Source of the DNA: an uncultured Alphaproteobacteria bacterium
GTDB lineage: Bacteria; Pseudomonadota; Alphaproteobacteria; HIMB59; GCA-002718135
DNA length: 64,000 nt
Direction of reading: 5' to 3'
NCBI GenBank assembly: GCA_902628835.1
Contig: CACOPD010000002.1
Coordinates: 16,218 to 80,217, forward strand
Below are positions 1 to 64,000 of this stretch, piece after piece. The first letter of the stretch is position 1, and the number at the start of each line of letters is the position of its first letter. A program made the translations under genes and the position numbers. A model generated the notes under the pieces. The model was not told where the DNA came from. It was given only the letters and a program-made list of their open reading frames with translations, and ran no database searches.

Positions 1-204
1 ACAATTCCAAACTTTATTATTTTTATTACATGTCTGATTTGTCTCAGGAGCATCAATAGCATGCAGTCTTATTTTATTTTTTTTAATATGAATCGTATCA
101 CCATCGATTACTTTTGCTTTACCAAAGATAGTCTTGCCAGATGAAAATGTACTAAAACAAATTAATATAAAAAACAGATTAAATATTAAGATTTTTACTA
201 CCAT
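1..204 (-). CDS. Thermonuclease (staphylococcal nuclease, SNase-like) family protein, N-terminal 68 codons only; the gene continues past the window start
   Basis: My own minus-strand translation (not in the ORF track) gives MVVKILIFNLFFILICFSTFSSGKTIFGKAKVIDGDTIHIKKNKIRLHAIDAPETNQTCNKNNKVWNC. It has a hydrophobic signal-like N-terminus followed by the SNase signature DGDT...IRLxxIDAPE. The ATG at 204-202 overlaps the soxG 3' end by 26 nt. Confidence 0.7.
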   Translation of the reverse strand, partial: MVVKILIFNLFFILICFSTFSSGKTIFGKAKVIDGDTIHIKKNKIRLHAIDAPETNQTCNKNNKVWNC

Positions 205-754
205 CAACTAATAATTCATAAACATATTTTGTATGTGATCTATTTAAATGTAAATCCAATGATGTAGATTCTTCATCGGTATTATTTCTAACAAAAAGTA
301 CAGGAATTTTTATAAATATTGTTTGAGCTACAGAAAAATTAGTTTTTAAAATTTCTTCTAAGTTGGCAACAAGAAATTTAGAAAGTAACGTAAACACTTT
401 TTCACCCTCAAGCCGTAAAATAGTTCTATTAAATGAAACATCAGTAATTGCTGTCTTTTGTGGATTGAGATTAGATTTTAACAAAGAGATAATTCCATCC
501 TTTTCATTTTCTGGTGTTATAACTAACCATTCATTAGGACCAAGCCACATAATACTAATATTATTATTAAAAATTCTTACATTTGGTTCAATTGGTAATA
601 CTAAGTTTAATGCTGAGCCAATGTTTTTCATAAACTCTTTATCTGAACTTTTACCTCGTATATTTATTTTACCTGATAAGCTTAATTCTTCAATTGTAAC
701 TCCGTTGTAATTTTTTTTATTTAAATTAAGGACATTATTAAAGGCTAAACTCAT
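179..754 (-). CDS. soxG: Sarcosine oxidase gamma subunit
   Basis: A 191-aa ORF directly after soxA with a 4-nt overlap. It is the last gene of a soxB-soxD-soxA-soxG arrangement, and its size is typical of the gamma subunit. Confidence 0.75.
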   Translation of the reverse strand: MSLAFNNVLNLNKKNYNGVTIEELSLSGKINIRGKSSDKEFMKNIGSALNLVLPIEPNVRIFNNNISIMWLGPNEWLVITPENEKDGIISLLKSNLNPQKTAITDVSFNRTILRLEGEKVFTLLSKFLVANLEEILKTNFSVAQTIFIKIPVLFVRNNTDEESTSLDLHLNRSHTKYVYELLVDGSKNLNI

Positions 755-3741
755 TGATTTATCCTATGATTTTTAGGATCAATAAATACAGGACTAGTTA
801 TTTCAACTTCAATATTTTCATTTTCCATAGGAGCAATAAGAACTTTGCCTTTTTTTTCAAGACCACCTTTTATTAAAGCTAAAGCAAACGAGCTTTTTAA
901 ATTAGGAGAATAATAACTAGATGTAACATGCCCAACCATTTTCATTGGTAGTGCAGTAATTTTTTCAACTAATTGTGAACCTTCTTCAAGGACTTTATTT
1001 GGATCTTTAGTCTTTAATCCAACTAATTGTTTTCTATCTTTTTTGATAGTATCACTTCTAAATAAAGCTCTCTTACCAATAAAATCATATTTTTTCTTAC
1101 TAACAATCCAGTCCATATCTAGATCTACAGGTGTTACAGAACCATCTGTTTCTTGGCCAACTATAATAAAACCTTTTTCAGCCCGAAGAACATGCATTGC
1201 TTCAGTTCCGTATGGAGTAATATTAAATTCTTTACCTTTATCTATACAAATCTCCCAAAGATTTTTAGCATAACCAGAAGGAACATTTATTTCGTAACAC
1301 ATTTCTCCAGTAAAACTTATGCGCATCACTCTGCACATAATTCCATTAATATTAATATCTTTAAAACTCATATGAGGAAAATTTTCTTTTGAAAAATCAA
1401 AATCTGGAATTAGTTTTTGCATTAATTTCTTAGAATTTGGACCATTTAAACTTATGGTTCCATAGTTTTCTGTAACTGATGTTAAATATACTTCTAGTTC
1501 AGGCCATTCTGTTTGTAGCCAATCTTCTAATTTTGACATTACTGATGCTGCATTTCCTGTAGTTGTCGACATAAGATAATGAAACTCATCTAATCTGGTT
1601 GTTACACCATCATCGATGACCATCCCATCATCTCCTAACATTACACCGTATCGACATTTTCCAATTTCTAATTTTGACCAAGAATTTGTGTAAACTCTGT
1701 TTAAAAATTCACTAACGTCTCTTCCTTTAATATCTATTTTACCGAGAGTTGATGCATCTAATATTCCTAAACTATCTCTAGTTGCTTTGACTTCTCTATT
1801 TAATGCAGACTGAAAATTTTCATTCTTTTTAGGATAATACCAAGCTCTTTTCCATTGACCTACATCTTCAAATAAAGCCTCATTATCAATATGCCATTGA
1901 TGCATTGGGCTTGTTCTTTCTAAATCAAAAAATTCTTTTACATGACGCCCAGCAATTGCTCCAAAAGTTACTGGTTTATAAGGTAATCGAAATGTTGTCG
2001 TACCTAATTCAGAAATATTAGTATCAGTTAACTCTGATATTATTCCAAGAGCGTTAATATTACTGGTCTTACCTTGATCAGTAGCCATACCTGTAGTTGT
2101 ATAACGTTTAACATGTTCAATAGATTGGAAACCTTCTTTTAAAGCTAATTTAATATCTTTTGCCGTTACGTCATTTTGAAAATCTACAAACATTTTTGTT
2201 CTTGAAATATTATTCTTCGATGTAATCCAAATGTTTTCGTGTTTACCGTGCTTTAGATTATCTGATTTGTAATTAACTTCATCAAGTTCATTTTCATCAT
2301 TATTATTTAAATATGCCAAAGTATCTTCTTGAGTTTTAATTAATATTTCATTTAAGTTATAGTCACCATTGCAACTTCCAACGCATAATGTGTCTTGATA
2401 AACTTCACTTGGAATATAACTTCCGTCTATATCTCTATATTTAAGTTTCCCTTTTGATTGAGTAAATAAATGGACAGTAGGAGTCCAACCACCAGCAATT
2501 GCTAAAAGATCACATTTAATATTTATAGAAGATTTCTCATTATTATTTTCAGTTGTGATTTTTTTTAATTTAACTTCTCTAATTTTTAATCTTCCAATAG
2601 TATCACTAATTTCGTAACCTTTAAGTATTGTAACACCTAATTCATTAGCTTTGTTTGGAAAATAACCATCACTATTATCTCTGGTATCCACAATAGCTTC
2701 TACTTTTATACCTTGCTCAACAAAATCTAATGCAGTTTCATAAGCGCTATCATTATTTGTAAAAAAAACTACGTTTTTTCCAACAGCAACTCCATATTTA
2801 TTTAAATATTTTTTTGCACTGTTCGAAAGCATGATGCCGGGCCTATCATTATTATTAAAAATTATTGGTCGTTCAATTGCGCCTGTTGCTAGAATAACTT
2901 TTTTAGATCTAATTTTCCAAATTCTTTCTCTAATATCATTTTTTTTATTTAGACCTTTTTCTGGATCAATTTCTTGTACTGCTAATAATAAATTATAATT
3001 CAAGTATGCAAAACAAGTCGTATTTTTAACTATTTTTACATTTGAATATTTAGAAAGTTTATCAATTATTTTATTCTTCCATTCATTTATTGGTAAATTA
3101 TCAATTTTGATGTTTTTATTTATTGTAGATAAAATTTCACCTCCAAGATCCCCTTCTTGCTCGACTAGTAATACTTTATAATTTTTGCTTGCTGCAATTT
3201 CTGCTGAAATTAGTCCACTTACTCCTGCTCCAACAATCAGAACATCACAATGATAATGAAAATGTTCATATTTATGAGGATCGTCCTTTTTTGGTGATTT
3301 ACCAAGTCCTGCAGCATGTCTAATAAAAAACTCATATGCCTTCCAAAATTTTGGTGGCCACATAAAAGTTTTATAATAAAATCCTGCAGGAAAAAATGGA
3401 GACAGTAAATCATTTACTGCACCTGCATCAAATTTTACAGATGGCCAATTATTTTGACTATAAGCTTTTAAACCATCATATATCTGTACTTCAGTTACTC
3501 TTCTATTAGGTTCAGTATATTCATTAGTCTCAAGTTGAACTATTCCATTAGGTTCTTCACTTCCTGCTGAATAAATACCTCTGGGACGATGATATTTGAA
3601 ACTTCTTCCTATTAAGTGGACATTATTTGCAAGAAGTGCTGAAGCTAGAGTATCGCCTTCAAATCCAAAATATTCTTTACTATCAAAATAGAACTTTACA
3701 GACTTATTATTTTCAAGATTTTTATTATTTTTGTATCGCAT
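751..3741 (-). CDS. soxA: Sarcosine oxidase alpha subunit
   Basis: 996 aa with a Rossmann dinucleotide motif (VLIVGAGVSGL). The C-terminal half resembles the GcvT-like folate-binding aminomethyltransferase fold. It is flanked by soxD and soxG. Confidence 0.9.
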   Translation of the reverse strand: MRYKNNKNLENNKSVKFYFDSKEYFGFEGDTLASALLANNVHLIGRSFKYHRPRGIYSAGSEEPNGIVQLETNEYTEPNRRVTEVQIYDGLKAYSQNNWPSVKFDAGAVNDLLSPFFPAGFYYKTFMWPPKFWKAYEFFIRHAAGLGKSPKKDDPHKYEHFHYHCDVLIVGAGVSGLISAEIAASKNYKVLLVEQEGDLGGEILSTINKNIKIDNLPINEWKNKIIDKLSKYSNVKIVKNTTCFAYLNYNLLLAVQEIDPEKGLNKKNDIRERIWKIRSKKVILATGAIERPIIFNNNDRPGIMLSNSAKKYLNKYGVAVGKNVVFFTNNDSAYETALDFVEQGIKVEAIVDTRDNSDGYFPNKANELGVTILKGYEISDTIGRLKIREVKLKKITTENNNEKSSINIKCDLLAIAGGWTPTVHLFTQSKGKLKYRDIDGSYIPSEVYQDTLCVGSCNGDYNLNEILIKTQEDTLAYLNNNDENELDEVNYKSDNLKHGKHENIWITSKNNISRTKMFVDFQNDVTAKDIKLALKEGFQSIEHVKRYTTTGMATDQGKTSNINALGIISELTDTNISELGTTTFRLPYKPVTFGAIAGRHVKEFFDLERTSPMHQWHIDNEALFEDVGQWKRAWYYPKKNENFQSALNREVKATRDSLGILDASTLGKIDIKGRDVSEFLNRVYTNSWSKLEIGKCRYGVMLGDDGMVIDDGVTTRLDEFHYLMSTTTGNAASVMSKLEDWLQTEWPELEVYLTSVTENYGTISLNGPNSKKLMQKLIPDFDFSKENFPHMSFKDININGIMCRVMRISFTGEMCYEINVPSGYAKNLWEICIDKGKEFNITPYGTEAMHVLRAEKGFIIVGQETDGSVTPVDLDMDWIVSKKKYDFIGKRALFRSDTIKKDRKQLVGLKTKDPNKVLEEGSQLVEKITALPMKMVGHVTSSYYSPNLKSSFALALIKGGLEKKGKVLIAPMENENIEVEITSPVFIDPKNHRINQ

Positions 3742-3749
3742 CTTTAATT

Positions 3750-4106
3750 TTAAAATCTATCTTTTTTCGATGTTGATGAGTTTCCTGATCCAATACTAGG
3801 TTCACCTGAGGGTGTTGCTGGAATATTTGCTTTTAATTTAGGAGGCGCTTCTCCCATCTTATATATTGCCAGAATTTCATCTGTTGCAGTATTTCTTGCT
3901 AAATTAAACCATTGTCTACATCCATATTCATGGTTCCATCTTTCGTAATGAACACCTTTTTCGTTCTTACGTAAGAATAAATATTCTGCCCATTGATCAT
4001 CAGAGAGTTCAGGAGGATTTTTTGGTCTTGCAATATGAGCCTCACCTCCACAAGAAAATTCAGCCTGATCTCTTTCTCCACAATAAGGGCAATTTATTAA
4101 AAACAT
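3750..4106 (-). CDS. soxD: Sarcosine oxidase delta subunit
   Basis: 118 aa. The N-terminal CPYCGERDQAEF...GGEAH zinc-ribbon-like motif is typical of SoxD, and the gene lies between soxB and soxA. Confidence 0.9.
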   Translation of the reverse strand: MFLINCPYCGERDQAEFSCGGEAHIARPKNPPELSDDQWAEYLFLRKNEKGVHYERWNHEYGCRQWFNLARNTATDEILAIYKMGEAPPKLKANIPATPSGEPSIGSGNSSTSKKDRF

Positions 4107-4109
4107 GAA

Positions 4110-5369
4110 TTAATGTGCTACCGCAGCTGCACCATGTTCATCAACTAATTCACCACTAGAAAATCTGTTTATTGTGAAAGGAGCATTTAATTCATGCGCT
4201 TGATCATTAGCTATAGTGTGAGCAAATACCCAACCAGAACCTGGCGTTGCTTTGAAACCACCTGTTCCCCAACCACAATTAAAATACAATCCATTTATAT
4301 GAGTTTTACTGATAATGGGACTTGCATCAGGACAGATATCTACAATTCCTCCCCAATGACGAAGCATCTTCATTCTAGAAAATATTGGAAACAATTCGAC
4401 TATTGCCATTAATGTATCTTCAACAATGTTAAAGCCACCTCTTTGAGTATATGATGTGTATCCATCTGTTCCAGCACCAATAACTAATTCTCCTTTATCT
4501 GATTGAGATACATACGCATGAATTGTATTGGACATCACTACTGTATCAATAACAGGTTTTACTGGTTCTGAAACTAGCGCTTGTAATGGTTTACTCTCTA
4601 AAGGTAATTTGATGCCCGCCATATTGGCAATAACACTGGTATGACCTGCAGCAGCTATTCCAATTTTATTTGAATTAATAGTTCCCTTTGTTGTTTCAAT
4701 ACCAGTTACATTTCCATTTTTTACATTAATACCAGTTACTTCACAATTTTGAATTATATCAACTCCCATTTCATCTGCTCCCCTAGCATAACCCCAAGCA
4801 ACAGCATCATGTCTTGCTGTTCCCGCTCTTCTTTGTAATGTTGCTCCTAAAACAGGATATCTAATGTTGGGTGAAGTATTTATAATTGGACAAAACTCTT
4901 TGACTTTCTTTGTATCAAGCCATTCACAATCAATATCATTTAGTCTGTTTGCATGCCAACGTCTTTTTAATTCTCTAACATCATGAAGATTATGAGCAAC
5001 ATTCAAAACTCCTCTTTGAGAAAACATTACGTTGTAATTTAATTCTTGAGACATACCTTCCCAAAGTTTTAATGCATGCTCGTATAAAGCTGCACTTTGA
5101 TCCCATAAATAGTTTGATCTAATTATAGTCGTATTTCTCCCTGTATTCCCACCGCCTATCCAACCCTTTTCAATTACTGCAATATTATTAATTCCATGGT
5201 TTTTTGCTAAATAGTAAGCAGTAGTTAAACCGTGTCCACCACCACCTACAATTATTGCATCATAATTTTTTTTTGGTTCAGGACTTTTCCATGTCTTTTG
5301 CCAATTTTCATGATGACTTAGAGCGTTTCTAGCAATGGATAAAAATGAGTATTTATTTTTATTAAACAT
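4110..5369 (-). CDS. soxB: Sarcosine oxidase beta subunit (FAD-dependent)
   Basis: 419 aa with the FAD-binding motif [19 protein letters not shown]. It is the first gene of the soxBDAG set. Confidence 0.9.
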
Positions 5370-5389
5370 TATAGCTCTATATAGCAGTT

Positions 5390-7063
5390 TTAAAAAAGAC
5401 CTTCAATTTCTCCTTGGTCATTTAGCTTTATCGAATTTGCCGCAGGAACACTTGGTAGACCGGGCATAGTCATAATATCGCCGCAGACAACTACTATAAA
5501 TTCTGCTCCTGATGATAGCCTTACTTCCCTAATAGGTAAAACGTGTCCTGTAGGCGCACCTTTTAGATTAGGGTCAGTTGAGAAACTATATTGAGTTTTT
5601 GCGATGCAAACAGGCAATTTGCCAAATCCTTTGGTTTCAAAATCCTTCAATTGTTGACGTACTTTTGTGTCTGCAACAACTTCACTTGCGTGGTAAATCT
5701 CTTGTGCAATTTTTTCTATTTTTTTGAATAGAGTTAAATCATCTTCATATAAAAATTTAAATGTATTTTTACTTTCTTCACAAATATCTATTACATTTTG
5801 AGCTAATTCTTTTGCACCATCACCACCATCTGACCAGTGAGTACACATAGAAGCTTTCACTCCCTGAGTTTTACAAAAATCTAGGACGGCATCAACTTCA
5901 GTTCTAGAGTCAGTTACAAAATGGTTAATCGCAACAGTTACTGGTAATCCGAATTTCCTTATGTTGTTTATGTGTCTTTCTAAATTTACTAAACCAATTT
6001 TAAGTGCATTTACATTTTCATTTTTCAAGTCTTCTTTAGAAACATCACCATGCATTTTTAGTGCTCTAATTGTAGCAACTAAAACTACACAATCAGGTTT
6101 TAAATTTGATTTTCTACATTTTATATCAAGGAATTTTTCTGCTCCTAAATCAGCTCCAAATCCTGCTTCAGTTACAACATATTCACTTAGTTTTAGACTA
6201 GCTTTAGTTGCAATAACAGAATTACAACCATGGGCAATATTTGCAAATGGTCCACCATGAATTATAGCAGGATTATTTTCTAACGTTTGTGTTATATTTG
6301 GTCTGATTGCATCTTTTAGTAATACTGTCATTGGACCTTGTGCATTTAAATCTTTTGCATAAATAGCTTTTTTGTCTCGTGTATATGCAATAGTTATATT
6401 TCCAATTCTCTCTTCAAGATCTTTTAAGTCTTTTGCTAAGCAGAAAATTGCCATTATCTCCGATGCAACTGTTATATCAAAACCATCTTGTCTAGGATAT
6501 CCATTTGCAACTCCTCCTAAATCAACAACAATAGATCTAAGCGATCTATCATTCATATCCATTACTCTCTTCCAAACAACTCTTCTAACATCAATATTCA
6601 ACTTATTTCCCCAGTAGATATGATTATCAATTAATGCAGAAAGTAAATTATGTGCTGACGTAATTGCATGAAAATCTCCGGTAAAATGCAGATTAATTTG
6701 TTCCATTGGAACTACTTGTGCATAGCCTCCACCAGCTGCTCCACCTTTCATACCGAATGATGGTCCAAGACTTGGCTCTCTTAAACAAACAATAGATTTT
6801 TTTCCTAATTTATTAAGACCATCACTTAATCCAACAGAGGTTGTTGTTTTACCTTCTCCTGCTGGTGTTGGAGTTATTGCTGAGACTAAAACAAGTTTAC
6901 CATCTTTATTTTTATTAAGTGACTCTATGTACTCTAAGTTTATTTTTGCTATGTGACGACCCATAGGACTAAACGCTTCTGGCGTATCTGGTACATCAAG
7001 CCCTTCTAGAATTTCACTAATAGGTTTCATTTTAGCTTTTCTTGCTATTTCAATATCTGACAT
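5390..7063 (-). CDS. fhs: Formate--tetrahydrofolate ligase
   Basis: 557 aa with the characteristic [12 protein letters not shown]-loop. It reads as an FTHFS-like sequence over its full length. Confidence 0.95.
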
Positions 7064-7156
7064 GAGACTCCTAAATAATAAGATAGTTAATCTATAGATT
7101 AACTTTTATATCAAACAACTTTTGTTTCATTAAAAGATTAAAAAATTGTGAAGAAG

Positions 7157-8050
7157 CTAATTTAACTCGAATTTCTGTTTGTTATTATAAGAAAAATCTG
7201 AGTTATTAAATTGATTTAACCACTCTGATGTTTTTTTCATACCACCAAAAGCGTAGAAGTGAATTTTTTCAAGTTTGGAGTCTTTGCTTATTTCGCTGTG
7301 TGCAGCAAGATCATAAATCAATTTGTCAGGAGTGTTCAATGTTGCTAGCTTAGTTAAGTTAAAAGCCTGTTTTGTAATAAATCTCAAAGAATTTCCAATA
7401 CCACACGATCTTGCATAATTTATTAATGTTTTAATAGAGGCTGGACCTGGTATGCCAGCATGGATTGGTAATTTATTTCCAATTCTTACTAAGTGTTTCT
7501 CCCATTCGATTAAAGATTTAGCTTCAAAAAAAAATTGAGTTGCTAAATACATTTTAAAATCAGCATTTTTTGCAAAATCATTTTTTTGTTTGATTGCTAA
7601 ATCTAAATTTTCATTTGAAATATCTGGACTTCCTTCGGGATGCCCAGCTACACCTACAGATTGATAATTATATTTTGAAAGAAAATCTGTTTTTAGCACA
7701 TCAATTGAAGAAGAAATTTCACCTGCCTGATTTCCACCACCACCAATAATTAACATTTTTGAACACCCAGATTCATTTGCAAGTTCACCTATATATTTTT
7801 CTAAGTCATTCTTATTTATAATAGTTCTCGCAGGTAAATGAGGTATTACATCATAACCTTCTAATTTTAATTTTTTGGCAGTTCTAATTACATTTTTTGA
7901 ATTTTCATCTGGTAAATAAGTTATATAAATGTCATGATTTTTATCAAGAAATTCAGAAAAGCTTCCATATTTTTCGTAAACATTTGGAGTCGTTTCTATA
8001 GAATAACTATTGAGAAACTTTTTAACGATATTAATGGTTTCTTTAGACAT
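7157..8050 (-). CDS. Methylenetetrahydrofolate reductase family protein (MetF-like)
   Basis: 297 aa. Blocks GVAGHPEGSP, ATQFFFE, IHAGIPGP and IHFYAFG line up with the E. coli MetF blocks AYPEVHPE, ITQFFFD, IIPGILP and FHFYTLN (recalled from memory). Confidence 0.65.
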   Translation of the reverse strand: MSKETINIVKKFLNSYSIETTPNVYEKYGSFSEFLDKNHDIYITYLPDENSKNVIRTAKKLKLEGYDVIPHLPARTIINKNDLEKYIGELANESGCSKMLIIGGGGNQAGEISSSIDVLKTDFLSKYNYQSVGVAGHPEGSPDISNENLDLAIKQKNDFAKNADFKMYLATQFFFEAKSLIEWEKHLVRIGNKLPIHAGIPGPASIKTLINYARSCGIGNSLRFITKQAFNLTKLATLNTPDKLIYDLAAHSEISKDSKLEKIHFYAFGGMKKTSEWLNQFNNSDFSYNNKQKFELN

Positions 8051-8083
8051 AAATTTTTAATGTTTTTTATATTAATTAGATAA

Positions 8084-9019
8084 ATGAACAACAGGTACTT
8101 TACTATAATTACTTTTTATCAATTCAAAATAATTAAAGATAAAAGTAATATCATTACTAAACTTAAAGATTTTTGTAAATTTAATAAAATCAAAGGTACA
8201 ATATTGATTGCTGATGAAGGCCTTAATGGAACAATAGCTGGTCTAGAGAAAAATATAAATTCGTTCATTCTATTTCTTGAGAATTTTAGTTTTGAGAAAC
8301 TTAATCTTAAACGATCAAAATACAAATATATGCCTTTTCAAAAACTTAAAATTAGAAATAAAAATGAAATAGTTACATTAAGAACAAAATTTTCTGATCC
8401 TACAAAAATATCTGGGAAAAAAATTAAATACAATGAATGGAATAAACTAGTTAAAGACAAAGACACTATTGTGATTGATGTAAGAAATGAATTTGAGGTT
8501 AAATTAGGATCTTTTGAAGGAGCAATTAATCCAAAAACTAAAAGTTTCACTGACTTTAAATCTTTTGTTCAAAAAAAACTAAATAAATCTAAAGAAAAAA
8601 AAATTGCTATGTTTTGCACTGGAGGTATTAGGTGTGAAAAAGCTTCATCTTATATGATGATGAAGGGTTTTAAAAATGTTGCTCAGTTAGATGGCGGTAT
8701 ACTAAAGTATTTAGAAAAAACTCCCAAAAAAGATTCAATGTGGAAAGGTGAATGTTTCGTATTTGATGGAAGAGTATCTTTGAAAAATGAATTAAAAGAT
8801 GGAACTTATAAACTTTGCCATGCTTGTCGGTTACCGATTAGTAACAAAGATACTTATTCTAAATATTATAACCCAGGTGTATCTTGTCATAATTGTTTTG
8901 ATAAAACATCTGATGAAAAGAAAAAAAACTTACTTGAAAGAAATAAACAGATTAAACTTGATAAAAAAAGAGGAACTTTTAACCGTTTTATTAAACAGTC
9001 AATTTCTGATTATGAATAA
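8084..9019 (+). CDS. trhO: Rhodanese-domain protein of the UPF0176/YceA family (tRNA uridine-34 hydroxylase TrhO-like)
   Basis: 311 aa with the active-site loop CTGGIRCEKAS and a C-terminal Cys-rich tail (CHACR...CHNC). Confidence 0.8.
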   Translation: MNNRYFTIITFYQFKIIKDKSNIITKLKDFCKFNKIKGTILIADEGLNGTIAGLEKNINSFILFLENFSFEKLNLKRSKYKYMPFQKLKIRNKNEIVTLRTKFSDPTKISGKKIKYNEWNKLVKDKDTIVIDVRNEFEVKLGSFEGAINPKTKSFTDFKSFVQKKLNKSKEKKIAMFCTGGIRCEKASSYMMMKGFKNVAQLDGGILKYLEKTPKKDSMWKGECFVFDGRVSLKNELKDGTYKLCHACRLPISNKDTYSKYYNPGVSCHNCFDKTSDEKKKNLLERNKQIKLDKKRGTFNRFIKQSISDYE

Positions 9020-9060
9020 ATAATACTTTATTTCATATAATTATTCTGTATAGACACTTC

Positions 9061-9255
9061 ATGGCAAAAAAAACTTCATTCGCTCTAAAACAACTAGTAC
9101 CTGAAGAAAATCCAAAAACAGGAACAAAGTATATTGTAAGAAAACCAACAAAAGGATTGAAAGTTGCTGAAAAGCTTAGAATGAAAAAATATGATCCTGT
9201 GTTAAAAAAACACGTTTGGTTTGTAGAGAAAAAAATGCCTCCTCATAGTAAATAA
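9061..9255 (+). CDS. rpmG: 50S ribosomal protein L33 (Cys-less form)
   Basis: 64 aa and basic. The C-terminal KKYDPVLKKHVWFVEKK matches the alphaproteobacterial L33 pattern RKYDPVxKKHVxFxExK. Confidence 0.7.
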   Translation: MAKKTSFALKQLVPEENPKTGTKYIVRKPTKGLKVAEKLRMKKYDPVLKKHVWFVEKKMPPHSK

Positions 9256-9301
9256 TAGATTTACCTCTTTAATTTATTCTAAATTAACATAATTTAAATT
9301 C

Positions 9302-10723
9302 ATGACAGTCACTTATGGTATTCATTGGTTTAGACAAGATTTACGATTACAAGAAAATCCATCTATATTGTCCCTTTCAAAAAAAGTTAATCAAATAATA
9401 CCAATTTATATTTTTGATTTAAATCAAAGAATTGGATCAACATCCAAATGGTGGTTAGAAAAATCTTTAATTAGTTTAGATGGTTCGATAGAAAAACATA
9501 ATGGCAAACTAAACATTTTTGCTGGTGATCCAGAGAAAATTATATCTACGATATTAAAGAATTCAAATGTTAAATGTGTATCTTGGAATAGATTATATGA
9601 CCCTTATACAATTAAAAGAGATACTAAAATTAAATCTATAGTCACTTCATCTAAAATAGAATGTGACTCACATAATGGGTATCTCTTAAATGAACCTTGG
9701 AATATTAAAAATAAAAGTGGAACTTTTTTTAAAGTATTTACTCCTTACTGGCGACATTGTGATGAAATACTGAAACTAAAAGATAATAAATTTAAAAAAA
9801 TAAAAATAAATTATGCCAATTCAAAATTTAAAAATGAAATAACTATACAAGATTTAAATCTAACAAACAAAAAAGATAAATGGATAAAAAAAATTGAAAA
9901 ATATTGGACACCTGGTGAAATTAATGGAAAATTACAATTAAAAAAATATATTTCAGAAAAAGCAAATAATTATTCTGTTGGAAGAGATAGACCTGATAAA
10001 GACTTAACTTCTAAATTATCACCTTATCTTCATTTTGGAGAAATATCTGCTTTTGAAGTATATGATACAGTTAATAATGAAAAAAAAATTAATCCAGAAA
10101 ATAAAAAAAAATTTCTAGCTGAACTTGGCTGGAGAGATTTTTCTTATAATCTTTTATTTCATTATCCAGACATGATCGAAAAACCTATACAAACTAAATT
10201 CAATAAATTTCCATGGATAAAAAATACTAAAAATTTATCATTATGGCATAATGGTAAAACTGGTATTCCAATTGTTGATGCTGGAATGAGGCAGCTATAT
10301 AAAACAGGGTGGATGCATAATAGAGTAAGAATGATTGTAGGCTCATTTTTAACAAAAAATTTATTATTACATTGGAAAAAAGGAGAAGAGTGGTTTTTTG
10401 ATACTTTAGTTGATGCAGACGTTGGTTCTAATTCTGCTGGTTGGCAATGGATTTCTGGTTGTGGTGCAGATGCAAGTCCATATTTTAGAATTTTTAATCC
10501 AATTTTGCAGGGTCAAAAATTTGATCCTGATGGTAATTATGTAAAAGAATATGTTCCTGAGTTGAATAATGTTCCAAAAAAATATATCCATAACCCTTGG
10601 GAGATGTCAGAGGAAGATCAAAAAAAATATAATTTTGAGATTGGTACTTCATATCCATCGCCAATAGTAGATTTAAAAGAAACAAGAAATAGAGCATTAG
10701 CAGCATTTAAAACCATTAGTTGA
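9302..10723 (+). CDS. phrB: Deoxyribodipyrimidine photolyase / cryptochrome family protein
   Basis: 473 aa with the motifs GWRDFSYNLL, TGIPIVDAGMRQLYKTGWMHNRVRM and GWQWISGCGADASPYFRIFNP. Confidence 0.9.
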   Translation: MTVTYGIHWFRQDLRLQENPSILSLSKKVNQIIPIYIFDLNQRIGSTSKWWLEKSLISLDGSIEKHNGKLNIFAGDPEKIISTILKNSNVKCVSWNRLYDPYTIKRDTKIKSIVTSSKIECDSHNGYLLNEPWNIKNKSGTFFKVFTPYWRHCDEILKLKDNKFKKIKINYANSKFKNEITIQDLNLTNKKDKWIKKIEKYWTPGEINGKLQLKKYISEKANNYSVGRDRPDKDLTSKLSPYLHFGEISAFEVYDTVNNEKKINPENKKKFLAELGWRDFSYNLLFHYPDMIEKPIQTKFNKFPWIKNTKNLSLWHNGKTGIPIVDAGMRQLYKTGWMHNRVRMIVGSFLTKNLLLHWKKGEEWFFDTLVDADVGSNSAGWQWISGCGADASPYFRIFNPILQGQKFDPDGNYVKEYVPELNNVPKKYIHNPWEMSEEDQKKYNFEIGTSYPSPIVDLKETRNRALAAFKTIS

Positions 10724-10724
10724 T

Positions 10725-12020
10725 GTGAAAGAAAAAATAGCAATTATTGGTTCTGGTATTTCAGGAATAAGCGCAGCATACCTATTGTCTTCTAAATATG
10801 ATGTTTATTTATTTGAAAAAAATAATAGATTGGGAGGGCATACAAGAACTATTTATGTTGAAGAATTTACAAAGACAATTCCAGTCGATACAGGATTTAT
10901 TGTATTCAATGAAAAAAATTATCCAGATTTAACAAATTTTTTTAAATTACTTAATGTGAAATGCAAAAACTCAGATATGTCTTTTGCCGTCTCAAATCAA
11001 GAACCTCTAATTGAATACAGCGGTAAAAACATCTTTTCTCTTTTTGCTAATTTTAGAAATCTGTTTTCTCTAAATTTTTATAAAATGTTATTTGAAATAA
11101 GAAAACTTTATTTGTTATGCAATAACTTGAATGTCCGTGATCTAGATCAAACTAAAACTTTAAATGATTTTTTAAAAACTAATAATTTTTCAACATATTT
11201 AATAAATTATCATATTTTACCAATGATTTCTTCTATATGGTCAAGCAATATAAGTGATGTAAAAAATTTTCCTCTTATAACGTTTATAAATTTTTTTAAA
11301 AATCATGCTTTATTTAATTTAAAAAAAAGACCTCAATGGAAATACGTAGAAGGTGGAAGTAACGAGTATATAAAAAAAATTATTAATAAAAATGTTTTCA
11401 GATATAAAACAAACTTCAAAATTAAAAAAATTCTCAGAGAAAATAATAATATTAAAATAGAAGACAATAAAAATAATATATTGGAATTTAATAAATTAAT
11501 TTTAGCAACCCATGCCAATCAAGTATTGGATATTTTAGAAAAACCGACAAAAGAAGAATTAAATATATTTTCACAATTTAAATATTCAACTAACTCAGCA
11601 ATACTTCACTTGGATCAATCTTTAATGCCTAAATCAAAAATTGCTTGGTCAAGTTGGAACTTTCTAAATAAATCATCATCTTCAAAATTTACTTTAACTT
11701 ATTGGATGAATCTCCTGCAAAAATTACCAACTAAACAAAATTATTATGTTACCGTTAATCCTTATAAAAGACCTAAAAATATTATTAATGAAACAACATT
11801 TGACCATCCAATATATACTACAGGCACTATTTTAGCTCAAAAAAGTGTTATGGAAATTCAAGGAAATAATAACACTTTTTTCTGTGGAGCTTACCTTGGA
11901 TACGGTTTTCATGAAGATGGCATTCAATCATCTTCTTATGTTTGTAAATTATTGAATTGTGATTTACCTTGGAAGAGAGATAAAAATTTTTATAATAGAC
12001 TGCAAGTTAATTTTGAATGA
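10725..12020 (+). CDS. FAD-dependent oxidoreductase (amine-oxidase / phytoene-desaturase-like)
   Basis: 431 aa with a GTG start 1 nt after the phr stop. The N-terminal dinucleotide motif is IAIIGSGISGISAAYLL...EKNNRLGGHT. Confidence 0.8.
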   Translation: MKEKIAIIGSGISGISAAYLLSSKYDVYLFEKNNRLGGHTRTIYVEEFTKTIPVDTGFIVFNEKNYPDLTNFFKLLNVKCKNSDMSFAVSNQEPLIEYSGKNIFSLFANFRNLFSLNFYKMLFEIRKLYLLCNNLNVRDLDQTKTLNDFLKTNNFSTYLINYHILPMISSIWSSNISDVKNFPLITFINFFKNHALFNLKKRPQWKYVEGGSNEYIKKIINKNVFRYKTNFKIKKILRENNNIKIEDNKNNILEFNKLILATHANQVLDILEKPTKEELNIFSQFKYSTNSAILHLDQSLMPKSKIAWSSWNFLNKSSSSKFTLTYWMNLLQKLPTKQNYYVTVNPYKRPKNIINETTFDHPIYTTGTILAQKSVMEIQGNNNTFFCGAYLGYGFHEDGIQSSSYVCKLLNCDLPWKRDKNFYNRLQVNFE

Positions 12021-12790
12021 TTTCTCAAATATTATTATCTAGTATTGTACATAAAAGATTTATTCCATTTAAACACACATTAAAATATGAAGTACCAAGT
12101 CTCTTTATTAATTTGGATAATCTTGAACAATTAAGTAAAAACTATAAATTTTTTTCTTTAAACTCTTTTAATCTTTTTTCTATTTATGAAAATGATCATG
12201 GATATAGAGATAAAAGATCAATAAAAAGGTTCGTTAAAGACTCTCTTTCTAAATTTAATATAAAATATAAAAATCTTAATATAATGATATTATGTTTTCC
12301 AAGAATACTTGGGTATGTGTTTGATCCTTTATCAATTATCTATTGTTATGATGATAAAAAGTTAATATCTATTTTTTATGAAGTAAAAAATACGACTAAT
12401 GAACAACACACATATATTTTTAAAGGTAATGTAAATTTTGAAAATTTTAAATTATCTCATGAATGTGCTAAACAGTTTTATGTATCTCCATTCATAGAAA
12501 TGGAGGCAAATTATAAATTTTTTAATAGAATGCAAAAAGATAAAATAAATATTAATATAGATCTTTATGATAAAAATAACAAAAAAGTTTTAACAGCCTC
12601 TCAGCATGGTAAATTTACAGATTTTAACTCAAAAAATATGCTTAAATTTTTATATTATAATCCACTTTTAGGTTTTAAGGTAATGGCAGGAATTCTTTAT
12701 GAGGCTTTAAAAATAATTTATAAAGGTGGTAAATATTATGCACGAAAAAAGAAACCAAATGATACAGTGAGTTTTGAAGGTAATTTTTAA
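12017..12790 (+). CDS. DUF1365 family protein
   Basis: 257 aa with an ATGA overlap onto the upstream oxidoreductase. It occupies the position typical of DUF1365, between the FAD oxidoreductase and the CFA-synthase-like gene. The family call rests on context and general sequence pattern. Confidence 0.65.
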   Translation: MISQILLSSIVHKRFIPFKHTLKYEVPSLFINLDNLEQLSKNYKFFSLNSFNLFSIYENDHGYRDKRSIKRFVKDSLSKFNIKYKNLNIMILCFPRILGYVFDPLSIIYCYDDKKLISIFYEVKNTTNEQHTYIFKGNVNFENFKLSHECAKQFYVSPFIEMEANYKFFNRMQKDKININIDLYDKNNKKVLTASQHGKFTDFNSKNMLKFLYYNPLLGFKVMAGILYEALKIIYKGGKYYARKKKPNDTVSFEGNF

Positions 12791-13984
12791 ATGAATTTTT
12801 TTAAAACAAATTTTGATAAAACTGTCGAAAAATTATTAGTAAACTTTTTATCAAAAATTCGATATGGCAGTTTAACAGTTCAATTTCCCACTGGTGAGGA
12901 AAGAGTTTTTGTTGGAAAAGACGAGGATATATCTGCAAGTATCAAAATTAATAATTACAATTTTCTAAAATTAATTTTTAAAAAAGGTTCTGTAGGTTTT
13001 GCAGAAGCTTATATGAATGGTTACTTCTCAAGCCCAGATTTAACAAATTTATTACTACTTTCTCACAAAAATGAGAGTTATTTTTTACAGAGTATAAACA
13101 CTAATCCTTTTTTTGTAACCTTTGCCAAACTAAAACATTTTTTAAATAACAATTCAAAATCACAAAGTAAAAAAAATATAAAATATCATTATGATTTAGG
13201 AAATAATTTTTACGAAAAGTGGTTAGATAAAACCATGACCTATTCTTCAGCTCTTTTTGATAATAAGAATACAAATTTATCGGATGCACAATTTAACAAA
13301 TATAGAAAAATTGCTGAAACATTATCATTAGGATCAAATTCTAAAACTTTAGAAATTGGATGTGGATGGGGTGGTTTTTCAACTTTTGTAGCGAAAAATT
13401 ATAATTGTTCAGTTGATGCTATAACAATTTCAAAGGAACAATACGAATATGCCTCTGAAAAAATTTATAATGAAGGCTTGTCTGACAAAGTATCAGTTAT
13501 ATTTTCGGATTATAGAGATATAAAGAAAAAATATTCTAATATTGTTTCAATTGAAATGTTTGAAGCAGTTGGAAAGAAATACTGGCATAATTACTTTGAT
13601 ACAATTCGCAATTCTCTCAACGATGGTGGTATGGCTGCACTACAAGTCATAACAATTGATGAAAAAAAGGCTAAAGATTATCAAAACAGACCAGATTTTA
13701 TTCAACAATATATTTTTCCAGGTGGAATGCTACCTACTAAAAAACAATTTGAATATTCAGCAAAGCAGATGGGATTAAAATGTATTGAAAATTTAAGTTT
13801 TGGTGGTTCTTATGCAAAAACACTGAAAATGTGGAATAAAGAATTTCAAAAATCTTGGAATGATTTATCAAAGTTTGGCTTTGATATTAAATTTAAGAGA
13901 ATGTGGGAATTTTATTTATCTTATTGTGAAACAGGTTTTTCAAATAGTTCTACTGATGTTTCTCATTTTTTAATTCAAAAATAG
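12791..13984 (+). CDS. Cyclopropane-fatty-acyl-phospholipid synthase family SAM-dependent methyltransferase
   Basis: 397 aa with the SAM motif I TLEIGCGWGGFSTFVAK. It is CFA-synthase-like over its length, and its start abuts the upstream stop. Confidence 0.85.
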   Translation: MNFFKTNFDKTVEKLLVNFLSKIRYGSLTVQFPTGEERVFVGKDEDISASIKINNYNFLKLIFKKGSVGFAEAYMNGYFSSPDLTNLLLLSHKNESYFLQSINTNPFFVTFAKLKHFLNNNSKSQSKKNIKYHYDLGNNFYEKWLDKTMTYSSALFDNKNTNLSDAQFNKYRKIAETLSLGSNSKTLEIGCGWGGFSTFVAKNYNCSVDAITISKEQYEYASEKIYNEGLSDKVSVIFSDYRDIKKKYSNIVSIEMFEAVGKKYWHNYFDTIRNSLNDGGMAALQVITIDEKKAKDYQNRPDFIQQYIFPGGMLPTKKQFEYSAKQMGLKCIENLSFGGSYAKTLKMWNKEFQKSWNDLSKFGFDIKFKRMWEFYLSYCETGFSNSSTDVSHFLIQK

Positions 13985-13986
13985 AA

Positions 13987-14499
13987 ATGCAAAAACTAAA
14001 AATATTTTTAGTCTTAACTGGCTATCAAATAACTTGGCTAGCCTGTGTATTTGGTGAAACAAAATTTTCTTATCCTATGCTGGGCACCTGGGTTGGAATT
14101 ACTTTCCTACTAACTTATTTTTATTATAATCAAAATAGACAAAAATTTATTAAGGTTTCACTTTTGATTGCAGTTCCAGGATATATTTTTGATACTTTAT
14201 TAGTTTATTTCCAAATATACGATTTTGAAACTATAACTAAACTTGGTACCTTGCCATTGTGGATGATCATTTTATGGTTAAGCTTTAGTACTCTTTTTGA
14301 TGAAATTCTTACTTTTTTTAAAAGTTATAAAATTCTAGGAATAATTTTAAGTGGAGTTTTAGGACCTTTAACCTATTATCTTGGGGAGCCCATAGGAGTT
14401 ATAAAAATATATAACTTTCAGGTTTTTATTATTTCAATGATATTATTTTGGATGATCTTGATGATCTACTATCTAAATTACGTTTTAAAAAATTATTAG
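13987..14499 (+). CDS. Small polytopic membrane protein (DUF2878-like)
   Basis: 170 aa with about 5 hydrophobic segments, starting 2 nt after the cfa-like stop. The family assignment comes from context. Confidence 0.5.
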   Translation: MQKLKIFLVLTGYQITWLACVFGETKFSYPMLGTWVGITFLLTYFYYNQNRQKFIKVSLLIAVPGYIFDTLLVYFQIYDFETITKLGTLPLWMIILWLSFSTLFDEILTFFKSYKILGIILSGVLGPLTYYLGEPIGVIKIYNFQVFIISMILFWMILMIYYLNYVLKNY

Positions 14500-15038
14500 T
14501 TATCCTGATCTACTTTTTTTGTTCTAGTTCTATTTAAAGTTCTTTCGAGATCCTTGTAAGTACACAAACCTACGTCCATTGGACTCTTTGCTTCAAGAAC
14601 TGCCTCTCTGTATGTACCATTTCTTATAGCCTCTACCGTATTTTTTGTTGAGCCGGTAAGTTTTGCAATTTGAGAACTACTTAATTCAGTCGGATATCTT
14701 TTGATAAGCCACAAAATAGCATACGGCTTTTCTTGTCTTAAAGAAAGGGGAGTGTATTTAGAGTCTTTTTTTCTTGGAGGTAAATCCTCTATTACATCAG
14801 ATTTAATTAGATTCAAACGAGCTGCATTATCTTTTTCGCATCTTTCAATTTCTTCTTTTGTTAATTGGTTATTATCAATAGGATCATAACCTCTCATACC
14901 GACAGCAACTTCTCCATCAGCTATTCCTTGAACCTCTAATTCATGTAATCCACAAAATTCTGCTATTTGATCAAATGTTAAAGCTGTATTTTCTACTAAC
15001 CATATCGCTGTAGCTTTTGGCATTAAAGGGTATTTCAT
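14496..15038 (-). CDS. DUF1013 family protein (conserved in alphaproteobacteria)
   Basis: The motif PLMPKATAIWLVENTALTFDQIAEFCGLHELEVQGIADGEVA is typical of DUF1013. The ORF track starts at 15062, but homologs begin near MKYPLMPKA, so the ATG at 15038 is preferred. Confidence 0.65.
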   Translation of the reverse strand: MKYPLMPKATAIWLVENTALTFDQIAEFCGLHELEVQGIADGEVAVGMRGYDPIDNNQLTKEEIERCEKDNAARLNLIKSDVIEDLPPRKKDSKYTPLSLRQEKPYAILWLIKRYPTELSSSQIAKLTGSTKNTVEAIRNGTYREAVLEAKSPMDVGLCTYKDLERTLNRTRTKKVDQDN

Positions 15039-15082
15039 AATTGGCTCATATAATATAATCAAAAAATAATATATAACAAAAT

Positions 15083-15271
15083 ATGACTATGACAGATTTT
15101 TTTGAAGTTGATGAAAAACAAAAGACGGTTAAAATATTAAATTTGGATGATTTCAGTATTGAGGATTTACAAAACTATATTTCTGAACTTCAAAGTGAAA
15201 TATTAAGAGTTCAAGATGAGATAAAAAAGAAAGAAAATTTAAAACTCAATGCTGAAAAGTTTTTTAAATAA
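15083..15271 (+). CDS. DUF1192-like small coiled-coil protein
   Basis: 62 aa. The pattern LSIEDLQNYISELQSEILRVQDEIKKKENLKLNAEKFF matches the DUF1192 pattern found in alphaproteobacteria. Confidence 0.55.
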   Translation: MTMTDFFEVDEKQKTVKILNLDDFSIEDLQNYISELQSEILRVQDEIKKKENLKLNAEKFFK

Positions 15272-15499
15272 TTATTTATTAATTTTTAGACCTTTAAATC
15301 TTTTTTGGAATCTAGCTACTTGTCCTTCAGATTCATTAAGACCTGCTTTACCACCTGTCCATGCAGGGTGAGATTTAGAGTCAATTTCTAGTTTAAGAGT
15401 ATCACCTTCTTTACCCCAAGTAGATCTAGTTTTAAAAGTAGATCCATCAGTCATAACGACGTTTATTTCATGATATTTAGGATGTATATCTTTTTTCAT
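15272..15499 (-). CDS. rpmE: 50S ribosomal protein L31 (Cys-less alphaproteobacterial form)
   Basis: [50 protein letters not shown]. Confidence 0.9.
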
Positions 15500-15523
15500 G
15501 ATTGTCTTATATTTATATAGATT

Positions 15524-16300
15524 TCAAAGTAAAGTAAGTTTTTGAATTAATTCATTATGAATTTTATTATTTGAAGCAACTAAATCACGAGAATTTGTTT
15601 CCCATATATTTCCATCCATCTTTGAAATTTTTCCGCCAGCTTCTTTAACTAATAGAATACCTGTTGAAACATCCCATAAATTTAGATCTTTTTCCCAAAA
15701 ACCATCTAATTTACCAGACGCAACATAAGCCAGATCAAGGCCTGCAGAACCTAATCTTCTTATTCCTGCAGAGGATTTTAGTATTTCATCGACCTCACTT
15801 AAATAGTTTTTGTAAATTCTCTCTCCAAAAGGAAGACCCGTACCTATCAAGCAATCTGAAAAAATTTGTCTGTTTGATACTCGAAGTCTACTATTATTAC
15901 ACCATGAACCTTTACCTTTTGAACTCCAAAAAAATTCATTTAAAATAGGGTTGTAAATCACACCATCCGTGATTTCATTATTTGTCATTTTAGCAACAAT
16001 TATTCCAACATGAGGTATTCCGTGAATAAAATTTGATGTTCCATCAATTGGATCAATAATAATTGTGTTTTCATCACCTTTAATTTCACCGCTTTCTTCA
16101 GTTACGTAAGTATAATCTGGATAATAATATTTTAAAGTTTCTAAAAGCGTTTTTTCTACTTTTATGTCTGCATTTGTTACGAAATCTCCAACTGTTTTAG
16201 ATTGTATTTGTAAATTTTCTAATTCTCCAAAATCTCTTAATAATATTTTGCCAGCTTTTTTTACTGCTTTTTCAAAAATATTAATTACTGCAGGTTGCAT
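15524..16300 (-). CDS. suhB: Inositol monophosphatase family protein
   Basis: 258 aa with the motifs IIDPIDGTSNF and WDVSTGILLVKEAGG. Confidence 0.85.
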   Translation of the reverse strand: MQPAVINIFEKAVKKAGKILLRDFGELENLQIQSKTVGDFVTNADIKVEKTLLETLKYYYPDYTYVTEESGEIKGDENTIIIDPIDGTSNFIHGIPHVGIIVAKMTNNEITDGVIYNPILNEFFWSSKGKGSWCNNSRLRVSNRQIFSDCLIGTGLPFGERIYKNYLSEVDEILKSSAGIRRLGSAGLDLAYVASGKLDGFWEKDLNLWDVSTGILLVKEAGGKISKMDGNIWETNSRDLVASNNKIHNELIQKLTLL

Positions 16301-16869
16301 TAATTTTTTGATTTTTCAATATAACTACCATCAATTGTACTGATTACTATTTTATCATTGACTGCAATAAACTGAGGCACAGATGTTTTAATATTCTTTT
16401 CTAAGGTAGCTGGTTTGTATGATGACGCAGCTGTTTGACCTTTTACAACACCTTCAGTTTCTACAACACTCAATACTACACTATCTGGTAAGTCAATTCC
16501 TACAGGTTTTTCATTATAGAAGTTAATAATGACATCGCTATTCTCAATTAAAAATTTTGATTGCTCTTCAGTTAGTATATCAGATCCAAGCTCTATTTGT
16601 TCGTAGGTTTGTTTATCCATAAATATAAAATTATTATTGTCCTCATAAAGATATTGGAATTCTTTTTCATCAAGGATAGCTCTTACAACTGTTTCTGATG
16701 ATCTAAACCTGCTATTCATTTTGGTGCCTTCTCTTATTTCTTTAAGTTCAGCCTGTAAGTATGCACCACCTTTACCTGGTTGAGTATGCTGAGTTTTCAA
16801 AACTTTCCAAAGTTTGTTATTAATTTCTAAAATATTTCCAACTTTAATTTCATTTCCATCTATTTTCAT
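16300..16869 (-). CDS. efp: Elongation factor P
   Basis: 189 aa with GNILEINNKLWKVLKTQHTQPGKGGAYLQAELK. It is EF-P-like over its full length. Confidence 0.95.
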   Translation of the reverse strand: MKIDGNEIKVGNILEINNKLWKVLKTQHTQPGKGGAYLQAELKEIREGTKMNSRFRSSETVVRAILDEKEFQYLYEDNNNFIFMDKQTYEQIELGSDILTEEQSKFLIENSDVIINFYNEKPVGIDLPDSVVLSVVETEGVVKGQTAASSYKPATLEKNIKTSVPQFIAVNDKIVISTIDGSYIEKSKN

Positions 16870-17264
16870 AATTTTATCTTTAATTTTTTTTGTATATTTT
16901 TAATTTTTGTAAGATCTACTACATCAAAAGTTGGATTTAATAAAACCTTATTTTGTTTAGCAATTTGATTAATTTTATTTAAGATTGTTTTATTATTTTT
17001 TAATTTTAAATAATCAATATTTTCGTGAGTTAATAATATACTAAGCCCTTGATCATAGCCTGAGTCGACATAAAACTTAATATTATGTGTCTTATATTTA
17101 TTTTGAAGTTGGTTTATTAATGTTCTAAGCCATTCTATTCCAAACCCTTTAATTAAAAAATACTTTATAAATATGATTGAAGTTTTGAACTTTGATTTTC
17201 TAAATTCTATTAAATTTTCAATTTGTGTTAGTGTTGATACTGCAAAACAAATTTTTTTAGGCAC
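16866..17264 (-). CDS. Hypothetical protein (no family recognised)
   Basis: 132 aa with a GTG start sharing 1 nt with the gap stop (TAGTG) and a 4-nt overlap with the efp start. There is no internal Met. The coding call rests on ORF length and tight operon packing. Confidence 0.4.
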   Translation of the reverse strand: MPKKICFAVSTLTQIENLIEFRKSKFKTSIIFIKYFLIKGFGIEWLRTLINQLQNKYKTHNIKFYVDSGYDQGLSILLTHENIDYLKLKNNKTILNKINQIAKQNKVLLNPTFDVVDLTKIKNIQKKLKIKL

Positions 17265-18268
17265 TAAACAAATTTTTTAAGATCAACCATCGTGTCTATC
17301 ATTCTATTTGAAAATCCCCATTCATTATCATACCACGATAAAACTCTACAAAATTTATCTTTGACAACTTGTGTTTGACTCATATCAAACACAGAACTGC
17401 TTGAATTATGATTAAAATCAATTGAAACTAGAGGTAATGAGTTTGTTGTTAGAATTCCATTTAATTTTTTAGTTTTTGAAGCTTGCAGAATTAAAGAATT
17501 AATTTTTTCTGGATTAGTTTTTTTCTTACTTACAAATGTAAGATCTATAAGTGAAACATTAGGAGTGGGCACTCGAATAGCTGTTCCATCTAGCTTACCT
17601 TTTAATTTTGGTAAGACTAGACTCAAAGCCTTTGCTGCTCCTGTAGAAGTTGGAATCATTGACTCAGCTGCAGCCCTTGCTCTTCTCAAGTCTGAATGGG
17701 TTTGATCAACAGTTCTTTGATCACCAGTGTAACTGTGAATTGTTGTCATGAAACCACTTTCAATTCCCAACTTTTCATCAAGAACCATAGCTAAAGGAGC
17801 TAGACAATTAGTAGTGCAAGATCCGTTTGAAATTACGTTATGATTGTTTTTAATAGTATGGTTATTTACCCCTTGAACAATTGTTGCATCTACATTGTTA
17901 GCTGGCGCAGAAATAATAACTTTTTTTGCTCCTGCATATAAATGAGAAATTGCTTTTTCTTTTGAAGTAAAAACACCACTACATTCAAGAACGACATCAA
18001 CCTTAAGAGATTTCCAAGGAAGGTTATTTGGATCTCTTTCAGAATAAAAATTAATTTTATGTTTTCCAATTTTTAATCCATTTTTAATTGAACTAATCTG
18101 ATCCTTAAGAATACCATGTACACTGTCGTATTTAAGTAAGTGAGCACTGCTTTGAACACTGCCTAGTTCATTAATAGCAACAATATTAATATCTTTAGGA
18201 TTTTTTTCTAATAATGCTCTAAAAACAAGTTTTCCAATTCTTCCAAATCCATTTATTGCTACTTTCAT
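17264..18268 (-). CDS. gap: Glyceraldehyde-3-phosphate dehydrogenase
   Basis: 334 aa with NGFGRIGK and the active-site motif SNGSCTTNCLAP. Confidence 0.95.
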   Translation of the reverse strand: MKVAINGFGRIGKLVFRALLEKNPKDINIVAINELGSVQSSAHLLKYDSVHGILKDQISSIKNGLKIGKHKINFYSERDPNNLPWKSLKVDVVLECSGVFTSKEKAISHLYAGAKKVIISAPANNVDATIVQGVNNHTIKNNHNVISNGSCTTNCLAPLAMVLDEKLGIESGFMTTIHSYTGDQRTVDQTHSDLRRARAAAESMIPTSTGAAKALSLVLPKLKGKLDGTAIRVPTPNVSLIDLTFVSKKKTNPEKINSLILQASKTKKLNGILTTNSLPLVSIDFNHNSSSSVFDMSQTQVVKDKFCRVLSWYDNEWGFSNRMIDTMVDLKKFV

Positions 18269-18279
18269 ATTTCTCCTAC

Positions 18280-20256
18280 TTATAAATTTTTAATGATTTT
18301 TTCAATTAAGTAATCGTCTATTATTTTAAAGTGTTTATATAAATCTTTATAAGGACCGCTTTCACCAAAAGTAGACATACCAACAAAATTTTCATCTTTA
18401 ATATATTTTTCCCATCCATTTATTACTCCAGCTTCAATAGCAAAAATAGGTTTATTACCTAAAATTTCATTTTTATAGCTATCATCATTTTTTTCAAACA
18501 ATTCAAATGAAGACATGCTTACAACTCTTATCTTTAAATTATTTTTTTCAAGAAGTTTATTTGATGCAGAGCAAGCAATCTCAACTTCAGAACCTGAAGA
18601 TAAAATTGTTGCATCATATTCGTTGAAATCTCTAATTTTATATGCACCTTTATTAACAAGATTTTCTTTTCGATTATCTTTTTGTAACATTGGTAGGTTT
18701 TGTCGTGTTAAAACTAAGATTGTAGGTCCAGTGTTATTTAAAGCACATTCCCATGCTTCTATAGTTTCAATGATATCACATGGCCTTATGACTGTTAAAT
18801 TTGGTATCGCCCGTAAAGATGCAAGATGTTCAACTGGTTGATGAGTTGGGCCGTCTTCTCCTAATCCTATTGAGTCATGTGTCATAACATAAATAACTGG
18901 TATATTCATAATCGCTGATAGCCTAATTGAAGGTCTGCAATAGTCGGTGAATACCAAAAATGTTCCTCCATATGGAATTAAACCTTTATGCAAGGCGATA
19001 CCATTCATTACTCCAGCCATTCCATGTTCTCTAATACCATAATGAACATAATTCCCATCAAAATTATCAGATGTAATTACATTCATATCTTTTGCTTTAG
19101 TGTTATTAGAGCCAGTAAGATCAGCAGATCCACCAATAAGATTTTTTTGATAGTTTGAAATTAAGTTTAACGTTATTTCACTCGATTTTCTCGATGCACA
19201 ATTTGTTTTTTCATTAAAATGTTCAGATTTTAATTCTTTAAATTTTTCTGGAAGTTTTGAATTAATTTTTTGATAATAATTATCTTTGAAATTGTTACTT
19301 TCAATTAATACTTTATTTTTTGATAACCATGAATTTCTTGATCTATCATTTCTTTTATAGAAATTTCTCCACTCATGTAATAAATCATCTGGAATTTCGA
19401 ATGGCAAATAATTCCATTCTAATTTTTTTCTCGTTAAACTAATTTCATCTTCACCAAGAGGCGAACCATGTGATGAAGCTAAACCCTCTTTGTTTGGAGA
19501 GCCGAAACCAATTTTAGTTTTACAAGATATAATTGTTGGTGCATCATTATCTTTTGCTTGAATTATAGCTTGGTCAATTTCTTCATAGTTATGACCATCT
19601 ATTTCTATTATATTCCAATTATAAGCTTCAAATCTTTTGTTCACATCGTCTGAAACTGAAAGTTCAGTTGATCCATCAATAGAAATAGAATTGTTGTCGA
19701 AAAACATAATAAGCTTATTTAATTTTAAATGCCCTGCTAGACTACACGCTTCATGGCTTAAACCTTCCATCAAGCATCCATCTCCTGCAAAAACATAGGT
19801 GTGATGATCAATTAATTCTTTTCCATAATTATTTGACAGTTTTTTTTCTGCCAACGCCATTCCAACTGCATTTGCTAAACCTTGAGATAAAGGACCGGTG
19901 GTTGTTTCTATTCCTTCTGCACTTCCGTATTCTGGGTGACCTGCAGTTTTATTATGCAATTGTCTAAAATTTTTAATTTGGTTTATGTCAATGTCTTTAT
20001 AGCCTGTTAGATATAAACAGGAGTATAAAAGCATCGAGCCATGTCCATTTGAGATAATTAATCTATCTCTATCAATCCAATTTGGGTCATTCGGATCAAA
20101 CTTTAAATGATTTTTATAAAGAACTGTTGCGATATCAGCCATACCCATTGGCATACCAGGATGACCAGACTTTGCTTTTTCCACTGCATCCATTGATAAA
20201 AATCTAATACAATTTGATAATTGTCTTAGATTTTTGATATTATTTAAATTATTCAA
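18280..20256 (-). CDS. tkt: Transketolase
   Basis: 658 aa with GHPGMPMGMADIA and the ThDP motif GDGCLMEG. Confidence 0.95.
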   Translation of the reverse strand: MNNLNNIKNLRQLSNCIRFLSMDAVEKAKSGHPGMPMGMADIATVLYKNHLKFDPNDPNWIDRDRLIISNGHGSMLLYSCLYLTGYKDIDINQIKNFRQLHNKTAGHPEYGSAEGIETTTGPLSQGLANAVGMALAEKKLSNNYGKELIDHHTYVFAGDGCLMEGLSHEACSLAGHLKLNKLIMFFDNNSISIDGSTELSVSDDVNKRFEAYNWNIIEIDGHNYEEIDQAIIQAKDNDAPTIISCKTKIGFGSPNKEGLASSHGSPLGEDEISLTRKKLEWNYLPFEIPDDLLHEWRNFYKRNDRSRNSWLSKNKVLIESNNFKDNYYQKINSKLPEKFKELKSEHFNEKTNCASRKSSEITLNLISNYQKNLIGGSADLTGSNNTKAKDMNVITSDNFDGNYVHYGIREHGMAGVMNGIALHKGLIPYGGTFLVFTDYCRPSIRLSAIMNIPVIYVMTHDSIGLGEDGPTHQPVEHLASLRAIPNLTVIRPCDIIETIEAWECALNNTGPTILVLTRQNLPMLQKDNRKENLVNKGAYKIRDFNEYDATILSSGSEVEIACSASNKLLEKNNLKIRVVSMSSFELFEKNDDSYKNEILGNKPIFAIEAGVINGWEKYIKDENFVGMSTFGESGPYKDLYKHFKIIDDYLIEKIIKNL

Positions 20257-20341
20257 ATACTTACCTTTATGGTTAATGTAAAATTATTTAATATGGGTTC
20301 ATTACCGTGACAATTATAAAATTACAAACTATAAAATTATA

Positions 20342-20530
20342 ATGGAAATACAAAAAAAAATTACAGTTCTAAGGGAAAACTTAAATAATTTAAGATCATC
20401 TTTAGAAGATTTTAGAGATCATCATAATTCCAAAAAACAAAAAATTAAAAATCTTGAAAATGAAATTAAAAATTTACGAAAACAAATGTCCGAGTATATT
20501 GATGAATTGGAACTTCTGATTAAAAAATAA
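20342..20530 (+). CDS. Small coiled-coil protein (DUF4164-like, upstream partner of zapA)
   Basis: 62 aa, entirely heptad-like, located directly upstream of the ZapA-like ORF. Confidence 0.4.
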   Translation: MEIQKKITVLRENLNNLRSSLEDFRDHHNSKKQKIKNLENEIKNLRKQMSEYIDELELLIKK

Positions 20531-20532
20531 TT

Positions 20533-20952
20533 ATGCCTTTTTACAAGACTAAAATTTTAAATAGACAAATTTCATTAGAATATGAAAAAAAAGATGAAAG
20601 TAAAATCATAGATTCAATTAATTTAATTAATGAAAAAATTGATAATAAATTACAAAATCCAAAATATTCCAATGGAAAAATAAGTGATACTATATTGTTA
20701 TCACTTCTCTCTATTGAACTTCAAGCAGAGCTTTTAGAAAAAATAAATATACAAAAAAGTTCAGAAATAAACGATGCCAAAAACGAAGAGTATCTTAAAA
20801 ACAATTTAGAACTTAAAGACAAAGTACTAAAACTACAAAATGAAAAAAAAATTTTAGAAAATGAAAAATTGAAATTAGATCAAGAATTTGATGAAATAAA
20901 TAAAAAAGTAGAAGAATTAATTGATATAATTAAGAATTCTTATTATGAATAA
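20533..20952 (+). CDS. zapA: Cell division protein ZapA-like
   Basis: 139 aa with an N-terminal ZapA-like domain (ILNRQISLEYEKKDESKIIDSINLINEKI...LLSLLSIELQAEL) and a C-terminal coiled coil. It sits upstream of the 5-FCL gene as in other proteobacteria. Confidence 0.5.
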   Translation: MPFYKTKILNRQISLEYEKKDESKIIDSINLINEKIDNKLQNPKYSNGKISDTILLSLLSIELQAELLEKINIQKSSEINDAKNEEYLKNNLELKDKVLKLQNEKKILENEKLKLDQEFDEINKKVEELIDIIKNSYYE

Positions 20953-21526
20953 CATTAAAGATAAAAAATTAATTATCAGAAAAAAACAAAAAATTATAAG
21001 AGATAAGATTTTTAATAATAAACCATCTCATTTTACTTTATCTTTGTTTAATAAACTTTTCAAAAAAATTAACTTTAAAGAAATCAATATAGTATCTAGT
21101 TTTATTTCTATAAATTCTGAAATAAATACAAAAGAGCTTAATAAACTTATCTTTACTAAAAATAAAATTTTATGCCTTCCAGTAATCGAAAAAAGAAATA
21201 GTCACTTAATCTTTAAGCAATTTAAGAGTGAAGAGAATTTTGTAAAAGGTCATATGAATATATCAGAGCCTCAAAATAAAAATAAAATTTTAAATCCTGA
21301 ATTAATTTTTGTACCTTGTTTAGCTTTCGATCATAAGGGTAATAGATTAGGTTATGGTGGAGGGTATTATGATAGGACTTTTGCCTATTTAAATAAAATT
21401 AATCATAGTTTCATATCAGTAGCATATGCATATGAAGAACAAAAGTTAGAATACGTACCTATAGACAAATTTGATTTTAAGGTGGATTATGTTATTACTG
21501 AAAAAAATTTGTATAGTTTTCAATGA
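20945..21526 (+). CDS. 5-formyltetrahydrofolate cyclo-ligase
   Basis: 193 aa with the motif GNRLGYGGGYYDRTF. It overlaps zapA by 8 nt. Confidence 0.8.
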   Translation: MNNIKDKKLIIRKKQKIIRDKIFNNKPSHFTLSLFNKLFKKINFKEINIVSSFISINSEINTKELNKLIFTKNKILCLPVIEKRNSHLIFKQFKSEENFVKGHMNISEPQNKNKILNPELIFVPCLAFDHKGNRLGYGGGYYDRTFAYLNKINHSFISVAYAYEEQKLEYVPIDKFDFKVDYVITEKNLYSFQ

Positions 21527-22314
21527 AAATTCTTTTTATAGGTGATATTGTCGGTAAAGCTTCACGAAAAAAAATTAAAGAAATTATCCCAACACTAAAA
21601 TCTAAATACAATACAGATTTGATTATTGCTAATGGTGAGAATGCTACTTCTGGTTATGGACTTTCAAAAAAGGATGCAGAAGAATTATTTTCTAGCGGAT
21701 TGGATCTACTTACACTTGGGAATCATGCATGGGATCAAAGAGATATGCTATCTTATATTGAAGAAAATCCAAAAATAATAAGAGCTTTGAATTACCCTGA
21801 CGGTGTTCCTGGAAAAGGGTATTATATGCTTGAACTTTTAAATGGAAAAAAAATTATCGTAGTACAAGTAATGCTGAGATTATTTATGAATTTATCATTA
21901 GATGATCCTTTTAAAAGTATAATTGAATTTCTTCAAAAAGAGAAGCTTGGTAGTACATGTGATGGGATAATAATCGATATGCATGGTGAAGCAACATCTG
22001 AAAAAAAAGCATTTGGATATTATGTTGATGGTAAAGTTTCAGCAGTTTTAGGTACGCATACACATGTTCCAACTGCTGATAGTGTTATTTTACCTAAAGG
22101 TACAGCTTATCAAACAGATGTTGGAATGTCAGGTGATTATAATTCAATAATTGGTTTTGATATAAATAATCCAATTCATGGATTTGTTAAGGGATATAGA
22201 GCAGAAGGCAGATTTACACCAGCTACTGAAAACATAACCGTATGCGGGGCTTTGGTAGATATCGATAATAATACTGGTTTAGCTAAAAATATTAAACCAA
22301 TTCGAGAGACATAA
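21523..22314 (+). CDS. YmdB-family metallophosphoesterase
   Basis: 263 aa with MKILFIGDIVGK, NGENATSGYG, GNHAWD and GTHTHVPTAD. Confidence 0.85.
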   Translation: MKILFIGDIVGKASRKKIKEIIPTLKSKYNTDLIIANGENATSGYGLSKKDAEELFSSGLDLLTLGNHAWDQRDMLSYIEENPKIIRALNYPDGVPGKGYYMLELLNGKKIIVVQVMLRLFMNLSLDDPFKSIIEFLQKEKLGSTCDGIIIDMHGEATSEKKAFGYYVDGKVSAVLGTHTHVPTADSVILPKGTAYQTDVGMSGDYNSIIGFDINNPIHGFVKGYRAEGRFTPATENITVCGALVDIDNNTGLAKNIKPIRET

Positions 22315-22393
22315 TTTGCATATATTAGACACATTTATCTAATATTTTATATCTTTACTAACATCGGATTAAATATTTATAAATTATTCAATT

Positions 22394-23146
22394 ATGGCAG
22401 GACACTCGAAATTTAAAAATATTATGCATCGAAAAGGTGCTCAAGATAAGAAAAGAGCAAAGGTATTTTCAAGGCTTGGAAGAGAAATATCTGTGGCTGT
22501 AAAGGTAGGTGGTGAAGATATTGAAAGCAATGTTAGGTTAAGGTCTGCAATTGCTTCAGCCAAGTCACTCAATATGCCAAAAGATAACATTGAGCGAGCA
22601 ATTAAAAAAGGTCAAGGGAATGATCCTGATAGTAATTATGAAGAAGTAAGATATGAGGGGTATGGCCCTGAAGGCATTGCAATAATAGTTGAGGCACTTA
22701 CAAATAATAAAAATAGAACAGCTGCTGAAATTAGGTCCTATTTTAGTAAACATGGCGGTAATCTAGGTGAAACGGGAAGTGTTAGTTTTGGTTTCGATAG
22801 ATTTGGGAATATTACCCTTGATAAAAGTTTAGTAAAAGAAGATCAGCTTTTAGAATTTCTTATTGAAAATAATACTGAAGATTATGAAATTAATGATACA
22901 GAATATTCAATATATTGTGATCAAAATGATTTGCATGAACTTAATGATAAAATAATTACAAAATATGGTCAGACTAGCTCTGCAAATTTAATTTGGAAAA
23001 GTAAAAATAATATAAATATTGGAAAAGATACAGCAGATAAACTTTTTAAATTACTTGAACTTTTAGAAGACAATGACGACGTTCAAGTTGTATCATCAAA
23101 TTTTGAAGTTGAAGATAATGTTCTATCTTCACTTACAGCCCAATGA
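22394..23146 (+). CDS. yebC: YebC/PmpR family DNA-binding regulator
   Basis: 250 aa with the N-terminus MAGHSKFKNIMHRKGAQDKKRAK. Confidence 0.9.
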   Translation: MAGHSKFKNIMHRKGAQDKKRAKVFSRLGREISVAVKVGGEDIESNVRLRSAIASAKSLNMPKDNIERAIKKGQGNDPDSNYEEVRYEGYGPEGIAIIVEALTNNKNRTAAEIRSYFSKHGGNLGETGSVSFGFDRFGNITLDKSLVKEDQLLEFLIENNTEDYEINDTEYSIYCDQNDLHELNDKIITKYGQTSSANLIWKSKNNINIGKDTADKLFKLLELLEDNDDVQVVSSNFEVEDNVLSSLTAQ

Positions 23147-23157
23147 AAGGAATATAA

Positions 23158-23451
23158 ATGCCTGATAAAGCCTGGAAAAAAAGAGAAAGAGATGTTGCAA
23201 GTTATTTTAATGGGAAAAGGACACCTTTGAGCGGAGGTAATGGTAAAGTAACAAGAGCTGATGTAATTCACGAAGACTTATTTATAGAATGTAAATTAAG
23301 AGCAAAGCATACAGCAATTAGTTTATGGGATGATACTGCAAAGCTTGCCAAAGAGGAGGGTAAGACACCAGTAATAGCATTATGTGAAAAAAATAGACCA
23401 GGTTTCTGGGTAATGGTTCATAGTAGTGATCTTGAAAAAATTAAAAAATAA
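23158..23451 (+). CDS. Small PD-(D/E)XK nuclease-fold protein (Hjc / VRR-NUC-like), candidate Holliday junction resolvase
   Basis: 97 aa with AAGGAA upstream of the ATG. It carries the ordered signature E10 (KKRERD), a Gly loop (LSGGNG), D35 (RADVIH) and E44-x-K46 (LFIECK). It is packed between yebC and tolQ. Confidence 0.5.
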   Translation: MPDKAWKKRERDVASYFNGKRTPLSGGNGKVTRADVIHEDLFIECKLRAKHTAISLWDDTAKLAKEEGKTPVIALCEKNRPGFWVMVHSSDLEKIKK

Positions 23452-23456
23452 TTATC

Positions 23457-24170
23457 ATGGCAGATATTAATAGTACAAATTTATCTACAGAAGCTCCAGA
23501 TTTTTCAATGCTTGCTTTATTTATGCAAGCTGATCTTGTAGTTAAATCTGTAATCATAATTCTAATCTTAGCCTCTATTTATTCTTGGAATGTAATAATT
23601 TCAAAAATTTTAAGAATTAGACAACTAAAAAAACTTGAAAAAGAATTTGAAGATATTTTTTGGTCTGGAAATTCATTTGAAGATTTATATGAAACTTTAA
23701 ACTTTAATCAGACAGATCCAAAATCAAAATTATTTTGTGCTGCAATTTTAGAATGGAAAAAAAGTAAAACTCAATTTGAAAGTGAAACGTCAGATATAAA
23801 TTCTTTAAAGGATAGAATGATTAGATCAATGACAGTTGTTTTTAATAAGGAAAGTGAAAATGTTGAGAGAAATTTAACTTTCCTCGCTACTGCTGGATCA
23901 ACTGCACCGTTTATAGGGTTATTTGGAACAGTTTGGGGTATAATGAATAGTTTTAAATCTATTGCAATTGCACAAAATACAAATTTAGCAGTAGTTGCGC
24001 CAGGTATCGCAGAAGCACTGTTTGCAACGGCCCTAGGTCTTTTTGTAGCTATACCTGCTGTAGTTGCATACAATAAAATTTCAAATGACTTATCAAAATA
24101 CTTTATATCCTTGGAAACATTTATGGATGAATTCTCAACAATTTTTTTTAGACAGTTAGAGAAAAAATAA
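23457..24170 (+). CDS. tolQ: Tol-Pal system protein TolQ
   Basis: 237 aa, MotA/TolQ/ExbB-like, with the motif GSTAPFIGLFGTVWGIMNSF. Confidence 0.9.
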   Translation: MADINSTNLSTEAPDFSMLALFMQADLVVKSVIIILILASIYSWNVIISKILRIRQLKKLEKEFEDIFWSGNSFEDLYETLNFNQTDPKSKLFCAAILEWKKSKTQFESETSDINSLKDRMIRSMTVVFNKESENVERNLTFLATAGSTAPFIGLFGTVWGIMNSFKSIAIAQNTNLAVVAPGIAEALFATALGLFVAIPAVVAYNKISNDLSKYFISLETFMDEFSTIFFRQLEKK

Positions 24171-24171
24171 A

Positions 24172-24600
24172 TTGATTACCTCAAATAATTTAAACAAACG
24201 TAAGAAGCAAAGGTACACTCAAATGAGTGAAATTAATGTTACGCCTTTTGTAGATGTTATGCTTGTTTTACTAATTGTTTTTATGGTTACTGCACCTCTT
24301 CTAACTGTTGGAATAAAAGTTGATTTACCAAAAGTTAAAGCTACTGCATTAACTGACATTAAAGATCCAATTGAGATAACAGTTAAGTTAGATGGAGATG
24401 TCTACATTGGAGAATCAAAAGTTGAAGTCGAAAATTTGATTCCTCGACTAAATGCTATTACTGAACAAAATACTGAAGCAAGGATCTATATAAGAGGTGA
24501 TAGAGTAGTAGCTTATGGAAGGATTATGGAAATTATGTCCATAGTAAATTCAGCGGGATATATTAAAGTTGCATTAATTACTCAAAATCTTGAGCAATAG
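24172..24600 (+). CDS. tolR: Tol-Pal system protein TolR (ExbD family)
   Basis: 142 aa with a TTG start. The motif is SEINVTPFVDVMLVLLIVFM. An internal ATG at 24223 is an alternative start. Confidence 0.85.
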   Translation: MITSNNLNKRKKQRYTQMSEINVTPFVDVMLVLLIVFMVTAPLLTVGIKVDLPKVKATALTDIKDPIEITVKLDGDVYIGESKVEVENLIPRLNAITEQNTEARIYIRGDRVVAYGRIMEIMSIVNSAGYIKVALITQNLEQ

Positions 24601-25677
24601 ATGGACCGTATAAGCTATAATAGTTTAAAAATAATAAATTTTTTTGAAAACTTAAATCCTAAAACATCTGGAATTATTTTTTCAACACTAATACATTTAA
24701 TTATCCTTTTATTTATGGTTGGTTTACCAAATTTTTTTTCTTCAAAAGAAATCTACGTTCCAAACGTAATACCCATTGAAATACTAAATGTTGATGAAAA
24801 AACAAATTTAAAAAAATCAATTATAAAAAAGCCAGAAAACAAAAATAAAGAAACAATTACAAAGCAAAAAAAATTTAATTCATCAGACCAACTAGAGGTA
24901 AAAAAGAATATAGATATAAATGATACTAATATAGAAGAAAAAACTAATCCAAATCAACCAGTTTTAGAAATGAAACAATCTCCTAATATAGAAGTTAAAG
25001 AAACGAAAAAAATACAAATTAAAGAAAAAGAAACTTTAGAAGTTAAGAAAAAAATAGAATCAATTAAAACTGATATTATTAAGCCTAAGCTCAAACCCAA
25101 ACTAAAACCAAAAATTATAAATAATGACAATACAAAATCAGATTTGGATGTTGAAACTAATATTAAAGATAAGCCAAAGTTAAAACCTAAGGAAACTATA
25201 TCTAAACCTAAACCTAAACCAGAAAAAGATTTTAGTATAGCATCAATGCTTAAAGATTTAAGAAATGAACAAACAAATATTGTTCAAAATGAAGTTAAAG
25301 AAGAAGTCGAAGAAATTGATAATAAAAGTAAAGATGATACTGATGAAAACGTTATTTTATCAATATCTGAAATTGATATGTTAAGACAGCAATTGTCGTC
25401 CTGCTGGAACGCACCTGCAGGTGCAGTTATAGAAAGGGGAATGCAGGTAACAATTTCAGCTAAAGTTTTACAAAATATGAAAGTTTCATCAAACAGTGTC
25501 CGTATTGTTGACACAAATATAGCTAAAACTAATCCATTCTATGGACCTATTACTGATAGCGCAATGAGAACTCTGTTAAATCCAGAATGTACACCTTTAA
25601 AACTTCCAAAAGATAAATATAATCTATGGAAAAATCTTACAATTACTTTTGATTATAGTATTATGAAAGGATATTGA
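24601..25677 (+). CDS. tolA: TolA-like protein
   Basis: 358 aa with an N-terminal TM anchor, a long Lys/Glu/Pro-rich linker containing KPKLKPKLKPK repeats, and a C-terminal globular domain. It lies between tolR and tolB. Confidence 0.65.
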   Translation: MDRISYNSLKIINFFENLNPKTSGIIFSTLIHLIILLFMVGLPNFFSSKEIYVPNVIPIEILNVDEKTNLKKSIIKKPENKNKETITKQKKFNSSDQLEVKKNIDINDTNIEEKTNPNQPVLEMKQSPNIEVKETKKIQIKEKETLEVKKKIESIKTDIIKPKLKPKLKPKIINNDNTKSDLDVETNIKDKPKLKPKETISKPKPKPEKDFSIASMLKDLRNEQTNIVQNEVKEEVEEIDNKSKDDTDENVILSISEIDMLRQQLSSCWNAPAGAVIERGMQVTISAKVLQNMKVSSNSVRIVDTNIAKTNPFYGPITDSAMRTLLNPECTPLKLPKDKYNLWKNLTITFDYSIMKGY

Positions 25678-26993
25678 TGAAAAAAGTTTTTTTAATAACC
25701 TTTTTTTTATTTTACAGTTTTAACATTTATTCATTAGAAGTGACACTAACACAGGGTAGTGTTAAACCAACTCCAATAGCCGTGACAGAGTTATATTCAA
25801 AAAATTCACAACTAACAAAGGTAGGTAAAAATATTTCAACTGTTATTTCAGATAATTTAGAAAGGTCTGGACTTTTTTTACCAATAGATAAAAGTTCATT
25901 TATTCAAGATAATGAATCTCTATCTAACATGCCTAGATTTGAAGATTGGAAGTTAATTAAAGCACAGCATTTAGTTTCAGGAAGAATTTCATCTAATAGC
26001 GGAAAAATATCTGTTGAATTCAGGTTGTTTGACGTGTTTCAACAAAAGCAAATAGTCGGAAAAAAATATGAGACTAATGAAAAGAATTGGAGAAGAGTTG
26101 CCCATATAATCTCAGATTCAATTTTTAAAAATATAACTGGAGAAGGTGGATACTTTGATACAAGAATAGTATATGTAGCTGAAACAGGTCCGAAAGATAA
26201 TAAACAAAAAAGATTAGCAATAATGGATCAAGACCAATCTAATCATCGTTTTTTGACAGATGGATCATATCTAGTTTTAACACCAAGGTTCTCACCTAAT
26301 TCACAAAAAATTACTTATATGTCCTATGTAAATAGAAATAATCCAAGAGTTTATATTTTTGATATTGAAACTGGTAAACAAGAAATTGTTGGAGAATTTC
26401 CAGGAATGACATTTGCGCCTCGTTTTTCACCTGATGGAAATCAAATTGTAATGTCTTATACTGATCCAGATATTGGTAATTCTGAGATTTATATACTTGA
26501 TTTAAAAACCCGCATATCAAAAAGAGTTACCAATAATTCTTCAATTGATGTTTCTGCAAGTTTCTCTCCAGATGGAAAACAATTAGTTTTTAATTCAGAT
26601 AGAAGTGGAAGAAGACATTTGTATGTGAGTGATAATGATGGAAAAAGTATTAAAAGAATTAGCAGAGAGGCAGGAAGTTACTATACGCCAGTTTGGTCTC
26701 CAAGAGGCGATATGATAGCATTTACCAAACAAGAGGGTGGGCAATTTTATATTGGCGTTATGGAGACTGATGGTTCAAATGAAAGAATGATCTCAAAATC
26801 ATTTCATGTTGAAGGGCCAACATGGGCTCCAAATGGCAGATTTTTGATGTACTTTAAGGAGGAAAGAACAGCTGAAGATGGATCTGGTGGAGAATCTAGT
26901 CTTTATTCTATTGATTTGACTGGTTTTAATGAGAGAAAAGTAATAACTCCTTTAGGAGGATCAGATCCAGCATGGTCCCCATTAATGCATTAA
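25677..26993 (+). CDS. tolB: Tol-Pal system beta-propeller protein TolB
   Basis: About 438 aa with a signal peptide and repeated FSPDG/WSPxG propeller motifs. I prefer the ATG at 25677, which overlaps the tolA TGA, over the TTG at 25674 used by the ORF track. Confidence 0.9.
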   Translation: MKKVFLITFFLFYSFNIYSLEVTLTQGSVKPTPIAVTELYSKNSQLTKVGKNISTVISDNLERSGLFLPIDKSSFIQDNESLSNMPRFEDWKLIKAQHLVSGRISSNSGKISVEFRLFDVFQQKQIVGKKYETNEKNWRRVAHIISDSIFKNITGEGGYFDTRIVYVAETGPKDNKQKRLAIMDQDQSNHRFLTDGSYLVLTPRFSPNSQKITYMSYVNRNNPRVYIFDIETGKQEIVGEFPGMTFAPRFSPDGNQIVMSYTDPDIGNSEIYILDLKTRISKRVTNNSSIDVSASFSPDGKQLVFNSDRSGRRHLYVSDNDGKSIKRISREAGSYYTPVWSPRGDMIAFTKQEGGQFYIGVMETDGSNERMISKSFHVEGPTWAPNGRFLMYFKEERTAEDGSGGESSLYSIDLTGFNERKVITPLGGSDPAWSPLMH

Positions 26994-27094
26994 TTCTGTA
27001 TAATACAAAAAAATATACGAAATTTTAAAAAAAATGTTAAGAAACTGCAAATAATTTAGTATATCTACTCAAAGTATTAAGGGAGCACTTATTT

Positions 27095-27619
27095 ATGTTT
27101 TACAAGTTTTTTATCTCTATATTTATAGTTTTCTTTGTTGCAGCTTGTGCAACGAAACCAAAAGACTCTGCTGACTCTTCAGGATCTGGTTCAACAAGTT
27201 CTAGCAGTGATGTTTCTTCTGAAGAAGGAACTATTACAGAAACCGATGGAAGTGGTATTGTATCTGGATCACAGGAAGATTTAATAGTTAATGTTGGTGA
27301 TAGAGTATTTTTTGGATACGATAGTTCAGATTTAGACTCTGACGCATTAGAATTACTTCAAGATCAAGTTGCATGGCTAAAGCAGAATAGCAATGTTTCA
27401 GTAACAATTGAAGGTCATTGTGATGAAAGAGGGACTAGAGAGTACAACTTGGCTCTTGGTGAAAAAAGAGCTCAAGCTGTTAAAAATTACCTAATAGGTT
27501 TAGGAATAAACCCTGATAGAGTTTCAACTATTAGTTATGGTAAAGAAAGACCAGCTGTTGTTGGATCCAATGATGGTGCATGGTCTCAAAATAGACGTTC
27601 AGTAACCATAGTTAACTAA
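27095..27619 (+). CDS. pal: Peptidoglycan-associated lipoprotein Pal (OmpA-like)
   Basis: 174 aa with the lipobox VAAC, a Ser-rich linker and the OmpA-like motif EGHCDERGTREYNLALGEKRA. Confidence 0.9.
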   Translation: MFYKFFISIFIVFFVAACATKPKDSADSSGSGSTSSSSDVSSEEGTITETDGSGIVSGSQEDLIVNVGDRVFFGYDSSDLDSDALELLQDQVAWLKQNSNVSVTIEGHCDERGTREYNLALGEKRAQAVKNYLIGLGINPDRVSTISYGKERPAVVGSNDGAWSQNRRSVTIVN

Positions 27620-27639
27620 TTATTATTCCTTAATACTAA

Positions 27640-27669
27640 GGCGCTATAGAAATATAGCGCCACATTTTT
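27640..27669 (+). terminator. Rho-independent terminator-like hairpin after pal
   Basis: A 9-bp stem (GGCGCTATA / TATAGCGCC) with a GAAA loop, followed by ACATTTTT. It is one of the few GC-containing hairpins in the window. Confidence 0.6.
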
Positions 27670-27696
27670 ATCTCAATTAGAAATTAAAATCCTTTA

Positions 27697-28608
27697 ATGT
27701 TTAAATACATACTCACTATTTTAATTTTATTTTTTTCAAGTCATGCTTTTTCTAATGAAAGTGATCTTACCATTTCCCAACAATTAGAAAGATTACAAAG
27801 AGAAGTCTCAGATATTTCCAAAGAAGTATTTTCAAATTCACCAAATCAATCAAATGGAACAAATAATGATTTCGTTAAAAATCTTTCTGCTATCGATTTG
27901 CGAATATATGATATTGAAAACGATATAAAAAATTTAACTTCTAATTTAGAAGAATTGTATTTTCAATTAGACGATATATTTAATAAATTAGAAAATTTAG
28001 AAGTAGTTATTAATAATTTACAATCAGTTCCTTTCAATAGTGTTGAAGTAAGTAATGATGAAATTCCAGAAGATAGTTCTGAAGTAAAAAGTAATACTTT
28101 AAGTGAAACTGAAAATACACTTGGCACATTAAACATTTCAAAAAACACAAATGATACAAACGATGAAGTTGTATCCGATGATCAGGAAGTAAATTCTAAT
28201 GAAAAAGAGGAGGTAATATCACCTGAAGATCAATTCCAAGAAGCTTTTGATAATATTAGAGATAAAAAATGGCAGGATGCCAAATCTTCATTCGAACAGT
28301 TTATTTCAGACAATCCTGAAAATCAACTATCAGGTTCAGCCCATTATTGGCTTGGAGAATTATATATTCTAGAAAAAAATTATAGAGAAGCAGCACTTAT
28401 ATTTGCAGAAGGTTTTCAAAAATTTCCCGACAGTATTAAAGCTGCTGAAATGCTTTTCAAACTTTCTCAGTCATTATACCAAGTTGAAAAAACTGTCGAA
28501 GCTTGTAAAACTATGGAAAAATTAATCATAGACTTTCCAAAAAATAAAATTATTCCTCAAACAAAAAAACAAATTGTTGAGTATAATTGCTTAGAAAATA
28601 ATGAATGA
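27697..28608 (+). CDS. cpoB: Tol-Pal system protein CpoB/YbgF (TPR)
   Basis: 303 aa with a signal peptide, a coiled coil, an acidic low-complexity insert and a C-terminal TPR region (YWLGELYILEKNYREAALIF). It sits after pal. Confidence 0.75.
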   Translation: MFKYILTILILFFSSHAFSNESDLTISQQLERLQREVSDISKEVFSNSPNQSNGTNNDFVKNLSAIDLRIYDIENDIKNLTSNLEELYFQLDDIFNKLENLEVVINNLQSVPFNSVEVSNDEIPEDSSEVKSNTLSETENTLGTLNISKNTNDTNDEVVSDDQEVNSNEKEEVISPEDQFQEAFDNIRDKKWQDAKSSFEQFISDNPENQLSGSAHYWLGELYILEKNYREAALIFAEGFQKFPDSIKAAEMLFKLSQSLYQVEKTVEACKTMEKLIIDFPKNKIIPQTKKQIVEYNCLENNE

Positions 28609-29576
28609 AGCTTACAAATAAAGAATTCATTAAAAACATAGAAAAAAAATATACTTTTGAAAAAAATCCCTCTATTGCTGTCGCAGTTTCAGGTGGTCCA
28701 GATAGTATGTCATTATTATTTCTTTTAAATGCTTTTATAAAGTACAAAAAAGGAAACTTGATGGCTTTAATCGTAGATCATCGAATTAGAAAAAATTCTA
28801 AAGATGAAGCAAAATATACTTCTACCTACTTGAATAAAAAAAACATTACCTCTCAAATTTTAACTGTAAATCAAGTTAATGTGAGTAAGAAAAGTATGAA
28901 TGAGGCTAGAAATAATCGTTATAATTTACTTACAGATTTTTGTATTAAAAATAATTTTTTGCATTTATTTGTTGCTCATCACAAAGATGATAATTTAGAA
29001 ACTTTTTTGAATAGAAAGATAGCTGGAAGTGACTTTTATGGTTTAAAATCAATGTCTGAATTCTCACTATATAATAAAGTTTGCATAATTAGACCACTTT
29101 TAAATTTTTCTAAAAATGAATTACTGAACTATAATAAGAAAAATAATATAGAATATATTAATGATCCATCAAATTTTAATTTAGATTTTACTCGTCCTAC
29201 AATAAGAAATTTTTTTAAAAAATCTGACCAAAAAACTATTAAAGAAATAAATAAAGATTTTGAGAGCATACTTTTTTATTCACCATATTTCATTCAAATG
29301 ATATTTGAGATACTTCTCAAAAATATTGTTAAGATTAATAGTAAAAAAATTATTGTTGGTCTTGATAATATGAAAAATTTAAATGAAATTAATTCTGAAA
29401 ATATTATACGAAGAATATATCAATTTTTATTTAATGGATCTAGTGCTCCACGATCGAAAAAAATTAGAATCTTAATTAATGAAATAATGAAATTGAATTT
29501 TAAATATTTTAACATCAGAGGCATGATTGTTAAAAAAAACGATAATTTTCTTACATTTTCTAGAAAATCTGTTTAA
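28605..29576 (+). CDS. tilS: tRNA(Ile)-lysidine synthase (short form)
   Basis: 323 aa with the PP-loop motif VAVSGGPDSMSLLFLL. Confidence 0.85.
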   Translation: MKLTNKEFIKNIEKKYTFEKNPSIAVAVSGGPDSMSLLFLLNAFIKYKKGNLMALIVDHRIRKNSKDEAKYTSTYLNKKNITSQILTVNQVNVSKKSMNEARNNRYNLLTDFCIKNNFLHLFVAHHKDDNLETFLNRKIAGSDFYGLKSMSEFSLYNKVCIIRPLLNFSKNELLNYNKKNNIEYINDPSNFNLDFTRPTIRNFFKKSDQKTIKEINKDFESILFYSPYFIQMIFEILLKNIVKINSKKIIVGLDNMKNLNEINSENIIRRIYQFLFNGSSAPRSKKIRILINEIMKLNFKYFNIRGMIVKKNDNFLTFSRKSV

Positions 29577-29627
29577 TTTTCTACAAAACTATTGTGTTTT
29601 TATAATAAATTCCTATGTAATAAGTAA

Positions 29628-31529
29628 ATGAAAAACATCAGTAAAAACGTTGTATTATGGATAATAATTGGATTGCTCTTAATCGTACTTTTCAATCTCT
29701 TTCAAGGAACCTCTAACAATAGAAATACTTCAAAAATATCCTTTTCTGACTTCATAGCAGCTACTGAAAGTGGAAACGTTTCTGAAGTAAATATTAATGG
29801 TAGCAATGTTACAGGATTTTTAAATGACGGTCGATCATTTAGCACATATGTTCCTAATTATCCCAATTTGGTAGATAAATTAAATGAAAGTGGAGTAAAA
29901 ATTACTGCTGAGCCTTCTGAAAGATCAATGCATCCACTTCTAAGTGTATTACTGTCATGGTTTCCTATGCTTCTTTTAATTGGAGTTTGGATCTTCTTTA
30001 TGCGCCAAATGCAAGGCGGTGGTGGAAAAGCAATGGGCTTTGGTAAATCTAAAGCTAAATTATTAAACGAGGCTGTAGGTAAAGTTACATTTGACGACGT
30101 AGCAGGTATTGATGAAGCTAAACAAGAATTAGAAGAAGTTGTTGAATTTTTAAAAGATCCTTCAAAGTTTTCCAGATTAGGGGGTAAGATTCCAAGAGGC
30201 GCACTTCTAGTAGGCCCCCCAGGTACTGGAAAAACACTACTTGCAAGAGCAATTGCAGGTGAAGCAAATGTTCCTTTCTTTTCTATTTCAGGATCAGATT
30301 TTGTTGAAATGTTTGTAGGGGTTGGAGCTAGTAGAGTTAGAGATATGTTTGACCAAGGTAAAAAAAATGCACCTTGTATAGTTTTTATTGATGAAATTGA
30401 TGCTGTTGGAAGACACCGTGGCGCCGGTCTTGGTGGTGGGAATGATGAAAGAGAACAAACTCTTAATCAACTTCTTGTAGAAATGGATGGGTTTGAAGCA
30501 AATGCGGGTGTAATTATAATTGCCGCAACAAACAGACCTGATGTTCTTGACCCAGCTTTGCTTAGACCAGGAAGATTTGACCGTCAAATAACAGTTAATA
30601 ATCCTGATGTAATGGGAAGAGACAAAATACTCAAAGTTCATATTAAAAAAATTAAAGTTTCACCAAAATTTGACTCCAAAATTATTGCAAGGGGAACGCC
30701 AGGTTTTTCTGGAGCTGATTTAGCAAATTTAGTCAATGAAGCAGCATTACTAGCGGCTAGAAAAAATAAAAGAATGGTTACACTTGAGGATTTTGAAAGT
30801 GCCAAAGACAAAGTTATGATGGGTGCTGAAAAAAGATCTATGGTCATGTCAGAAGACGAAAAGAAACTTACAGCCTATCATGAAGCTGGTCATGCAGTAG
30901 CAACTCTTCACTCACCAGCTTCCGATCCGATACATAAAGCGACTATAATTCCGAGAGGTAGAGCCTTAGGCATGGTTATGAGACTTCCTGAAAAAGATCA
31001 GCTGTCTATGCGAAAAGATCAAATGAAAGCGCACTTATTAATAGCAACTGGTGGCAGAATTGCAGAAGAAATGATTTTTGGTAAAGATAAAATTACAAAT
31101 GGTGCGGCAAGCGATATACAAATGGTGACAAATCTATCAAAAAAAATGATTACTGAATGGGGTATGAGTGAAAAATTAGGCCGTCTGAGATATAACAGTG
31201 ATAGTGAGGAAGTTTTCCTTGGGCATTCTGTTGCACAATCCAAAAATTTATCTGACTCAACAGCAAAATTAATTGATGAAGAGGTTAGATCTCTTGCAGA
31301 AGAGGCTGAAAATAATTGTAGAAAAATTCTTCAAGATAATATTGAAGAATTGCATATAGTTGCTAAGGGTCTTTTAGAGTATGAAACATTATCAGGTGAT
31401 GAAATTAAAGATTTAATAAAAGGTATAAAACCAACTCGAGATGATTTTGATAATGATATTAACACACCAAAAAAACCAGCCACATCTGTTCCAAAAACAG
31501 GCGGTTCAGCTACGGCACCAGCAAACTAA
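29628..31529 (+). CDS. ftsH: ATP-dependent zinc metalloprotease FtsH
   Basis: 633 aa with Walker [18 protein letters not shown] and the zinc motif HEAGHAV. Confidence 0.97.
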
Positions 31530-31573
31530 TTTAATTACTTCACTTTATTTATATTTTTGAATAAAAGACACAA

Positions 31574-32921
31574 ATGTCTAAAATATTTGGTACCGATGGT
31601 ATACGGTGCTTAGTTAATGAGGAGCCCCTTTCTGCAGAAACCTGTCTAAAAATATCAAAGACAGTAGCATTTCTTCTCAAAAAGAAAAATTCTAAAAATA
31701 GTAGGGTTGTAATCTGTAAAGATACAAGATTATCTGGTTATTTATACGAGCCTCTTGTTACAGCTGGATTTATTTCTATGGGCATGGATGTAATTTTAGT
31801 TGGTCCACTTCCAACACCTGCCGTACCATTGATGATTAAAACTTTAAGAGCTGATATTGGTGTAATGATTACAGCTTCTCATAATACATATGAATATAAC
31901 GGACTTAAATTTTTTGATAGTACTGGAACAAAATTAAGTTCATCAATAGAGCAAAAGGTTGAAAATATAGTTTTAAATAATAAAAAATATTCTAAAGTAA
32001 CAAACAACACATTTGTATCTGGAAATGCAAAAAGACTAGAAGATGCTTCAGGCAGATACTTAGAATTTTTAAAGAGTACTTTAAATAAAACATCATCCAA
32101 GAAAAAATTAAAAATTGTTTTAGATTGTGCGAATGGGGCTACATACAATATAGCCCCAAATTTATTTTGGGAATTGGGTCATAATGTAATAGCCATAAAT
32201 AATAATCCCGATGGTTTGAATATTAATAAAAATTGTGGCGCAGTTGACGTTAAATCACTTTCACAAAATGTTATAAAAGAAAAGGCAGATATTGGATTTG
32301 CATTTGATGGTGATGGAGATAGGTTAATAGTTGTTGATGAAGAAGGAAAAGAAGTTGATGGTGATAAGATTATAGGATTGCTATGTAAAAGTTATGTAAA
32401 ACCTAAAAAAAAATCTAATCAATATGATGTTATTATAACAGTTATGTCTAATATGGGGTTAGAAAATTATCTTACGAATAAATTAAAATTAAATATTAAA
32501 CGAACAGCTGTAGGAGATATAAACGTTATAAATCAAATGAAAAAATCCAAATCTATGATTGGTGGTGAACAATCAGGACATATAATCTTGTCAGAACACT
32601 CTAATACTGGAGATGGAATTTTAGCAGCTCTAAAAATTACTGAAATTTTGATATCAAATAAAAATAAGGCAAGTAAACTTTTTGATTTGTACAATGATTT
32701 TCCTCAAGATAAAATTAACTTAAGGTATAAAAAAAAGAATACCAAACTGTTGAAAATTCTTGGTAAGTTAAAAAATGATAAACTATATAATAATAAAAAA
32801 ATAAGATCTCTTGTTAGGTTATCTGGAACTGAGCCATTAGTAAGAATACTAGTTGAAGGGCAAGAAATTACCGAGGTTAAAAAGAAGTCTTTAGAAATAA
32901 AAAGATTAGTAAGGCCCTATC

Positions 32922-32929
<8 letters not shown>
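31574..32929 (+). CDS. glmM: Phosphoglucosamine mutase
   Basis: 451 aa with the active-site region TASHNTYEYNGLKFF and the Mg site FDGDGDR. Confidence 0.9.
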
Positions 32930-36157
<3,228 letters not shown>

Positions 36158-36187
36158 AATACGCCTATATCACAAATAAAATATAAT

Positions 36188-37159
36188 TTAATATTTAAGC
36201 AATAATTCAATTAAATTCTTAAAATCTTCAGGAATTTCAATATCAAAATCCATCCTTTTTTTTGATGTAGGATGATCAAAACCAAGATGATAAGCATGCA
36301 ATGCTTGTCTTTCAAAATTTTTTAAAATCATGAATTTATTAAATGTATTTTTATCTTTTCCAAATTGATTGATTTTACTTTTTCCATAAATCTTATCACC
36401 AATGATTGGAGAATTTTTAGAAGTTAAATGAAGTCTAATTTGATGTGTTCTTCCAGTATGTAAATGGCAGTCAACTAAACTTGCAATACCAAAAGTTTTT
36501 TCTAATATAATATCGGTTTTAGAATATTTTCCAAAACCCTTATTATTTAAACTCATTTTTTTTCTATTTTTTCTATTTCTCTCTATGTACCCTTCAATTG
36601 ATTGATTATCAGGAGTTCCCCAAACTATTGCTTTATATCTTCGAGATATCGTATGTTCCTTGAATTGTTCGGCTAAATTAATATGAACATTATTATTTTT
36701 TGCAACAACAAGTATTCCACTTGTATCTTTATCTAAACGATGGATTATTCCCGGTCTAGCATTATCATTTAAATTGCTCAGTTGATTATTAGTATAATGC
36801 ATAAGGGCATTTACAAGAGTGCCACTTTCGTTTCCTGGAGCTGGATGCATAACTAAATTTGGAGGTTTATTTATAATAATTAAATCTTCATCTTCAAAAA
36901 TAATATTTAATTTAATATTTTCAGCTGAGTGTTTCGTTTCTTGTTTTAAGATAATATTTATGGAATAATTTTCATTTTCTTTAGTTATGTAAGACGGATC
37001 TTTGATCTCCTTTTCATCAAGAGTTACATTACCATTTAATATTAAAGTTTTTATTTGTGTTCTTGAATATCCTTCCAATTCTGAAACGAGAACTTTATCT
37101 AATCTTTGCAAACTTAATTGTTTATTTATAGTTAATTTAAGATTATAGAATTCGCTCAT
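36188..37159 (-). CDS. rluD: RluA-family 23S rRNA pseudouridine synthase (RluD-like)
   Basis: 323 aa with an N-terminal S4 domain and the catalytic motif HRLDKDTSGILVVAK. Confidence 0.85.
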   Translation of the reverse strand: MSEFYNLKLTINKQLSLQRLDKVLVSELEGYSRTQIKTLILNGNVTLDEKEIKDPSYITKENENYSINIILKQETKHSAENIKLNIIFEDEDLIIINKPPNLVMHPAPGNESGTLVNALMHYTNNQLSNLNDNARPGIIHRLDKDTSGILVVAKNNNVHINLAEQFKEHTISRRYKAIVWGTPDNQSIEGYIERNRKNRKKMSLNNKGFGKYSKTDIILEKTFGIASLVDCHLHTGRTHQIRLHLTSKNSPIIGDKIYGKSKINQFGKDKNTFNKFMILKNFERQALHAYHLGFDHPTSKKRMDFDIEIPEDFKNLIELLLKY

Positions 37160-37451
37160 GTCTCAAAAAATTCTTAAATTTATTGTAATATTTTTAGGTA
37201 TATTAATTGTTATTTGTTTTTTAGCTCTTGTTTATGGTTTGTATATAAAAACAACTAAAAAACAAAGTAATTTAGAAACAAATTTAATCGATTACAATTT
37301 AAATTTAGAAAAAGGGCATAAAATTACAGATATAGATATGATTGATAATAATAGGATTTTGTTTACAATAAAAAGTAATGATAAAGTTTATGCTTTAATA
37401 TATGATATAGAAACATCAAATATTACAAAAATAGATACATCTAATGAATAA
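37158..37451 (+). CDS. Hypothetical membrane-anchored protein
   Basis: 97 aa with a single N-terminal TM helix (ILKFIVIFLGILIVICFLALVYGLYI). Its stop overlaps the xseB start by 8 nt, and its start codon overlaps the rluD start codon. Confidence 0.4.
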   Translation: MSQKILKFIVIFLGILIVICFLALVYGLYIKTTKKQSNLETNLIDYNLNLEKGHKITDIDMIDNNRILFTIKSNDKVYALIYDIETSNITKIDTSNE

Positions 37452-37662
37452 AGATAATAATTTTGAAAATAATTTAAAAAAACTTGAGTCTATTGTAGAG
37501 AAATTAGAAAATGGTGAAGTTGATTTAGAACAATCTGTAAAACTTTACGAAGAAGGAATGAATTTAAAAAAAGCATGTGAGGAAAAATTAAAAAGTATTG
37601 AAAGCCAAATTAAAAAAATTAAGCAAGAAAACAATAAAGTCACAAAAGAAGATTTTAAGTAA
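37444..37662 (+). CDS. xseB: Exodeoxyribonuclease VII small subunit
   Basis: 72 aa with FENNLKKLESIVEKLENGEVDLEQSVKLYEEGMNLKKACEEKL, which is typical of XseB. Confidence 0.8.
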   Translation: MNKDNNFENNLKKLESIVEKLENGEVDLEQSVKLYEEGMNLKKACEEKLKSIESQIKKIKQENNKVTKEDFK

Positions 37663-37671
37663 TTTTCAAAT

Positions 37672-38421
37672 TTGAGCAAAAACCTAAAAATAAGACTTGA
37701 TCAGCTTTTAATTGACAGAAACTTAGCTGAAACTAAATCAAAAGCCCAATCTATGATTATGGCCGGCCAAGTTTATGTAAACGATAAAATTATTACCAAA
37801 AGTGGTACCAGTTTTAATGAAAACTCAAAAATAAAAATTAAACAACTTCATCCTCCGTGGGTATCGAGAGGTGCATTCAAATTACTGAAAGCGATTGATC
37901 ATTTTAAGATTGATATTGAAAATAAAATTTGTCTAGATATAGGTTCATCAACTGGTGGCTTCACAGAAGTTCTTTTAAAAAAAAATGCTAAAAAAATATA
38001 TTCTATTGATGTTGGTACAAATCAACTTCATGAAAAATTAAAAAAAGAAAATAAAATTATCAGTGTAGAAAATTTTAATGCTAAATATTTAGATAACTCA
38101 ATAATTCATGAAAAAATTAATTTGGTAGTCTGTGATGTTAGTTTCATAAGTCTAACAAAGGTTGTAAAACCTAGCTTGAAGCTGTTATCAAGTAAAGCTG
38201 AGATTATTTCACTAATTAAGCCCCAATTTGAAACTAATAAAATAAATTTGAAAAAAGGTATTGTGAAAGACCCATTGATTCACGAACAAGTATGCAATGA
38301 TATATCGAATTGGTTTAAAAAAACGATTAAGGCTGAAGTGGTTGGTTTAGTTGAAAGCCCAATAACTGGACCAAAAGGGAATAAAGAGTTTTTGATTTAT
38401 AGTATTTTAAAGAAATCTTAA
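37672..38421 (+). CDS. tlyA: TlyA family rRNA 2'-O-methyltransferase
   Basis: 249 aa with a TTG start, an S4 domain ([27 protein letters not shown]) and the FtsJ-like SAM motif [15 protein letters not shown]. Confidence 0.85.
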
Positions 38422-39477
38422 ACAATGATCAGCTATAGTTGTGGCAACCATTGCTTCACCAACAGGAACAGCTCTTATACCAACACATGGATCATGACGA
38501 CCTTTAGTAGATATTGTTGTTTCTTTTAATTTTGTATTAATTGTTTTTTTTGTCGATAAAATAGAACTTGTCGGTTTTACTACAAATCTAGTAATTAACT
38601 CTTGGCCAGTTGTAATGCCTCCAAGAACTCCACCGTTATTATTTGAGAGGAATAAAGGTTTTTTATTTTTAATTCTCATTTCATCAACATTAGAAATTCC
38701 AGTTTCATAAACACTGCTAAAACCATTTCCCATTTCTACACCCTTAACAGCATTGATAGACATCAATGCCTTAGCTATATCAGAGTCTATTTTTTCATAA
38801 ATAGGTTCTCCTAATCCAGCGGGCAAACCTTTTACTCTAATTTCAATTATGGCACCTAAAGAGGAGCCAGATTTTCTTGCAGTTTGTATTTCGTTTTCCC
38901 ATATTTTAATAATTTCTTTATCAGGACTCCAAAAATTATTTTTTGGAATAAAGTTATTATTCCAATTATCATAATTAATTTTATGATTACCTATTTGAAT
39001 TAATGCACCTGTTATTACAACTTGATTTTTAATTTTATTTTTTATGATTTTTCTTGCTATTGCCCCTGCTGCTACTCTCATCGCAGTCTCTCTTGCACTA
39101 GATCTGCCACCACCCCTATAATCTCTTATGCCATATTTTTTCCAATATGTGTAATCTGCATGACCTGGTCTAAATTTACTTTTGATATCACCATAATCTT
39201 TTGATCTCTGATCTTGGTTGTAAATAATTAGAGAAATAGGATGACCTGTTGTTTTTCCTTCAAAAGTTCCTGATAGTATTTCAATTTTATCCTTTTCTTT
39301 TCTTTGAGTTGTAAATTTCGACTGACCAGGTTTTCTTTTATCTAAATAGGGTTGAATATCTTTTTCAGATAAATTTATGTTAGATGGAACTCCATCGACT
39401 ACGCAACCTATAGCTTTGCCATGGCTTTCTCCCCATGTAGTAAAATTAAAGATTTTTCCTATTGAATTAGAAGTCAT
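38407..39477 (-). CDS. aroC: Chorismate synthase
   Basis: 356 aa with TWGESHG and [11 protein letters not shown]. Confidence 0.95.
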
Positions 39478-40301
39478 TTTTTAGAATTTGTAAATTCACC
39501 TAATAATTCAGAAACACTTTCACTCTCATCAACTGCAACCATTCCTACAGTATGATAACCACAATCGACATGTTGTATCTCACCAGTAACGGCACTCCCA
39601 AGATCACTTAAGAGATACAAAGCAGAATTTCCAACATCTTGCTGATTTACATTTCTTTTAAGTGGTGCATTAAGCTCGTTCCATTTTAGAATAAACCTAA
39701 AATCACCTATTCCTGAGGCTGCCAAAGTTTTAATTGGGCCAGCACTTATGGCATTAACTCTTATACTTTTTTCTCCCAAATCAACTGCTAAATATCTAAC
39801 ACTCGCCTCTAAAGCTGCTTTTGCAACTCCCATAACATTATAATGAGGCATAACTTGTTCTGATCCATAATATGTTAAAGTTAAAATTGATCCCCCATTA
39901 TTCATTAAAGGTTCTACAAGTCTACAAGCCTCTGTAAATGAATAACATGATATATGCATAGTTTGTTTAAAATTTTCAGAAGATGTATTGTAGTATTTAC
40001 CTCTTAATTCATCTTTGTTTGAAAAACCAATTCCATGAACAAGAAAATCTAATTCACCCCATTTATTTTTAAGTGTTTCAAAAACATTATTCATACTTTG
40101 TGAGTCTGAAACATCACAAGGAATAATAGTATTAGAGCCTATTTCTTCAGCAAGTGGTTGAACTCTTTTCTTTAGAGCTTCTCCTTGATAAGTAAGTGCA
40201 ATTTCTGCTCCTTGTTCTGCTAATTTTTTCGCAATACCCCAAGCAATAGATCTGTCATTTGCCACTCCCATAATCAGACCTTTTTTATTTTGCATCAACA
40301 T
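39474..40301 (-). CDS. fabI: Enoyl-[acyl-carrier-protein] reductase (NADH), FabI
   Basis: [25 protein letters not shown]. The ORF-track start at 40376 adds 25 implausible residues, so the ATG at 40301 ([12 protein letters not shown]) is preferred. Confidence 0.9.
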
Positions 40302-40370
40302 ATTGTAAATCAGTGTTTTTTTATAAATATAGATATATATACTTATAAAAATAATATTCATATCTATAAT

Positions 40371-40976
40371 ATGCAATCAAATCAAAAATTAATAAATTCT
40401 GATAAAAAACCAATTGAACTGTTTCAAGAATGGTTTGAAGAGGCAAAGAAAAGTGAAATTAATGATCCAAATGCTATGAACCTTGCTACTATATCCTCTG
40501 ATGGCAAACCCAGCTCACGAATTGTTTTACTTAAATCATATGATGATAAAGGTTTTGTTTTTTACACAAACTCAAATAGTAAAAAAGGTAGAGCAATTCA
40601 AAACAACAATAGTGTAGCTTTAAATTTTCATTGGAAAACACTTCAAAGACAAATAAGAATTGAAGGTAATGTTTCACAAATTTCTAACGCTGAAGCTGAT
40701 GAATATTACAATTCAAGGCCTCTAGGAAGTAGAATAGGAGCTTGGGCTTCATTACAGTCAGAAGAACTAAATGATAGATCAATATTAACTAAAAGAGTAG
40801 AAGAGTTTGAAAAAAAATTTTCAGATAATGATGTGCCAAGACCTCCACATTGGAATGGTTATTTAGTAACGCCTGTATTAATTGAATTTTGGCAAGATAT
40901 GCCATTTAGATTGCATGACAGACTTGAATTTCGTATGGAAAATGATGGTTGGGTTACTAGAAAATTATATCCTTAA
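40371..40976 (+). CDS. pdxH: Pyridoxamine 5'-phosphate oxidase
   Basis: The motif IEFWQDMPFRLHDRLEF is present. The ATG at 40371 (MQSNQKL) is preferred over the upstream ORF-track start at 40290. Confidence 0.9.
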   Translation: MQSNQKLINSDKKPIELFQEWFEEAKKSEINDPNAMNLATISSDGKPSSRIVLLKSYDDKGFVFYTNSNSKKGRAIQNNNSVALNFHWKTLQRQIRIEGNVSQISNAEADEYYNSRPLGSRIGAWASLQSEELNDRSILTKRVEEFEKKFSDNDVPRPPHWNGYLVTPVLIEFWQDMPFRLHDRLEFRMENDGWVTRKLYP

Positions 40977-41407
40977 TTATCTTCTTTCCATTTTTGTAAA
41001 ATCCATGAACTAGAATTTGATTTATTGTCACCGCCTATACCCCAAAGTAACTGTATATTATTTTTTTTACAGAATATTGATTCTGGTGTTGTGCTATTAT
41101 TTCTATCACCTCCATTAGCAAATTTAATAATTGATTTTGGATATTTATTTTTTACTTTTTTAAGGCCATCGATGCAGGTTTTATCTCCGTCATTAAATTC
41201 TATAACATCAATAACATTTTTTAACTCATTCATAATTATAGTTCTTTCAATAAAAGGAAGAAATTCCTTACCCTTCTTTTTTTGAAGCCATAAATCAGAA
41301 TTTAGCAAAACTACAACCTCACCATGTTTAGCAGCTTCTTTAATTAATTTTATATGACCACTGTGAATTGGATCAAAACCTCCACTGACAACAACTATTT
41401 CACGCAT
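40973..41407 (-). CDS. Cytidylyl/adenylyltransferase family protein (RfaE domain II-like)
   Basis: 144 aa with the nucleotidyltransferase HxGH motif in VVSGGFDPIHSGHIKLI. Confidence 0.7.
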   Translation of the reverse strand: MREIVVVSGGFDPIHSGHIKLIKEAAKHGEVVVLLNSDLWLQKKKGKEFLPFIERTIIMNELKNVIDVIEFNDGDKTCIDGLKKVKNKYPKSIIKFANGGDRNNSTTPESIFCKKNNIQLLWGIGGDNKSNSSSWILQKWKEDN

Positions 41408-42035
41408 ACTTGCTTCTCCATTTTTCTGGGTCTTTTAGAAATTCTTTTAAGTTTGAAACCTCATCCTCAGAATATATTTTTTCATCTTCAATATAATTTA
41501 TTATATCTTTCCAAGTGCAGAGTGAGTGCATATTTACATTTAGTTTAAATAATTCTGATTCTTTAAAATTAAAAATATCATAATAAAATATTACAAATAT
41601 ATCTTTAACTTTTAATCCAGCTTCTCGCATTGCGTTAATAAAAATTATTTTACTACCTCCATCAGTAGCTAGATCTTCAACTAATAGAGCTTTTTGATTA
41701 TTTTCAAATTCACCTTCAATTTGTTTGTTTTTTCCAAAACCTTTTGTTTTTTTTCTAATGTAAATCATTTGTTTATCTAATTTTTGAGAAATAAATGCAG
41801 CATAGGGAATTCCAGCGGTCTCACCACCAGCAATAATTTCTCCCTCAATATTATTTTTAGTTAAATAATCTACGGCTTTATCAATTATAAAATTTCTTTC
41901 TTTTGTGAAAGAAATAATTTTTCTACAATCAACATAAACAGGGCTAGCTAAGCCTGATGTAAGAGTAAAATGTTTATGAAATGAAAAATTAATAGACTTT
42001 ATATCTACTAATATTTTAGCTATCTCTTTTGACAT
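41400..42035 (-). CDS. pyrE: Orotate phosphoribosyltransferase
   Basis: 211 aa with the PRPP-binding motif ALLVEDLATDGGSK. Confidence 0.85.
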   Translation of the reverse strand: MSKEIAKILVDIKSINFSFHKHFTLTSGLASPVYVDCRKIISFTKERNFIIDKAVDYLTKNNIEGEIIAGGETAGIPYAAFISQKLDKQMIYIRKKTKGFGKNKQIEGEFENNQKALLVEDLATDGGSKIIFINAMREAGLKVKDIFVIFYYDIFNFKESELFKLNVNMHSLCTWKDIINYIEDEKIYSEDEVSNLKEFLKDPEKWRSKYA

Positions 42036-42039
42036 TTTT

Positions 42040-42513
42040 TTAAGTTATTTGTGCAATATGTTCAAATGATAAATTTCCAGGCACAATCATTATTGGTATT
42101 CTAAGGTTTGTTATTTCATTACTCACCAGAGAAGTTATTATTGGACCAGGATTTTTACTATTTGAATCAGTATTGGCAGCTAAAACAAGAACATTAATAT
42201 TTTTTTCCTCATCTAATAATTGTTTTAATTCAGCTATAGTATCCCCCTCTCTTAAAGAGAGAGCAGGATAGTCACCTGTTCTTTCTCGGACAAATGAGGC
42301 AGCTTTTTTAAGAATTGTTTCTGCTTCTTCTCTAGCTTCTTCTTTCATAATTTCTGTAACACCCTTGGTTGTTAGAACATCCAAAGGCTCTATGAATGTT
42401 GCGATTATAATTTTTCTTCCAGTTTTTTTTGATCTTGCACAAGCATACTCAAGAGCTGTATTCATTTCTTCTGAATTATCTGCAACAACTAGAATATATC
42501 TTTCATCACTCAT
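42040..42513 (-). CDS. Universal stress protein family protein
   Basis: 157 aa with a USP-like alpha/beta pattern (ILVVADNSEE...VLVLAAN...PIMIVPG). Confidence 0.65.
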   Translation of the reverse strand: MSDERYILVVADNSEEMNTALEYACARSKKTGRKIIIATFIEPLDVLTTKGVTEIMKEEAREEAETILKKAASFVRERTGDYPALSLREGDTIAELKQLLDEEKNINVLVLAANTDSNSKNPGPIITSLVSNEITNLRIPIMIVPGNLSFEHIAQIT

Positions 42514-43274
42514 TTACTTCTCCTAAATAAAGCAGCAGCAATCAAACCTGAAAACATTGAAAAGATAATTACAAAAACACCGTATGTAGCTGCATTTTCA
42601 TTGGCAAAATCAAATATTTGACTTCCTATACCAGTTTTTTTTATAATTATATTTTTTTGATCAGTACTCATAATTGTATTATTTCTTATATAGTAAATAT
42701 CAACATTATAAATCCCCGGTATTGTATTTGTTGGAAAAAAAACGCTTGTTTGAAATAATTTATCCTTGATCTTTTTCATTTCAAAACTTTTATAAAACGA
42801 TTGTTCTTTTTTTATTCTAACAAAATTTTCATTCCAATTTTCTTGGTCATTTTTGAAAATAAAATTTTGATTAAAAGTCTTATTATTTAAAATTTTTTCA
42901 AAACTTAGATCTTCATTAATTAATATCGATTCAGGCAAGATTTCGTGAATTTCTTTTGAGGAAGATAAAAAGAATAAAGATGGAATGTTACTATAAGTAA
43001 CGTACTGATTATTTATCCATATTCCAAAATACTTCTCTTTTTTTTGTATTCTCATTTTTGATGGCGGTCCTTTTATTGTCAAAAGTGTCTCATGATCATT
43101 TTTTAGTAATCCAAAAATAATAATTTCTTTACCATTAAAATCTGTTTTTAATTCAATACTATCCTCAGATAAGTCAAAGTAAATTTCTTCAGCATGAAGA
43201 AAGTTGTAAAATAAAATAATAGTCAAGAAAATTGATAGATTTAAAACAAACTTTATAAATAAATTTTTAATCAT
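42510..43274 (-). CDS. TIGR02186-like (Alph_Pro_TM) membrane protein
   Basis: 254 aa with an N-terminal signal/TM segment and a C-terminal TM helix (YGVFVIIFSMFSGLIAAALFRR). It sits next to a TauE/SafE gene, as this family does in alphaproteobacteria. The family call comes from context and topology. Confidence 0.45.
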   Translation of the reverse strand: MIKNLFIKFVLNLSIFLTIILFYNFLHAEEIYFDLSEDSIELKTDFNGKEIIIFGLLKNDHETLLTIKGPPSKMRIQKKEKYFGIWINNQYVTYSNIPSLFFLSSSKEIHEILPESILINEDLSFEKILNNKTFNQNFIFKNDQENWNENFVRIKKEQSFYKSFEMKKIKDKLFQTSVFFPTNTIPGIYNVDIYYIRNNTIMSTDQKNIIIKKTGIGSQIFDFANENAATYGVFVIIFSMFSGLIAAALFRRSK

Positions 43275-43674
43275 CTATTTTTATCACTTCTAAAATATAA
43301 AATTCTAAATAAAATCCAATTAATGCAAAAAAAGATACTAATAAAAAAGATGTTTTCTCAATCAATATATTAACAACTAATATATCTTTTTGCATAAGCA
43401 TATAAATTGGTATTACAGTGGATAAAATAATAATACTTAGTTTTGCAAATGAATCATTAAATAATATGTCTTTAAATATTTTGTTAAGATCTTTTTTAAT
43501 AAATACTCTGAAATTTGACCAAATATATATTTTGTTAAATGAATTTAAAACAATTAATAGAATTAAAAAATATTCAATATTCTTTAGATTAAATTCAATA
43601 GTTGTAAAAATAAAATATATGAAGAGACAAACTACGATCAATAAATTAATTGTAAAATTAAATATTGATATCAT
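43267..43674 (-). CDS. Hypothetical small polytopic membrane protein
   Basis: 135 aa with about 4 hydrophobic segments. It overlaps the upstream gene by 4 nt and the downstream gene by 8 nt. No family was recognised. Confidence 0.35.
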   Translation of the reverse strand: MISIFNFTINLLIVVCLFIYFIFTTIEFNLKNIEYFLILLIVLNSFNKIYIWSNFRVFIKKDLNKIFKDILFNDSFAKLSIIILSTVIPIYMLMQKDILVVNILIEKTSFLLVSFFALIGFYLEFYILEVIKIDD

Positions 43675-44585
43675 ATCATTACCAATGAAAATAAATCATT
43701 TGGCCTTAAAACAAGATCAGTAAATATTTTACCACAGACACCAAGTACTAATATAGCTAAAATACCTCTTAAATATTCTGCTCTTAATTTAGATCCAAAA
43801 ATTACACCAATTTGTGCTCCAATTACTCCTCCAAATATCATTAGTGCAGACAGCACTATATCTACATTATAATTAATATATGATTGAAAGAATGTTGCAT
43901 TAGCAGTAACAAAAATTATTTGAAATAATGATGTTCCAACTACTATACTTGTTGGCATTCCAAGTATGTATACCATTGCTGGTATCATTATAAATCCACC
44001 CCCAACTCCCATCATTGCCGACATTACTCCAACAGCGAACCCTATCAGTACAGGTGGTATCGCACTTATATAAAGTTTTGATCTATGAAAGCGAACTTTG
44101 AATGGAAGTCCGTGAAACCAAGAATGTTGATGCAGTTTTGTTCTTTTGGTATTTCTTGCTCTATATTGTTTTATTGTTGTCCTAGCACTTTCAAATGCCA
44201 TACTAAAACCAATAAAACCTAAAAAGAAAAGAAACAATAACTGAATAACTAAATCTATTTGTCCAAAGTTTTTTAGATAACTGAAAATATTTACACCAAC
44301 TGTGGAGCCAATAAAACCACCTATTATCAGGAATATTCCCATCTTTATATCAACATTTCTTTTCCTCCAGTGAGCAATAAAACCTGATACTGAAGTTGCT
44401 AAAACGTGCGGAGCTTCAGAGCCAACAGCTACAACTGGAGGAATACCTAAAAAAATTAATAATGGTGTCATTAAAAATCCACCACCAACACCAAAAATTC
44501 CTGAAAGAATTCCTATACTCATACCGATAAAGATAATGAGAAAAATGTTGACGTTCATTTCAGCTATTGGAAGGTAAATTGACAT
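43671..44585 (-). CDS. TauE/SafE (DUF81) family sulfite/anion exporter
   Basis: 304 aa with two internally repeated 4-TM halves carrying GVGGGF(L/I)M(T/I)P motifs. Confidence 0.8.
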   Translation of the reverse strand: MSIYLPIAEMNVNIFLIIFIGMSIGILSGIFGVGGGFLMTPLLIFLGIPPVVAVGSEAPHVLATSVSGFIAHWRKRNVDIKMGIFLIIGGFIGSTVGVNIFSYLKNFGQIDLVIQLLFLFFLGFIGFSMAFESARTTIKQYRARNTKRTKLHQHSWFHGLPFKVRFHRSKLYISAIPPVLIGFAVGVMSAMMGVGGGFIMIPAMVYILGMPTSIVVGTSLFQIIFVTANATFFQSYINYNVDIVLSALMIFGGVIGAQIGVIFGSKLRAEYLRGILAILVLGVCGKIFTDLVLRPNDLFSLVMI

Positions 44586-44648
44586 ATTTTTTTATAAATT
44601 TTATATAATTATTACTTGATAAGCACAAATTAAATTTATTTTAGAAAA

Positions 44649-45743
44649 TTATATAAAATTATTGAGTAGTATGATTCCGATATAACTTACAATTCCAACA
44701 CAACAAGCTGCAGAAAAACCAACATAAAATGGTCTTATACCTAAGCTTTTTAAAGAAACTAAATTTGTACTTATGCCAACAGCTGCCATTGCTATTGCTA
44801 GAGAATACTCAGCAATAGATTTAATAATATTGATGATTAATTGCCAGTTATTATTAGTTAATATTTCAAAAGCTAAGTTACTATTTTGAATTCCATAATC
44901 TCCAATTGATCTTATGAAACCCATAAGAATAAAACCAATTATAAAAATTGGAAACATAGATATTATTGATGGTTTGTTATTATTTTCACCAATGTTATTT
45001 CTTAGATACATATAGCTTATTGCAGGAATGACGATTATCATACTAACATTTCTTACTAATTTTGTAATCGTGGCTATATCCATAGTTTTTGGTGAATTGA
45101 ATTGCTCAGCATATATCAATCCAGCACCAGCAACTTGAGCTGTTTCATGTATTGAAGTTCCGAGAAATAATCCTGAAGCTAACTCATCTCCACTAAAAAG
45201 ATAATATGCGATAAATGGATAGAGGAACATTGCAATTATTCCAAATATTGTGATATTAGCTATGGCATAAGCAACCTCCTCTTTATCAGCATTAATTGCA
45301 GGGCTAGTTGCTACAATTGCGGATGCTCCACAAATACTTGTTCCAACTGCAATTAATGATCCCATTTTTGAAGAAACATTTAATAACTTGCATAAATAAT
45401 TTACAACCAAGATTGATATAATAATACAAGAAACAATTAGAGGTATTCCAACTATTCCAACTTTAAAAATATCTAAAAGTCCAAGTCTAATACCAAGACA
45501 TATTATTCCTAATCTGAGAATAAATTTTAAAGAAAACTTAATTCCGTGTAATAAAAAATTATTAATATGGAATATATTTCCTATCAAAAGACCAAATATA
45601 ATTGATAGCATTATTGGTGATATTGGACTTTTTTTTAAATTTAAGATTTCTATTCCGATAAAATCACTTAGGTATATGCCTGAATAAGCAATTACAAAAC
45701 AAAAGATAATTCCTGGAAATTTTTTATATATAGAGCTTATCAT
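44649..45743 (-). CDS. YeiH/UPF0324 family membrane protein (putative sulfate exporter family)
   Basis: 364 aa with about 10 TM segments. It has the YeiH-like pattern (GLFLGTSIHETAQVAGAG). Confidence 0.7.
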   Translation of the reverse strand: MISSIYKKFPGIIFCFVIAYSGIYLSDFIGIEILNLKKSPISPIMLSIIFGLLIGNIFHINNFLLHGIKFSLKFILRLGIICLGIRLGLLDIFKVGIVGIPLIVSCIIISILVVNYLCKLLNVSSKMGSLIAVGTSICGASAIVATSPAINADKEEVAYAIANITIFGIIAMFLYPFIAYYLFSGDELASGLFLGTSIHETAQVAGAGLIYAEQFNSPKTMDIATITKLVRNVSMIIVIPAISYMYLRNNIGENNNKPSIISMFPIFIIGFILMGFIRSIGDYGIQNSNLAFEILTNNNWQLIINIIKSIAEYSLAIAMAAVGISTNLVSLKSLGIRPFYVGFSAACCVGIVSYIGIILLNNFI

Positions 45744-45794
45744 TTAAAATATTCTTTATACAAAAAAAATATTTTTTATATATTTATATTAAGC

Positions 45795-46397
45795 TTAGAT
45801 ATTTTTTGCAGTATTCCATTCTTCTTGAGTATTTATATTGAAAAAATTCTTTTCCTGGATTTTGTCAAATTCAACAAATTTATATTTGTTTTTTTTAACC
45901 CAATACATAATTTTACTATTTTTTAATTTTAACTCATTTTCTAAGCTAGTTATCAACGATATATGCCACATTGCTATTACAGGATGATGTCTACTATTTG
46001 ACCTTGCAATCAATATTTTTATATTTTCATCATATGCTTCTAAAAATTTATCTAAAAGATTATCAGGTAAAAATGGGGTATCACTTGGAACAGTAAAAAC
46101 CCATTCTTTGTTTCTGTAATTTTCTTTAGCCCACAACATAGATGTGTGAATCCCTGCTAAAGGTCCCAGAAAACCTTTAAATCTATCTTCAATTATTGGG
46201 TAATTAATTTTCTTGAAATTTTCTAAGTCATTAGCATTTATTATTATTTCATTATTATATTTTGAAAGCTTTTTTATTATTTTTTCTAAGATTGTAATTC
46301 CATTTATTTTAGCAAAAGTTTTAAATCCACCTCCAAATCTTTTCGACTGACCACCAGCAAGTATGGCAAACAAAATTTTGTTATTATTTATGGTCAA
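45795..46397 (-). CDS. mobA: Molybdenum cofactor guanylyltransferase
   Basis: 200 aa with the N-terminal motif FAILAGGQSKRFGG. Confidence 0.85.
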   Translation of the reverse strand: MTINNNKILFAILAGGQSKRFGGGFKTFAKINGITILEKIIKKLSKYNNEIIINANDLENFKKINYPIIEDRFKGFLGPLAGIHTSMLWAKENYRNKEWVFTVPSDTPFLPDNLLDKFLEAYDENIKILIARSNSRHHPVIAMWHISLITSLENELKLKNSKIMYWVKKNKYKFVEFDKIQEKNFFNINTQEEWNTAKNI

Positions 46398-47202
46398 TTC
46401 TTTGTTCTCCAGAAAGTGCTAAATATTTTTTTCCTTTTGCTCGTCCAATAAGTGTTAAATTTGAACCTCTCGCCAACTCTACACCCCATGCTGTGAATCC
46501 TGATCGAGAAATTAATATTGGAATACCCATTTTTATAGTTTTAATAACCATTTCACTGGTTAGTCTTCCTGTAGTGTAAAAAATTTTATTTGAAGAGCTA
46601 ATTTTTTTTAAAAACATAAAACCAGCAATTTTATCTACAGCATTATGTCTACCTACATCTTCCATATAAATTAATGGTTTATTATTATGAATGATGGCAC
46701 AACCATGTATTGCTCCTGTTTCTAAATATAAGCTCGGTGTTAATGTAATTTTTTTTGAAATTTCATAAATCCATTTATGTTTAATTTTCTTTTTGGATTT
46801 TAACTTTGATTTTTTTATTTCCTCATAGATATCTCCAAATACTGTACCAATTGCACAACCACTAGTTGTTATTTTCTTTCTTAATTTATTTTCATAATTT
46901 GTTTTACGTTTTGTTCGTACAACAACCACACCTAAATCTTTATCAATTTCAACTTTTGAAATTATGTCATTTTTCTTAAGCATATTTTGATTTAATAAAT
47001 ACCCAACTGCAAGATATTTTGGATGATCGCTAATAGACATTAGCGTTACTATCTCTTGATTATTTAGAAAAATTGTAAGAGCTTTTTCATTGATGACTTT
47101 AGAAATTATTTTATTCCCTTTCTCATCAAAACCATCTAGTTTTGTAATTAACGACTTATTATTAATATCAGGTGAGACTAAATATTTCTCTTTTTTTGCC
47201 AT
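46384..47202 (-). CDS. fdhD: Formate dehydrogenase accessory sulfurtransferase FdhD/FdsC
   Basis: 272 aa with EDVGRHNAVDKIAG and the loop TTSGCAIG. Confidence 0.85.
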   Translation of the reverse strand: MAKKEKYLVSPDINNKSLITKLDGFDEKGNKIISKVINEKALTIFLNNQEIVTLMSISDHPKYLAVGYLLNQNMLKKNDIISKVEIDKDLGVVVVRTKRKTNYENKLRKKITTSGCAIGTVFGDIYEEIKKSKLKSKKKIKHKWIYEISKKITLTPSLYLETGAIHGCAIIHNNKPLIYMEDVGRHNAVDKIAGFMFLKKISSSNKIFYTTGRLTSEMVIKTIKMGIPILISRSGFTAWGVELARGSNLTLIGRAKGKKYLALSGEQRIDHK

Positions 47203-47228
47203 ATGTTGTAATTAAACTAATAATATAA

Positions 47229-47921
47229 ATGAACATATTAGAAATTTTCACAAATTCCATACTATTAATTATTACTCTAGATAATGACCTATGGGACATT
47301 ATACTTTTATCCTTATTTGTAAGTTTTACTGCCCTAATTATTGCATCATTATTTGGGTTTATAGTAGGGTATTATTTTGCAATTTATAATTTTTATTTCA
47401 AAAAAATTATTTTAATAATCATAAACTCATTGATGGGAATTCCTCCAGTTGTAGTTGGTTTAATTGTTTATTTTATTTTTGCATCCGGCGGACCTTTAGG
47501 TATCTTACAGCTTCTATACACACCTTCTGCGATGATTATTGCCCAAACTATAATAATTTTTCCAATAATTGCCTCATTATCTCATGAGATATTTTCTAAA
47601 AATTGGTTTGAATTTAAAGATCAGATAAGATCATTAAATATTCCTTTTTGGGGTTCTGTAAAACTTTTATTTAATCATAGTTATTTTTTATTAATAACAA
47701 CATTATTATCTGCTTTTGGAAGAGCAATTTCAGAAGTTGGCGCAGTTATGATTGTGGGTGGAAACATTGATCATTATACACGAGTAATGACCACCGCTAT
47801 ATCTTTAGAAACTAGAATGGGAAACTTAGAATACGCTATGGCTTTAGGGTTAGTTTTAATTTCAATAACAATTATTATTTACTCTCTTGTATATTTATTA
47901 AATAATAGACCAATTAAATGA
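47229..47921 (+). CDS. ABC transporter permease, molybdate/tungstate type (ModB/TupB-like)
   Basis: 230 aa with about 5-6 TM segments and the EAA-like coupling loop LLSAFGRAISEVGAVMIVGGNIDHYTRVMT. Confidence 0.65.
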   Translation: MNILEIFTNSILLIITLDNDLWDIILLSLFVSFTALIIASLFGFIVGYYFAIYNFYFKKIILIIINSLMGIPPVVVGLIVYFIFASGGPLGILQLLYTPSAMIIAQTIIIFPIIASLSHEIFSKNWFEFKDQIRSLNIPFWGSVKLLFNHSYFLLITTLLSAFGRAISEVGAVMIVGGNIDHYTRVMTTAISLETRMGNLEYAMALGLVLISITIIIYSLVYLLNNRPIK

Positions 47922-48400
47922 AAATAGTAGGAATAGTTGGATGGAAAAACTCTGGAAAAACATATTTTGCAAGTAAAATTATTAATAAACTTAAAACTAA
48001 AAATTATCGTATTGCATCAATTAAGCACGCTCACCATGAATTTGAAATAGATCATAAAGGTACAGATAGCTTTATTCATAGAGAAGCAGGATCTTCACAA
48101 GTAATAGTAAGTTCATCAAAAAGATGGGCAAAAATTACTGAACTTAATAATTGTAAGGAACAAACTTTAAATGATTTATTAAAACAATTAAATGAAACTG
48201 ATATTGTTATTGTAGAAGGTTTTAAAAATGATAATCATCCAAAAATTGAGATTATTAAAAAGGGTAGTAATCATCATTTATTTAATAAAATTTCAAATAT
48301 AAAAGCAATAATTTCTGAAGAAGAAATCAATACAGACTTAAAACAATTTAAAAAAGATGAGATAGATAATATTGTTAACTTTATTTTAGAAAAAATGTAA
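47918..48400 (+). CDS. mobB: Molybdopterin-guanine dinucleotide biosynthesis adapter protein MobB
   Basis: 160 aa with the P-loop VGWKNSGKT and the motif IASIKHAHH. Confidence 0.85.
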   Translation: MKIVGIVGWKNSGKTYFASKIINKLKTKNYRIASIKHAHHEFEIDHKGTDSFIHREAGSSQVIVSSSKRWAKITELNNCKEQTLNDLLKQLNETDIVIVEGFKNDNHPKIEIIKKGSNHHLFNKISNIKAIISEEEINTDLKQFKKDEIDNIVNFILEKM

Positions 48401-49611
48401 TGAATAAATCACCACTTACAAAAAGACAAATAATTGAATTTTTCAAAAAACAGAAAAATATTGTAATAAAATCAGAATTAGTAAACTTACAAAATTCGCG
48501 TGGAAGATTTTTATTTGAGGATTTAAAAAGTAAGGTAAACTTACCTCCATTTAATAATTCTGCAGTAGATGGTTATGCATTACTAAAAAAAGATTTAAAT
48601 AACAAATATTTTTATTGTTCTAGAAGAATAGCAGCTGGTGATAAAAAAAATATAAAAATTAAGTCAGGTGAAGCTATAAGAGTATTTACTGGTGCGAGAA
48701 TGCCTTCCAATTCTTCCACTATAGTTATGCAAGAAAATATATTAATTGATAAAGATAAGATTAAAATTTTGAAATTTCCGAAATTTGGTGAAAATTATAG
48801 ACTAAAAGGTGAGGATATTAGAAAGAACCAAAAAATTTTATCCAAAGGAACTAAAATTAATCACCAAAATATTAATTTAATTGCAGCTTCAGGTATTAGA
48901 AAAGTCAAAGTTTTTAAAAAAATTAAAATTGGCTTTTTTACAAGTGGTAATGAATTACGTAAACCAACTCACAATTTAAAAAATTCAGAAATTAATAATT
49001 CAAATTATTTTGCCCTTGATTCACTACTTGATCAAAGATTTGTTTCAAAAAAATATTTTGGAAACTTAAAAGATAATTTAAAAGTTGTAAAAAGTAATCT
49101 TTTACGAGCTTCAAAAAAAAATAATATTATCATTACTGCTGGAGGTGCTTCAGTAGGTGAAGAGGATCATTTAATTGATGCATTATCAAGCTTAGGTAAG
49201 ATTTTTTTTTGGAGAGCTGCAATTAAACCGGGTAGACCGATTGCCATAGGAAAAATAAATAGTTGCTATGTCATTTGTTTACCTGGAAACCCAGTATCAG
49301 TACAACTTTTATATGCTATGTTAATTAAACCATTAATAGAAAAATTATCAGGAGGATTCTTCAAATTACCTAATTCAAAAAAAATAATTTGTAATTTTAG
49401 TATGAAGAAGAAAACGCAAAGAATGGAATGGCTAAGAATAATTAAAAAAACAATAAACAATCAAGATATAGCTATTAAATATCCAAAGCAAGGATCTGGA
49501 ATGATTAGCTCAGTTTCATACTCTGATGGGATTATAGAAATAAACGAAGATATATCTGAAGTAAAAAAAGGTGATATATTTAATTATTACGATTTTGAAA
49601 CTCTGTTTTAG
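48400..49611 (+). CDS. moeA: Molybdopterin molybdenumtransferase
   Basis: 403 aa with SAVDGYAL, ITAGGASVGEEDH and LPGNPVSV. Confidence 0.9.
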   Translation: MNKSPLTKRQIIEFFKKQKNIVIKSELVNLQNSRGRFLFEDLKSKVNLPPFNNSAVDGYALLKKDLNNKYFYCSRRIAAGDKKNIKIKSGEAIRVFTGARMPSNSSTIVMQENILIDKDKIKILKFPKFGENYRLKGEDIRKNQKILSKGTKINHQNINLIAASGIRKVKVFKKIKIGFFTSGNELRKPTHNLKNSEINNSNYFALDSLLDQRFVSKKYFGNLKDNLKVVKSNLLRASKKNNIIITAGGASVGEEDHLIDALSSLGKIFFWRAAIKPGRPIAIGKINSCYVICLPGNPVSVQLLYAMLIKPLIEKLSGGFFKLPNSKKIICNFSMKKKTQRMEWLRIIKKTINNQDIAIKYPKQGSGMISSVSYSDGIIEINEDISEVKKGDIFNYYDFETLF

Positions 49612-49859
49612 GTTTCCTTTTTAAACTTATACTTAATAACTATTTTTCCATCTTCTTTAGTACAACTTAAATATTCAAATTTCGATTGTTCACAGTAATG
49701 CTCAAAATCTGCTTCTGCTAGAGGATCTGTTGCTATCACTTTGATAACAACATCTTCTGTTAATTCTGAAGCAAGTTTCCTTGCTTTAAGAACAGGGATA
49801 GGACATTCTGTACCACTAGTATCAAGAACTATTTCATAATTTTCAACCAAATCTTTCAT
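49608..49859 (-). CDS. TusA/SirA-like sulfur carrier protein
   Basis: 83 aa with the CPxP active-site motif in DTSGTECPIPVLKARK. Confidence 0.7.
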   Translation of the reverse strand: MKDLVENYEIVLDTSGTECPIPVLKARKLASELTEDVVIKVIATDPLAEADFEHYCEQSKFEYLSCTKEDGKIVIKYKFKKET

Positions 49860-49904
49860 GACATTTTGTTACTTAATATATATTATAATAATTGGAACGG
49901 TAGA

Positions 49905-51608
49905 ATGGATAAATTTGTTTCTCAAACAGAAACTTCTTTAAAAAAAAAGAAGAGAAGATGGTCGCCTAAAGGAAGGCAGGTTGAAGATATTTATCTCGAT
50001 GAAGTATCTAAACTTTTTATTGCAACTAACTTTAAGCGAGACGAATTGATTGAATATTTGCATGTTTTGCAGGACAATTTTGGAGTTTTGTATGATAAGC
50101 ATCTTGTGGCACTATCAACATTAACAAATTTACCTCTTACCGAAATTTATGAAGTAGCAACATTTTATGCTCATTTTAACATAGTTAAAAATAGTGAAAA
50201 TTATAATCCTATTAAAGTGGTTAGAGTATGTGAAAGTTTAACATGTGAACTATTTGGAGCGCATAAATTACTAGATGATCTGAAAAGTTTACAAAATCAA
50301 AATATTAAAGTTGTTCCAGGTCCTTGTATGGGGAGATGTCAAGTTGCTCCCACAGTTTGTGTTGGTAAAAATTATGTTGATAATGCTAATTTAACAGCTG
50401 TAAAAAAAACAATAGAGGATAATAAATTTGATCCAATTATTCCTGATTATATTGATTTACAACAATATAAAAAACAAGGTGGATACGAAGTTGTAAAAAA
50501 AATTAAACAAGGTGAAATTTCAAAAAAACAAATACTAGATTCACTTAATGAAAGTGGTTTGAAGGGTAAGGGCGGAGCAGGTTTTCCTACTGGAAAAAAA
50601 TGGGAAATTGTATCAGGATATAAAGGAAATAAATATGTAGCTGTAAATGGTGATGAAGGAGAGCCCGGGACATTTAAAGACAGATCTTATCTTGAGAGAG
50701 ATCCTCATAGATTTTTGGAAGGTGCTTTAATTGCATCAACTTTCATTAGTGCTGATAAGGTATATATTTATATGAGAGATGAATATCCTGCCGTAATTAA
50801 AATTTTGAATGATGAAATAAAAAAGTTAGAACAAGAAAATATAATTTCTAAAGATCATTTTATAGTAAGAAGAGGTGCAGGTGCTTACATTTGTGGTGAA
50901 GAGTCTGCAATGATTGAAAGTATAGAAGGTAAAAGAGGGCTGCCACGACATAGACCTCCTTATGTTGCTGAGATTGGATTATTTGGATCACCTACATTAA
51001 CAAATAATTTAGAAACATTATTTTGGATAAGAGATATAATTCAGAAAGGACCAAAATGGTTTGCTGATCAGGGTTCTGATGGAAAAAAAGGATTTCATAG
51101 TTTTTCAGTATCTGGTCATGTCAAATCGCCTGGTGTAAAGGTCGCTCCTGCAGGAGTTACAATTCAAGAATTAATTGATAATTATTGTGATGGTATGGAG
51201 GAAGGACACATATTTAAAGGATATCTTCCTGGCGGTGCTTCTGGAGGAATTTTACCAGCATCTATGAATAACATTCCTTTAGATTATGGCTCAAAAGAAT
51301 TAACCGATGCTGGATGTTTTCTTGGTTCTGCAGCTATAGTAGTTTTATCTGATAAAGATAATATGAAAGATGTAGCACTTAATTTACTTCGTTTCTTTGA
51401 GGAAGAAAGTTGCGGACAATGCACGCCATGTAGAGCTGGTACAGAAAAAACAGTTAAATTAATGAAAGAAAAAAAATGGAATAAAGAAAAATTAGCTGAC
51501 TTATCACAAGTTATGTCTCAAGCTTCTATTTGTGGACTAGGTCAAGCAGCAACAAATCCACTTAACTCCGTACTAAAATATTTTGAAAACGAGATCACTT
51601 ATGAGTAA
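49905..51608 (+). CDS. fdsB: NAD-dependent formate dehydrogenase, fused gamma-beta subunit (NuoE-like plus NuoF-like)
   Basis: The N-terminal NuoE-like 2Fe-2S domain has VCESLTCELFG...PCMGRCQVAP. The NuoF-like FMN/NADH module follows with GKGGAGFPTGKKWE and ESCGQCTPCR. The ATG at 49905 is preferred over the TTG at 49866. Confidence 0.85.
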   Translation: MDKFVSQTETSLKKKKRRWSPKGRQVEDIYLDEVSKLFIATNFKRDELIEYLHVLQDNFGVLYDKHLVALSTLTNLPLTEIYEVATFYAHFNIVKNSENYNPIKVVRVCESLTCELFGAHKLLDDLKSLQNQNIKVVPGPCMGRCQVAPTVCVGKNYVDNANLTAVKKTIEDNKFDPIIPDYIDLQQYKKQGGYEVVKKIKQGEISKKQILDSLNESGLKGKGGAGFPTGKKWEIVSGYKGNKYVAVNGDEGEPGTFKDRSYLERDPHRFLEGALIASTFISADKVYIYMRDEYPAVIKILNDEIKKLEQENIISKDHFIVRRGAGAYICGEESAMIESIEGKRGLPRHRPPYVAEIGLFGSPTLTNNLETLFWIRDIIQKGPKWFADQGSDGKKGFHSFSVSGHVKSPGVKVAPAGVTIQELIDNYCDGMEEGHIFKGYLPGGASGGILPASMNNIPLDYGSKELTDAGCFLGSAAIVVLSDKDNMKDVALNLLRFFEEESCGQCTPCRAGTEKTVKLMKEKKWNKEKLADLSQVMSQASICGLGQAATNPLNSVLKYFENEITYE

Positions 51609-54354
51609 AAACAAAATTAAATTTTACTTAAATGATAAAAAAGTTGAGGCTCTTCAAGATGAAACAATTTGGCAAGTTGCTAATAGGCTTGGGACTGAAA
51701 TACCACATTTATGTTATGCGAATAAACCAGGTTACAGAGCTGATGGTAATTGTAGAGCTTGTATGGTTGAAATCGAGGGAGAAAGAGTATTAGCAGCTTC
51801 ATGTATTAGAAAACCTTCTAATGAAATGAAGGTAAATACTTCATCTGAGAAAGCAAAAAAATCTAGAGAGTTAGTTTTTGAACTACTTTTATCAGATCAG
51901 CCCGAAAGAGATATTTCGCATGATAATGATTCAAAATTTTGGAATTGGATAGATAAAGTAGAAGTTAAAGAAAGTAGATTCCCAAAAAAAACTCCCTGCC
52001 AATCTGATACTTCACACCCAAGCATGGCCGTTAATTTAGATGCATGTATTCAATGCAACCTGTGTGTGAGAGCTTGCAGAGAAGTTCAAGTTAATGATGT
52101 TATTGGCATGGCATATAGAGGAGAAAATTCAAAAATTGTTTTTGATTTTGATGATCCAATGGGTGATAGCACTTGTGTTGCTTGTGGTGAATGTGTTCAA
52201 GCCTGTCCGACTGGTGCACTTATGCCAGCCTCAGTTGTTGATAAAGATGGTGTTGGTCACAGTCATGTAGATAAAAAAGTTAACAGTGTGTGTCCATATT
52301 GTGGTGTCGGATGTCAAATTGAATACAATGTTAAAGATAATAAAATAAAATATGTAAATGGTATTGATGGTCCAGCTAATAAAAATAGATTGTGTGTCAA
52401 AGGCAGGTTTGGTTTTGATTATGTCAATAATCCTGAAAGACTTACAAAGCCATTAATAAGGATTAAAGGTAAGAAGAAAGACCTACATCCAAGTATAAAT
52501 TTTTCTAATATTCATGAATATTTTAGAGAAGCTAGTTGGGAAGAAGCAATAGATTTTGCAGCTGAAGGTTTTCTTGACTTAAAAAAGAAAAGAAATGGAA
52601 AAAGCAATTTAGCTGGTTTTGGATCAGCAAAGTGTTCTAATGAGGAAGCTTATTTATTTCAAAAACTTATAAGAACTGGTTTTAATACAAATAATGTTGA
52701 TCATTGCACCCGTCTGTGTCACGCATCATCTGTTGCTGCTTTATTAGAAACTATTGGTTCAGGAGCTGTCACAGCGCCTTTTTATGAGGTTGAACACTCA
52801 GATGTAATTATAGTGATTGGAGCTAATCCAACTGAGAATCATCCAGTTGCCGCAACATTTTTTAAAAATGCTGCAAAAAAGGGATCTAAATTAATTGTAA
52901 TGGATCCAAGAGGCCATGCATTGAAAAAACATGCAACTCATATGTTGCAATTTAAACCAGGATCTGATGTGGCCCTACTTAATTCAATTATGAATGTCAT
53001 AATTGAAGAAAATTTATTTAATACAGAATATATAAAAAAACAAACTGAAGGCTTTGATAAACTAAAAAAACATTTAAAAAATTATTCACCTGATATTATG
53101 GAAAATGAAACGGGTATATCAGCAGATTTAATTCGAGAAGTTGCAAGACTATATGCAAATACTGATAAAGGAATAATATTTTGGGGTATGGGAGTTTCTC
53201 AGCATGTACATGGAACTGATAATGCAAGATGTTTAATATCCTTAGCATTAATGACAGGTAATGTTGGTAAAAGGGGCTCAGGTTTGCATCCTTTAAGAGG
53301 ACAAAATAATGTTCAAGGTGCATCTGATGCAGGTTTAATACCTATGATGTACCCAGATTATCAATTAGTAGAAAAAAATAACAACAAAGATTTTTTTGAA
53401 AAATTTTGGAATGCCCCTTTGGATCATAAGAAAGGGCTAACAGTAGTAGAAATTATGGATGCGATCCATGAAAAGACAATAAAAGGGATGTATATCTTAG
53501 GTGAAAATCCTGCAATGTCTGATCCTGATCTTAATCATGCAAGAGAGGCATTGCAGATGTTAGATCATTTAGTTGTTCAAGATATTTTTCTCACAGAAAC
53601 TGCTACCTACGCTGATGTTATTTTTCCCGCTTCTGCTTGGCCTGAAAAGAATGGAACAGCAACTAATACAAATAGGCAAGTGCAAATGGGAAGAAAAGCA
53701 ATCGATGCTCCAGGTAATGCTAAAGAAGATTGGTGGATTACTAATGAATTAGGTAAGAAAATGGGTTTAGATTGGAACTATAATCACCCAAAAGAAATTT
53801 ATGAAGAAATGAGCTTAACAATGCCATCTTTAAATAATATTTCATGGGACAGACTTGATATTGAAAACTCAGTCACCTATCCTAGCAAATCACCAACTAC
53901 ACCTGGAGAAGAAATAGTATTTGGTGATAAATTTCCGAATGAAACAGGGAAAGGAAAGTTTGTTCCAGCAAGTGTTACTTCACCAAATGAAATGCCTGAC
54001 GAAGATTTTGGATTAATTTTAACTACAGGCAGACAATTAGAACATTGGCATACTGGAGCTATGACAAGAAAAGCTTCAAATTTGGATGCTATTGAACCAG
54101 AGCCATCAGTATCAATATCTCCTAACGACATTTTAAAGAATGATATGAAACCAGGTGATAAAATAAAAGTTTCAACTAGAAGAGGATCTTTAGACATTAG
54201 AATTAGGCAAGACAGAGCTATACCTGAAGGCGTTATATTTATTCCTTTTTGTTACAACGAAGCTGCAGCAAATCTATTAACTAATCCAGCTCTAGATCCA
54301 TATGGAAAAATTCCTGAATTTAAATATTGTGCAGCAAAAATTGAAAAGTTATAA
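51601..54354 (+). CDS. fdsA: NAD-dependent formate dehydrogenase alpha subunit (Mo/W-bis-PGD, Cys type)
   Basis: Fe-S motifs CRACMVEIEG, CIQCNLCVRACRE, CVACGECVQACPTG and CPYCGVGC are present. The metal-ligand region HCTRLCHASS has Cys, not a TGA codon. The ATG at 51601 overlaps the fdsB stop (ATGAGTAA). Confidence 0.9.
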   Translation: MSKNKIKFYLNDKKVEALQDETIWQVANRLGTEIPHLCYANKPGYRADGNCRACMVEIEGERVLAASCIRKPSNEMKVNTSSEKAKKSRELVFELLLSDQPERDISHDNDSKFWNWIDKVEVKESRFPKKTPCQSDTSHPSMAVNLDACIQCNLCVRACREVQVNDVIGMAYRGENSKIVFDFDDPMGDSTCVACGECVQACPTGALMPASVVDKDGVGHSHVDKKVNSVCPYCGVGCQIEYNVKDNKIKYVNGIDGPANKNRLCVKGRFGFDYVNNPERLTKPLIRIKGKKKDLHPSINFSNIHEYFREASWEEAIDFAAEGFLDLKKKRNGKSNLAGFGSAKCSNEEAYLFQKLIRTGFNTNNVDHCTRLCHASSVAALLETIGSGAVTAPFYEVEHSDVIIVIGANPTENHPVAATFFKNAAKKGSKLIVMDPRGHALKKHATHMLQFKPGSDVALLNSIMNVIIEENLFNTEYIKKQTEGFDKLKKHLKNYSPDIMENETGISADLIREVARLYANTDKGIIFWGMGVSQHVHGTDNARCLISLALMTGNVGKRGSGLHPLRGQNNVQGASDAGLIPMMYPDYQLVEKNNNKDFFEKFWNAPLDHKKGLTVVEIMDAIHEKTIKGMYILGENPAMSDPDLNHAREALQMLDHLVVQDIFLTETATYADVIFPASAWPEKNGTATNTNRQVQMGRKAIDAPGNAKEDWWITNELGKKMGLDWNYNHPKEIYEEMSLTMPSLNNISWDRLDIENSVTYPSKSPTTPGEEIVFGDKFPNETGKGKFVPASVTSPNEMPDEDFGLILTTGRQLEHWHTGAMTRKASNLDAIEPEPSVSISPNDILKNDMKPGDKIKVSTRRGSLDIRIRQDRAIPEGVIFIPFCYNEAAANLLTNPALDPYGKIPEFKYCAAKIEKL

Positions 54355-54361
54355 ATATTAT

Positions 54362-54484
54362 ATGATTAAAAAAACTTTAATAATTTTATTTCTTGTATTT
54401 AGTCCAATCACAGCTTGCTCTACATTAAGCGAAATAAATGAAAGAGTAAAAGGTGATGGAGTTCCTTATATTCCTGGAATTTAA
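54362..54484 (+). CDS. Putative small lipoprotein (40 aa)
   Basis: MIKKTLIILFLVFSPITAC has a signal peptide with an ITAC lipobox. The gene starts 7 nt after the fdsA stop. It is short, so the coding call is uncertain. Confidence 0.35.
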   Translation: MIKKTLIILFLVFSPITACSTLSEINERVKGDGVPYIPGI

Positions 54485-54533
54485 TTTATAAAATTCTTGT
54501 CGAATTTATAATTTAATATAAATGCATTTTTGT

Positions 54534-54609
<76 letters not shown>

Positions 54610-54621
54610 CTTCAAATATAT

Positions 54622-55383
54622 TTAGCTTAAAAAGAATTGATACAAAGCAATTGATGTTGCATTGGAAACATTCAAACTATCAATTTCAAATTTTAAATTA
54701 TTTTTCATATTAATTTGGATTATTTCATCACAATCTTTTTTTACCAATTCTCTTATACCTTTACCCTCTGACCCAAAAACTAATACTGATTTTTCAGAAA
54801 AATTTAATTTTGAATCTTTACTTGCTGAACTATCAAAGCCATAGATCCAATAATTATTTTTTTTTAGGAAAGAAATTGCTCTTCTAATATTTGTTACTCT
54901 TAAATAATTTACTATTTCTGCAGCGCCAGATGCTGATTTATATAGTGATGAAGTTAATTCTGGCGAGTTATCTTTTCCAACTATAATTCCTGCACAATCA
55001 AATAATGCACATGATCTCATTATTGAACCAATATTTTGAGGATCAGTTACTTGATCTAAAATTAATATTACTGATTTAGTTTTTTTGCTTTCTGTTTTTA
55101 CAAACTCTTCTAAGCTAGGCCTAGAAAAATCTTTTGTTTTAAGAACTACTCCCTGTGTTGTATTCTCATTTCCAAATCTTCTTATGAATTCATTTTGGGG
55201 AATGATTGTAATTTTTTGTATTTTAGATTCATATATTTTGGCTAGATTAATCTGATTTTTACTAATTATTAGCTCAATTTTCTCTCTTTTATCATTTTCG
55301 ATGGCAGCTTTAACAGAATGTTGACCAAAAATTGTATGAATTCCGCGGTTTTTATTAGTTTTATTATCTCTAAACTTTCTCAT
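54622..55383 (-). CDS. rlmB: SpoU/TrmH family rRNA 2'-O-methyltransferase (RlmB-like)
   Basis: 253 aa with the motifs LDQVTDPQNIGSIMRS and VFGSEGKGIR. Confidence 0.8.
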   Translation of the reverse strand: MRKFRDNKTNKNRGIHTIFGQHSVKAAIENDKREKIELIISKNQINLAKIYESKIQKITIIPQNEFIRRFGNENTTQGVVLKTKDFSRPSLEEFVKTESKKTKSVILILDQVTDPQNIGSIMRSCALFDCAGIIVGKDNSPELTSSLYKSASGAAEIVNYLRVTNIRRAISFLKKNNYWIYGFDSSASKDSKLNFSEKSVLVFGSEGKGIRELVKKDCDEIIQINMKNNLKFEIDSLNVSNATSIALYQFFLS

Positions 55384-55508
55384 GATTTAATATCACAGAT
55401 TTGTCTAATTAATACAATCTAGATATGTACAAAATGTCATTTTTTGTCTAAAAGGCCGTTGCTTTTACGAGTATACGTATTTTGCAAAGGTGATGTTGCT
55501 GTTTTAGA

Positions 55509-55538
55509 TTGACATATATACTAATTTATTAGTATTGG
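55509..55538 (+). promoter_or_regulatory. Candidate sigma-70 promoter for the tRNA-Tyr / tRNA-Gly / tuf transcription unit
   Basis: A perfect -35 TTGACA lies at 55509-55514. A weak -10 candidate (TATTGG) follows 18 nt downstream, about 15 nt before tRNA-Tyr. This is a pattern match in AT-rich DNA only. Confidence 0.3.
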
Positions 55539-55553
55539 CCAATTTCTTCAAAC

Positions 55554-55639
55554 GGAGGGGTGGTCGAGTGGTTAAAGGCAGCGGACTGTAAATCCGCCCG
55601 CGTGAGCGTACGTAGGTTCGAATCCTACCCCCTCCACCA
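55554..55639 (+). tRNA. tRNA-Tyr (anticodon GUA)
   Basis: The acceptor is GGAGGGG/CCCCTCC and the anticodon arm is GCGGA-CTGTAAA-TCCGC. It has a long variable arm, the T loop TTCGAAT and an encoded CCA. Confidence 0.9.
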
Positions 55640-55697
55640 TTATGGAGGTAACTGGATGAAAGCATTAAAGTGAGTGTGTGAAGCAGTCAGTTTAGTT

Positions 55698-55771
55698 GCG
55701 GGTGTAGCTTAGTGGTAAAGCTCCAGCCTTCCAAGCTGGCTACGAGGGTTCGATTCCCTTCACCCGCTCCA
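55698..55771 (+). tRNA. tRNA-Gly (anticodon UCC)
   Basis: The acceptor is GCGGGTG/CACCCGC and the anticodon arm is CCAGC-CTTCCAA-GCTGG. It has the T loop TTCGATT and an encoded CCA. Confidence 0.9.
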
Positions 55772-55797
55772 TAACAAAATATTATTGGGGTAAAAAA

Positions 55798-56988
55798 ATG
55801 GCTAAAGCAAAATTCGAAAGAAATAAACCGCATTGTAACATAGGTACTGTCGGTCACGTTGACCACGGTAAAACAACATTAACTGCTGCTATAACAAAAA
55901 TATTAGCAGAATCAGGTGGAGCAGAATTTACAGATTACGCAAACATTGACAAAGCACCTGAAGAAAGAGAACGTGGTATTACAATATCTACTGCACACGT
56001 TGAATATGAAACTGAAGCAAGACATTATGCTCACGTGGATTGTCCTGGACACGCAGATTATGTTAAGAACATGATTACTGGTGCAGCTCAAATGGACGGT
56101 GGTATCTTAGTTGTTAACGCAGCAGACGGACCAATGCCTCAAACAAGAGAACACATACTTTTAGCTAGACAGGTAGGTGTACCTGCTCTTGTTGTATACA
56201 TGAACAAAGTTGATCAAGTTGATGACAAAGAACTTATTGATCTAGTTGAAATGGAAATTAGAGAACTTCTTACTTCATATGAATTCCCTGGTGATACTAT
56301 CCCAATCATTAAGGGTTCAGCTTTAGCAGCTCTTGAAGGTAGAGACGATGAGATTGGAAAAAATTCAATTATGGAATTAATGAAAGCAGTTGATGAACAT
56401 ATACCACAACCTAGCCGACCAGTAGATCAGCCTTTCTTAATGCCAGTTGAGGATGTATTTTCAATTTCTGGTAGAGGTACAGTTGTAACTGGAAGAATTG
56501 AGCAAGGTCAAGTTAAAGTCGGAGAGGAAATTGAAATCCTAGGAATAAGAGATCCTCAAAAAACTACTTGTACTGGAGTTGAAATGTTTAGAAAACTTCT
56601 AGACTCTGGTGAGGCTGGAGACAACGTTGGTGTTCTTCTTCGTGGAACAAAAAGAGAAGAAGTCGAACGTGGTCAAGTATTAGCTAAACCTGGTTCAATA
56701 AAACCTCATACTAAATTTAAAGCAGAAGCATATGTATTAAAAAAAGAAGAAGGTGGAAGACATACCCCATTCTTTTCAAACTACAGACCTCAATTCTACT
56801 TTAGAACAACCGATGTAACTGGAACAATTAAATTACCAGAAGGAACAGAAATGGTAATGCCTGGTGACAATATTGCTATGGAAGTTACACTTTTGTCTCC
56901 AATTGCAATGGATAAAGGTTTAAAATTCGCAATTAGAGAGGGTGGAAGAACAGTTGGCGCTGGAGTTGTTGCTGAAATTATTGAATAG
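55798..56988 (+). CDS. tuf: Elongation factor Tu
   Basis: 396 aa with [18 protein letters not shown] and NKVD. Confidence 0.98.
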
Positions 56989-57025
56989 TTTTAGAGACCG
57001 CACTATCAGTTAGCCAATACTTATT

Positions 57026-57101
57026 AGGAGTGTAGCTCAACTGGTAGAGCACCGGTCTCCAAAACCGGGGGCTGCGGGTTCAAGTCCTGCCACTCCTGCC
57101 A
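57026..57101 (+). tRNA. tRNA-Trp (anticodon CCA)
   Basis: The acceptor is AGGAGTG/CACTCCT and the anticodon arm is CCGGT-CTCCAAA-ACCGG. It has the T loop TTCAAGT and an encoded CCA. Confidence 0.9.
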
Positions 57102-57115
57102 AGAGAAATAAAAAT

Positions 57116-57331
57116 ATGAATATTGAAAAAAAGAAATTATCACCTGCTCTTTTTGTAAGACAAGTTAGACAAGAATTACAAAAAGTAACCTGGCCTCAAA
57201 GAAGAGACACTTTTATTTCTTCTGCAATAGTCATATTGTTAATAATATTATTTTCGTTGTTTTTTCTATTAACTGATCAAATATGGTCTTTTTCAATAAG
57301 AAAAATCATTGAAATAGGTTCTGGTTTTTAA
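57116..57331 (+). CDS. secE: Preprotein translocase subunit SecE
   Basis: 71 aa with FVRQVRQELQKVTWPQRRDT followed by a single TM helix. It lies in the conserved position before nusG. Confidence 0.8.
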   Translation: MNIEKKKLSPALFVRQVRQELQKVTWPQRRDTFISSAIVILLIILFSLFFLLTDQIWSFSIRKIIEIGSGF

Positions 57332-57864
57332 TGAATAAGGCAAGATGGTATGTTCTTCATGCTTATTCGGGGTATGAAAAAAAAGTTGCAGACAGTATTT
57401 TGGATCAAGCAACAAAACTTGGTGTTAAGGAACACATCGAAGAGATATCTGTCCCAGTTCAAAATATTGTCGAAGTTAAAAGAGGTGTAAGAGTAAATAC
57501 TGAAAGAAAAATCTTTCCAGGTTATATATTAATTAAAATGAACTTAAATGATGATACATGGCACATAATTAAAACCACACCTAAGTTGAGTGGTTTTTTA
57601 GGTAACAAAGGTAAGCCTGTTCCAATTAGCAACGCTGAAGCGAAAAGAATATCTGAACAAGTTATAGATGGTGTTGAGAAATCTAGACCTGCCATAATGT
57701 ATGATGTGGGTGAACAGGTTAAAGTAATTGATGGGCCTTTTGCTTCATTTAATGGAGAGGTCGAACAGATAGACGAAGATAAGGCTAGATTAAGAGTAGC
57801 TGTTTCAATTTTTGGCAGATCAACGCCTGTTGATTTAGAATACTCACAGGTAGAAAAGGTATAA
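57331..57864 (+). CDS. nusG: Transcription termination/antitermination protein NusG
   Basis: 177 aa with WYVLHAYSGYEKKV and a C-terminal KOW region (GEQVKVIDGPFASFNGEV). Confidence 0.95.
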   Translation: MNKARWYVLHAYSGYEKKVADSILDQATKLGVKEHIEEISVPVQNIVEVKRGVRVNTERKIFPGYILIKMNLNDDTWHIIKTTPKLSGFLGNKGKPVPISNAEAKRISEQVIDGVEKSRPAIMYDVGEQVKVIDGPFASFNGEVEQIDEDKARLRVAVSIFGRSTPVDLEYSQVEKV

Positions 57865-57867
57865 AAT

Positions 57868-58296
57868 ATGGCTAAAGAAATTCTAGGATTAATTAAACTA
57901 CAAATACCTGCTGGAGGAGCCAACCCCTCACCTCCTGTCGGTCCCGCACTTGGACAAAGAGGTCTTAACATAATGGATTTTTGTAAAGCTTTTAATGACA
58001 AAACTAAAGATTTAGAGAAAGGTGCACCAATTCCAGTTATTATTACAGCATATAAGGATAGAAGTTTTGATTTTACCACAAAATTACCACCTGTAAGTTA
58101 TTATCTAAAAAAGGCTGCAAAAATAAAAAAAGGAAACTCAACTCCAGGGAGATCATTAGTGGGTAAAGTCTCAATGCAAGATATTGAAAAAATTGCCAAA
58201 GAAAAAATGCAAGATTTAAATGCTATTGACCTTAATGGAGCAATGAACATGGTTAAAGGATCTGCTGTTTCAATGGGCATGGAGGTAGTAGGTTAA
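57868..58296 (+). CDS. rplK: 50S ribosomal protein L11
   Basis: 142 aa with [30 protein letters not shown]. Confidence 0.97.
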
Positions 58297-58985
58297 TGAA
58301 AATAACAAAAAATAGAAAACAAATGTTAAATAATTTTGATACTACTAAAGTTTACGAACCATTAGAAGCAATTAAAATTTTAAAAGAAAAATCTTACGTA
58401 AAGTTTAATGAAACAATTGATATTTCAATTAATCTTGGAATAGATAGCAACAAAACTGATCAAAATATTAAGGGAGTCGTAATACTTCCAAAAGGATCTG
58501 GAAAAACTGTAAAGGTAGCAGTAATTGCAAGTGAAGACAAACATAACGATGCGAAAAGTAATGGTGCTGATTTAGTTGGAAATGATGATTTAATTGAAAC
58601 AATATCTAAATCAAAATTGGAATTTGATGTGCTAATAGCGACCCCAGATATGATGCCAAAATTAGGCAAGGTTGCAAAAATACTAGGTCCAAAAGGATTA
58701 ATGCCAAATCCTAAACTTGGAACGGTAACTAATGAAATTTCTCAATCAGTAAAAGACGCAAAATCAGGTCAAGTTAAGTTTAAAAATGATAAATCTGGAA
58801 TTGTTCATGCTGGTGTTGGTAAATTAGATTTTAGTGAAGAAGATCTATTAGAAAATATTAAAACATTTTATTCTTCAGTTATTAAAAGTAAGCCCGATGC
58901 CGTAAAGGGTTCTTTTATAAAAAAGGTTACCATAGCTTCAACTATGGGAGTTGGATTAAATATTAATCAAGCTAGCTTGCGTTAA
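58296..58985 (+). CDS. rplA: 50S ribosomal protein L1
   Basis: 229 aa, L1-like throughout (GVVILPKGSGKTVKVAV...LGPKGLMPNPKLGTVT). Confidence 0.95.
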   Translation: MKITKNRKQMLNNFDTTKVYEPLEAIKILKEKSYVKFNETIDISINLGIDSNKTDQNIKGVVILPKGSGKTVKVAVIASEDKHNDAKSNGADLVGNDDLIETISKSKLEFDVLIATPDMMPKLGKVAKILGPKGLMPNPKLGTVTNEISQSVKDAKSGQVKFKNDKSGIVHAGVGKLDFSEEDLLENIKTFYSSVIKSKPDAVKGSFIKKVTIASTMGVGLNINQASLR

Positions 58986-58989
58986 TTAA

Positions 58990-59168
58990 TCCAATAGATG
59001 ATCTTTGATCATCACCTGTCAAAGACTGCAGGAGCTTTAAGCTTAATTTCCTGCACAGACTGAAGCGAGTCATTGATTTGCTTCTTGACAGGCTTTAAAT
59101 TAGTTTGGTGGGCAAACTAATTTTAGCTAATATTGGATCTTTAGGGTCCAATTAAAACCGAGGTTGAC
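58990..59168 (+). promoter_or_regulatory. Structured rplJ 5' leader (ribosomal protein L10 leader-like autoregulatory element)
   Basis: A 183-nt untranslated gap in an otherwise gap-free operon, richer in GC than its neighbours. There are hairpins at 58997-59013 (GATGATC/GATCATC) and 59101-59119 (TAGTTTG/CAAACTA). A long-range pairing joins CCTGTCAA (59015-59022) to TTGACAGG (59085-59092). Confidence 0.55.
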
Positions 59169-59690
59169 GTGAAACGTTCTGAAAAAAAAGATTTTGTAAA
59201 TAATCTCAAAGACGATTTTTCAAATGCTACTTCTGTAATTGTGGCTGAATATTCTGGTCTTACAGTTAACGAAACTGAGCAGATTAGAAAAGAAATGAGA
59301 GATAATGGAGCAAAATTTAAAGTAACTAAGAACAGACTCACTAAACTTGCTATATCTGAAACTCAATTTAAAGATATTTCAGAACTTTTTAAGGGTCCAA
59401 CAGCAATTGCTTTTTCTGATGATGCTGTAGCACCAGCAAAAGTAGCCGTTAGTTTTGAAAAAAAATTTGAAAAGTTTAAAATTATTGGCGGAGGTTATAA
59501 TGGTGAGAAAATTGATAAAGAGAAAATTGATTTTCTAGCAAAATTACCTTCTTTAGATGAGTTAAGAGGAAAAATTTTAGGATTAATTAGTGCACCAGCT
59601 CAAAAAATTGCTTCAATTACACTTGAGCCAGGAGCGCAAATAGCAAGATTAATTAGTTCTAATAGTAGCAATCAACAAGAGTCGAACTAG
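59169..59690 (+). CDS. rplJ: 50S ribosomal protein L10
   Basis: 173 aa with a GTG start and VIVAEYSGLTVNE. It lies before rplL. Confidence 0.9.
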   Translation: MKRSEKKDFVNNLKDDFSNATSVIVAEYSGLTVNETEQIRKEMRDNGAKFKVTKNRLTKLAISETQFKDISELFKGPTAIAFSDDAVAPAKVAVSFEKKFEKFKIIGGGYNGEKIDKEKIDFLAKLPSLDELRGKILGLISAPAQKIASITLEPGAQIARLISSNSSNQQESN

Positions 59691-59708
59691 GTAAATAAGG
59701 AGAAATAA

Positions 59709-60086
59709 ATGGCTGATTTAAATAAAATTGTAGAAGATTTATCTTCCCTGACAGTTCTTGAGGCAGCTGAACTAAGTAAATTGTTAGAGGATAAATGGGG
59801 TGTATCCGCTGCTGCTCCTGTAGCAGTTGCAGCAGCTCCAGCTGCTGGCGGAGGAGAGGCCGCTGCAGAAGAGAAAACAGAATTTGATATTGAATTATCA
59901 GAAGCTGGATCAAATAAAATTGCCGTAATTAAAGAGGTTAGGACTATTACTGGTTTGGGCTTAAAAGAAGCCAAAGATCTAGTAGAAGGAGCTCCTAAGC
60001 CACTTAAGCAAGGCGTAAAAAAAGACGAAGCTGAAGAAATGAAAAAAGCATTAGAAGCAGCTGGTGCCAAAGTAACATTAAAATAA
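59709..60086 (+). CDS. rplL: 50S ribosomal protein L7/L12
   Basis: 125 aa with an Ala-rich hinge and [24 protein letters not shown]. Confidence 0.95.
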
Positions 60087-60090
60087 ATTA

Positions 60091-60117
60091 TAGGCCTTAA
60101 TTAAGGCCTATATATTT
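60091..60117 (+). terminator. Hairpin between rplL and rpoB (attenuator/terminator-like)
   Basis: A perfect 20-nt palindrome TAGGCCTTAATTAAGGCCTA (60091-60110) is followed by TATATTT. In E. coli a partial terminator is known at the rplL-rpoB junction. Confidence 0.5.
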
Positions 60118-60138
60118 AAAAATATATGAAGGAGAGAA

Positions 60139-63100
60139 ATGAGTTTAGATCATGTTAACCTAAAAAAAATAAGAAAATCTTTTGGAAAGATTCCTCTTGT
60201 TACTTCACTACCAAATCTAGTTGAGGTCCAAAAGAGATCATTTGATAATTTTTTACAATTACAAGTTGATCCCGAAAAAAGAGAAAACATAGGTCTGCAC
60301 TCAATTTTTAAATCCGTATTTCCAATCCACGATTATGCAGAGAGAGCTTCTGTAGATTACGTAAGTTATAATCTTGGAGTGCCAAAATATGATGTTGAAG
60401 AGTGCTCACAAAGAGGACTTACATATGGAACTCCTTTACTTGTAAATTTTCGCTTAATTATATGGGATATTGATGAAATAGCTGGAACTAAATCAGTAAG
60501 AGATATTAAAGAACAAGAAGTATACATGGGGGATATACCTCTTATGACTAAAAATGCTACATTCGTAGTTAATGGCACTGAAAGAGTTGTAGTTAGTCAA
60601 ATGCACAGGTCGCCTGGAGTATTTTTCGACCATGATTTTGGGAAAACACATACTAGTGGCAAATACCTTTTTAACGCAAGGATTATACCTTATCGAGGTT
60701 CTTGGCTAGATTTTGAACACGATGCAAAAAATAATATTCATGCTAGAATAGATAGAAAAAGAAAATTTCCAGTAACTACATTATTTAAATGTTTACTAAG
60801 TAATTTATCAGAAATTTATATTAAAGAATGCGAAGCTAACAAAATAGAGCCAGATCCAAAAAGAGTACTTGGTATGACTGGTGAAGAAATTTTATCGATA
60901 TTTTATGACAATATTGTTTACAAAAAAAATAATTACGGATGGTCATTTAAGGAAGATATATCTTTTTTTAAAGCAAAGATTTTAAACTATGATCTAATTG
61001 ACTCTAAAAATGGCAAAACTATTATTTCAAAAGGTACAAAAGTTAATCAAAAAATTATTAATGATTTAAAAAAGAAGAATATTTCAAACTTATGTATCAA
61101 CGAAGATTCATTATTAGGTTTTTTTCTTTCTTCTGATATTATTGATGAAAAAACTGGTAAAATTTATTTCGAAGCTGGCTATGAAATAGATGAGGTCTTT
61201 ATAGAATTTTTAAACGAAAAGAAAATCAGTAAAATTGATATTATAAAATCTGATAATATTGAAATTGGTTCCTACATAAGAAATACTCTTCTAGTAGACA
61301 AAGCTAGATCAAGGGAAGAAGCATTATTTGAAATCTTTAAAATTCTAAGACCTGGCGAGCCTCCAACAATTGAAACTGCAGAAAATTTGTTCAATAATCT
61401 ATTTTTTAATTCAGACAGATATGATTTATCATCAGTTGGTAGATTAAAAATAAATGCTAAATTTAAAAAGAATACTTCAATAGAGCAAAGAATTTTAGAT
61501 AAAAGTGATATCTTAGATGTTGTTAAGCATATGCATAATCTTGTTGATGGTAAAGGTGAAATTGATGATATTGATCATTTAGCTAATCGAAGAGTGCGAT
61601 CTGTTGGAGAACTTTTAGAGAATCAATATCGTATCGGTTTATTAAAAATGGATAGAGCAATTAAAGAAAGATTAAGCTCTTTAGAAGTTGATAATATAAT
61701 GCCTCAAGATATCGTCAACGCTAAACCTGTCGTTGCATCAATTAAAGAATTTTTTGGACTGAGCCAACTTAGTCAGTTTATGGATCAAACTAATCCTTTA
61801 AGTGAAATTACACATAAAAGAAGAGTATCAGCTCTTGGACCAGGTGGGTTAAATAGAGAAAGAGCAGGTTTTGAAGTTAGAGATGTTCACCAAACACATT
61901 ATGGAAGAATTTGTCCAATCGAAACACCTGAGGGAGCAAATATTGGATTGATAAACAGTCTTGCCTCTTATTCAAGAATTAACAAATATGGTTTTATAGA
62001 AACTCCTTATAGAATTGTAAACTCTGGCAAAGTTACAGATAAAGTAATTTATCTAAGTGCTATTGACGAGGAGGACTTTGTTATAGCGCAAGCAAATGCT
62101 GAAGTTGATTCTAAAGGAAAATTTGCAAATCAAATTGTAAGTTGTAGAAAAAATGGAGAGTTTATAAATGTAGATATTGATGCTATTGATTTAATGGATG
62201 TCTCACCTCAGCAGTTAGTGTCAGTTGCATCTTCACTAATACCTTTCTTAGAAAATGACGATGCCAATAGAGCTTTAATGGGCTCAAATATGATGAGACA
62301 GGCTGTTCCGTTGATTAAACCTAAGGCTCCATTAGTTGGAACTGGTATGGAATATACAGTAGCTAACGATAGTGGATCAACTATAGTTGCTAAAAGAGAG
62401 GGTGTGGTTGATCAACTTGATGCTAATAGAATAGTAATAAGAATAACAGACAAAAATGACAAGACTTTAAATAAAATAGATATTTATAATTTATCTAAGT
62501 TTCAGAGATCAAATCAAAACACATGTATTACACAACGTCCACTTGTAAACGTTGGTGATAAAGTTCTAAAAGACCAAGTAATTGCCGACGGCCCAGCAAC
62601 TGAATTAGGTGAGCTAGCACTTGGAAGAAATGTACTTGCAGCATTTATGCCTTGGAACGGATATAATTTTGAAGACTCTATTTTGATTTCAGAAAAAGTT
62701 GTCCAGGACGATGTATTTACTTCAATTCATGTTGAGGAATTTGAAGTTATGTCTAGAGACACTAAATTAGGACCAGAAGAAATAACAAGAGATATTCCAA
62801 ATGCAAGTGAGGAGATGTTAGTAAATCTTGATGAAACTGGTATTGTTTATGTAGGAGCTGAAGTAAATTCTGGTGATATACTAGTGGGAAAGGTTACTCC
62901 AAAAGGAGAGTCTCCTATGACACCAGAAGAAAAATTATTAAGAGCAATATTTGGCGAAAAAGCTGCTGACGTTAAAGACACCAGTTTAAGAGTCCCTCCA
63001 GGTGTCAAAGGAACTGTTGTTGAAATAAGAGTTTTTTCAAGAAGAGGAATAGAGAAAGATGAAAGAGCAATAAGTATAGAAAATAATCAAATCGAGATAA

Positions 63101-64000
63101 TTGCTCGAGATAGAGATGATGAATTAAAAATATTAGAAAAAAGTTTTGGAAACCATCTTAAAGAGTTACTTAATAATCAAACATTTATTTCAGGTACTGA
63201 TAAATTTAAAAAAAATAGCCAGATAAAATATGAGCAAATTGAAGCTTTGAGTTTAAACGAACTATTAAAAATAAATATATCAGATGATAAAAAAAATAAT
63301 CAGATAGAATTATTAGTTAAAAATTATGAAAATCAATTAGGTAATATCAATCAAAAGTTTGAAAATAAAATTGATAAAATCCAGAGTGGTGACGAATTGC
63401 TCCCAGGAGTTCTAAAACTAATAAAAGTATTTATTTCCGTAAAACGTAAGCTTCAACCTGGTGATAAAATGGCAGGGAGACATGGAAACAAAGGAGTAAT
63501 ATCTAAAATATGCCCAGTTGAAGATATGCCTTATCTAGAGGATGGAACTCCAGTTGATATAGTTTTAAATCCATTAGGTGTTCCTAGTAGAATGAATATA
63601 GGCCAAATCCTAGAAACACATCTAGGATGGGCTTCCGCATCATTGGGTAAACAAGTAAATGAAATGATTAAAAAAATACAGTCAGAGGGTCAAACTAATG
63701 ATTTAAGAAGTAAGCTGTTAGAGATATATGATCTTGAAAGTCATCAGAAAATTATTAAAAATATGAATGATGATGAAATATTAGAGCTAGGGAATAATTT
63801 AAAAGATGGTATTCCGTTTGCAACTCCTGTATTTGATGGAGCTAAGGAAAAAGATATCACTAATTTATTATCTGTTTCAGGTGTTTCTGGCACAGGTCAA
63901 GAAACATTATATGACGGTATAACTGGTCAAAAATTTGAAAGACCAGTGACTGTAGGTTATATGTATATGCTAAAACTTCATCATTTAGTGGATGAAAAAA
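60139..64000 (+). CDS. rpoB: DNA-directed RNA polymerase beta subunit, 5' partial (about 1287 codons; runs past the window end)
   Basis: Absent from the ORF track because there is no stop codon in the window. My translation from the ATG at 60139 (RBS GGAGAG upstream) gives [40 protein letters not shown]. Downstream motifs include [12 protein letters not shown] and [13 protein letters not shown]. Confidence 0.95.

What the first reader, a model, noticed from the sequence alone, without database searches (positions are those of the whole stretch)
9302..14499. Photolyase translationally coupled to an FAD-desaturase-like / DUF1365 / CFA-synthase-like / membrane-protein cassette: candidate furan fatty acid (photo-oxidative stress) module
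Seen in the sequence: five same-strand genes have junctions of 1 nt (TGA then GTG), a 4-nt ATGA overlap, 0 nt and 2 nt, so they almost certainly form one operon. The genes are a photolyase, an FAD oxidoreductase of the amine-oxidase/phytoene-desaturase type, a DUF1365-like protein, a CFA-synthase-family SAM methyltransferase and a 170-aa polytopic membrane protein. Established knowledge, recalled from the Rhodobacter sphaeroides sigma-E/ChrR singlet-oxygen regulon: that regulon includes a photolyase and an operon of this same composition. Methylated furan fatty acids are made there on phospholipid acyl chains by a SAM-dependent methylase (UfaM), an FAD-dependent desaturase (UfaD) and an O2-dependent enzyme (UfaO). 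I believe UfaO is the DUF1365 protein, but that mapping is from memory. Inference: this cassette would let a surface-ocean, light-exposed cell make singlet-oxygen-scavenging furan or branched lipids, co-regulated with UV repair. No ECF sigma / anti-sigma (ChrR) pair is adjacent, so its regulation would differ from the Rhodobacter model.
Basis: partly seen in the sequence, partly recalled or inferred. Interest (0 to 1): 0.6.

Follow-up and report, generated by a model that had tools for sequence, protein, structure and literature searches.

The report
Photolyase plus furan-fatty-acid operon, SAR11-type
A marine SAR11-type bacterium carries a five-gene operon that joins a UV-repair photolyase to close relatives of the three enzymes known to make furan fatty acids, plus one unknown membrane protein; this is a stripped-down, regulator-less version of a known gene cluster, not a new kind of system.

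Summary
Five + strand genes (9302-14499) are joined by gaps of 1, -4, 0 and 2 nt. They encode a class III-type CPD photolyase, a UfaD-like FAD oxidoreductase, a UfaO-like DUF1365 protein, a CFA-family methylase and a six-helix DUF2878 membrane protein.

I recovered reference sequences through primers and tables in the papers. The window proteins match R. sphaeroides UfaD (34% identity, E 2e-79) and UfaO (28%, E 2e-27). The methylase groups with functionally tested UfaM-type enzymes, away from true Cfa (200/200 bootstraps). The gene order ufaD-ufaO-ufaM matches R. palustris and Halomonas. A Salinivibrio plasmid has the same order, photolyase and DUF2878 included, with extra genes.

The cassette sits in core genome and keeps its position in four related marine genomes. 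The window holds no sigma-E, ChrR or MerR.

The lipid product is unproven. The published fatty-acid profile of SAR11 strain HTCC7211 lists 0.8% 11-methyl-18:1 (the UfaM product) but 11.9% '17:0 cyclo' and no furan acid. Plant cyclopropane synthases belong to the same methylase type.

Verdict: a new member of a known kind, of moderate interest.

The parts
9256..9301 (+). 46-nt spacer between rpmG (L33, 9061-9255) and the photolyase start. It is either the cassette's own promoter region or a read-through junction from rpmG.
   Evidence: Sequence read. Partly conserved in L001 and L004 (alignment A1). No terminator-like hairpin was found here. Its function was not tested.
9302..10723 (+). Photolyase of the class III CPD type (473 aa).
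   Evidence: Pfam DNA_photolyase 1.7e-38 and FAD_binding_7 1.2e-89. The best solved relative is 4U63, deposited as 'DNA photolyase' (E 8.5e-125), ahead of plant cryptochromes. That 4U63 is Agrobacterium PhrA, a class III CPD photolyase, is from my own knowledge. All NCBIfam equivalog models score below their cut-offs.
10725..12020 (+). UfaD-like FAD-dependent acyl-chain desaturase (431 aa, GTG start).
   Evidence: 34% identity over 403 aa, E 1.7e-79, to R. sphaeroides UfaD/RSP1091. 37% identity, E 3e-105, to the R. palustris XCP orthologue. Pfam Amino_oxidase and NAD_binding_8. The best PDB relative is only LkcE, at 1e-22.
12017..12790 (+). UfaO-like DUF1365 protein (257 aa).
   Evidence: Pfam DUF1365 2.5e-61. 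28% identity, E 2.2e-27, to R. sphaeroides UfaO/RSP1090. 33% identity, E 3e-46, to the R. palustris XCP orthologue. It shares 26 of 27 family-conserved positions with both. AlphaFold model pLDDT 96.2.
12791..13984 (+). UfaM-type SAM-dependent acyl-chain methylase of the CFA-synthase family (397 aa).
   Evidence: Pfam CMAS 5e-81. NCBIfam Cfa equivalog 263 bits against a cut-off of 400. BLAST: 349 bits / 40% to the R. palustris XCP UfaM orthologue and 248 bits to Halomonas UfaM, against 184 bits to E. coli Cfa and 170 to Halomonas Cfa. The UfaM-type split has 200/200 bootstrap support. It carries S/E/A/Q where Cfa has C139/G236/H240/H266.
13987..14499 (+). DUF2878 membrane protein with six predicted helices (170 aa); biochemical role unknown.
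   Evidence: Pfam DUF2878 5.9e-24. AlphaFold model pLDDT 87 with six long helices. No solved structural relative. The same family sits directly after the UfaM-type gene in Salinivibrio and inside the ufa/photolyase cluster of a Cupriavidus plasmid.

Best explanation
This is one operon that pairs DNA photorepair with a lipid-modification pathway. It lies in the core genome of a SAR11-type (Pelagibacteraceae-like) bacterium.

Proposed mechanism:
1. The class III-type photolyase repairs cyclobutane pyrimidine dimers with blue light.
2. The three enzymes act on unsaturated acyl chains already built into membrane phospholipids.
3. The UfaM-type methylase adds a SAM-derived methyl group at the double bond and shifts the bond, giving a methyl-branched trans-alkene.
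4. UfaD, a flavoprotein, uses O2 to introduce a second, conjugated double bond.
5. UfaO (DUF1365) inserts an oxygen atom from O2 and closes the furan ring.
6. From 18:1 cis-11 the product would be 9M5-FuFA. From 16:1 cis-9, the main unsaturated chain in SAR11, it would be the C17 homologue.
7. The furan lipids then scavenge singlet oxygen and radicals in the membrane.
8. DUF2878 is a conserved membrane partner of unknown role.

What is shown: gene content, order and spacing; homology to tested enzymes; conservation of the locus; absence of the sigma-E/ChrR and MerR regulators from the window.

What is inferred: co-transcription, the chemistry in this organism, the C16 substrate, the physiological role, and expression without a dedicated regulator (possibly read through from rpmG).
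For: Homology to tested enzymes:
- UfaD: 34% identity, E 2e-79, to R. sphaeroides RSP1091. UfaO: 28%, E 2e-27, to RSP1090.
- That reference locus (L008) matches 10 of 11 published R. sphaeroides 2.4.1 primers exactly.
- The R. palustris XCP orthologues give 37%, 33% and 40% identity for UfaD, UfaO and UfaM.
- UfaO keeps 26 of 27 family-conserved positions.
- The methylase clusters with the R. palustris UfaM orthologue and with Halomonas UfaM, which makes 11-methyloctadec-12-enoate in E. coli. True Cfa enzymes are excluded, 200/200 bootstraps.

Gene order:
- The three genes are also consecutive in Halomonas.

Link to the photolyase:
- Salinivibrio has MerR-phrB-NTF2-SDR-FAD-DUF1365-CFA-DUF2878 on one strand.

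Conservation: the locus is kept in four related marine genomes.

Culture data: HTCC7211 contains '18:1 cis11 11methyl' at 0.8%, while 18:1 cis-11 itself is not listed as detected.
Against: - No lipid data exist for this organism.
- The HTCC7211 profile lists no furan acid. Its main C1-modified chain is '17:0 cyclo9-10' at 11.9%. About 14% of the profile is not accounted for by the listed values.
- The S139/Q266 substitutions do not prove a non-cyclopropane product. Cotton cyclopropane synthases carry the same residues.
- The prototype UfaM (RSP2144) could not be fetched and compared.
- The R. palustris reference is strain XCP, which matches only 2 of 13 CGA009 primers. It is an orthologue, not the tested protein.
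- Identities are modest (28-40%).
- Whether the genome has a second CFA-family gene is unknown. None lies in the window.
Confidence: 0.6

Rival explanations
1. In this lineage the methylase works mainly as a cyclopropane fatty acid synthase, turning 16:1 cis-9 into 17:0 cyclo. Furan fatty acids would then be at most a trace side product, and UfaD and UfaO would handle a minor flux or a different substrate.
For: - HTCC7211 has 11.9% '17:0 cyclo9-10' against 0.8% 11-methyl-18:1, and no furan acid is listed.
- Plant cyclopropane synthases GhCPS1 and GhCPS2 carry S and Q at the positions of E. coli C139 and H266.
- The plant CPS-type protein AT3G23510 is 34% identical to UfaM and 38.5% to UfaD, so it spans both. 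I infer that the cotton enzymes are of the same type.
- Only one CFA-family gene lies in the window.
Against: - Both bacterial members of this clade that have been tested make the methyl-branched alkene.
- The gene is wedged between ufaO and DUF2878, next to ufaD. That is hard to explain for a plain Cfa.
- A second, canonical cfa elsewhere in the genome is not excluded.
- How firmly the C17 peak was told apart from a methyl-16:1 isomer in the culture analysis is not stated.
Confidence: 0.22
2. The pathway stops short of the furan. The cassette would make only methyl-branched mono- or di-unsaturated chains that tune membrane properties, and the DUF1365 protein would do something other than ring closure.
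For: - Only the methylated 18:1 was reported in HTCC7211.
- The UfaO mechanism, cofactor and reductant are unknown even in the model organism.
- The UfaO-like protein is only 28-33% identical to the tested ones.
Against: - 26 of 27 family-conserved residues are kept.
- The 4-nt ufaD/ufaO overlap and the 0-nt gap to the methylase gene suggest matched expression.
- A streamlined genome is unlikely to keep a functionless gene across lineages that have diverged to 64% protein identity.
Confidence: 0.1
3. It is a BfaA/BfaB-like two-step system: a methylase makes a methylene chain and an FAD oxidoreductase reduces it, giving saturated mid-chain methyl fatty acids such as 10-methyl stearate.
For: - A CFA-family methylase close to an FAD oxidoreductase is also the BfaAB layout.
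- In BfaAB the two genes overlap by 4 bp (PMC5660069).
Against: - The window's flavoprotein is a full-length homologue of UfaD (E 2e-79).
- A DUF1365 gene lies between it and the methylase. The BfaAB operon as described has none.
- BfaAB act only on 18:1 delta-9, a chain not listed for HTCC7211.
- No direct comparison with BfaA or BfaB sequences was run.
Confidence: 0.02
4. The photolyase is only a neighbour. It would be expressed on its own, or with rpmG, with no functional link to the lipid genes.
For: - Co-transcription was not measured.
- In R. palustris XCP no photolyase lies in the 8 kb fetched around the ufa genes.
Against: - The 1-nt gap or 8-nt overlap at the phr-ufaD junction is kept in all four relatives.
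- Photolyase genes accompany ufa-type genes in R. sphaeroides, Salinivibrio and Cupriavidus.
Confidence: 0.05

Closest known systems
Rhodopseudomonas palustris CGA009 RPA2571-RPA2570-RPA2569 (ufaD-ufaO-ufaM; Lemke et al. 2020, PMC7380195)
   Same: Same three enzyme families in the same order. [quoted passage not shown] Identity to the strain XCP orthologues is 37%, 33% and 40%.
   Different: No photolyase and no DUF2878 lie in the 8 kb fetched from strain XCP. A cysteine-synthase-like gene lies downstream and an outer-membrane efflux gene lies divergently upstream. R. palustris also has FufM for dimethyl FuFA; the window holds no second CFA-family gene.
Rhodobacter (Cereibacter) sphaeroides sigma-E/ChrR core regulon: RSP1091-1087 plus RSP2143-2144
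   Same: It contains UfaD and UfaO homologues (34% and 28% identity), and a photolyase is named together with UfaM. The gene set as a whole is the same.
   Different: There the genes are split into two transcription units. They are controlled by the ECF sigma-E and the anti-sigma ChrR, which are encoded divergently next to ufaD. That operon carries an MFS-type gene, RSP1088 and RSP1087 instead of a methylase and DUF2878. In the window everything is fused into one unit, and no sigma-E or ChrR homologue is present.
Vibrionaceae-type cluster (Salinivibrio kushneri plasmid NZ_CP114589.1)
   Same: Same order on one strand: photolyase ... FAD oxidoreductase - DUF1365 - CFA-family - DUF2878. The methylase carries the same S/E/A/Q residues.
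   Different: It also has a MerR-family regulator, an NTF2-like gene, an SDR, a hypothetical gene and DUF3833. None of these has a homologue in the window, apart from one marginal SDR match far away at about 39.8 kb.
Halomonas sp. YLGW01 ufaM (YLGW01_00254) and cfa (YLGW01_01171) (PMC12089945)
   Same: The window methylase groups with the Halomonas UfaM (248 bits), which gave 11-methyloctadec-12-enoate in E. coli. The ufaD/O/M genes are consecutive there.
   Different: Halomonas also has a canonical Cfa of the H266 type (170 bits to the window protein). Whether the window's genome has one is unknown. The Halomonas sequences came from a machine-read PDF table and were stitched across frameshifts.
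E. coli cyclopropane fatty acid synthase (Cfa; PDB 6BQC) and other solved bacterial CFA synthases
   Same: Same fold family. E239 and Y317 are kept, and the N-terminal domain is present.
   Different: C139 becomes S, H266 becomes Q, and GMFEHVG becomes EMFEAVG. Identity is 34%. The protein scores below the NCBIfam Cfa cut-off (263 against 400 bits) and lies in a separate clade.
Plant cyclopropane synthase / AtUFAMD1-type fusion proteins (cotton GhCPS1 and GhCPS2; Arabidopsis AT3G23510)
   Same: AT3G23510 matches both UfaD (38.5%) and UfaM (34%), so the two functions are in one polypeptide. The cotton enzymes have the same S139/Q266 substitutions.
   Different: They are eukaryotic fused proteins. 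By my reading of that paper the cotton enzymes make true cyclopropane acids. This is why the signature residues cannot be used to predict the product.

Membership tests
Bacterial methylated furan fatty acid pathway (UfaM/UfaD/UfaO; Lemke 2020) | A DUF1365 protein homologous to UfaO (RSP1090 / RPA2570). | tested here: met
   Pfam DUF1365 2.5e-61. 28% identity, E 2e-27, to R. sphaeroides UfaO. 33%, E 3e-46, to the R. palustris XCP orthologue. 26 of 27 conserved positions shared.
Bacterial methylated furan fatty acid pathway (UfaM/UfaD/UfaO; Lemke 2020) | An FAD oxidoreductase homologous to UfaD (RSP1091 / RPA2571), encoded directly upstream of ufaO. | tested here: met
   34% identity over 403 aa, E 1.7e-79. 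37%, E 3e-105. The 4-nt ATGA overlap with the DUF1365 gene was read directly.
Bacterial methylated furan fatty acid pathway (UfaM/UfaD/UfaO; Lemke 2020) | A CFA-family methylase of the UfaM type, not the Cfa type. | tested here: met
   It groups with the R. palustris XCP UfaM orthologue and with the functionally tested Halomonas UfaM, apart from E. coli and Halomonas Cfa, in 200/200 bootstraps. The prototype RSP2144 (UniProt Q3J4I7) could not be fetched and was not compared.
Bacterial methylated furan fatty acid pathway (UfaM/UfaD/UfaO; Lemke 2020) | The products (11Me-12t-18:1, 11Me-10t,12t-18:2 and 9M5-FuFA) are present on phospholipids, and their formation depends on O2. | not testable with these tools
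   Indirect evidence only. SAR11 strain HTCC7211 is reported to contain 0.8% '18:1 cis11 11methyl', with no furan acid listed (PMC6528590).
Sigma-E / ChrR singlet-oxygen regulon | An ECF sigma-E and a ChrR anti-sigma factor are present, typically divergent from ufaD. | tested here: not met
   tblastn with R. sphaeroides RpoE and ChrR finds nothing in the 64 kb window at E 1e-3. No such gene lies within about 8 kb in the relatives. The rest of the genome was not seen.
Sigma-E / ChrR singlet-oxygen regulon | A sigma-E-type promoter lies upstream of the operon. | not tested
   I had no verified consensus to search with. The 46-nt spacer upstream of phr is only partly conserved.
Canonical cyclopropane fatty acid synthase (Cfa) | The bicarbonate-site residues C139, E239, H266, I268 and Y317 are present, and the protein scores above the curated equivalog threshold. 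| tested here: not met
   The window protein has S, E, Q, I and Y at these positions. NCBIfam PRK11705 scores 263 bits against a cut-off of 400. Plant cyclopropane synthases carry S and Q too, so failing this test does not exclude cyclopropanation.
Class III CPD photolyase | Both photolyase domains are present, and the closest relatives are Agrobacterium PhrA-type enzymes with plant cryptochromes next. | tested here: met
   Both Pfam domains are present. 4U63 scores E 8.5e-125, followed by plant CRY1 and CRY2 at about 1e-90 and E. coli photolyase at 4e-68. Naming 4U63 as class III PhrA rests on my own knowledge. Repair activity is not testable here.
BfaA/BfaB 10-methyl stearate system | bfaA and bfaB are adjacent, with no DUF1365 gene, and the flavoprotein is BfaA-like. 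| tested here: not met
   A DUF1365 gene separates the two genes. The flavoprotein is a UfaD homologue. It was not compared directly with BfaA.

The most novel reading that the evidence does not exclude
The SAR11-type cassette may be the minimal complete furan-fatty-acid machine: UfaM, UfaD, UfaO and DUF2878, hard-wired to a photolyase and expressed without any stress-sensing regulator.

If so:
- The ocean's most abundant heterotrophs would steadily make C17 and C19 furan fatty acids from 16:1 and 18:1 chains.
- They would be a large, overlooked source of marine furan acids and a sink for singlet oxygen.
- DUF2878, the only accessory gene kept in this streamlined genome, would be a real pathway component, for example one that presents the substrate or supplies reductant to UfaO.

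A variant of this reading: the same UfaM-type enzyme also makes the abundant '17:0 cyclo' of SAR11, so one enzyme would give two products.
Probability: 0.25. Interest if true: 0.6.

Novelty: new member of a known kind. Interest (0 to 1): 0.35.

Why it matters
- If the cassette works as its homologues do, SAR11-type cells make furan or methyl-branched lipids together with a photolyase. That would help explain how a tiny cell living in strong light, with almost no regulators, copes with light plus oxygen.
- It would add a very abundant candidate to the microbial sources of furan fatty acids in the sea.
- The comparison points to DUF2878 as the accessory gene most worth testing, because it is the only one kept in this pared-down version. 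Single deletions of the three accessory genes of the R. sphaeroides operon (RSP1087-1089) did not change the fatty-acid profile.
- The pathway, its enzyme families and its association with photolyase genes are already described. The gain is therefore a new host and a minimal layout, not a new mechanism.

Tried and rejected
**Searches that led nowhere**
- An exact-sequence look-up of the window's DUF1365 protein found nothing on record.
- The homologue searches returned only close marine relatives and gave no named references.
- The cluster look-up gave no names.
- The PDB holds no sequence relative of DUF1365.
- The promoter and terminator scan was no better than shuffled sequence.
- Rfam found only four tRNAs, far from the cassette.
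- Fold searches of confident models gave no match at E 0.001 or better. UfaO (pLDDT 96) shows only a weak partial likeness to nitrobindin / FABP-like barrels. DUF2878 (pLDDT 87) has an Insig homologue as its top hit, at E 0.9.

**Ideas I dropped**
- I first assumed that RSP1089 was the CFA-like gene of the R. sphaeroides operon, which would have made synteny ambiguous. The fetched locus shows an MFS-type membrane protein instead.
- I considered using S139/Q266 as a marker for a non-cyclopropane product. I dropped this because cotton cyclopropane synthases carry the same residues.

**Limits of the references**
- The R. palustris locus is strain XCP, which matches only 2 of 13 CGA009 primers.
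- Two other hits to the 19-mer primer (L005 Rhodoluna, L007 Bacillota) fit the few chance matches I estimated for a 19-mer in about 600 Gb; I did not examine them.

Full report
**1. Observation**

- 9302-10723
- 10725-12020 (GTG start)
- 12017-12790
- 12791-13984
- 13987-14499

I read the junctions from the sequence. They are TGA-T-GTG (1 nt), ATGA (4-nt overlap), TAA directly followed by ATG (0 nt) and TAG-AA-ATG (2 nt).

Pfam assigns photolyase (two domains), Amino_oxidase/NAD_binding_8, DUF1365 (2.5e-61), CMAS (5e-81) and DUF2878 (5.9e-24).

The window has about 28% G+C. The flanking genes are housekeeping genes:
- upstream: sarcosine oxidase soxBDAG, formate-tetrahydrofolate ligase, an MTHFR-like gene, TrhO and ribosomal protein L33
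- downstream: TrcR, inositol monophosphatase, EF-P, GAPDH and transketolase

The cassette therefore sits in core genome, not in an island.

**2. Origin and conservation**

Close homologues are very numerous in marine metagenomes. One, 66% identical, is named by NCBI as coming from a 'Pelagibacteraceae bacterium' (P0359). I therefore call the window SAR11-type, which is an inference.

Four related contigs carry the same layout: TrhO - L33 - phr - FAD enzyme - DUF1365 - methylase - DUF2878, then TrcR on the other strand. Their methylases are 95%, 70%, 70% and 64% identical to the window's. The phr-ufaD junction stays tight in all of them.

**3. Getting real reference sequences**

No curated model or solved structure exists for UfaD, UfaO or UfaM. 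I therefore used material from the papers themselves.
- Lemke et al. 2020 show that RSP1091 is UfaD and RSP1090 is UfaO (a DUF1365 protein of 250 aa). Single deletions of RSP1087, RSP1088 and RSP1089 did not change the fatty-acid profile. UfaM is RSP2144. [quoted passage not shown]
- Their supplementary primers served as exact DNA probes.
- The RPA2569 forward primer pulled an R. palustris strain XCP locus (L006).
- An RSP1091-internal primer pulled a locus (L008) that matches 10 of 11 R. sphaeroides 2.4.1 primers exactly. It shows ChrR and sigma-E divergent from UfaD, then UfaO, then an MFS-type protein (RSP1089).
- Strain XCP matches only 2 of 13 CGA009 primers. It is an orthologous stand-in, not the tested strain.
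[quoted passage not shown] That ufaM gave 11-methyloctadec-12-enoate in E. coli, and ufaD/O/M are consecutive there.

**4. Comparison with the references**

| Window protein | Reference | Identity | E-value |
|---|---|---|---|
| UfaD-like | R. sphaeroides UfaD | 34% over 403 aa | 1.7e-79 |
| UfaD-like | R. palustris XCP | 37% | 3e-105 |
| UfaO-like | R. sphaeroides UfaO | 28% | 2.2e-27 |
| UfaO-like | R. palustris XCP | 33% | 3e-46 |

- The UfaO-like protein shares 26 of the 27 positions that are invariant or nearly so across 121 diverse DUF1365 proteins. Both reference UfaO proteins share them too.
- The methylase scores higher against UfaM-type proteins than against Cfa-type proteins:

| Protein compared with the window methylase | Bits |
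|---|---|
| Rhizobium daejeonense operon gene | 361 |
| R. palustris XCP UfaM orthologue | 349 |
| Cupriavidus 400-aa gene | 291 |
| Salinivibrio operon gene | 267 |
| Halomonas UfaM | 248 |
| E. coli Cfa | 184 |
| Halomonas Cfa | 170 |

- In a neighbour-joining tree the UfaM-type split has 200/200 bootstrap support.
- All members of that clade have S, E, A and Q where E. coli Cfa has C139, G236, H240 and H266. The two other solved bacterial CFA synthases also show the C, G, H, H pattern in the printed alignments.
- These identity levels are like those reported between the Arabidopsis and C. sphaeroides proteins (26-38%).

**5. Context in other bacteria**

The association is old and widespread.
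- The core sigma-E regulon of R. sphaeroides comprises rpoE-chrR, the pair RSP2143-RSP2144 (photolyase and UfaM) and RSP1091-1087.
- A Salinivibrio plasmid carries MerR-phrB-NTF2-SDR-FAD-DUF1365-CFA-DUF2878-hyp-DUF3833 on one strand.
- A Cupriavidus plasmid carries TetR, FAD, DUF1365, chalcone-isomerase-like, lipocalin, DUF2878, two CFA-family genes, DUF1295 and a photolyase.
- Rhizobium daejeonense has ChrR and a sigma factor divergent from FAD-DUF1365-CFA.
- Paracoccus has FAD-DUF1365-MFS-SDR.

Against this background the window shows the smallest version: photolyase, the three enzymes and DUF2878. tblastn finds no sigma-E, ChrR, MerR, NTF2, DUF3833, MFS, lipocalin, chalcone-isomerase-like, DUF1295 or second CFA-family gene in the window.

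**6. Mechanism**

The pathway is the published one: SAM-dependent methylation of a phospholipid-bound cis-monoene to a methyl-branched trans-alkene (UfaM), O2-dependent desaturation to a conjugated diene (UfaD), then O2-derived oxygen insertion and ring closure (UfaO).

By homology, order and spacing I assign these steps to genes 4, 2 and 3 of the cassette.

The photolyase is closest to 4U63 (E 8.5e-125), with plant cryptochromes next. I know 4U63 as Agrobacterium PhrA, a class III CPD photolyase.

The role of DUF2878 is unknown. It models as six membrane helices and has no structural relative.

UfaO models with high confidence as a mostly beta protein with no solved relative. It has only a weak partial likeness to nitrobindin and fatty-acid-binding-type barrels. 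That would suit acyl-chain binding but proves nothing.

Regulation is open. Only 46 nt separate rpmG from phr, and no terminator was predicted there.

**7. Why the product is still uncertain**

- The only SAR11 fatty-acid profile I found (HTCC7211) lists 45.8% 16:1 cis-9, 17.7% 16:0, 11.9% '17:0 cyclo9-10', no 18:1 cis-11, 0.8% '18:1 cis11 11methyl' and 0.7% '19:1 cis12'. It lists no furan acid. The listed values sum to about 86% by my addition.
- The methylated 18:1 is the expected UfaM product. The dominant C1-modified chain, however, is called a cyclopropane.
- Cotton cyclopropane synthases carry S and Q at the two diagnostic positions.
- The Arabidopsis member of the plant CPS family, AT3G23510, matches both UfaD and UfaM.
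- The signature therefore marks the clade, not the chemistry.
- I could not tell whether this genome has a second, canonical cfa. HTCC1062 has a cfa gene (SAR11_1144) that was almost never found in HTCC1062-like gene order in Sargasso Sea data, so this locus may differ between SAR11 populations.

**8. Verdict**

- The system is a new member of a known kind. It is a regulator-less, minimal ufa cassette fused to a photolyase in a very abundant marine lineage.
- I found no paper that reports it for SAR11.
- Interest is moderate. It would rise if furan acids were shown in SAR11 or if DUF2878 proved to be a pathway component.

Noticed in passing
window 9061-9255 (+): A 64-aa ribosomal protein L33 gene (Pfam 7.2e-09) ends 46 nt before the photolyase start, with no predicted terminator between them. 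The cassette might be read through from a ribosomal-protein promoter.
   Followed up: partly
window 14496-14499: The stop codon of the DUF2878 gene overlaps by 4 nt the stop codon of the convergent TrcR (cell-cycle regulator) gene, which runs 14496-15062 on the minus strand.
   Followed up: no
window 179-8050 (-): A one-carbon block lies upstream: sarcosine oxidase gamma, alpha, delta and beta subunits, formate-tetrahydrofolate ligase, and a weak MTHFR-like gene (Pfam 3.5e-08).
   Followed up: partly
protein P0002: A 508-aa database protein, 95% identical to the window methylase, carries CMAS and DUF2878 in one ORF. It is either a natural fusion or a frameshift or read-through in that assembly.
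   Followed up: no
window 12017-12790 (model mabbe8a489acc): The UfaO/DUF1365 model is very confident (pLDDT 96.2) and mostly beta. It has no solved structural relative at E 0.001 or better. There is only a weak partial likeness to nitrobindin, Rv2717c and FABP-like barrels.
   Followed up: partly
L010 (Cupriavidus plasmid NZ_CP017753.1) 7506-10602: Two CFA-family genes flank a DUF1295 gene. The 400-aa one is UfaM-type (S/Q). The 366-aa one keeps C139 and H266 but is very divergent (18% identity to the window protein).
   Followed up: partly
literature: PMC2217521, Table 3: The cfa gene of HTCC1062 (SAR11_1144) has 754 homologues in Sargasso Sea data. It was found in HTCC1062-like gene order on at most a few low-scoring fragments, so this locus may be arranged differently in coastal and open-ocean SAR11.
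   Followed up: no
window 54534-57098 (+): Four tRNA genes are the only Rfam matches in the window.
   Followed up: no
L008 6773-7270: The gene after RSP1089 in the R. sphaeroides-like locus (RSP1088, seen only in part) starts with a short hydrophobic stretch and then looks soluble. From memory it resembles DUF3833; I ran no family search on it. It is not DUF2878.
   Followed up: no

Follow-up and report, generated by a model that had tools for sequence, protein, structure and literature searches.

A predicted Hjc-like mini-nuclease with phage relatives occupies the ruvC-ruvA-ruvB position between yebC and tolQ in the order HIMB59

The window, the whole 64 kb stretch of DNA analysed here, carries on its plus strand an open reading frame of 97 codons that begins 11 nt past yebC and ends 5 nt ahead of tolQ, the yebC stop codon being at 23144-23146, the TAA of the reading frame at 23449-23451 and the tolQ ATG at 23457. 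The initial annotation had described this frame as packed between yebC and tolQ with AAGGAA upstream; its coordinates and protein sequence were confirmed exactly, and both flanking genes were confirmed by Pfam. Downstream of tolQ lie tolR, a tolA-like gene, tolB, pal and then cpoB, and the block upstream of yebC is common to the window and to relatives that carry ruvCAB. The features of the locus are:

20342-22314, plus strand: upstream conserved block, comprising a small ORF, a zapA-like gene, 5-formyl-THF cyclo-ligase and ymdB
22394-23146, plus strand: yebC (TACO1/YebC family), the upstream neighbour, Pfam E = 4e-51
23147-23152, plus strand: AAGGAA, a Shine-Dalgarno-like motif read in the sequence 5 nt before the ATG, its function presumed
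23158-23451, plus strand: 97-aa coding sequence, Hjc-like PD-(D/E)XK mini-nuclease and predicted phage-type Holliday-junction resolvase (from the ORF, phrog_2002 and hhalign)
23185-23190, plus strand: codons E10-R11, paired with Hjc E9-R10 in the hhalign register
23218-23235, plus strand: codons R21 to S25-G26 (R-T-P-L-S-G loop), paired with Hjc R25 and S29
23260-23262, plus strand: codon D35, invariant, paired with Hjc D33 (metal ligand)
23287-23295, plus strand: codons E44-C45-K46 (E-x-K motif), paired with Hjc E46-V-K48
23457-27619, plus strand: Tol-Pal cluster, tolQ to pal, downstream of the 97-aa gene
23457-24170, plus strand: tolQ, MotA_ExbB Pfam E = 2e-35
24172-24600, plus strand: tolR (this and the next three genes by Pfam on the window or orthologous loci)
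24601-25677, plus strand: tolA-like gene
25674-26993, plus strand: tolB
27095-27619, plus strand: pal
27640-27661, plus strand: first terminator-like hairpin 3' of the gene, after pal, from a consensus scan alone

The same consensus scan found no terminator-like site on the plus strand from yebC to 27640, and on this sequence basis the gene on the yebC side and the Tol-Pal cluster probably share one transcript. Among six neighbouring genes, dN is lowest for the 97-aa gene, below the values for yebC, tolQ, tolR and tolB, and with a dN/dS of ~0.02-0.08 it is under very strong purifying selection; it is therefore a real gene.

The organism is a member of HIMB59, the order formerly called SAR11 clade V, rather than of Pelagibacterales proper, with which it had at first been grouped. 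Close relatives of the 97-aa gene occur in 170 species-representative genomes, and the order ymdB-yebC-X-tolQRAB-pal, where X is the 97-aa gene, was found at every one of the 84 chromosomal loci whose DNA was retrieved (L002-L005 and L010-L089); three further protein variants occupy the same slot between yebC and tolQ. The chromosomal gene is single-copy and holds one fixed position across this order-level clade, down to 72% identity. In a related lineage of low-GC, marine alphaproteobacteria (L270 and L297-L303), the same 12-gene frame is found with ruvC-ruvA-ruvB-ybgC in the slot and ruvC directly after yebC, which is exactly the arrangement, with the same flanks, that had been anticipated upstream of tolQ. 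Comparison of the loci indicates that the ancestral position of ruvC, with conserved flanks, is now held by the 97-aa gene. Displacement of RuvC and co-expression with Tol-Pal had been put forward together: the replacement at the slot stands, but Tol-Pal as a new association does not, and a new functional link between the gene and Tol-Pal was rejected since the position is inherited from ruvCAB.

The search of the whole 64 kb window gave no homolog of RuvA, RuvB, RuvC or YbgC, in agreement with the earlier observation that all four genes are missing from the slot, and no Ruv homolog was found in ~1.2 Mb of HIMB59-type sequence (the window and loci with 8 kb to either side). An A/T-biased scan for the RuvB Walker-A motif returned 120 RuvB loci, of which only L270 and L218 are from the related lineage and none is attributable to HIMB59. 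The 97-aa gene, in turn, is absent from 127 of 127 RuvB-bearing loci (907 kb), and a full-text literature search yielded no mention of RuvABC in HIMB59. RuvAB is nearly universal in bacteria, and ruvABC may lie elsewhere in HIMB59 genomes, the Ruv search having been centred on this locus. These points, and the fact that substrate specificity is unreadable from sequence, favour an alternative in which the protein is a structure-specific nuclease of the PD-(D/E)XK class without being the cell's main resolvase, with RuvABC (or RecU, RusA or RuvX) encoded elsewhere; it could process forks or flaps, or degrade phage or foreign DNA intermediates, its gene having landed in the scar left by moved or deleted ruv genes. 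We consider this unlikely, though deserving of attention, as the replacement is exact with the whole flanking frame intact, the constraint on the gene is extreme for an accessory function, the gene occurs in none of the RuvB-bearing loci and, as described below, its family is annotated and placed like phage resolvases. That RuvB-bearing and gene-bearing contigs were not seen to overlap is only weak evidence in the same direction.

The 97-aa protein is part of a large family, comprising 1,022 clusters at 50% identity, that is unnamed; searches with the protein and two profiles found no model for it in Pfam or NCBIfam and no PDB sequence, and PADLOC gave no match for the protein. Homology to a phage family is direct: residues 3-94 match positions 16-112 of the 130 in the PHROGs profile phrog_2002, "Holliday junction resolvase" (E = 1.3e-10), as do 85 of 99 family members. 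The likeness to phrog_2002 also extends to phage contexts, beside terminase genes or in replication modules, although that profile was annotated by remote homology and the window copy differs in being fixed in the chromosome of a free-living bacterium. We know of no member of phrog_2002 or of the family with biochemical data. The profile phrog_244 is matched by 19 of the 99 members, and its label "RusA-like" is probably loose. The proposal of an archaeal or phage-type resolvase thus gains from the phage family match, while the nearest relatives proved to be phage genes, a point that it had not contained.

Only seven columns are invariant in the 99 diverse members, which reach down to 38% identity: E10, R21, S25, G26, D35, E44 and K46, with R11 near-invariant (at least 90% conserved). 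The PD-(D/E)XK signature, an acidic residue in helix 1 (E10), an Asp in a strand (D35) and E44-x-K46, is therein conserved in homologs. These elements had been picked out at the outset together with the LSGGNG loop, and they are present and conserved, invariant in 70 unique host and phage sequences. An indirect hint of a dimer comes from 21 of 148 family representatives, which carry part of a second copy as a fusion.

Alignment by hhalign to a PDB-verified Hjc/Hje alignment gave 84% with E = 7e-6 over 78 columns, for an Hjc profile of four sequences, the rival families RecU and YraN having been compared only as single sequences. In this register E10, R11, R21, S25, D35, E44 and K46 correspond to Hjc E9, R10, R25, S29, D33, E46 and K48. 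Mutagenesis of Pfu Hjc has identified E9, R10, R25, D33, E46, K48 and K81 as essential (PMC10956419), and six of the seven have an invariant or near-invariant counterpart in register here, K81 being aligned with C76. The suggestion of a catalytic layout like that of Hjc is upheld by this agreement with residues defined by mutagenesis. Single-sequence hhalign controls gave no significant score for any of Hjc, YraN and RecU and therefore discriminate no family.

Pfam models gave little. The Hjc model PF01870, which scored 113 bits with Pfu Hjc as control, did not match the window protein at E <= 10 and matched one of the 99 members (E = 0.028). RecU (PF03838) matched none of the 99 and reached 0.08% by hhalign; for RusA (PF05866), RuvC (PF02075) and VRR-NUC (PF08774) no member of the 99 matched at E <= 0.1 and the window protein did not match at E <= 10. 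For UPF0102/YraN (PF02021) one of 99 members matched under threshold (E = 0.0051), with 3.6% over 12 columns by hhalign, and PF24608 (PDDEXK_15, "Phage putative PDDEXK endonuclease") matched weakly in 12 of 99 members (best E = 0.0027). The matches to these last two families, which are of the same superfamily as the window protein, all lie far under the gathering thresholds, and the window protein itself matches neither. The resemblance to VRR-NUC proposed earlier was not detected in any of the 99 members.

Hjc and Hje (PF01870; PDB 1GEF, 1HH1, 2WCW and 1OB8) are likewise small PD-(D/E)XK proteins with the elements alpha-beta-beta-beta-alpha-beta-beta, but they have 123-143 residues against 97 here, and the present family is bacterial and phage-borne, not archaeal. 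The window protein has a shorter connection between helix 1 and strand 1 and a 6-residue insertion in the Ser-Gly loop, and it lacks both a residue in register with K81 and the C-terminal PIP-type tail.

Both AlphaFold models of the protein show the expected order of secondary-structure elements. For model 1 (pLDDT 75) the top 17 Foldseek matches in the PDB are all Hjc, with a probability of up to 0.99, and tRNA-splicing endonuclease and RecU are matched as well. Model 2, from a deeper alignment and with a pLDDT of 90.5, has no significant PDB match and does not superpose on Hjc (TM of 0.31 to 1GEF); it matches predicted phage proteins with a TM of up to 0.80, some of them named Holliday junction resolvase. 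The deeper alignment had been expected to sharpen the match to Hjc, and model 2 did the opposite. The fold search thus agrees with the expected nuclease fold in model 1 and finds no solved structure for the more confident model 2, and the modelled evidence for a PD-(D/E)XK/Hjc fold is mixed. A high-confidence model unlike solved nucleases, and the tight packing between yebC and tolQ, would suit a catalytically inactive small protein that binds DNA or protein and regulates or assists YebC or Tol-Pal. This we hold to be very improbable: the acidic and basic catalytic set is invariant in 99 diverse members, a pattern typical of active enzymes, and it is also kept in phage copies lacking yebC or tol genes as neighbours.

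Most of the family is carried by phages. Relatives 71-83% identical were found on 150 viral contigs, of ~37 kb marine podovirus-like phages, and in all 80 viral contigs retrieved the gene lies in the order TerS-gene-TerL-portal; other cellular copies of the family sit in prophage replication modules. In a neighbour-joining tree the host clade appears nested within the phages, with weak support (recovered in 53% of bootstraps). A recent transfer between host and phage was rejected, as the phage copy has a GC content of 45% against 34% and a nucleotide identity of only 67%. The cultured pelagiphage Baldr was rejected as a carrier, the ORF upstream of its TerL being unrelated, and a tblastn search of cultured phage genomes turned up two Bacteroides phages and no others. 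Bacteroides phage BS162P1 carries the domain in fusion with a NUMOD4-HNH homing-endonuclease module. This fusion, and the fact that the closest relatives are phage genes, could point to a nuclease of phage origin that is selfish or defensive and does no housekeeping, be it a mobile-element remnant, a toxin or a homing-type endonuclease. This reading is improbable for a gene that is single-copy at a fixed chromosomal position throughout the clade, has close relatives in 170 species-representative genomes and evolves at a dN under those of yebC, tolQ, tolR and tolB; its flanks hold no mobile-element genes and no partner antitoxin-like ORF, and PADLOC has no match for it.

The explanation we favour, with fair confidence, is that a domesticated phage Hjc-type junction resolvase has taken the place of the Ruv operon in situ between yebC and tolQ. 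The protein would be a minimal, metal-dependent Hjc-type endonuclease of the PD-(D/E)XK superfamily that, most likely as a homodimer by analogy with Hjc, acts on four-way or branched DNA, introducing paired nicks by an active site of E10 (helix 1), D35 (strand 2) and E44-x-K46 (strand 3), with R11, R21 and the S25-G26 loop as probable DNA contacts. In phages the gene, lying between the small and large terminase genes, may serve to debranch replicating DNA ahead of packaging. An ancestor of the order HIMB59 would have taken up one gene of this phage type, which now stands at the ruvC-ruvA-ruvB-ybgC position and is probably transcribed with its neighbours. In its host it would be the cell's junction resolvase, presumably in company with RecG or else with no dedicated branch-migration motor. 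An archaeal Hjc is able to complement E. coli ruvC mutants, and ruv mutants of E. coli are suppressed by RusA in the presence of RecG (PMC10956419); this prophage case is the precedent for the proposed role. A stronger version, that the whole order HIMB59 has lost the full RuvABC resolvasome and that the domesticated 97-aa phage Hjc-like nuclease in the place of ruvC-ruvA-ruvB resolves its recombination intermediates, is a real possibility to which we give slightly less than even chances.

There is precedent for an unrelated resolvase taking over from RuvC. RecU of Firmicutes and Mollicutes is the textbook PD-(D/E)XK resolvase standing in for RuvC, but it has ~200 residues and works with retained RuvAB, whereas here the locus has lost ruvA and ruvB as well. 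RusA, from lambdoid prophages, is alike in function only: a small phage-derived resolvase, it can stand in for the entire RuvABC system of a bacterium in the presence of RecG (PMC10956419), its fold and catalytic residues being unrelated; in E. coli it is a cryptic, laboratory suppressor and not a fixed replacement as at the HIMB59 slot. What is distinct here is that the ancestral and derived states stand side by side in one 12-gene frame, that the gene brought in is a phage gene, with relatives at 71-83% identity in extant phages, and that ruvA and ruvB left the locus with ruvC.

The analysis provides a predicted function for a "hypothetical protein" that is highly conserved in an abundant marine clade and likewise for a widespread phage gene family missing from Pfam and NCBIfam, and at 97 residues the protein is small enough to be an attractive candidate junction-resolving enzyme for biochemical work. 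A population-genomics study of HIMB59 suggests that homologous recombination maintains flexible genomic islands (PMC10734472), and, if RuvAB is indeed missing, HIMB59 would offer a natural test of how far the bacterial resolvasome can be dispensed with in a streamlined genome and would show how its cells sustain homologous recombination. With a mini-nuclease in the place of ruvC-ruvA-ruvB, HIMB59 probably relies on a borrowed phage enzyme to complete DNA recombination; if the whole order has lost RuvABC, the arrangement would be a counterpart, natural and fixed, of the E. coli rus suppressor, and HIMB59, an abundant free-living ocean lineage, would be among the very few free-living bacteria without RuvAB.

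The 97-aa ORF lies on the forward strand at 23158-23451, and both its sequence and its packing between yebC and tolQ, as given in the initial annotation, proved exact, with spacers of 11 nt and 5 nt and neighbours confirmed by Pfam. The features of the window are:

751-5369, reverse strand, sarcosine oxidase subunits (left part of the window)
within 751-12020, amine oxidoreductase (left part of the window)
5390-7063, reverse strand, formate-THF ligase
9302-10723, forward strand, DNA photolyase
22394-23146, yebC (Pfam TACO1/YebC, E=4e-51), ending 11 nt upstream of the 97-aa gene
23147-23152, AAGGAA, within the spacer between yebC and the 97-aa gene
23158-23451, forward strand, the 97-aa gene
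23457-24170, tolQ (MotA_ExbB, E=2e-35), starting 5 nt downstream of the 97-aa gene
27640-27661, hairpin GGCGCTATA...TATAGCGCC with a perfect 9-bp stem, between pal and cpoB
48400-54354, MoeA and NAD-linked formate dehydrogenase-like subunits

Downstream of tolQ the order is tolR, a tolA-like gene, tolB, pal, cpoB, tilS and ftsH. From yebC onward, a hairpin scan of the forward strand detected no terminator-like hairpin until 27640, just past pal; this hairpin, the first such site beyond yebC-tol-pal, also scored as terminator-like on the reverse strand. Promoter-like matches in the window (GC 29.4%) were no more frequent than chance and hence uninformative, and none of its ten largest ORFs is a recombination gene.

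RuvA, RuvB and RuvC were not found in the 64-kb window by tblastn with E. coli queries, which gave weak alignments only, the best (E=9e-4) at 30051-30293 within ftsH. Metagenome contigs were scanned with the back-translated invariant Walker-A peptide of RuvB, using A/T-biased third positions, and 120 RuvB loci were obtained. The ruv-bearing locus L270 (GC 30.8%) reads ymdB-yebC-ruvC-ruvA-ruvB-ybgC-tolQ-tolR-tolA-tolB-pal-cpoB; its proteins share 43-49% identity with those of the window, and its RuvB has many relatives in marine data. With L270 queries, tblastn gave no match for RuvC, RuvA or YbgC in the window or in 1.2 Mb of HIMB59-type sequence, and RuvB matches in the window and the HIMB59-type loci were confined to the approximate position of ftsH, so that we take them as its AAA domain. 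Seven more ruv-bearing loci (L297-L303), on contigs of up to 354 kb including GCA_045563025.1 and GCA_902563305.1, carry gap followed by small ORF-zapA-5-FTHF ligase-ymdB-yebC-ruvC-ruvA-ruvB-ybgC-tolQ-tolR-tolA-tolB-pal-cpoB-tilS. Records of this lineage, which is probably SAR11-like, are labelled 'Alphaproteobacteria/Rickettsiales bacterium'.

HIMB59 differs from the ruv-bearing frame in two respects: a 294-bp gene stands in place of the 2.5-kb ruvC-ruvA-ruvB-ybgC block, and tkt lies beside gap. The 97-aa gene was not found in the RuvB-bearing loci (907 kb). In-situ replacement of ruvC-ruvA-ruvB-ybgC by the 97-aa gene has direct comparative support from these loci, and the absence of these four genes from the slot, noted initially from the window, now stands against relatives (L270, L297-L303) that keep all four there. 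The ruv-bearing frame also adjoins tol-pal, and the tol-pal linkage of the 97-aa gene thus goes back to the ancestral ruv position. As to the second difference, the transketolase gene (window 18280-20256, reverse strand) lies between gap and the zapA-ymdB-yebC block in HIMB59-type loci, whereas in L297-L303 gap directly adjoins the block, with thiE and efp beyond; no other difference in the frame was seen. We rate complete loss of RuvABC in HIMB59 as slightly short of an even chance, and consider it rather unlikely that the protein is a nuclease with another role while RuvABC is kept elsewhere in the genome.

When GTDB was scanned with one genome for each species, 170 genomes proved to carry a close relative of the 97-aa protein, the best 80 being mostly marine single-cell genomes ('uncultured Alphaproteobacteria bacterium AG-...'), together with 'HIMB59-LRMED-199' and 'MarineAlpha5_Bin5'. 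Formerly SAR11 clade V, HIMB59 now stands apart from Pelagibacterales. The assignment to Pelagibacterales should accordingly read order HIMB59, as AG-891-K05, whose 97-aa protein and YebC are 99% and 95% identical to those of the window, is a 98.8%-complete reference genome of order HIMB59, family GCA002718135 (PMC10734472). The arrangement ymdB-yebC-[97-aa gene]-tolQ-tolR-...-tolB was present in all 84 chromosomal loci for which DNA was retrieved (L002-L005, L010-L089), and three more divergent variants, including MarineAlpha5_Bin12 at 72% identity, occupy the same slot, in some cases with overlapping reading frames. One locus (L074, NHJW02000023.1) labelled 'Gammaproteobacteria bacterium TMED225' is of the HIMB59 type, with proteins 95-97% identical to those of the window, and this MAG is probably mislabelled or chimeric. 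The 97-aa protein has changed less than the housekeeping proteins beside it: in an example comparison it was 91% identical, against 73-76% for YebC, 63-67% for YmdB and ~81% for TolQ, and its gene had the lowest dN among six genes in each pair tested (dN/dS ~0.02-0.08). The gene is an exact positional replacement of ruvCAB-ybgC and is retained across the order under strong constraint. A selfish or defensive phage remnant is improbable in view of this extreme constraint, the fixed position with no mobile neighbours and the lack of a PADLOC match.

No match for the 97-aa protein was found in Pfam, NCBIfam or, with profiles included, by sequence search of the PDB. Its single clear match in PHROGs was phrog_2002, 'Holliday junction resolvase' (E=1.3e-10, residues 3-94), which was also matched by 85 of 99 diverse members. 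Exhaustive searching of 1.84 billion cluster representatives with HMMER gave 1,022 clusters at E<=1e-3, of which 579 reached E<=1e-10; wherever a source names members they are 'hypothetical protein', and none carries a precomputed Pfam domain. Pfam HMMs gave weak, scattered matches over the 99 members: PDDEXK_15, the 'Phage putative PDDEXK endonuclease', in 12 (best E=0.0027), and UPF0102 and Hjc in one each. RecU, RusA, RuvC and VRR-NUC HMMs matched none, and no link was thus found to VRR-NUC, a resemblance proposed at first. The label phrog_244, 'RusA-like Holliday junction resolvase', was matched by 19 of the 99 members and probably mixes unrelated resolvase folds. In 21 of 148 family representatives (P0123, P0129, P0135, P0140 and others), of ~150-180 aa, the full domain is followed by a partial second C-terminal half, made up of helix 2 and strands 4-5 and lacking the catalytic N-terminal part, and these proteins may be fused pseudo-dimers.

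Invariant columns among the 99 members (at least 38% identity) are limited to E10, R21, S25, G26, D35, E44 and K46, and these residues and R11 do not vary among the 70 unique sequences from HIMB59 and phages, so that the four residues predicted to be catalytic (E10, D35, E44, K46) are indeed conserved. A catalytically inactive binding protein is very improbable, given that this invariance extends to the phage copies. An Hjc/Hje alignment was assembled anew from sequences verified against the PDB; the Pfu Hjc sequence in it matches 1GEF end to end (E=1.7e-77). Profile-profile comparison with the family gave 84% probability (E=7e-6, 78 columns) and placed E10/R11/R21/S25/D35/E44/K46 on Hjc E9/R10/R25/S29/D33/E46/K48, in line with the block-by-block alignment proposed initially, with catalytic residues in register. 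The 84% value belongs to the multi-sequence profile; single-sequence templates were insignificant for all (Hjc 1.7%, YraN 3.6%, RecU 0.08%). Mutagenesis has shown E9, D33, E46, R10, R25, K48 and K81 to be essential in Pfu Hjc (PMC10956419); six of these seven are matched, and K81 falls on C76. The 97-aa protein is homologous to phage proteins that carry a junction-resolvase annotation and has an invariant Hjc-type catalytic set, and because of the PHROG, residue, profile and Pfam HMM results we assign it, from sequence, as a putative PD-(D/E)XK enzyme closest to Hjc and outside Pfam Hjc.

Two AlphaFold predictions bear on the fold. Model 1, built on 40 close homologs (pLDDT 75), has a helix (5-16), short strands (20-21 and 36-37), a strand (41-47), a helix (53-67), strands (70-76 and 83-86) and a helix (89-96); in Foldseek against the PDB, its best 17 matches were all archaeal Hjc (probability up to 0.99, TM 0.46-0.58, E from 5e-3), followed by tRNA-splicing endonuclease and RecU. 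Model 2, built on the 99-sequence alignment (pLDDT 90.5, pTM 0.74), has the same order of elements with short strands only, and gave no significant match in the PDB (1GEF, TM 0.31, rmsd 14.9 Å). Among predicted structures it matched uncultured phage proteins, some named 'Holliday junction resolvase' (TM up to 0.80, probability 1.0), and many of its BFVD matches fall into good (rmsd 2-4 Å) and poor (14-17 Å) superpositions, which suggests two alternative predicted arrangements. Model 2 may plausibly be an open arrangement that results from predicting an obligate dimer as a monomer. Model 1 thus matches Hjc, the more confident model 2 matches no solved structure, and the fold evidence is supportive but inconclusive.

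BLASTP and tblastn identified a protein 78-80% identical between the small and large terminase genes of 25-38 kb phage contigs. In IMG/VR, 150 contigs carry relatives at 71-83% identity; the 80 retrieved all have the order TerS-[gene]-TerL, followed by the portal gene where the contig reaches that far (GC 27-48%). Podovirus-like marine phage contigs of ~37 kb with the nuclease in this position (L006-L009, L097-L176; also GC 27-48%) apparently form a large uncultured group. The cultured Pelagibacter phage EXVC032P 'Baldr' (L308, OQ414636.1), with a TerL 78% identical to the one in these contigs, lacks the gene and has an unrelated 108-aa ORF at the corresponding position. Other cellular copies lie in prophage replication modules, adjoining DNA polymerase A and an AAA_25 protein in Pelagicoccus mobilis and following AAA_24-DUF669-helicase-primase on a 764-kb contig. 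In Bacteroides phage BS162P1 (OP172706.1; L001:4323-5315) the domain (46% identity) occupies residues 227-318 of a 330-aa protein annotated 'I-HmuI', whose N-terminal part is a NUMOD4 and HNH_3 homing-endonuclease module; either two nucleases are truly fused here, or a homing endonuclease has inserted beside the gene.

The host-phage transfer is not recent, as the phage copy is phage-like in composition (45% GC) and shares just 67% nucleotide identity with the window gene. In a neighbour-joining tree all host sequences form one clade nested within phage diversity; bootstrapping of the 96-column alignment gave weak support, at 53% for nested hosts, 42% for monophyletic hosts and 6% for monophyletic phages, and acquisition by the HIMB59 ancestor from a phage appears the more likely direction.

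We propose that the protein would dimerise, bind four-way or branched DNA and make paired metal-dependent nicks. The phage copies may debranch DNA ahead of packaging, and in HIMB59 the protein would serve the cell as its resolvase, on one transcript with yebC and tol-pal, acting with RecG or alone. There are precedents: repair in E. coli without RuvC is restored by an archaeal Hjc, and prophage RusA suppresses ruv mutants if RecG is present (PMC10956419). A full-text literature search found no report of ruvCAB replacement by the 97-aa gene in HIMB59. That an unrelated resolvase (RecU, RusA) takes the place of RuvC is a known kind of event, and phage resolvases of Hjc type are already known. 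What is new is a minimal nuclease family without a Pfam or NCBIfam model, its apparent domestication from a phage-type nuclease in an abundant free-living marine order, and a visible in-situ swap that took ruvA and ruvB away together with ruvC.
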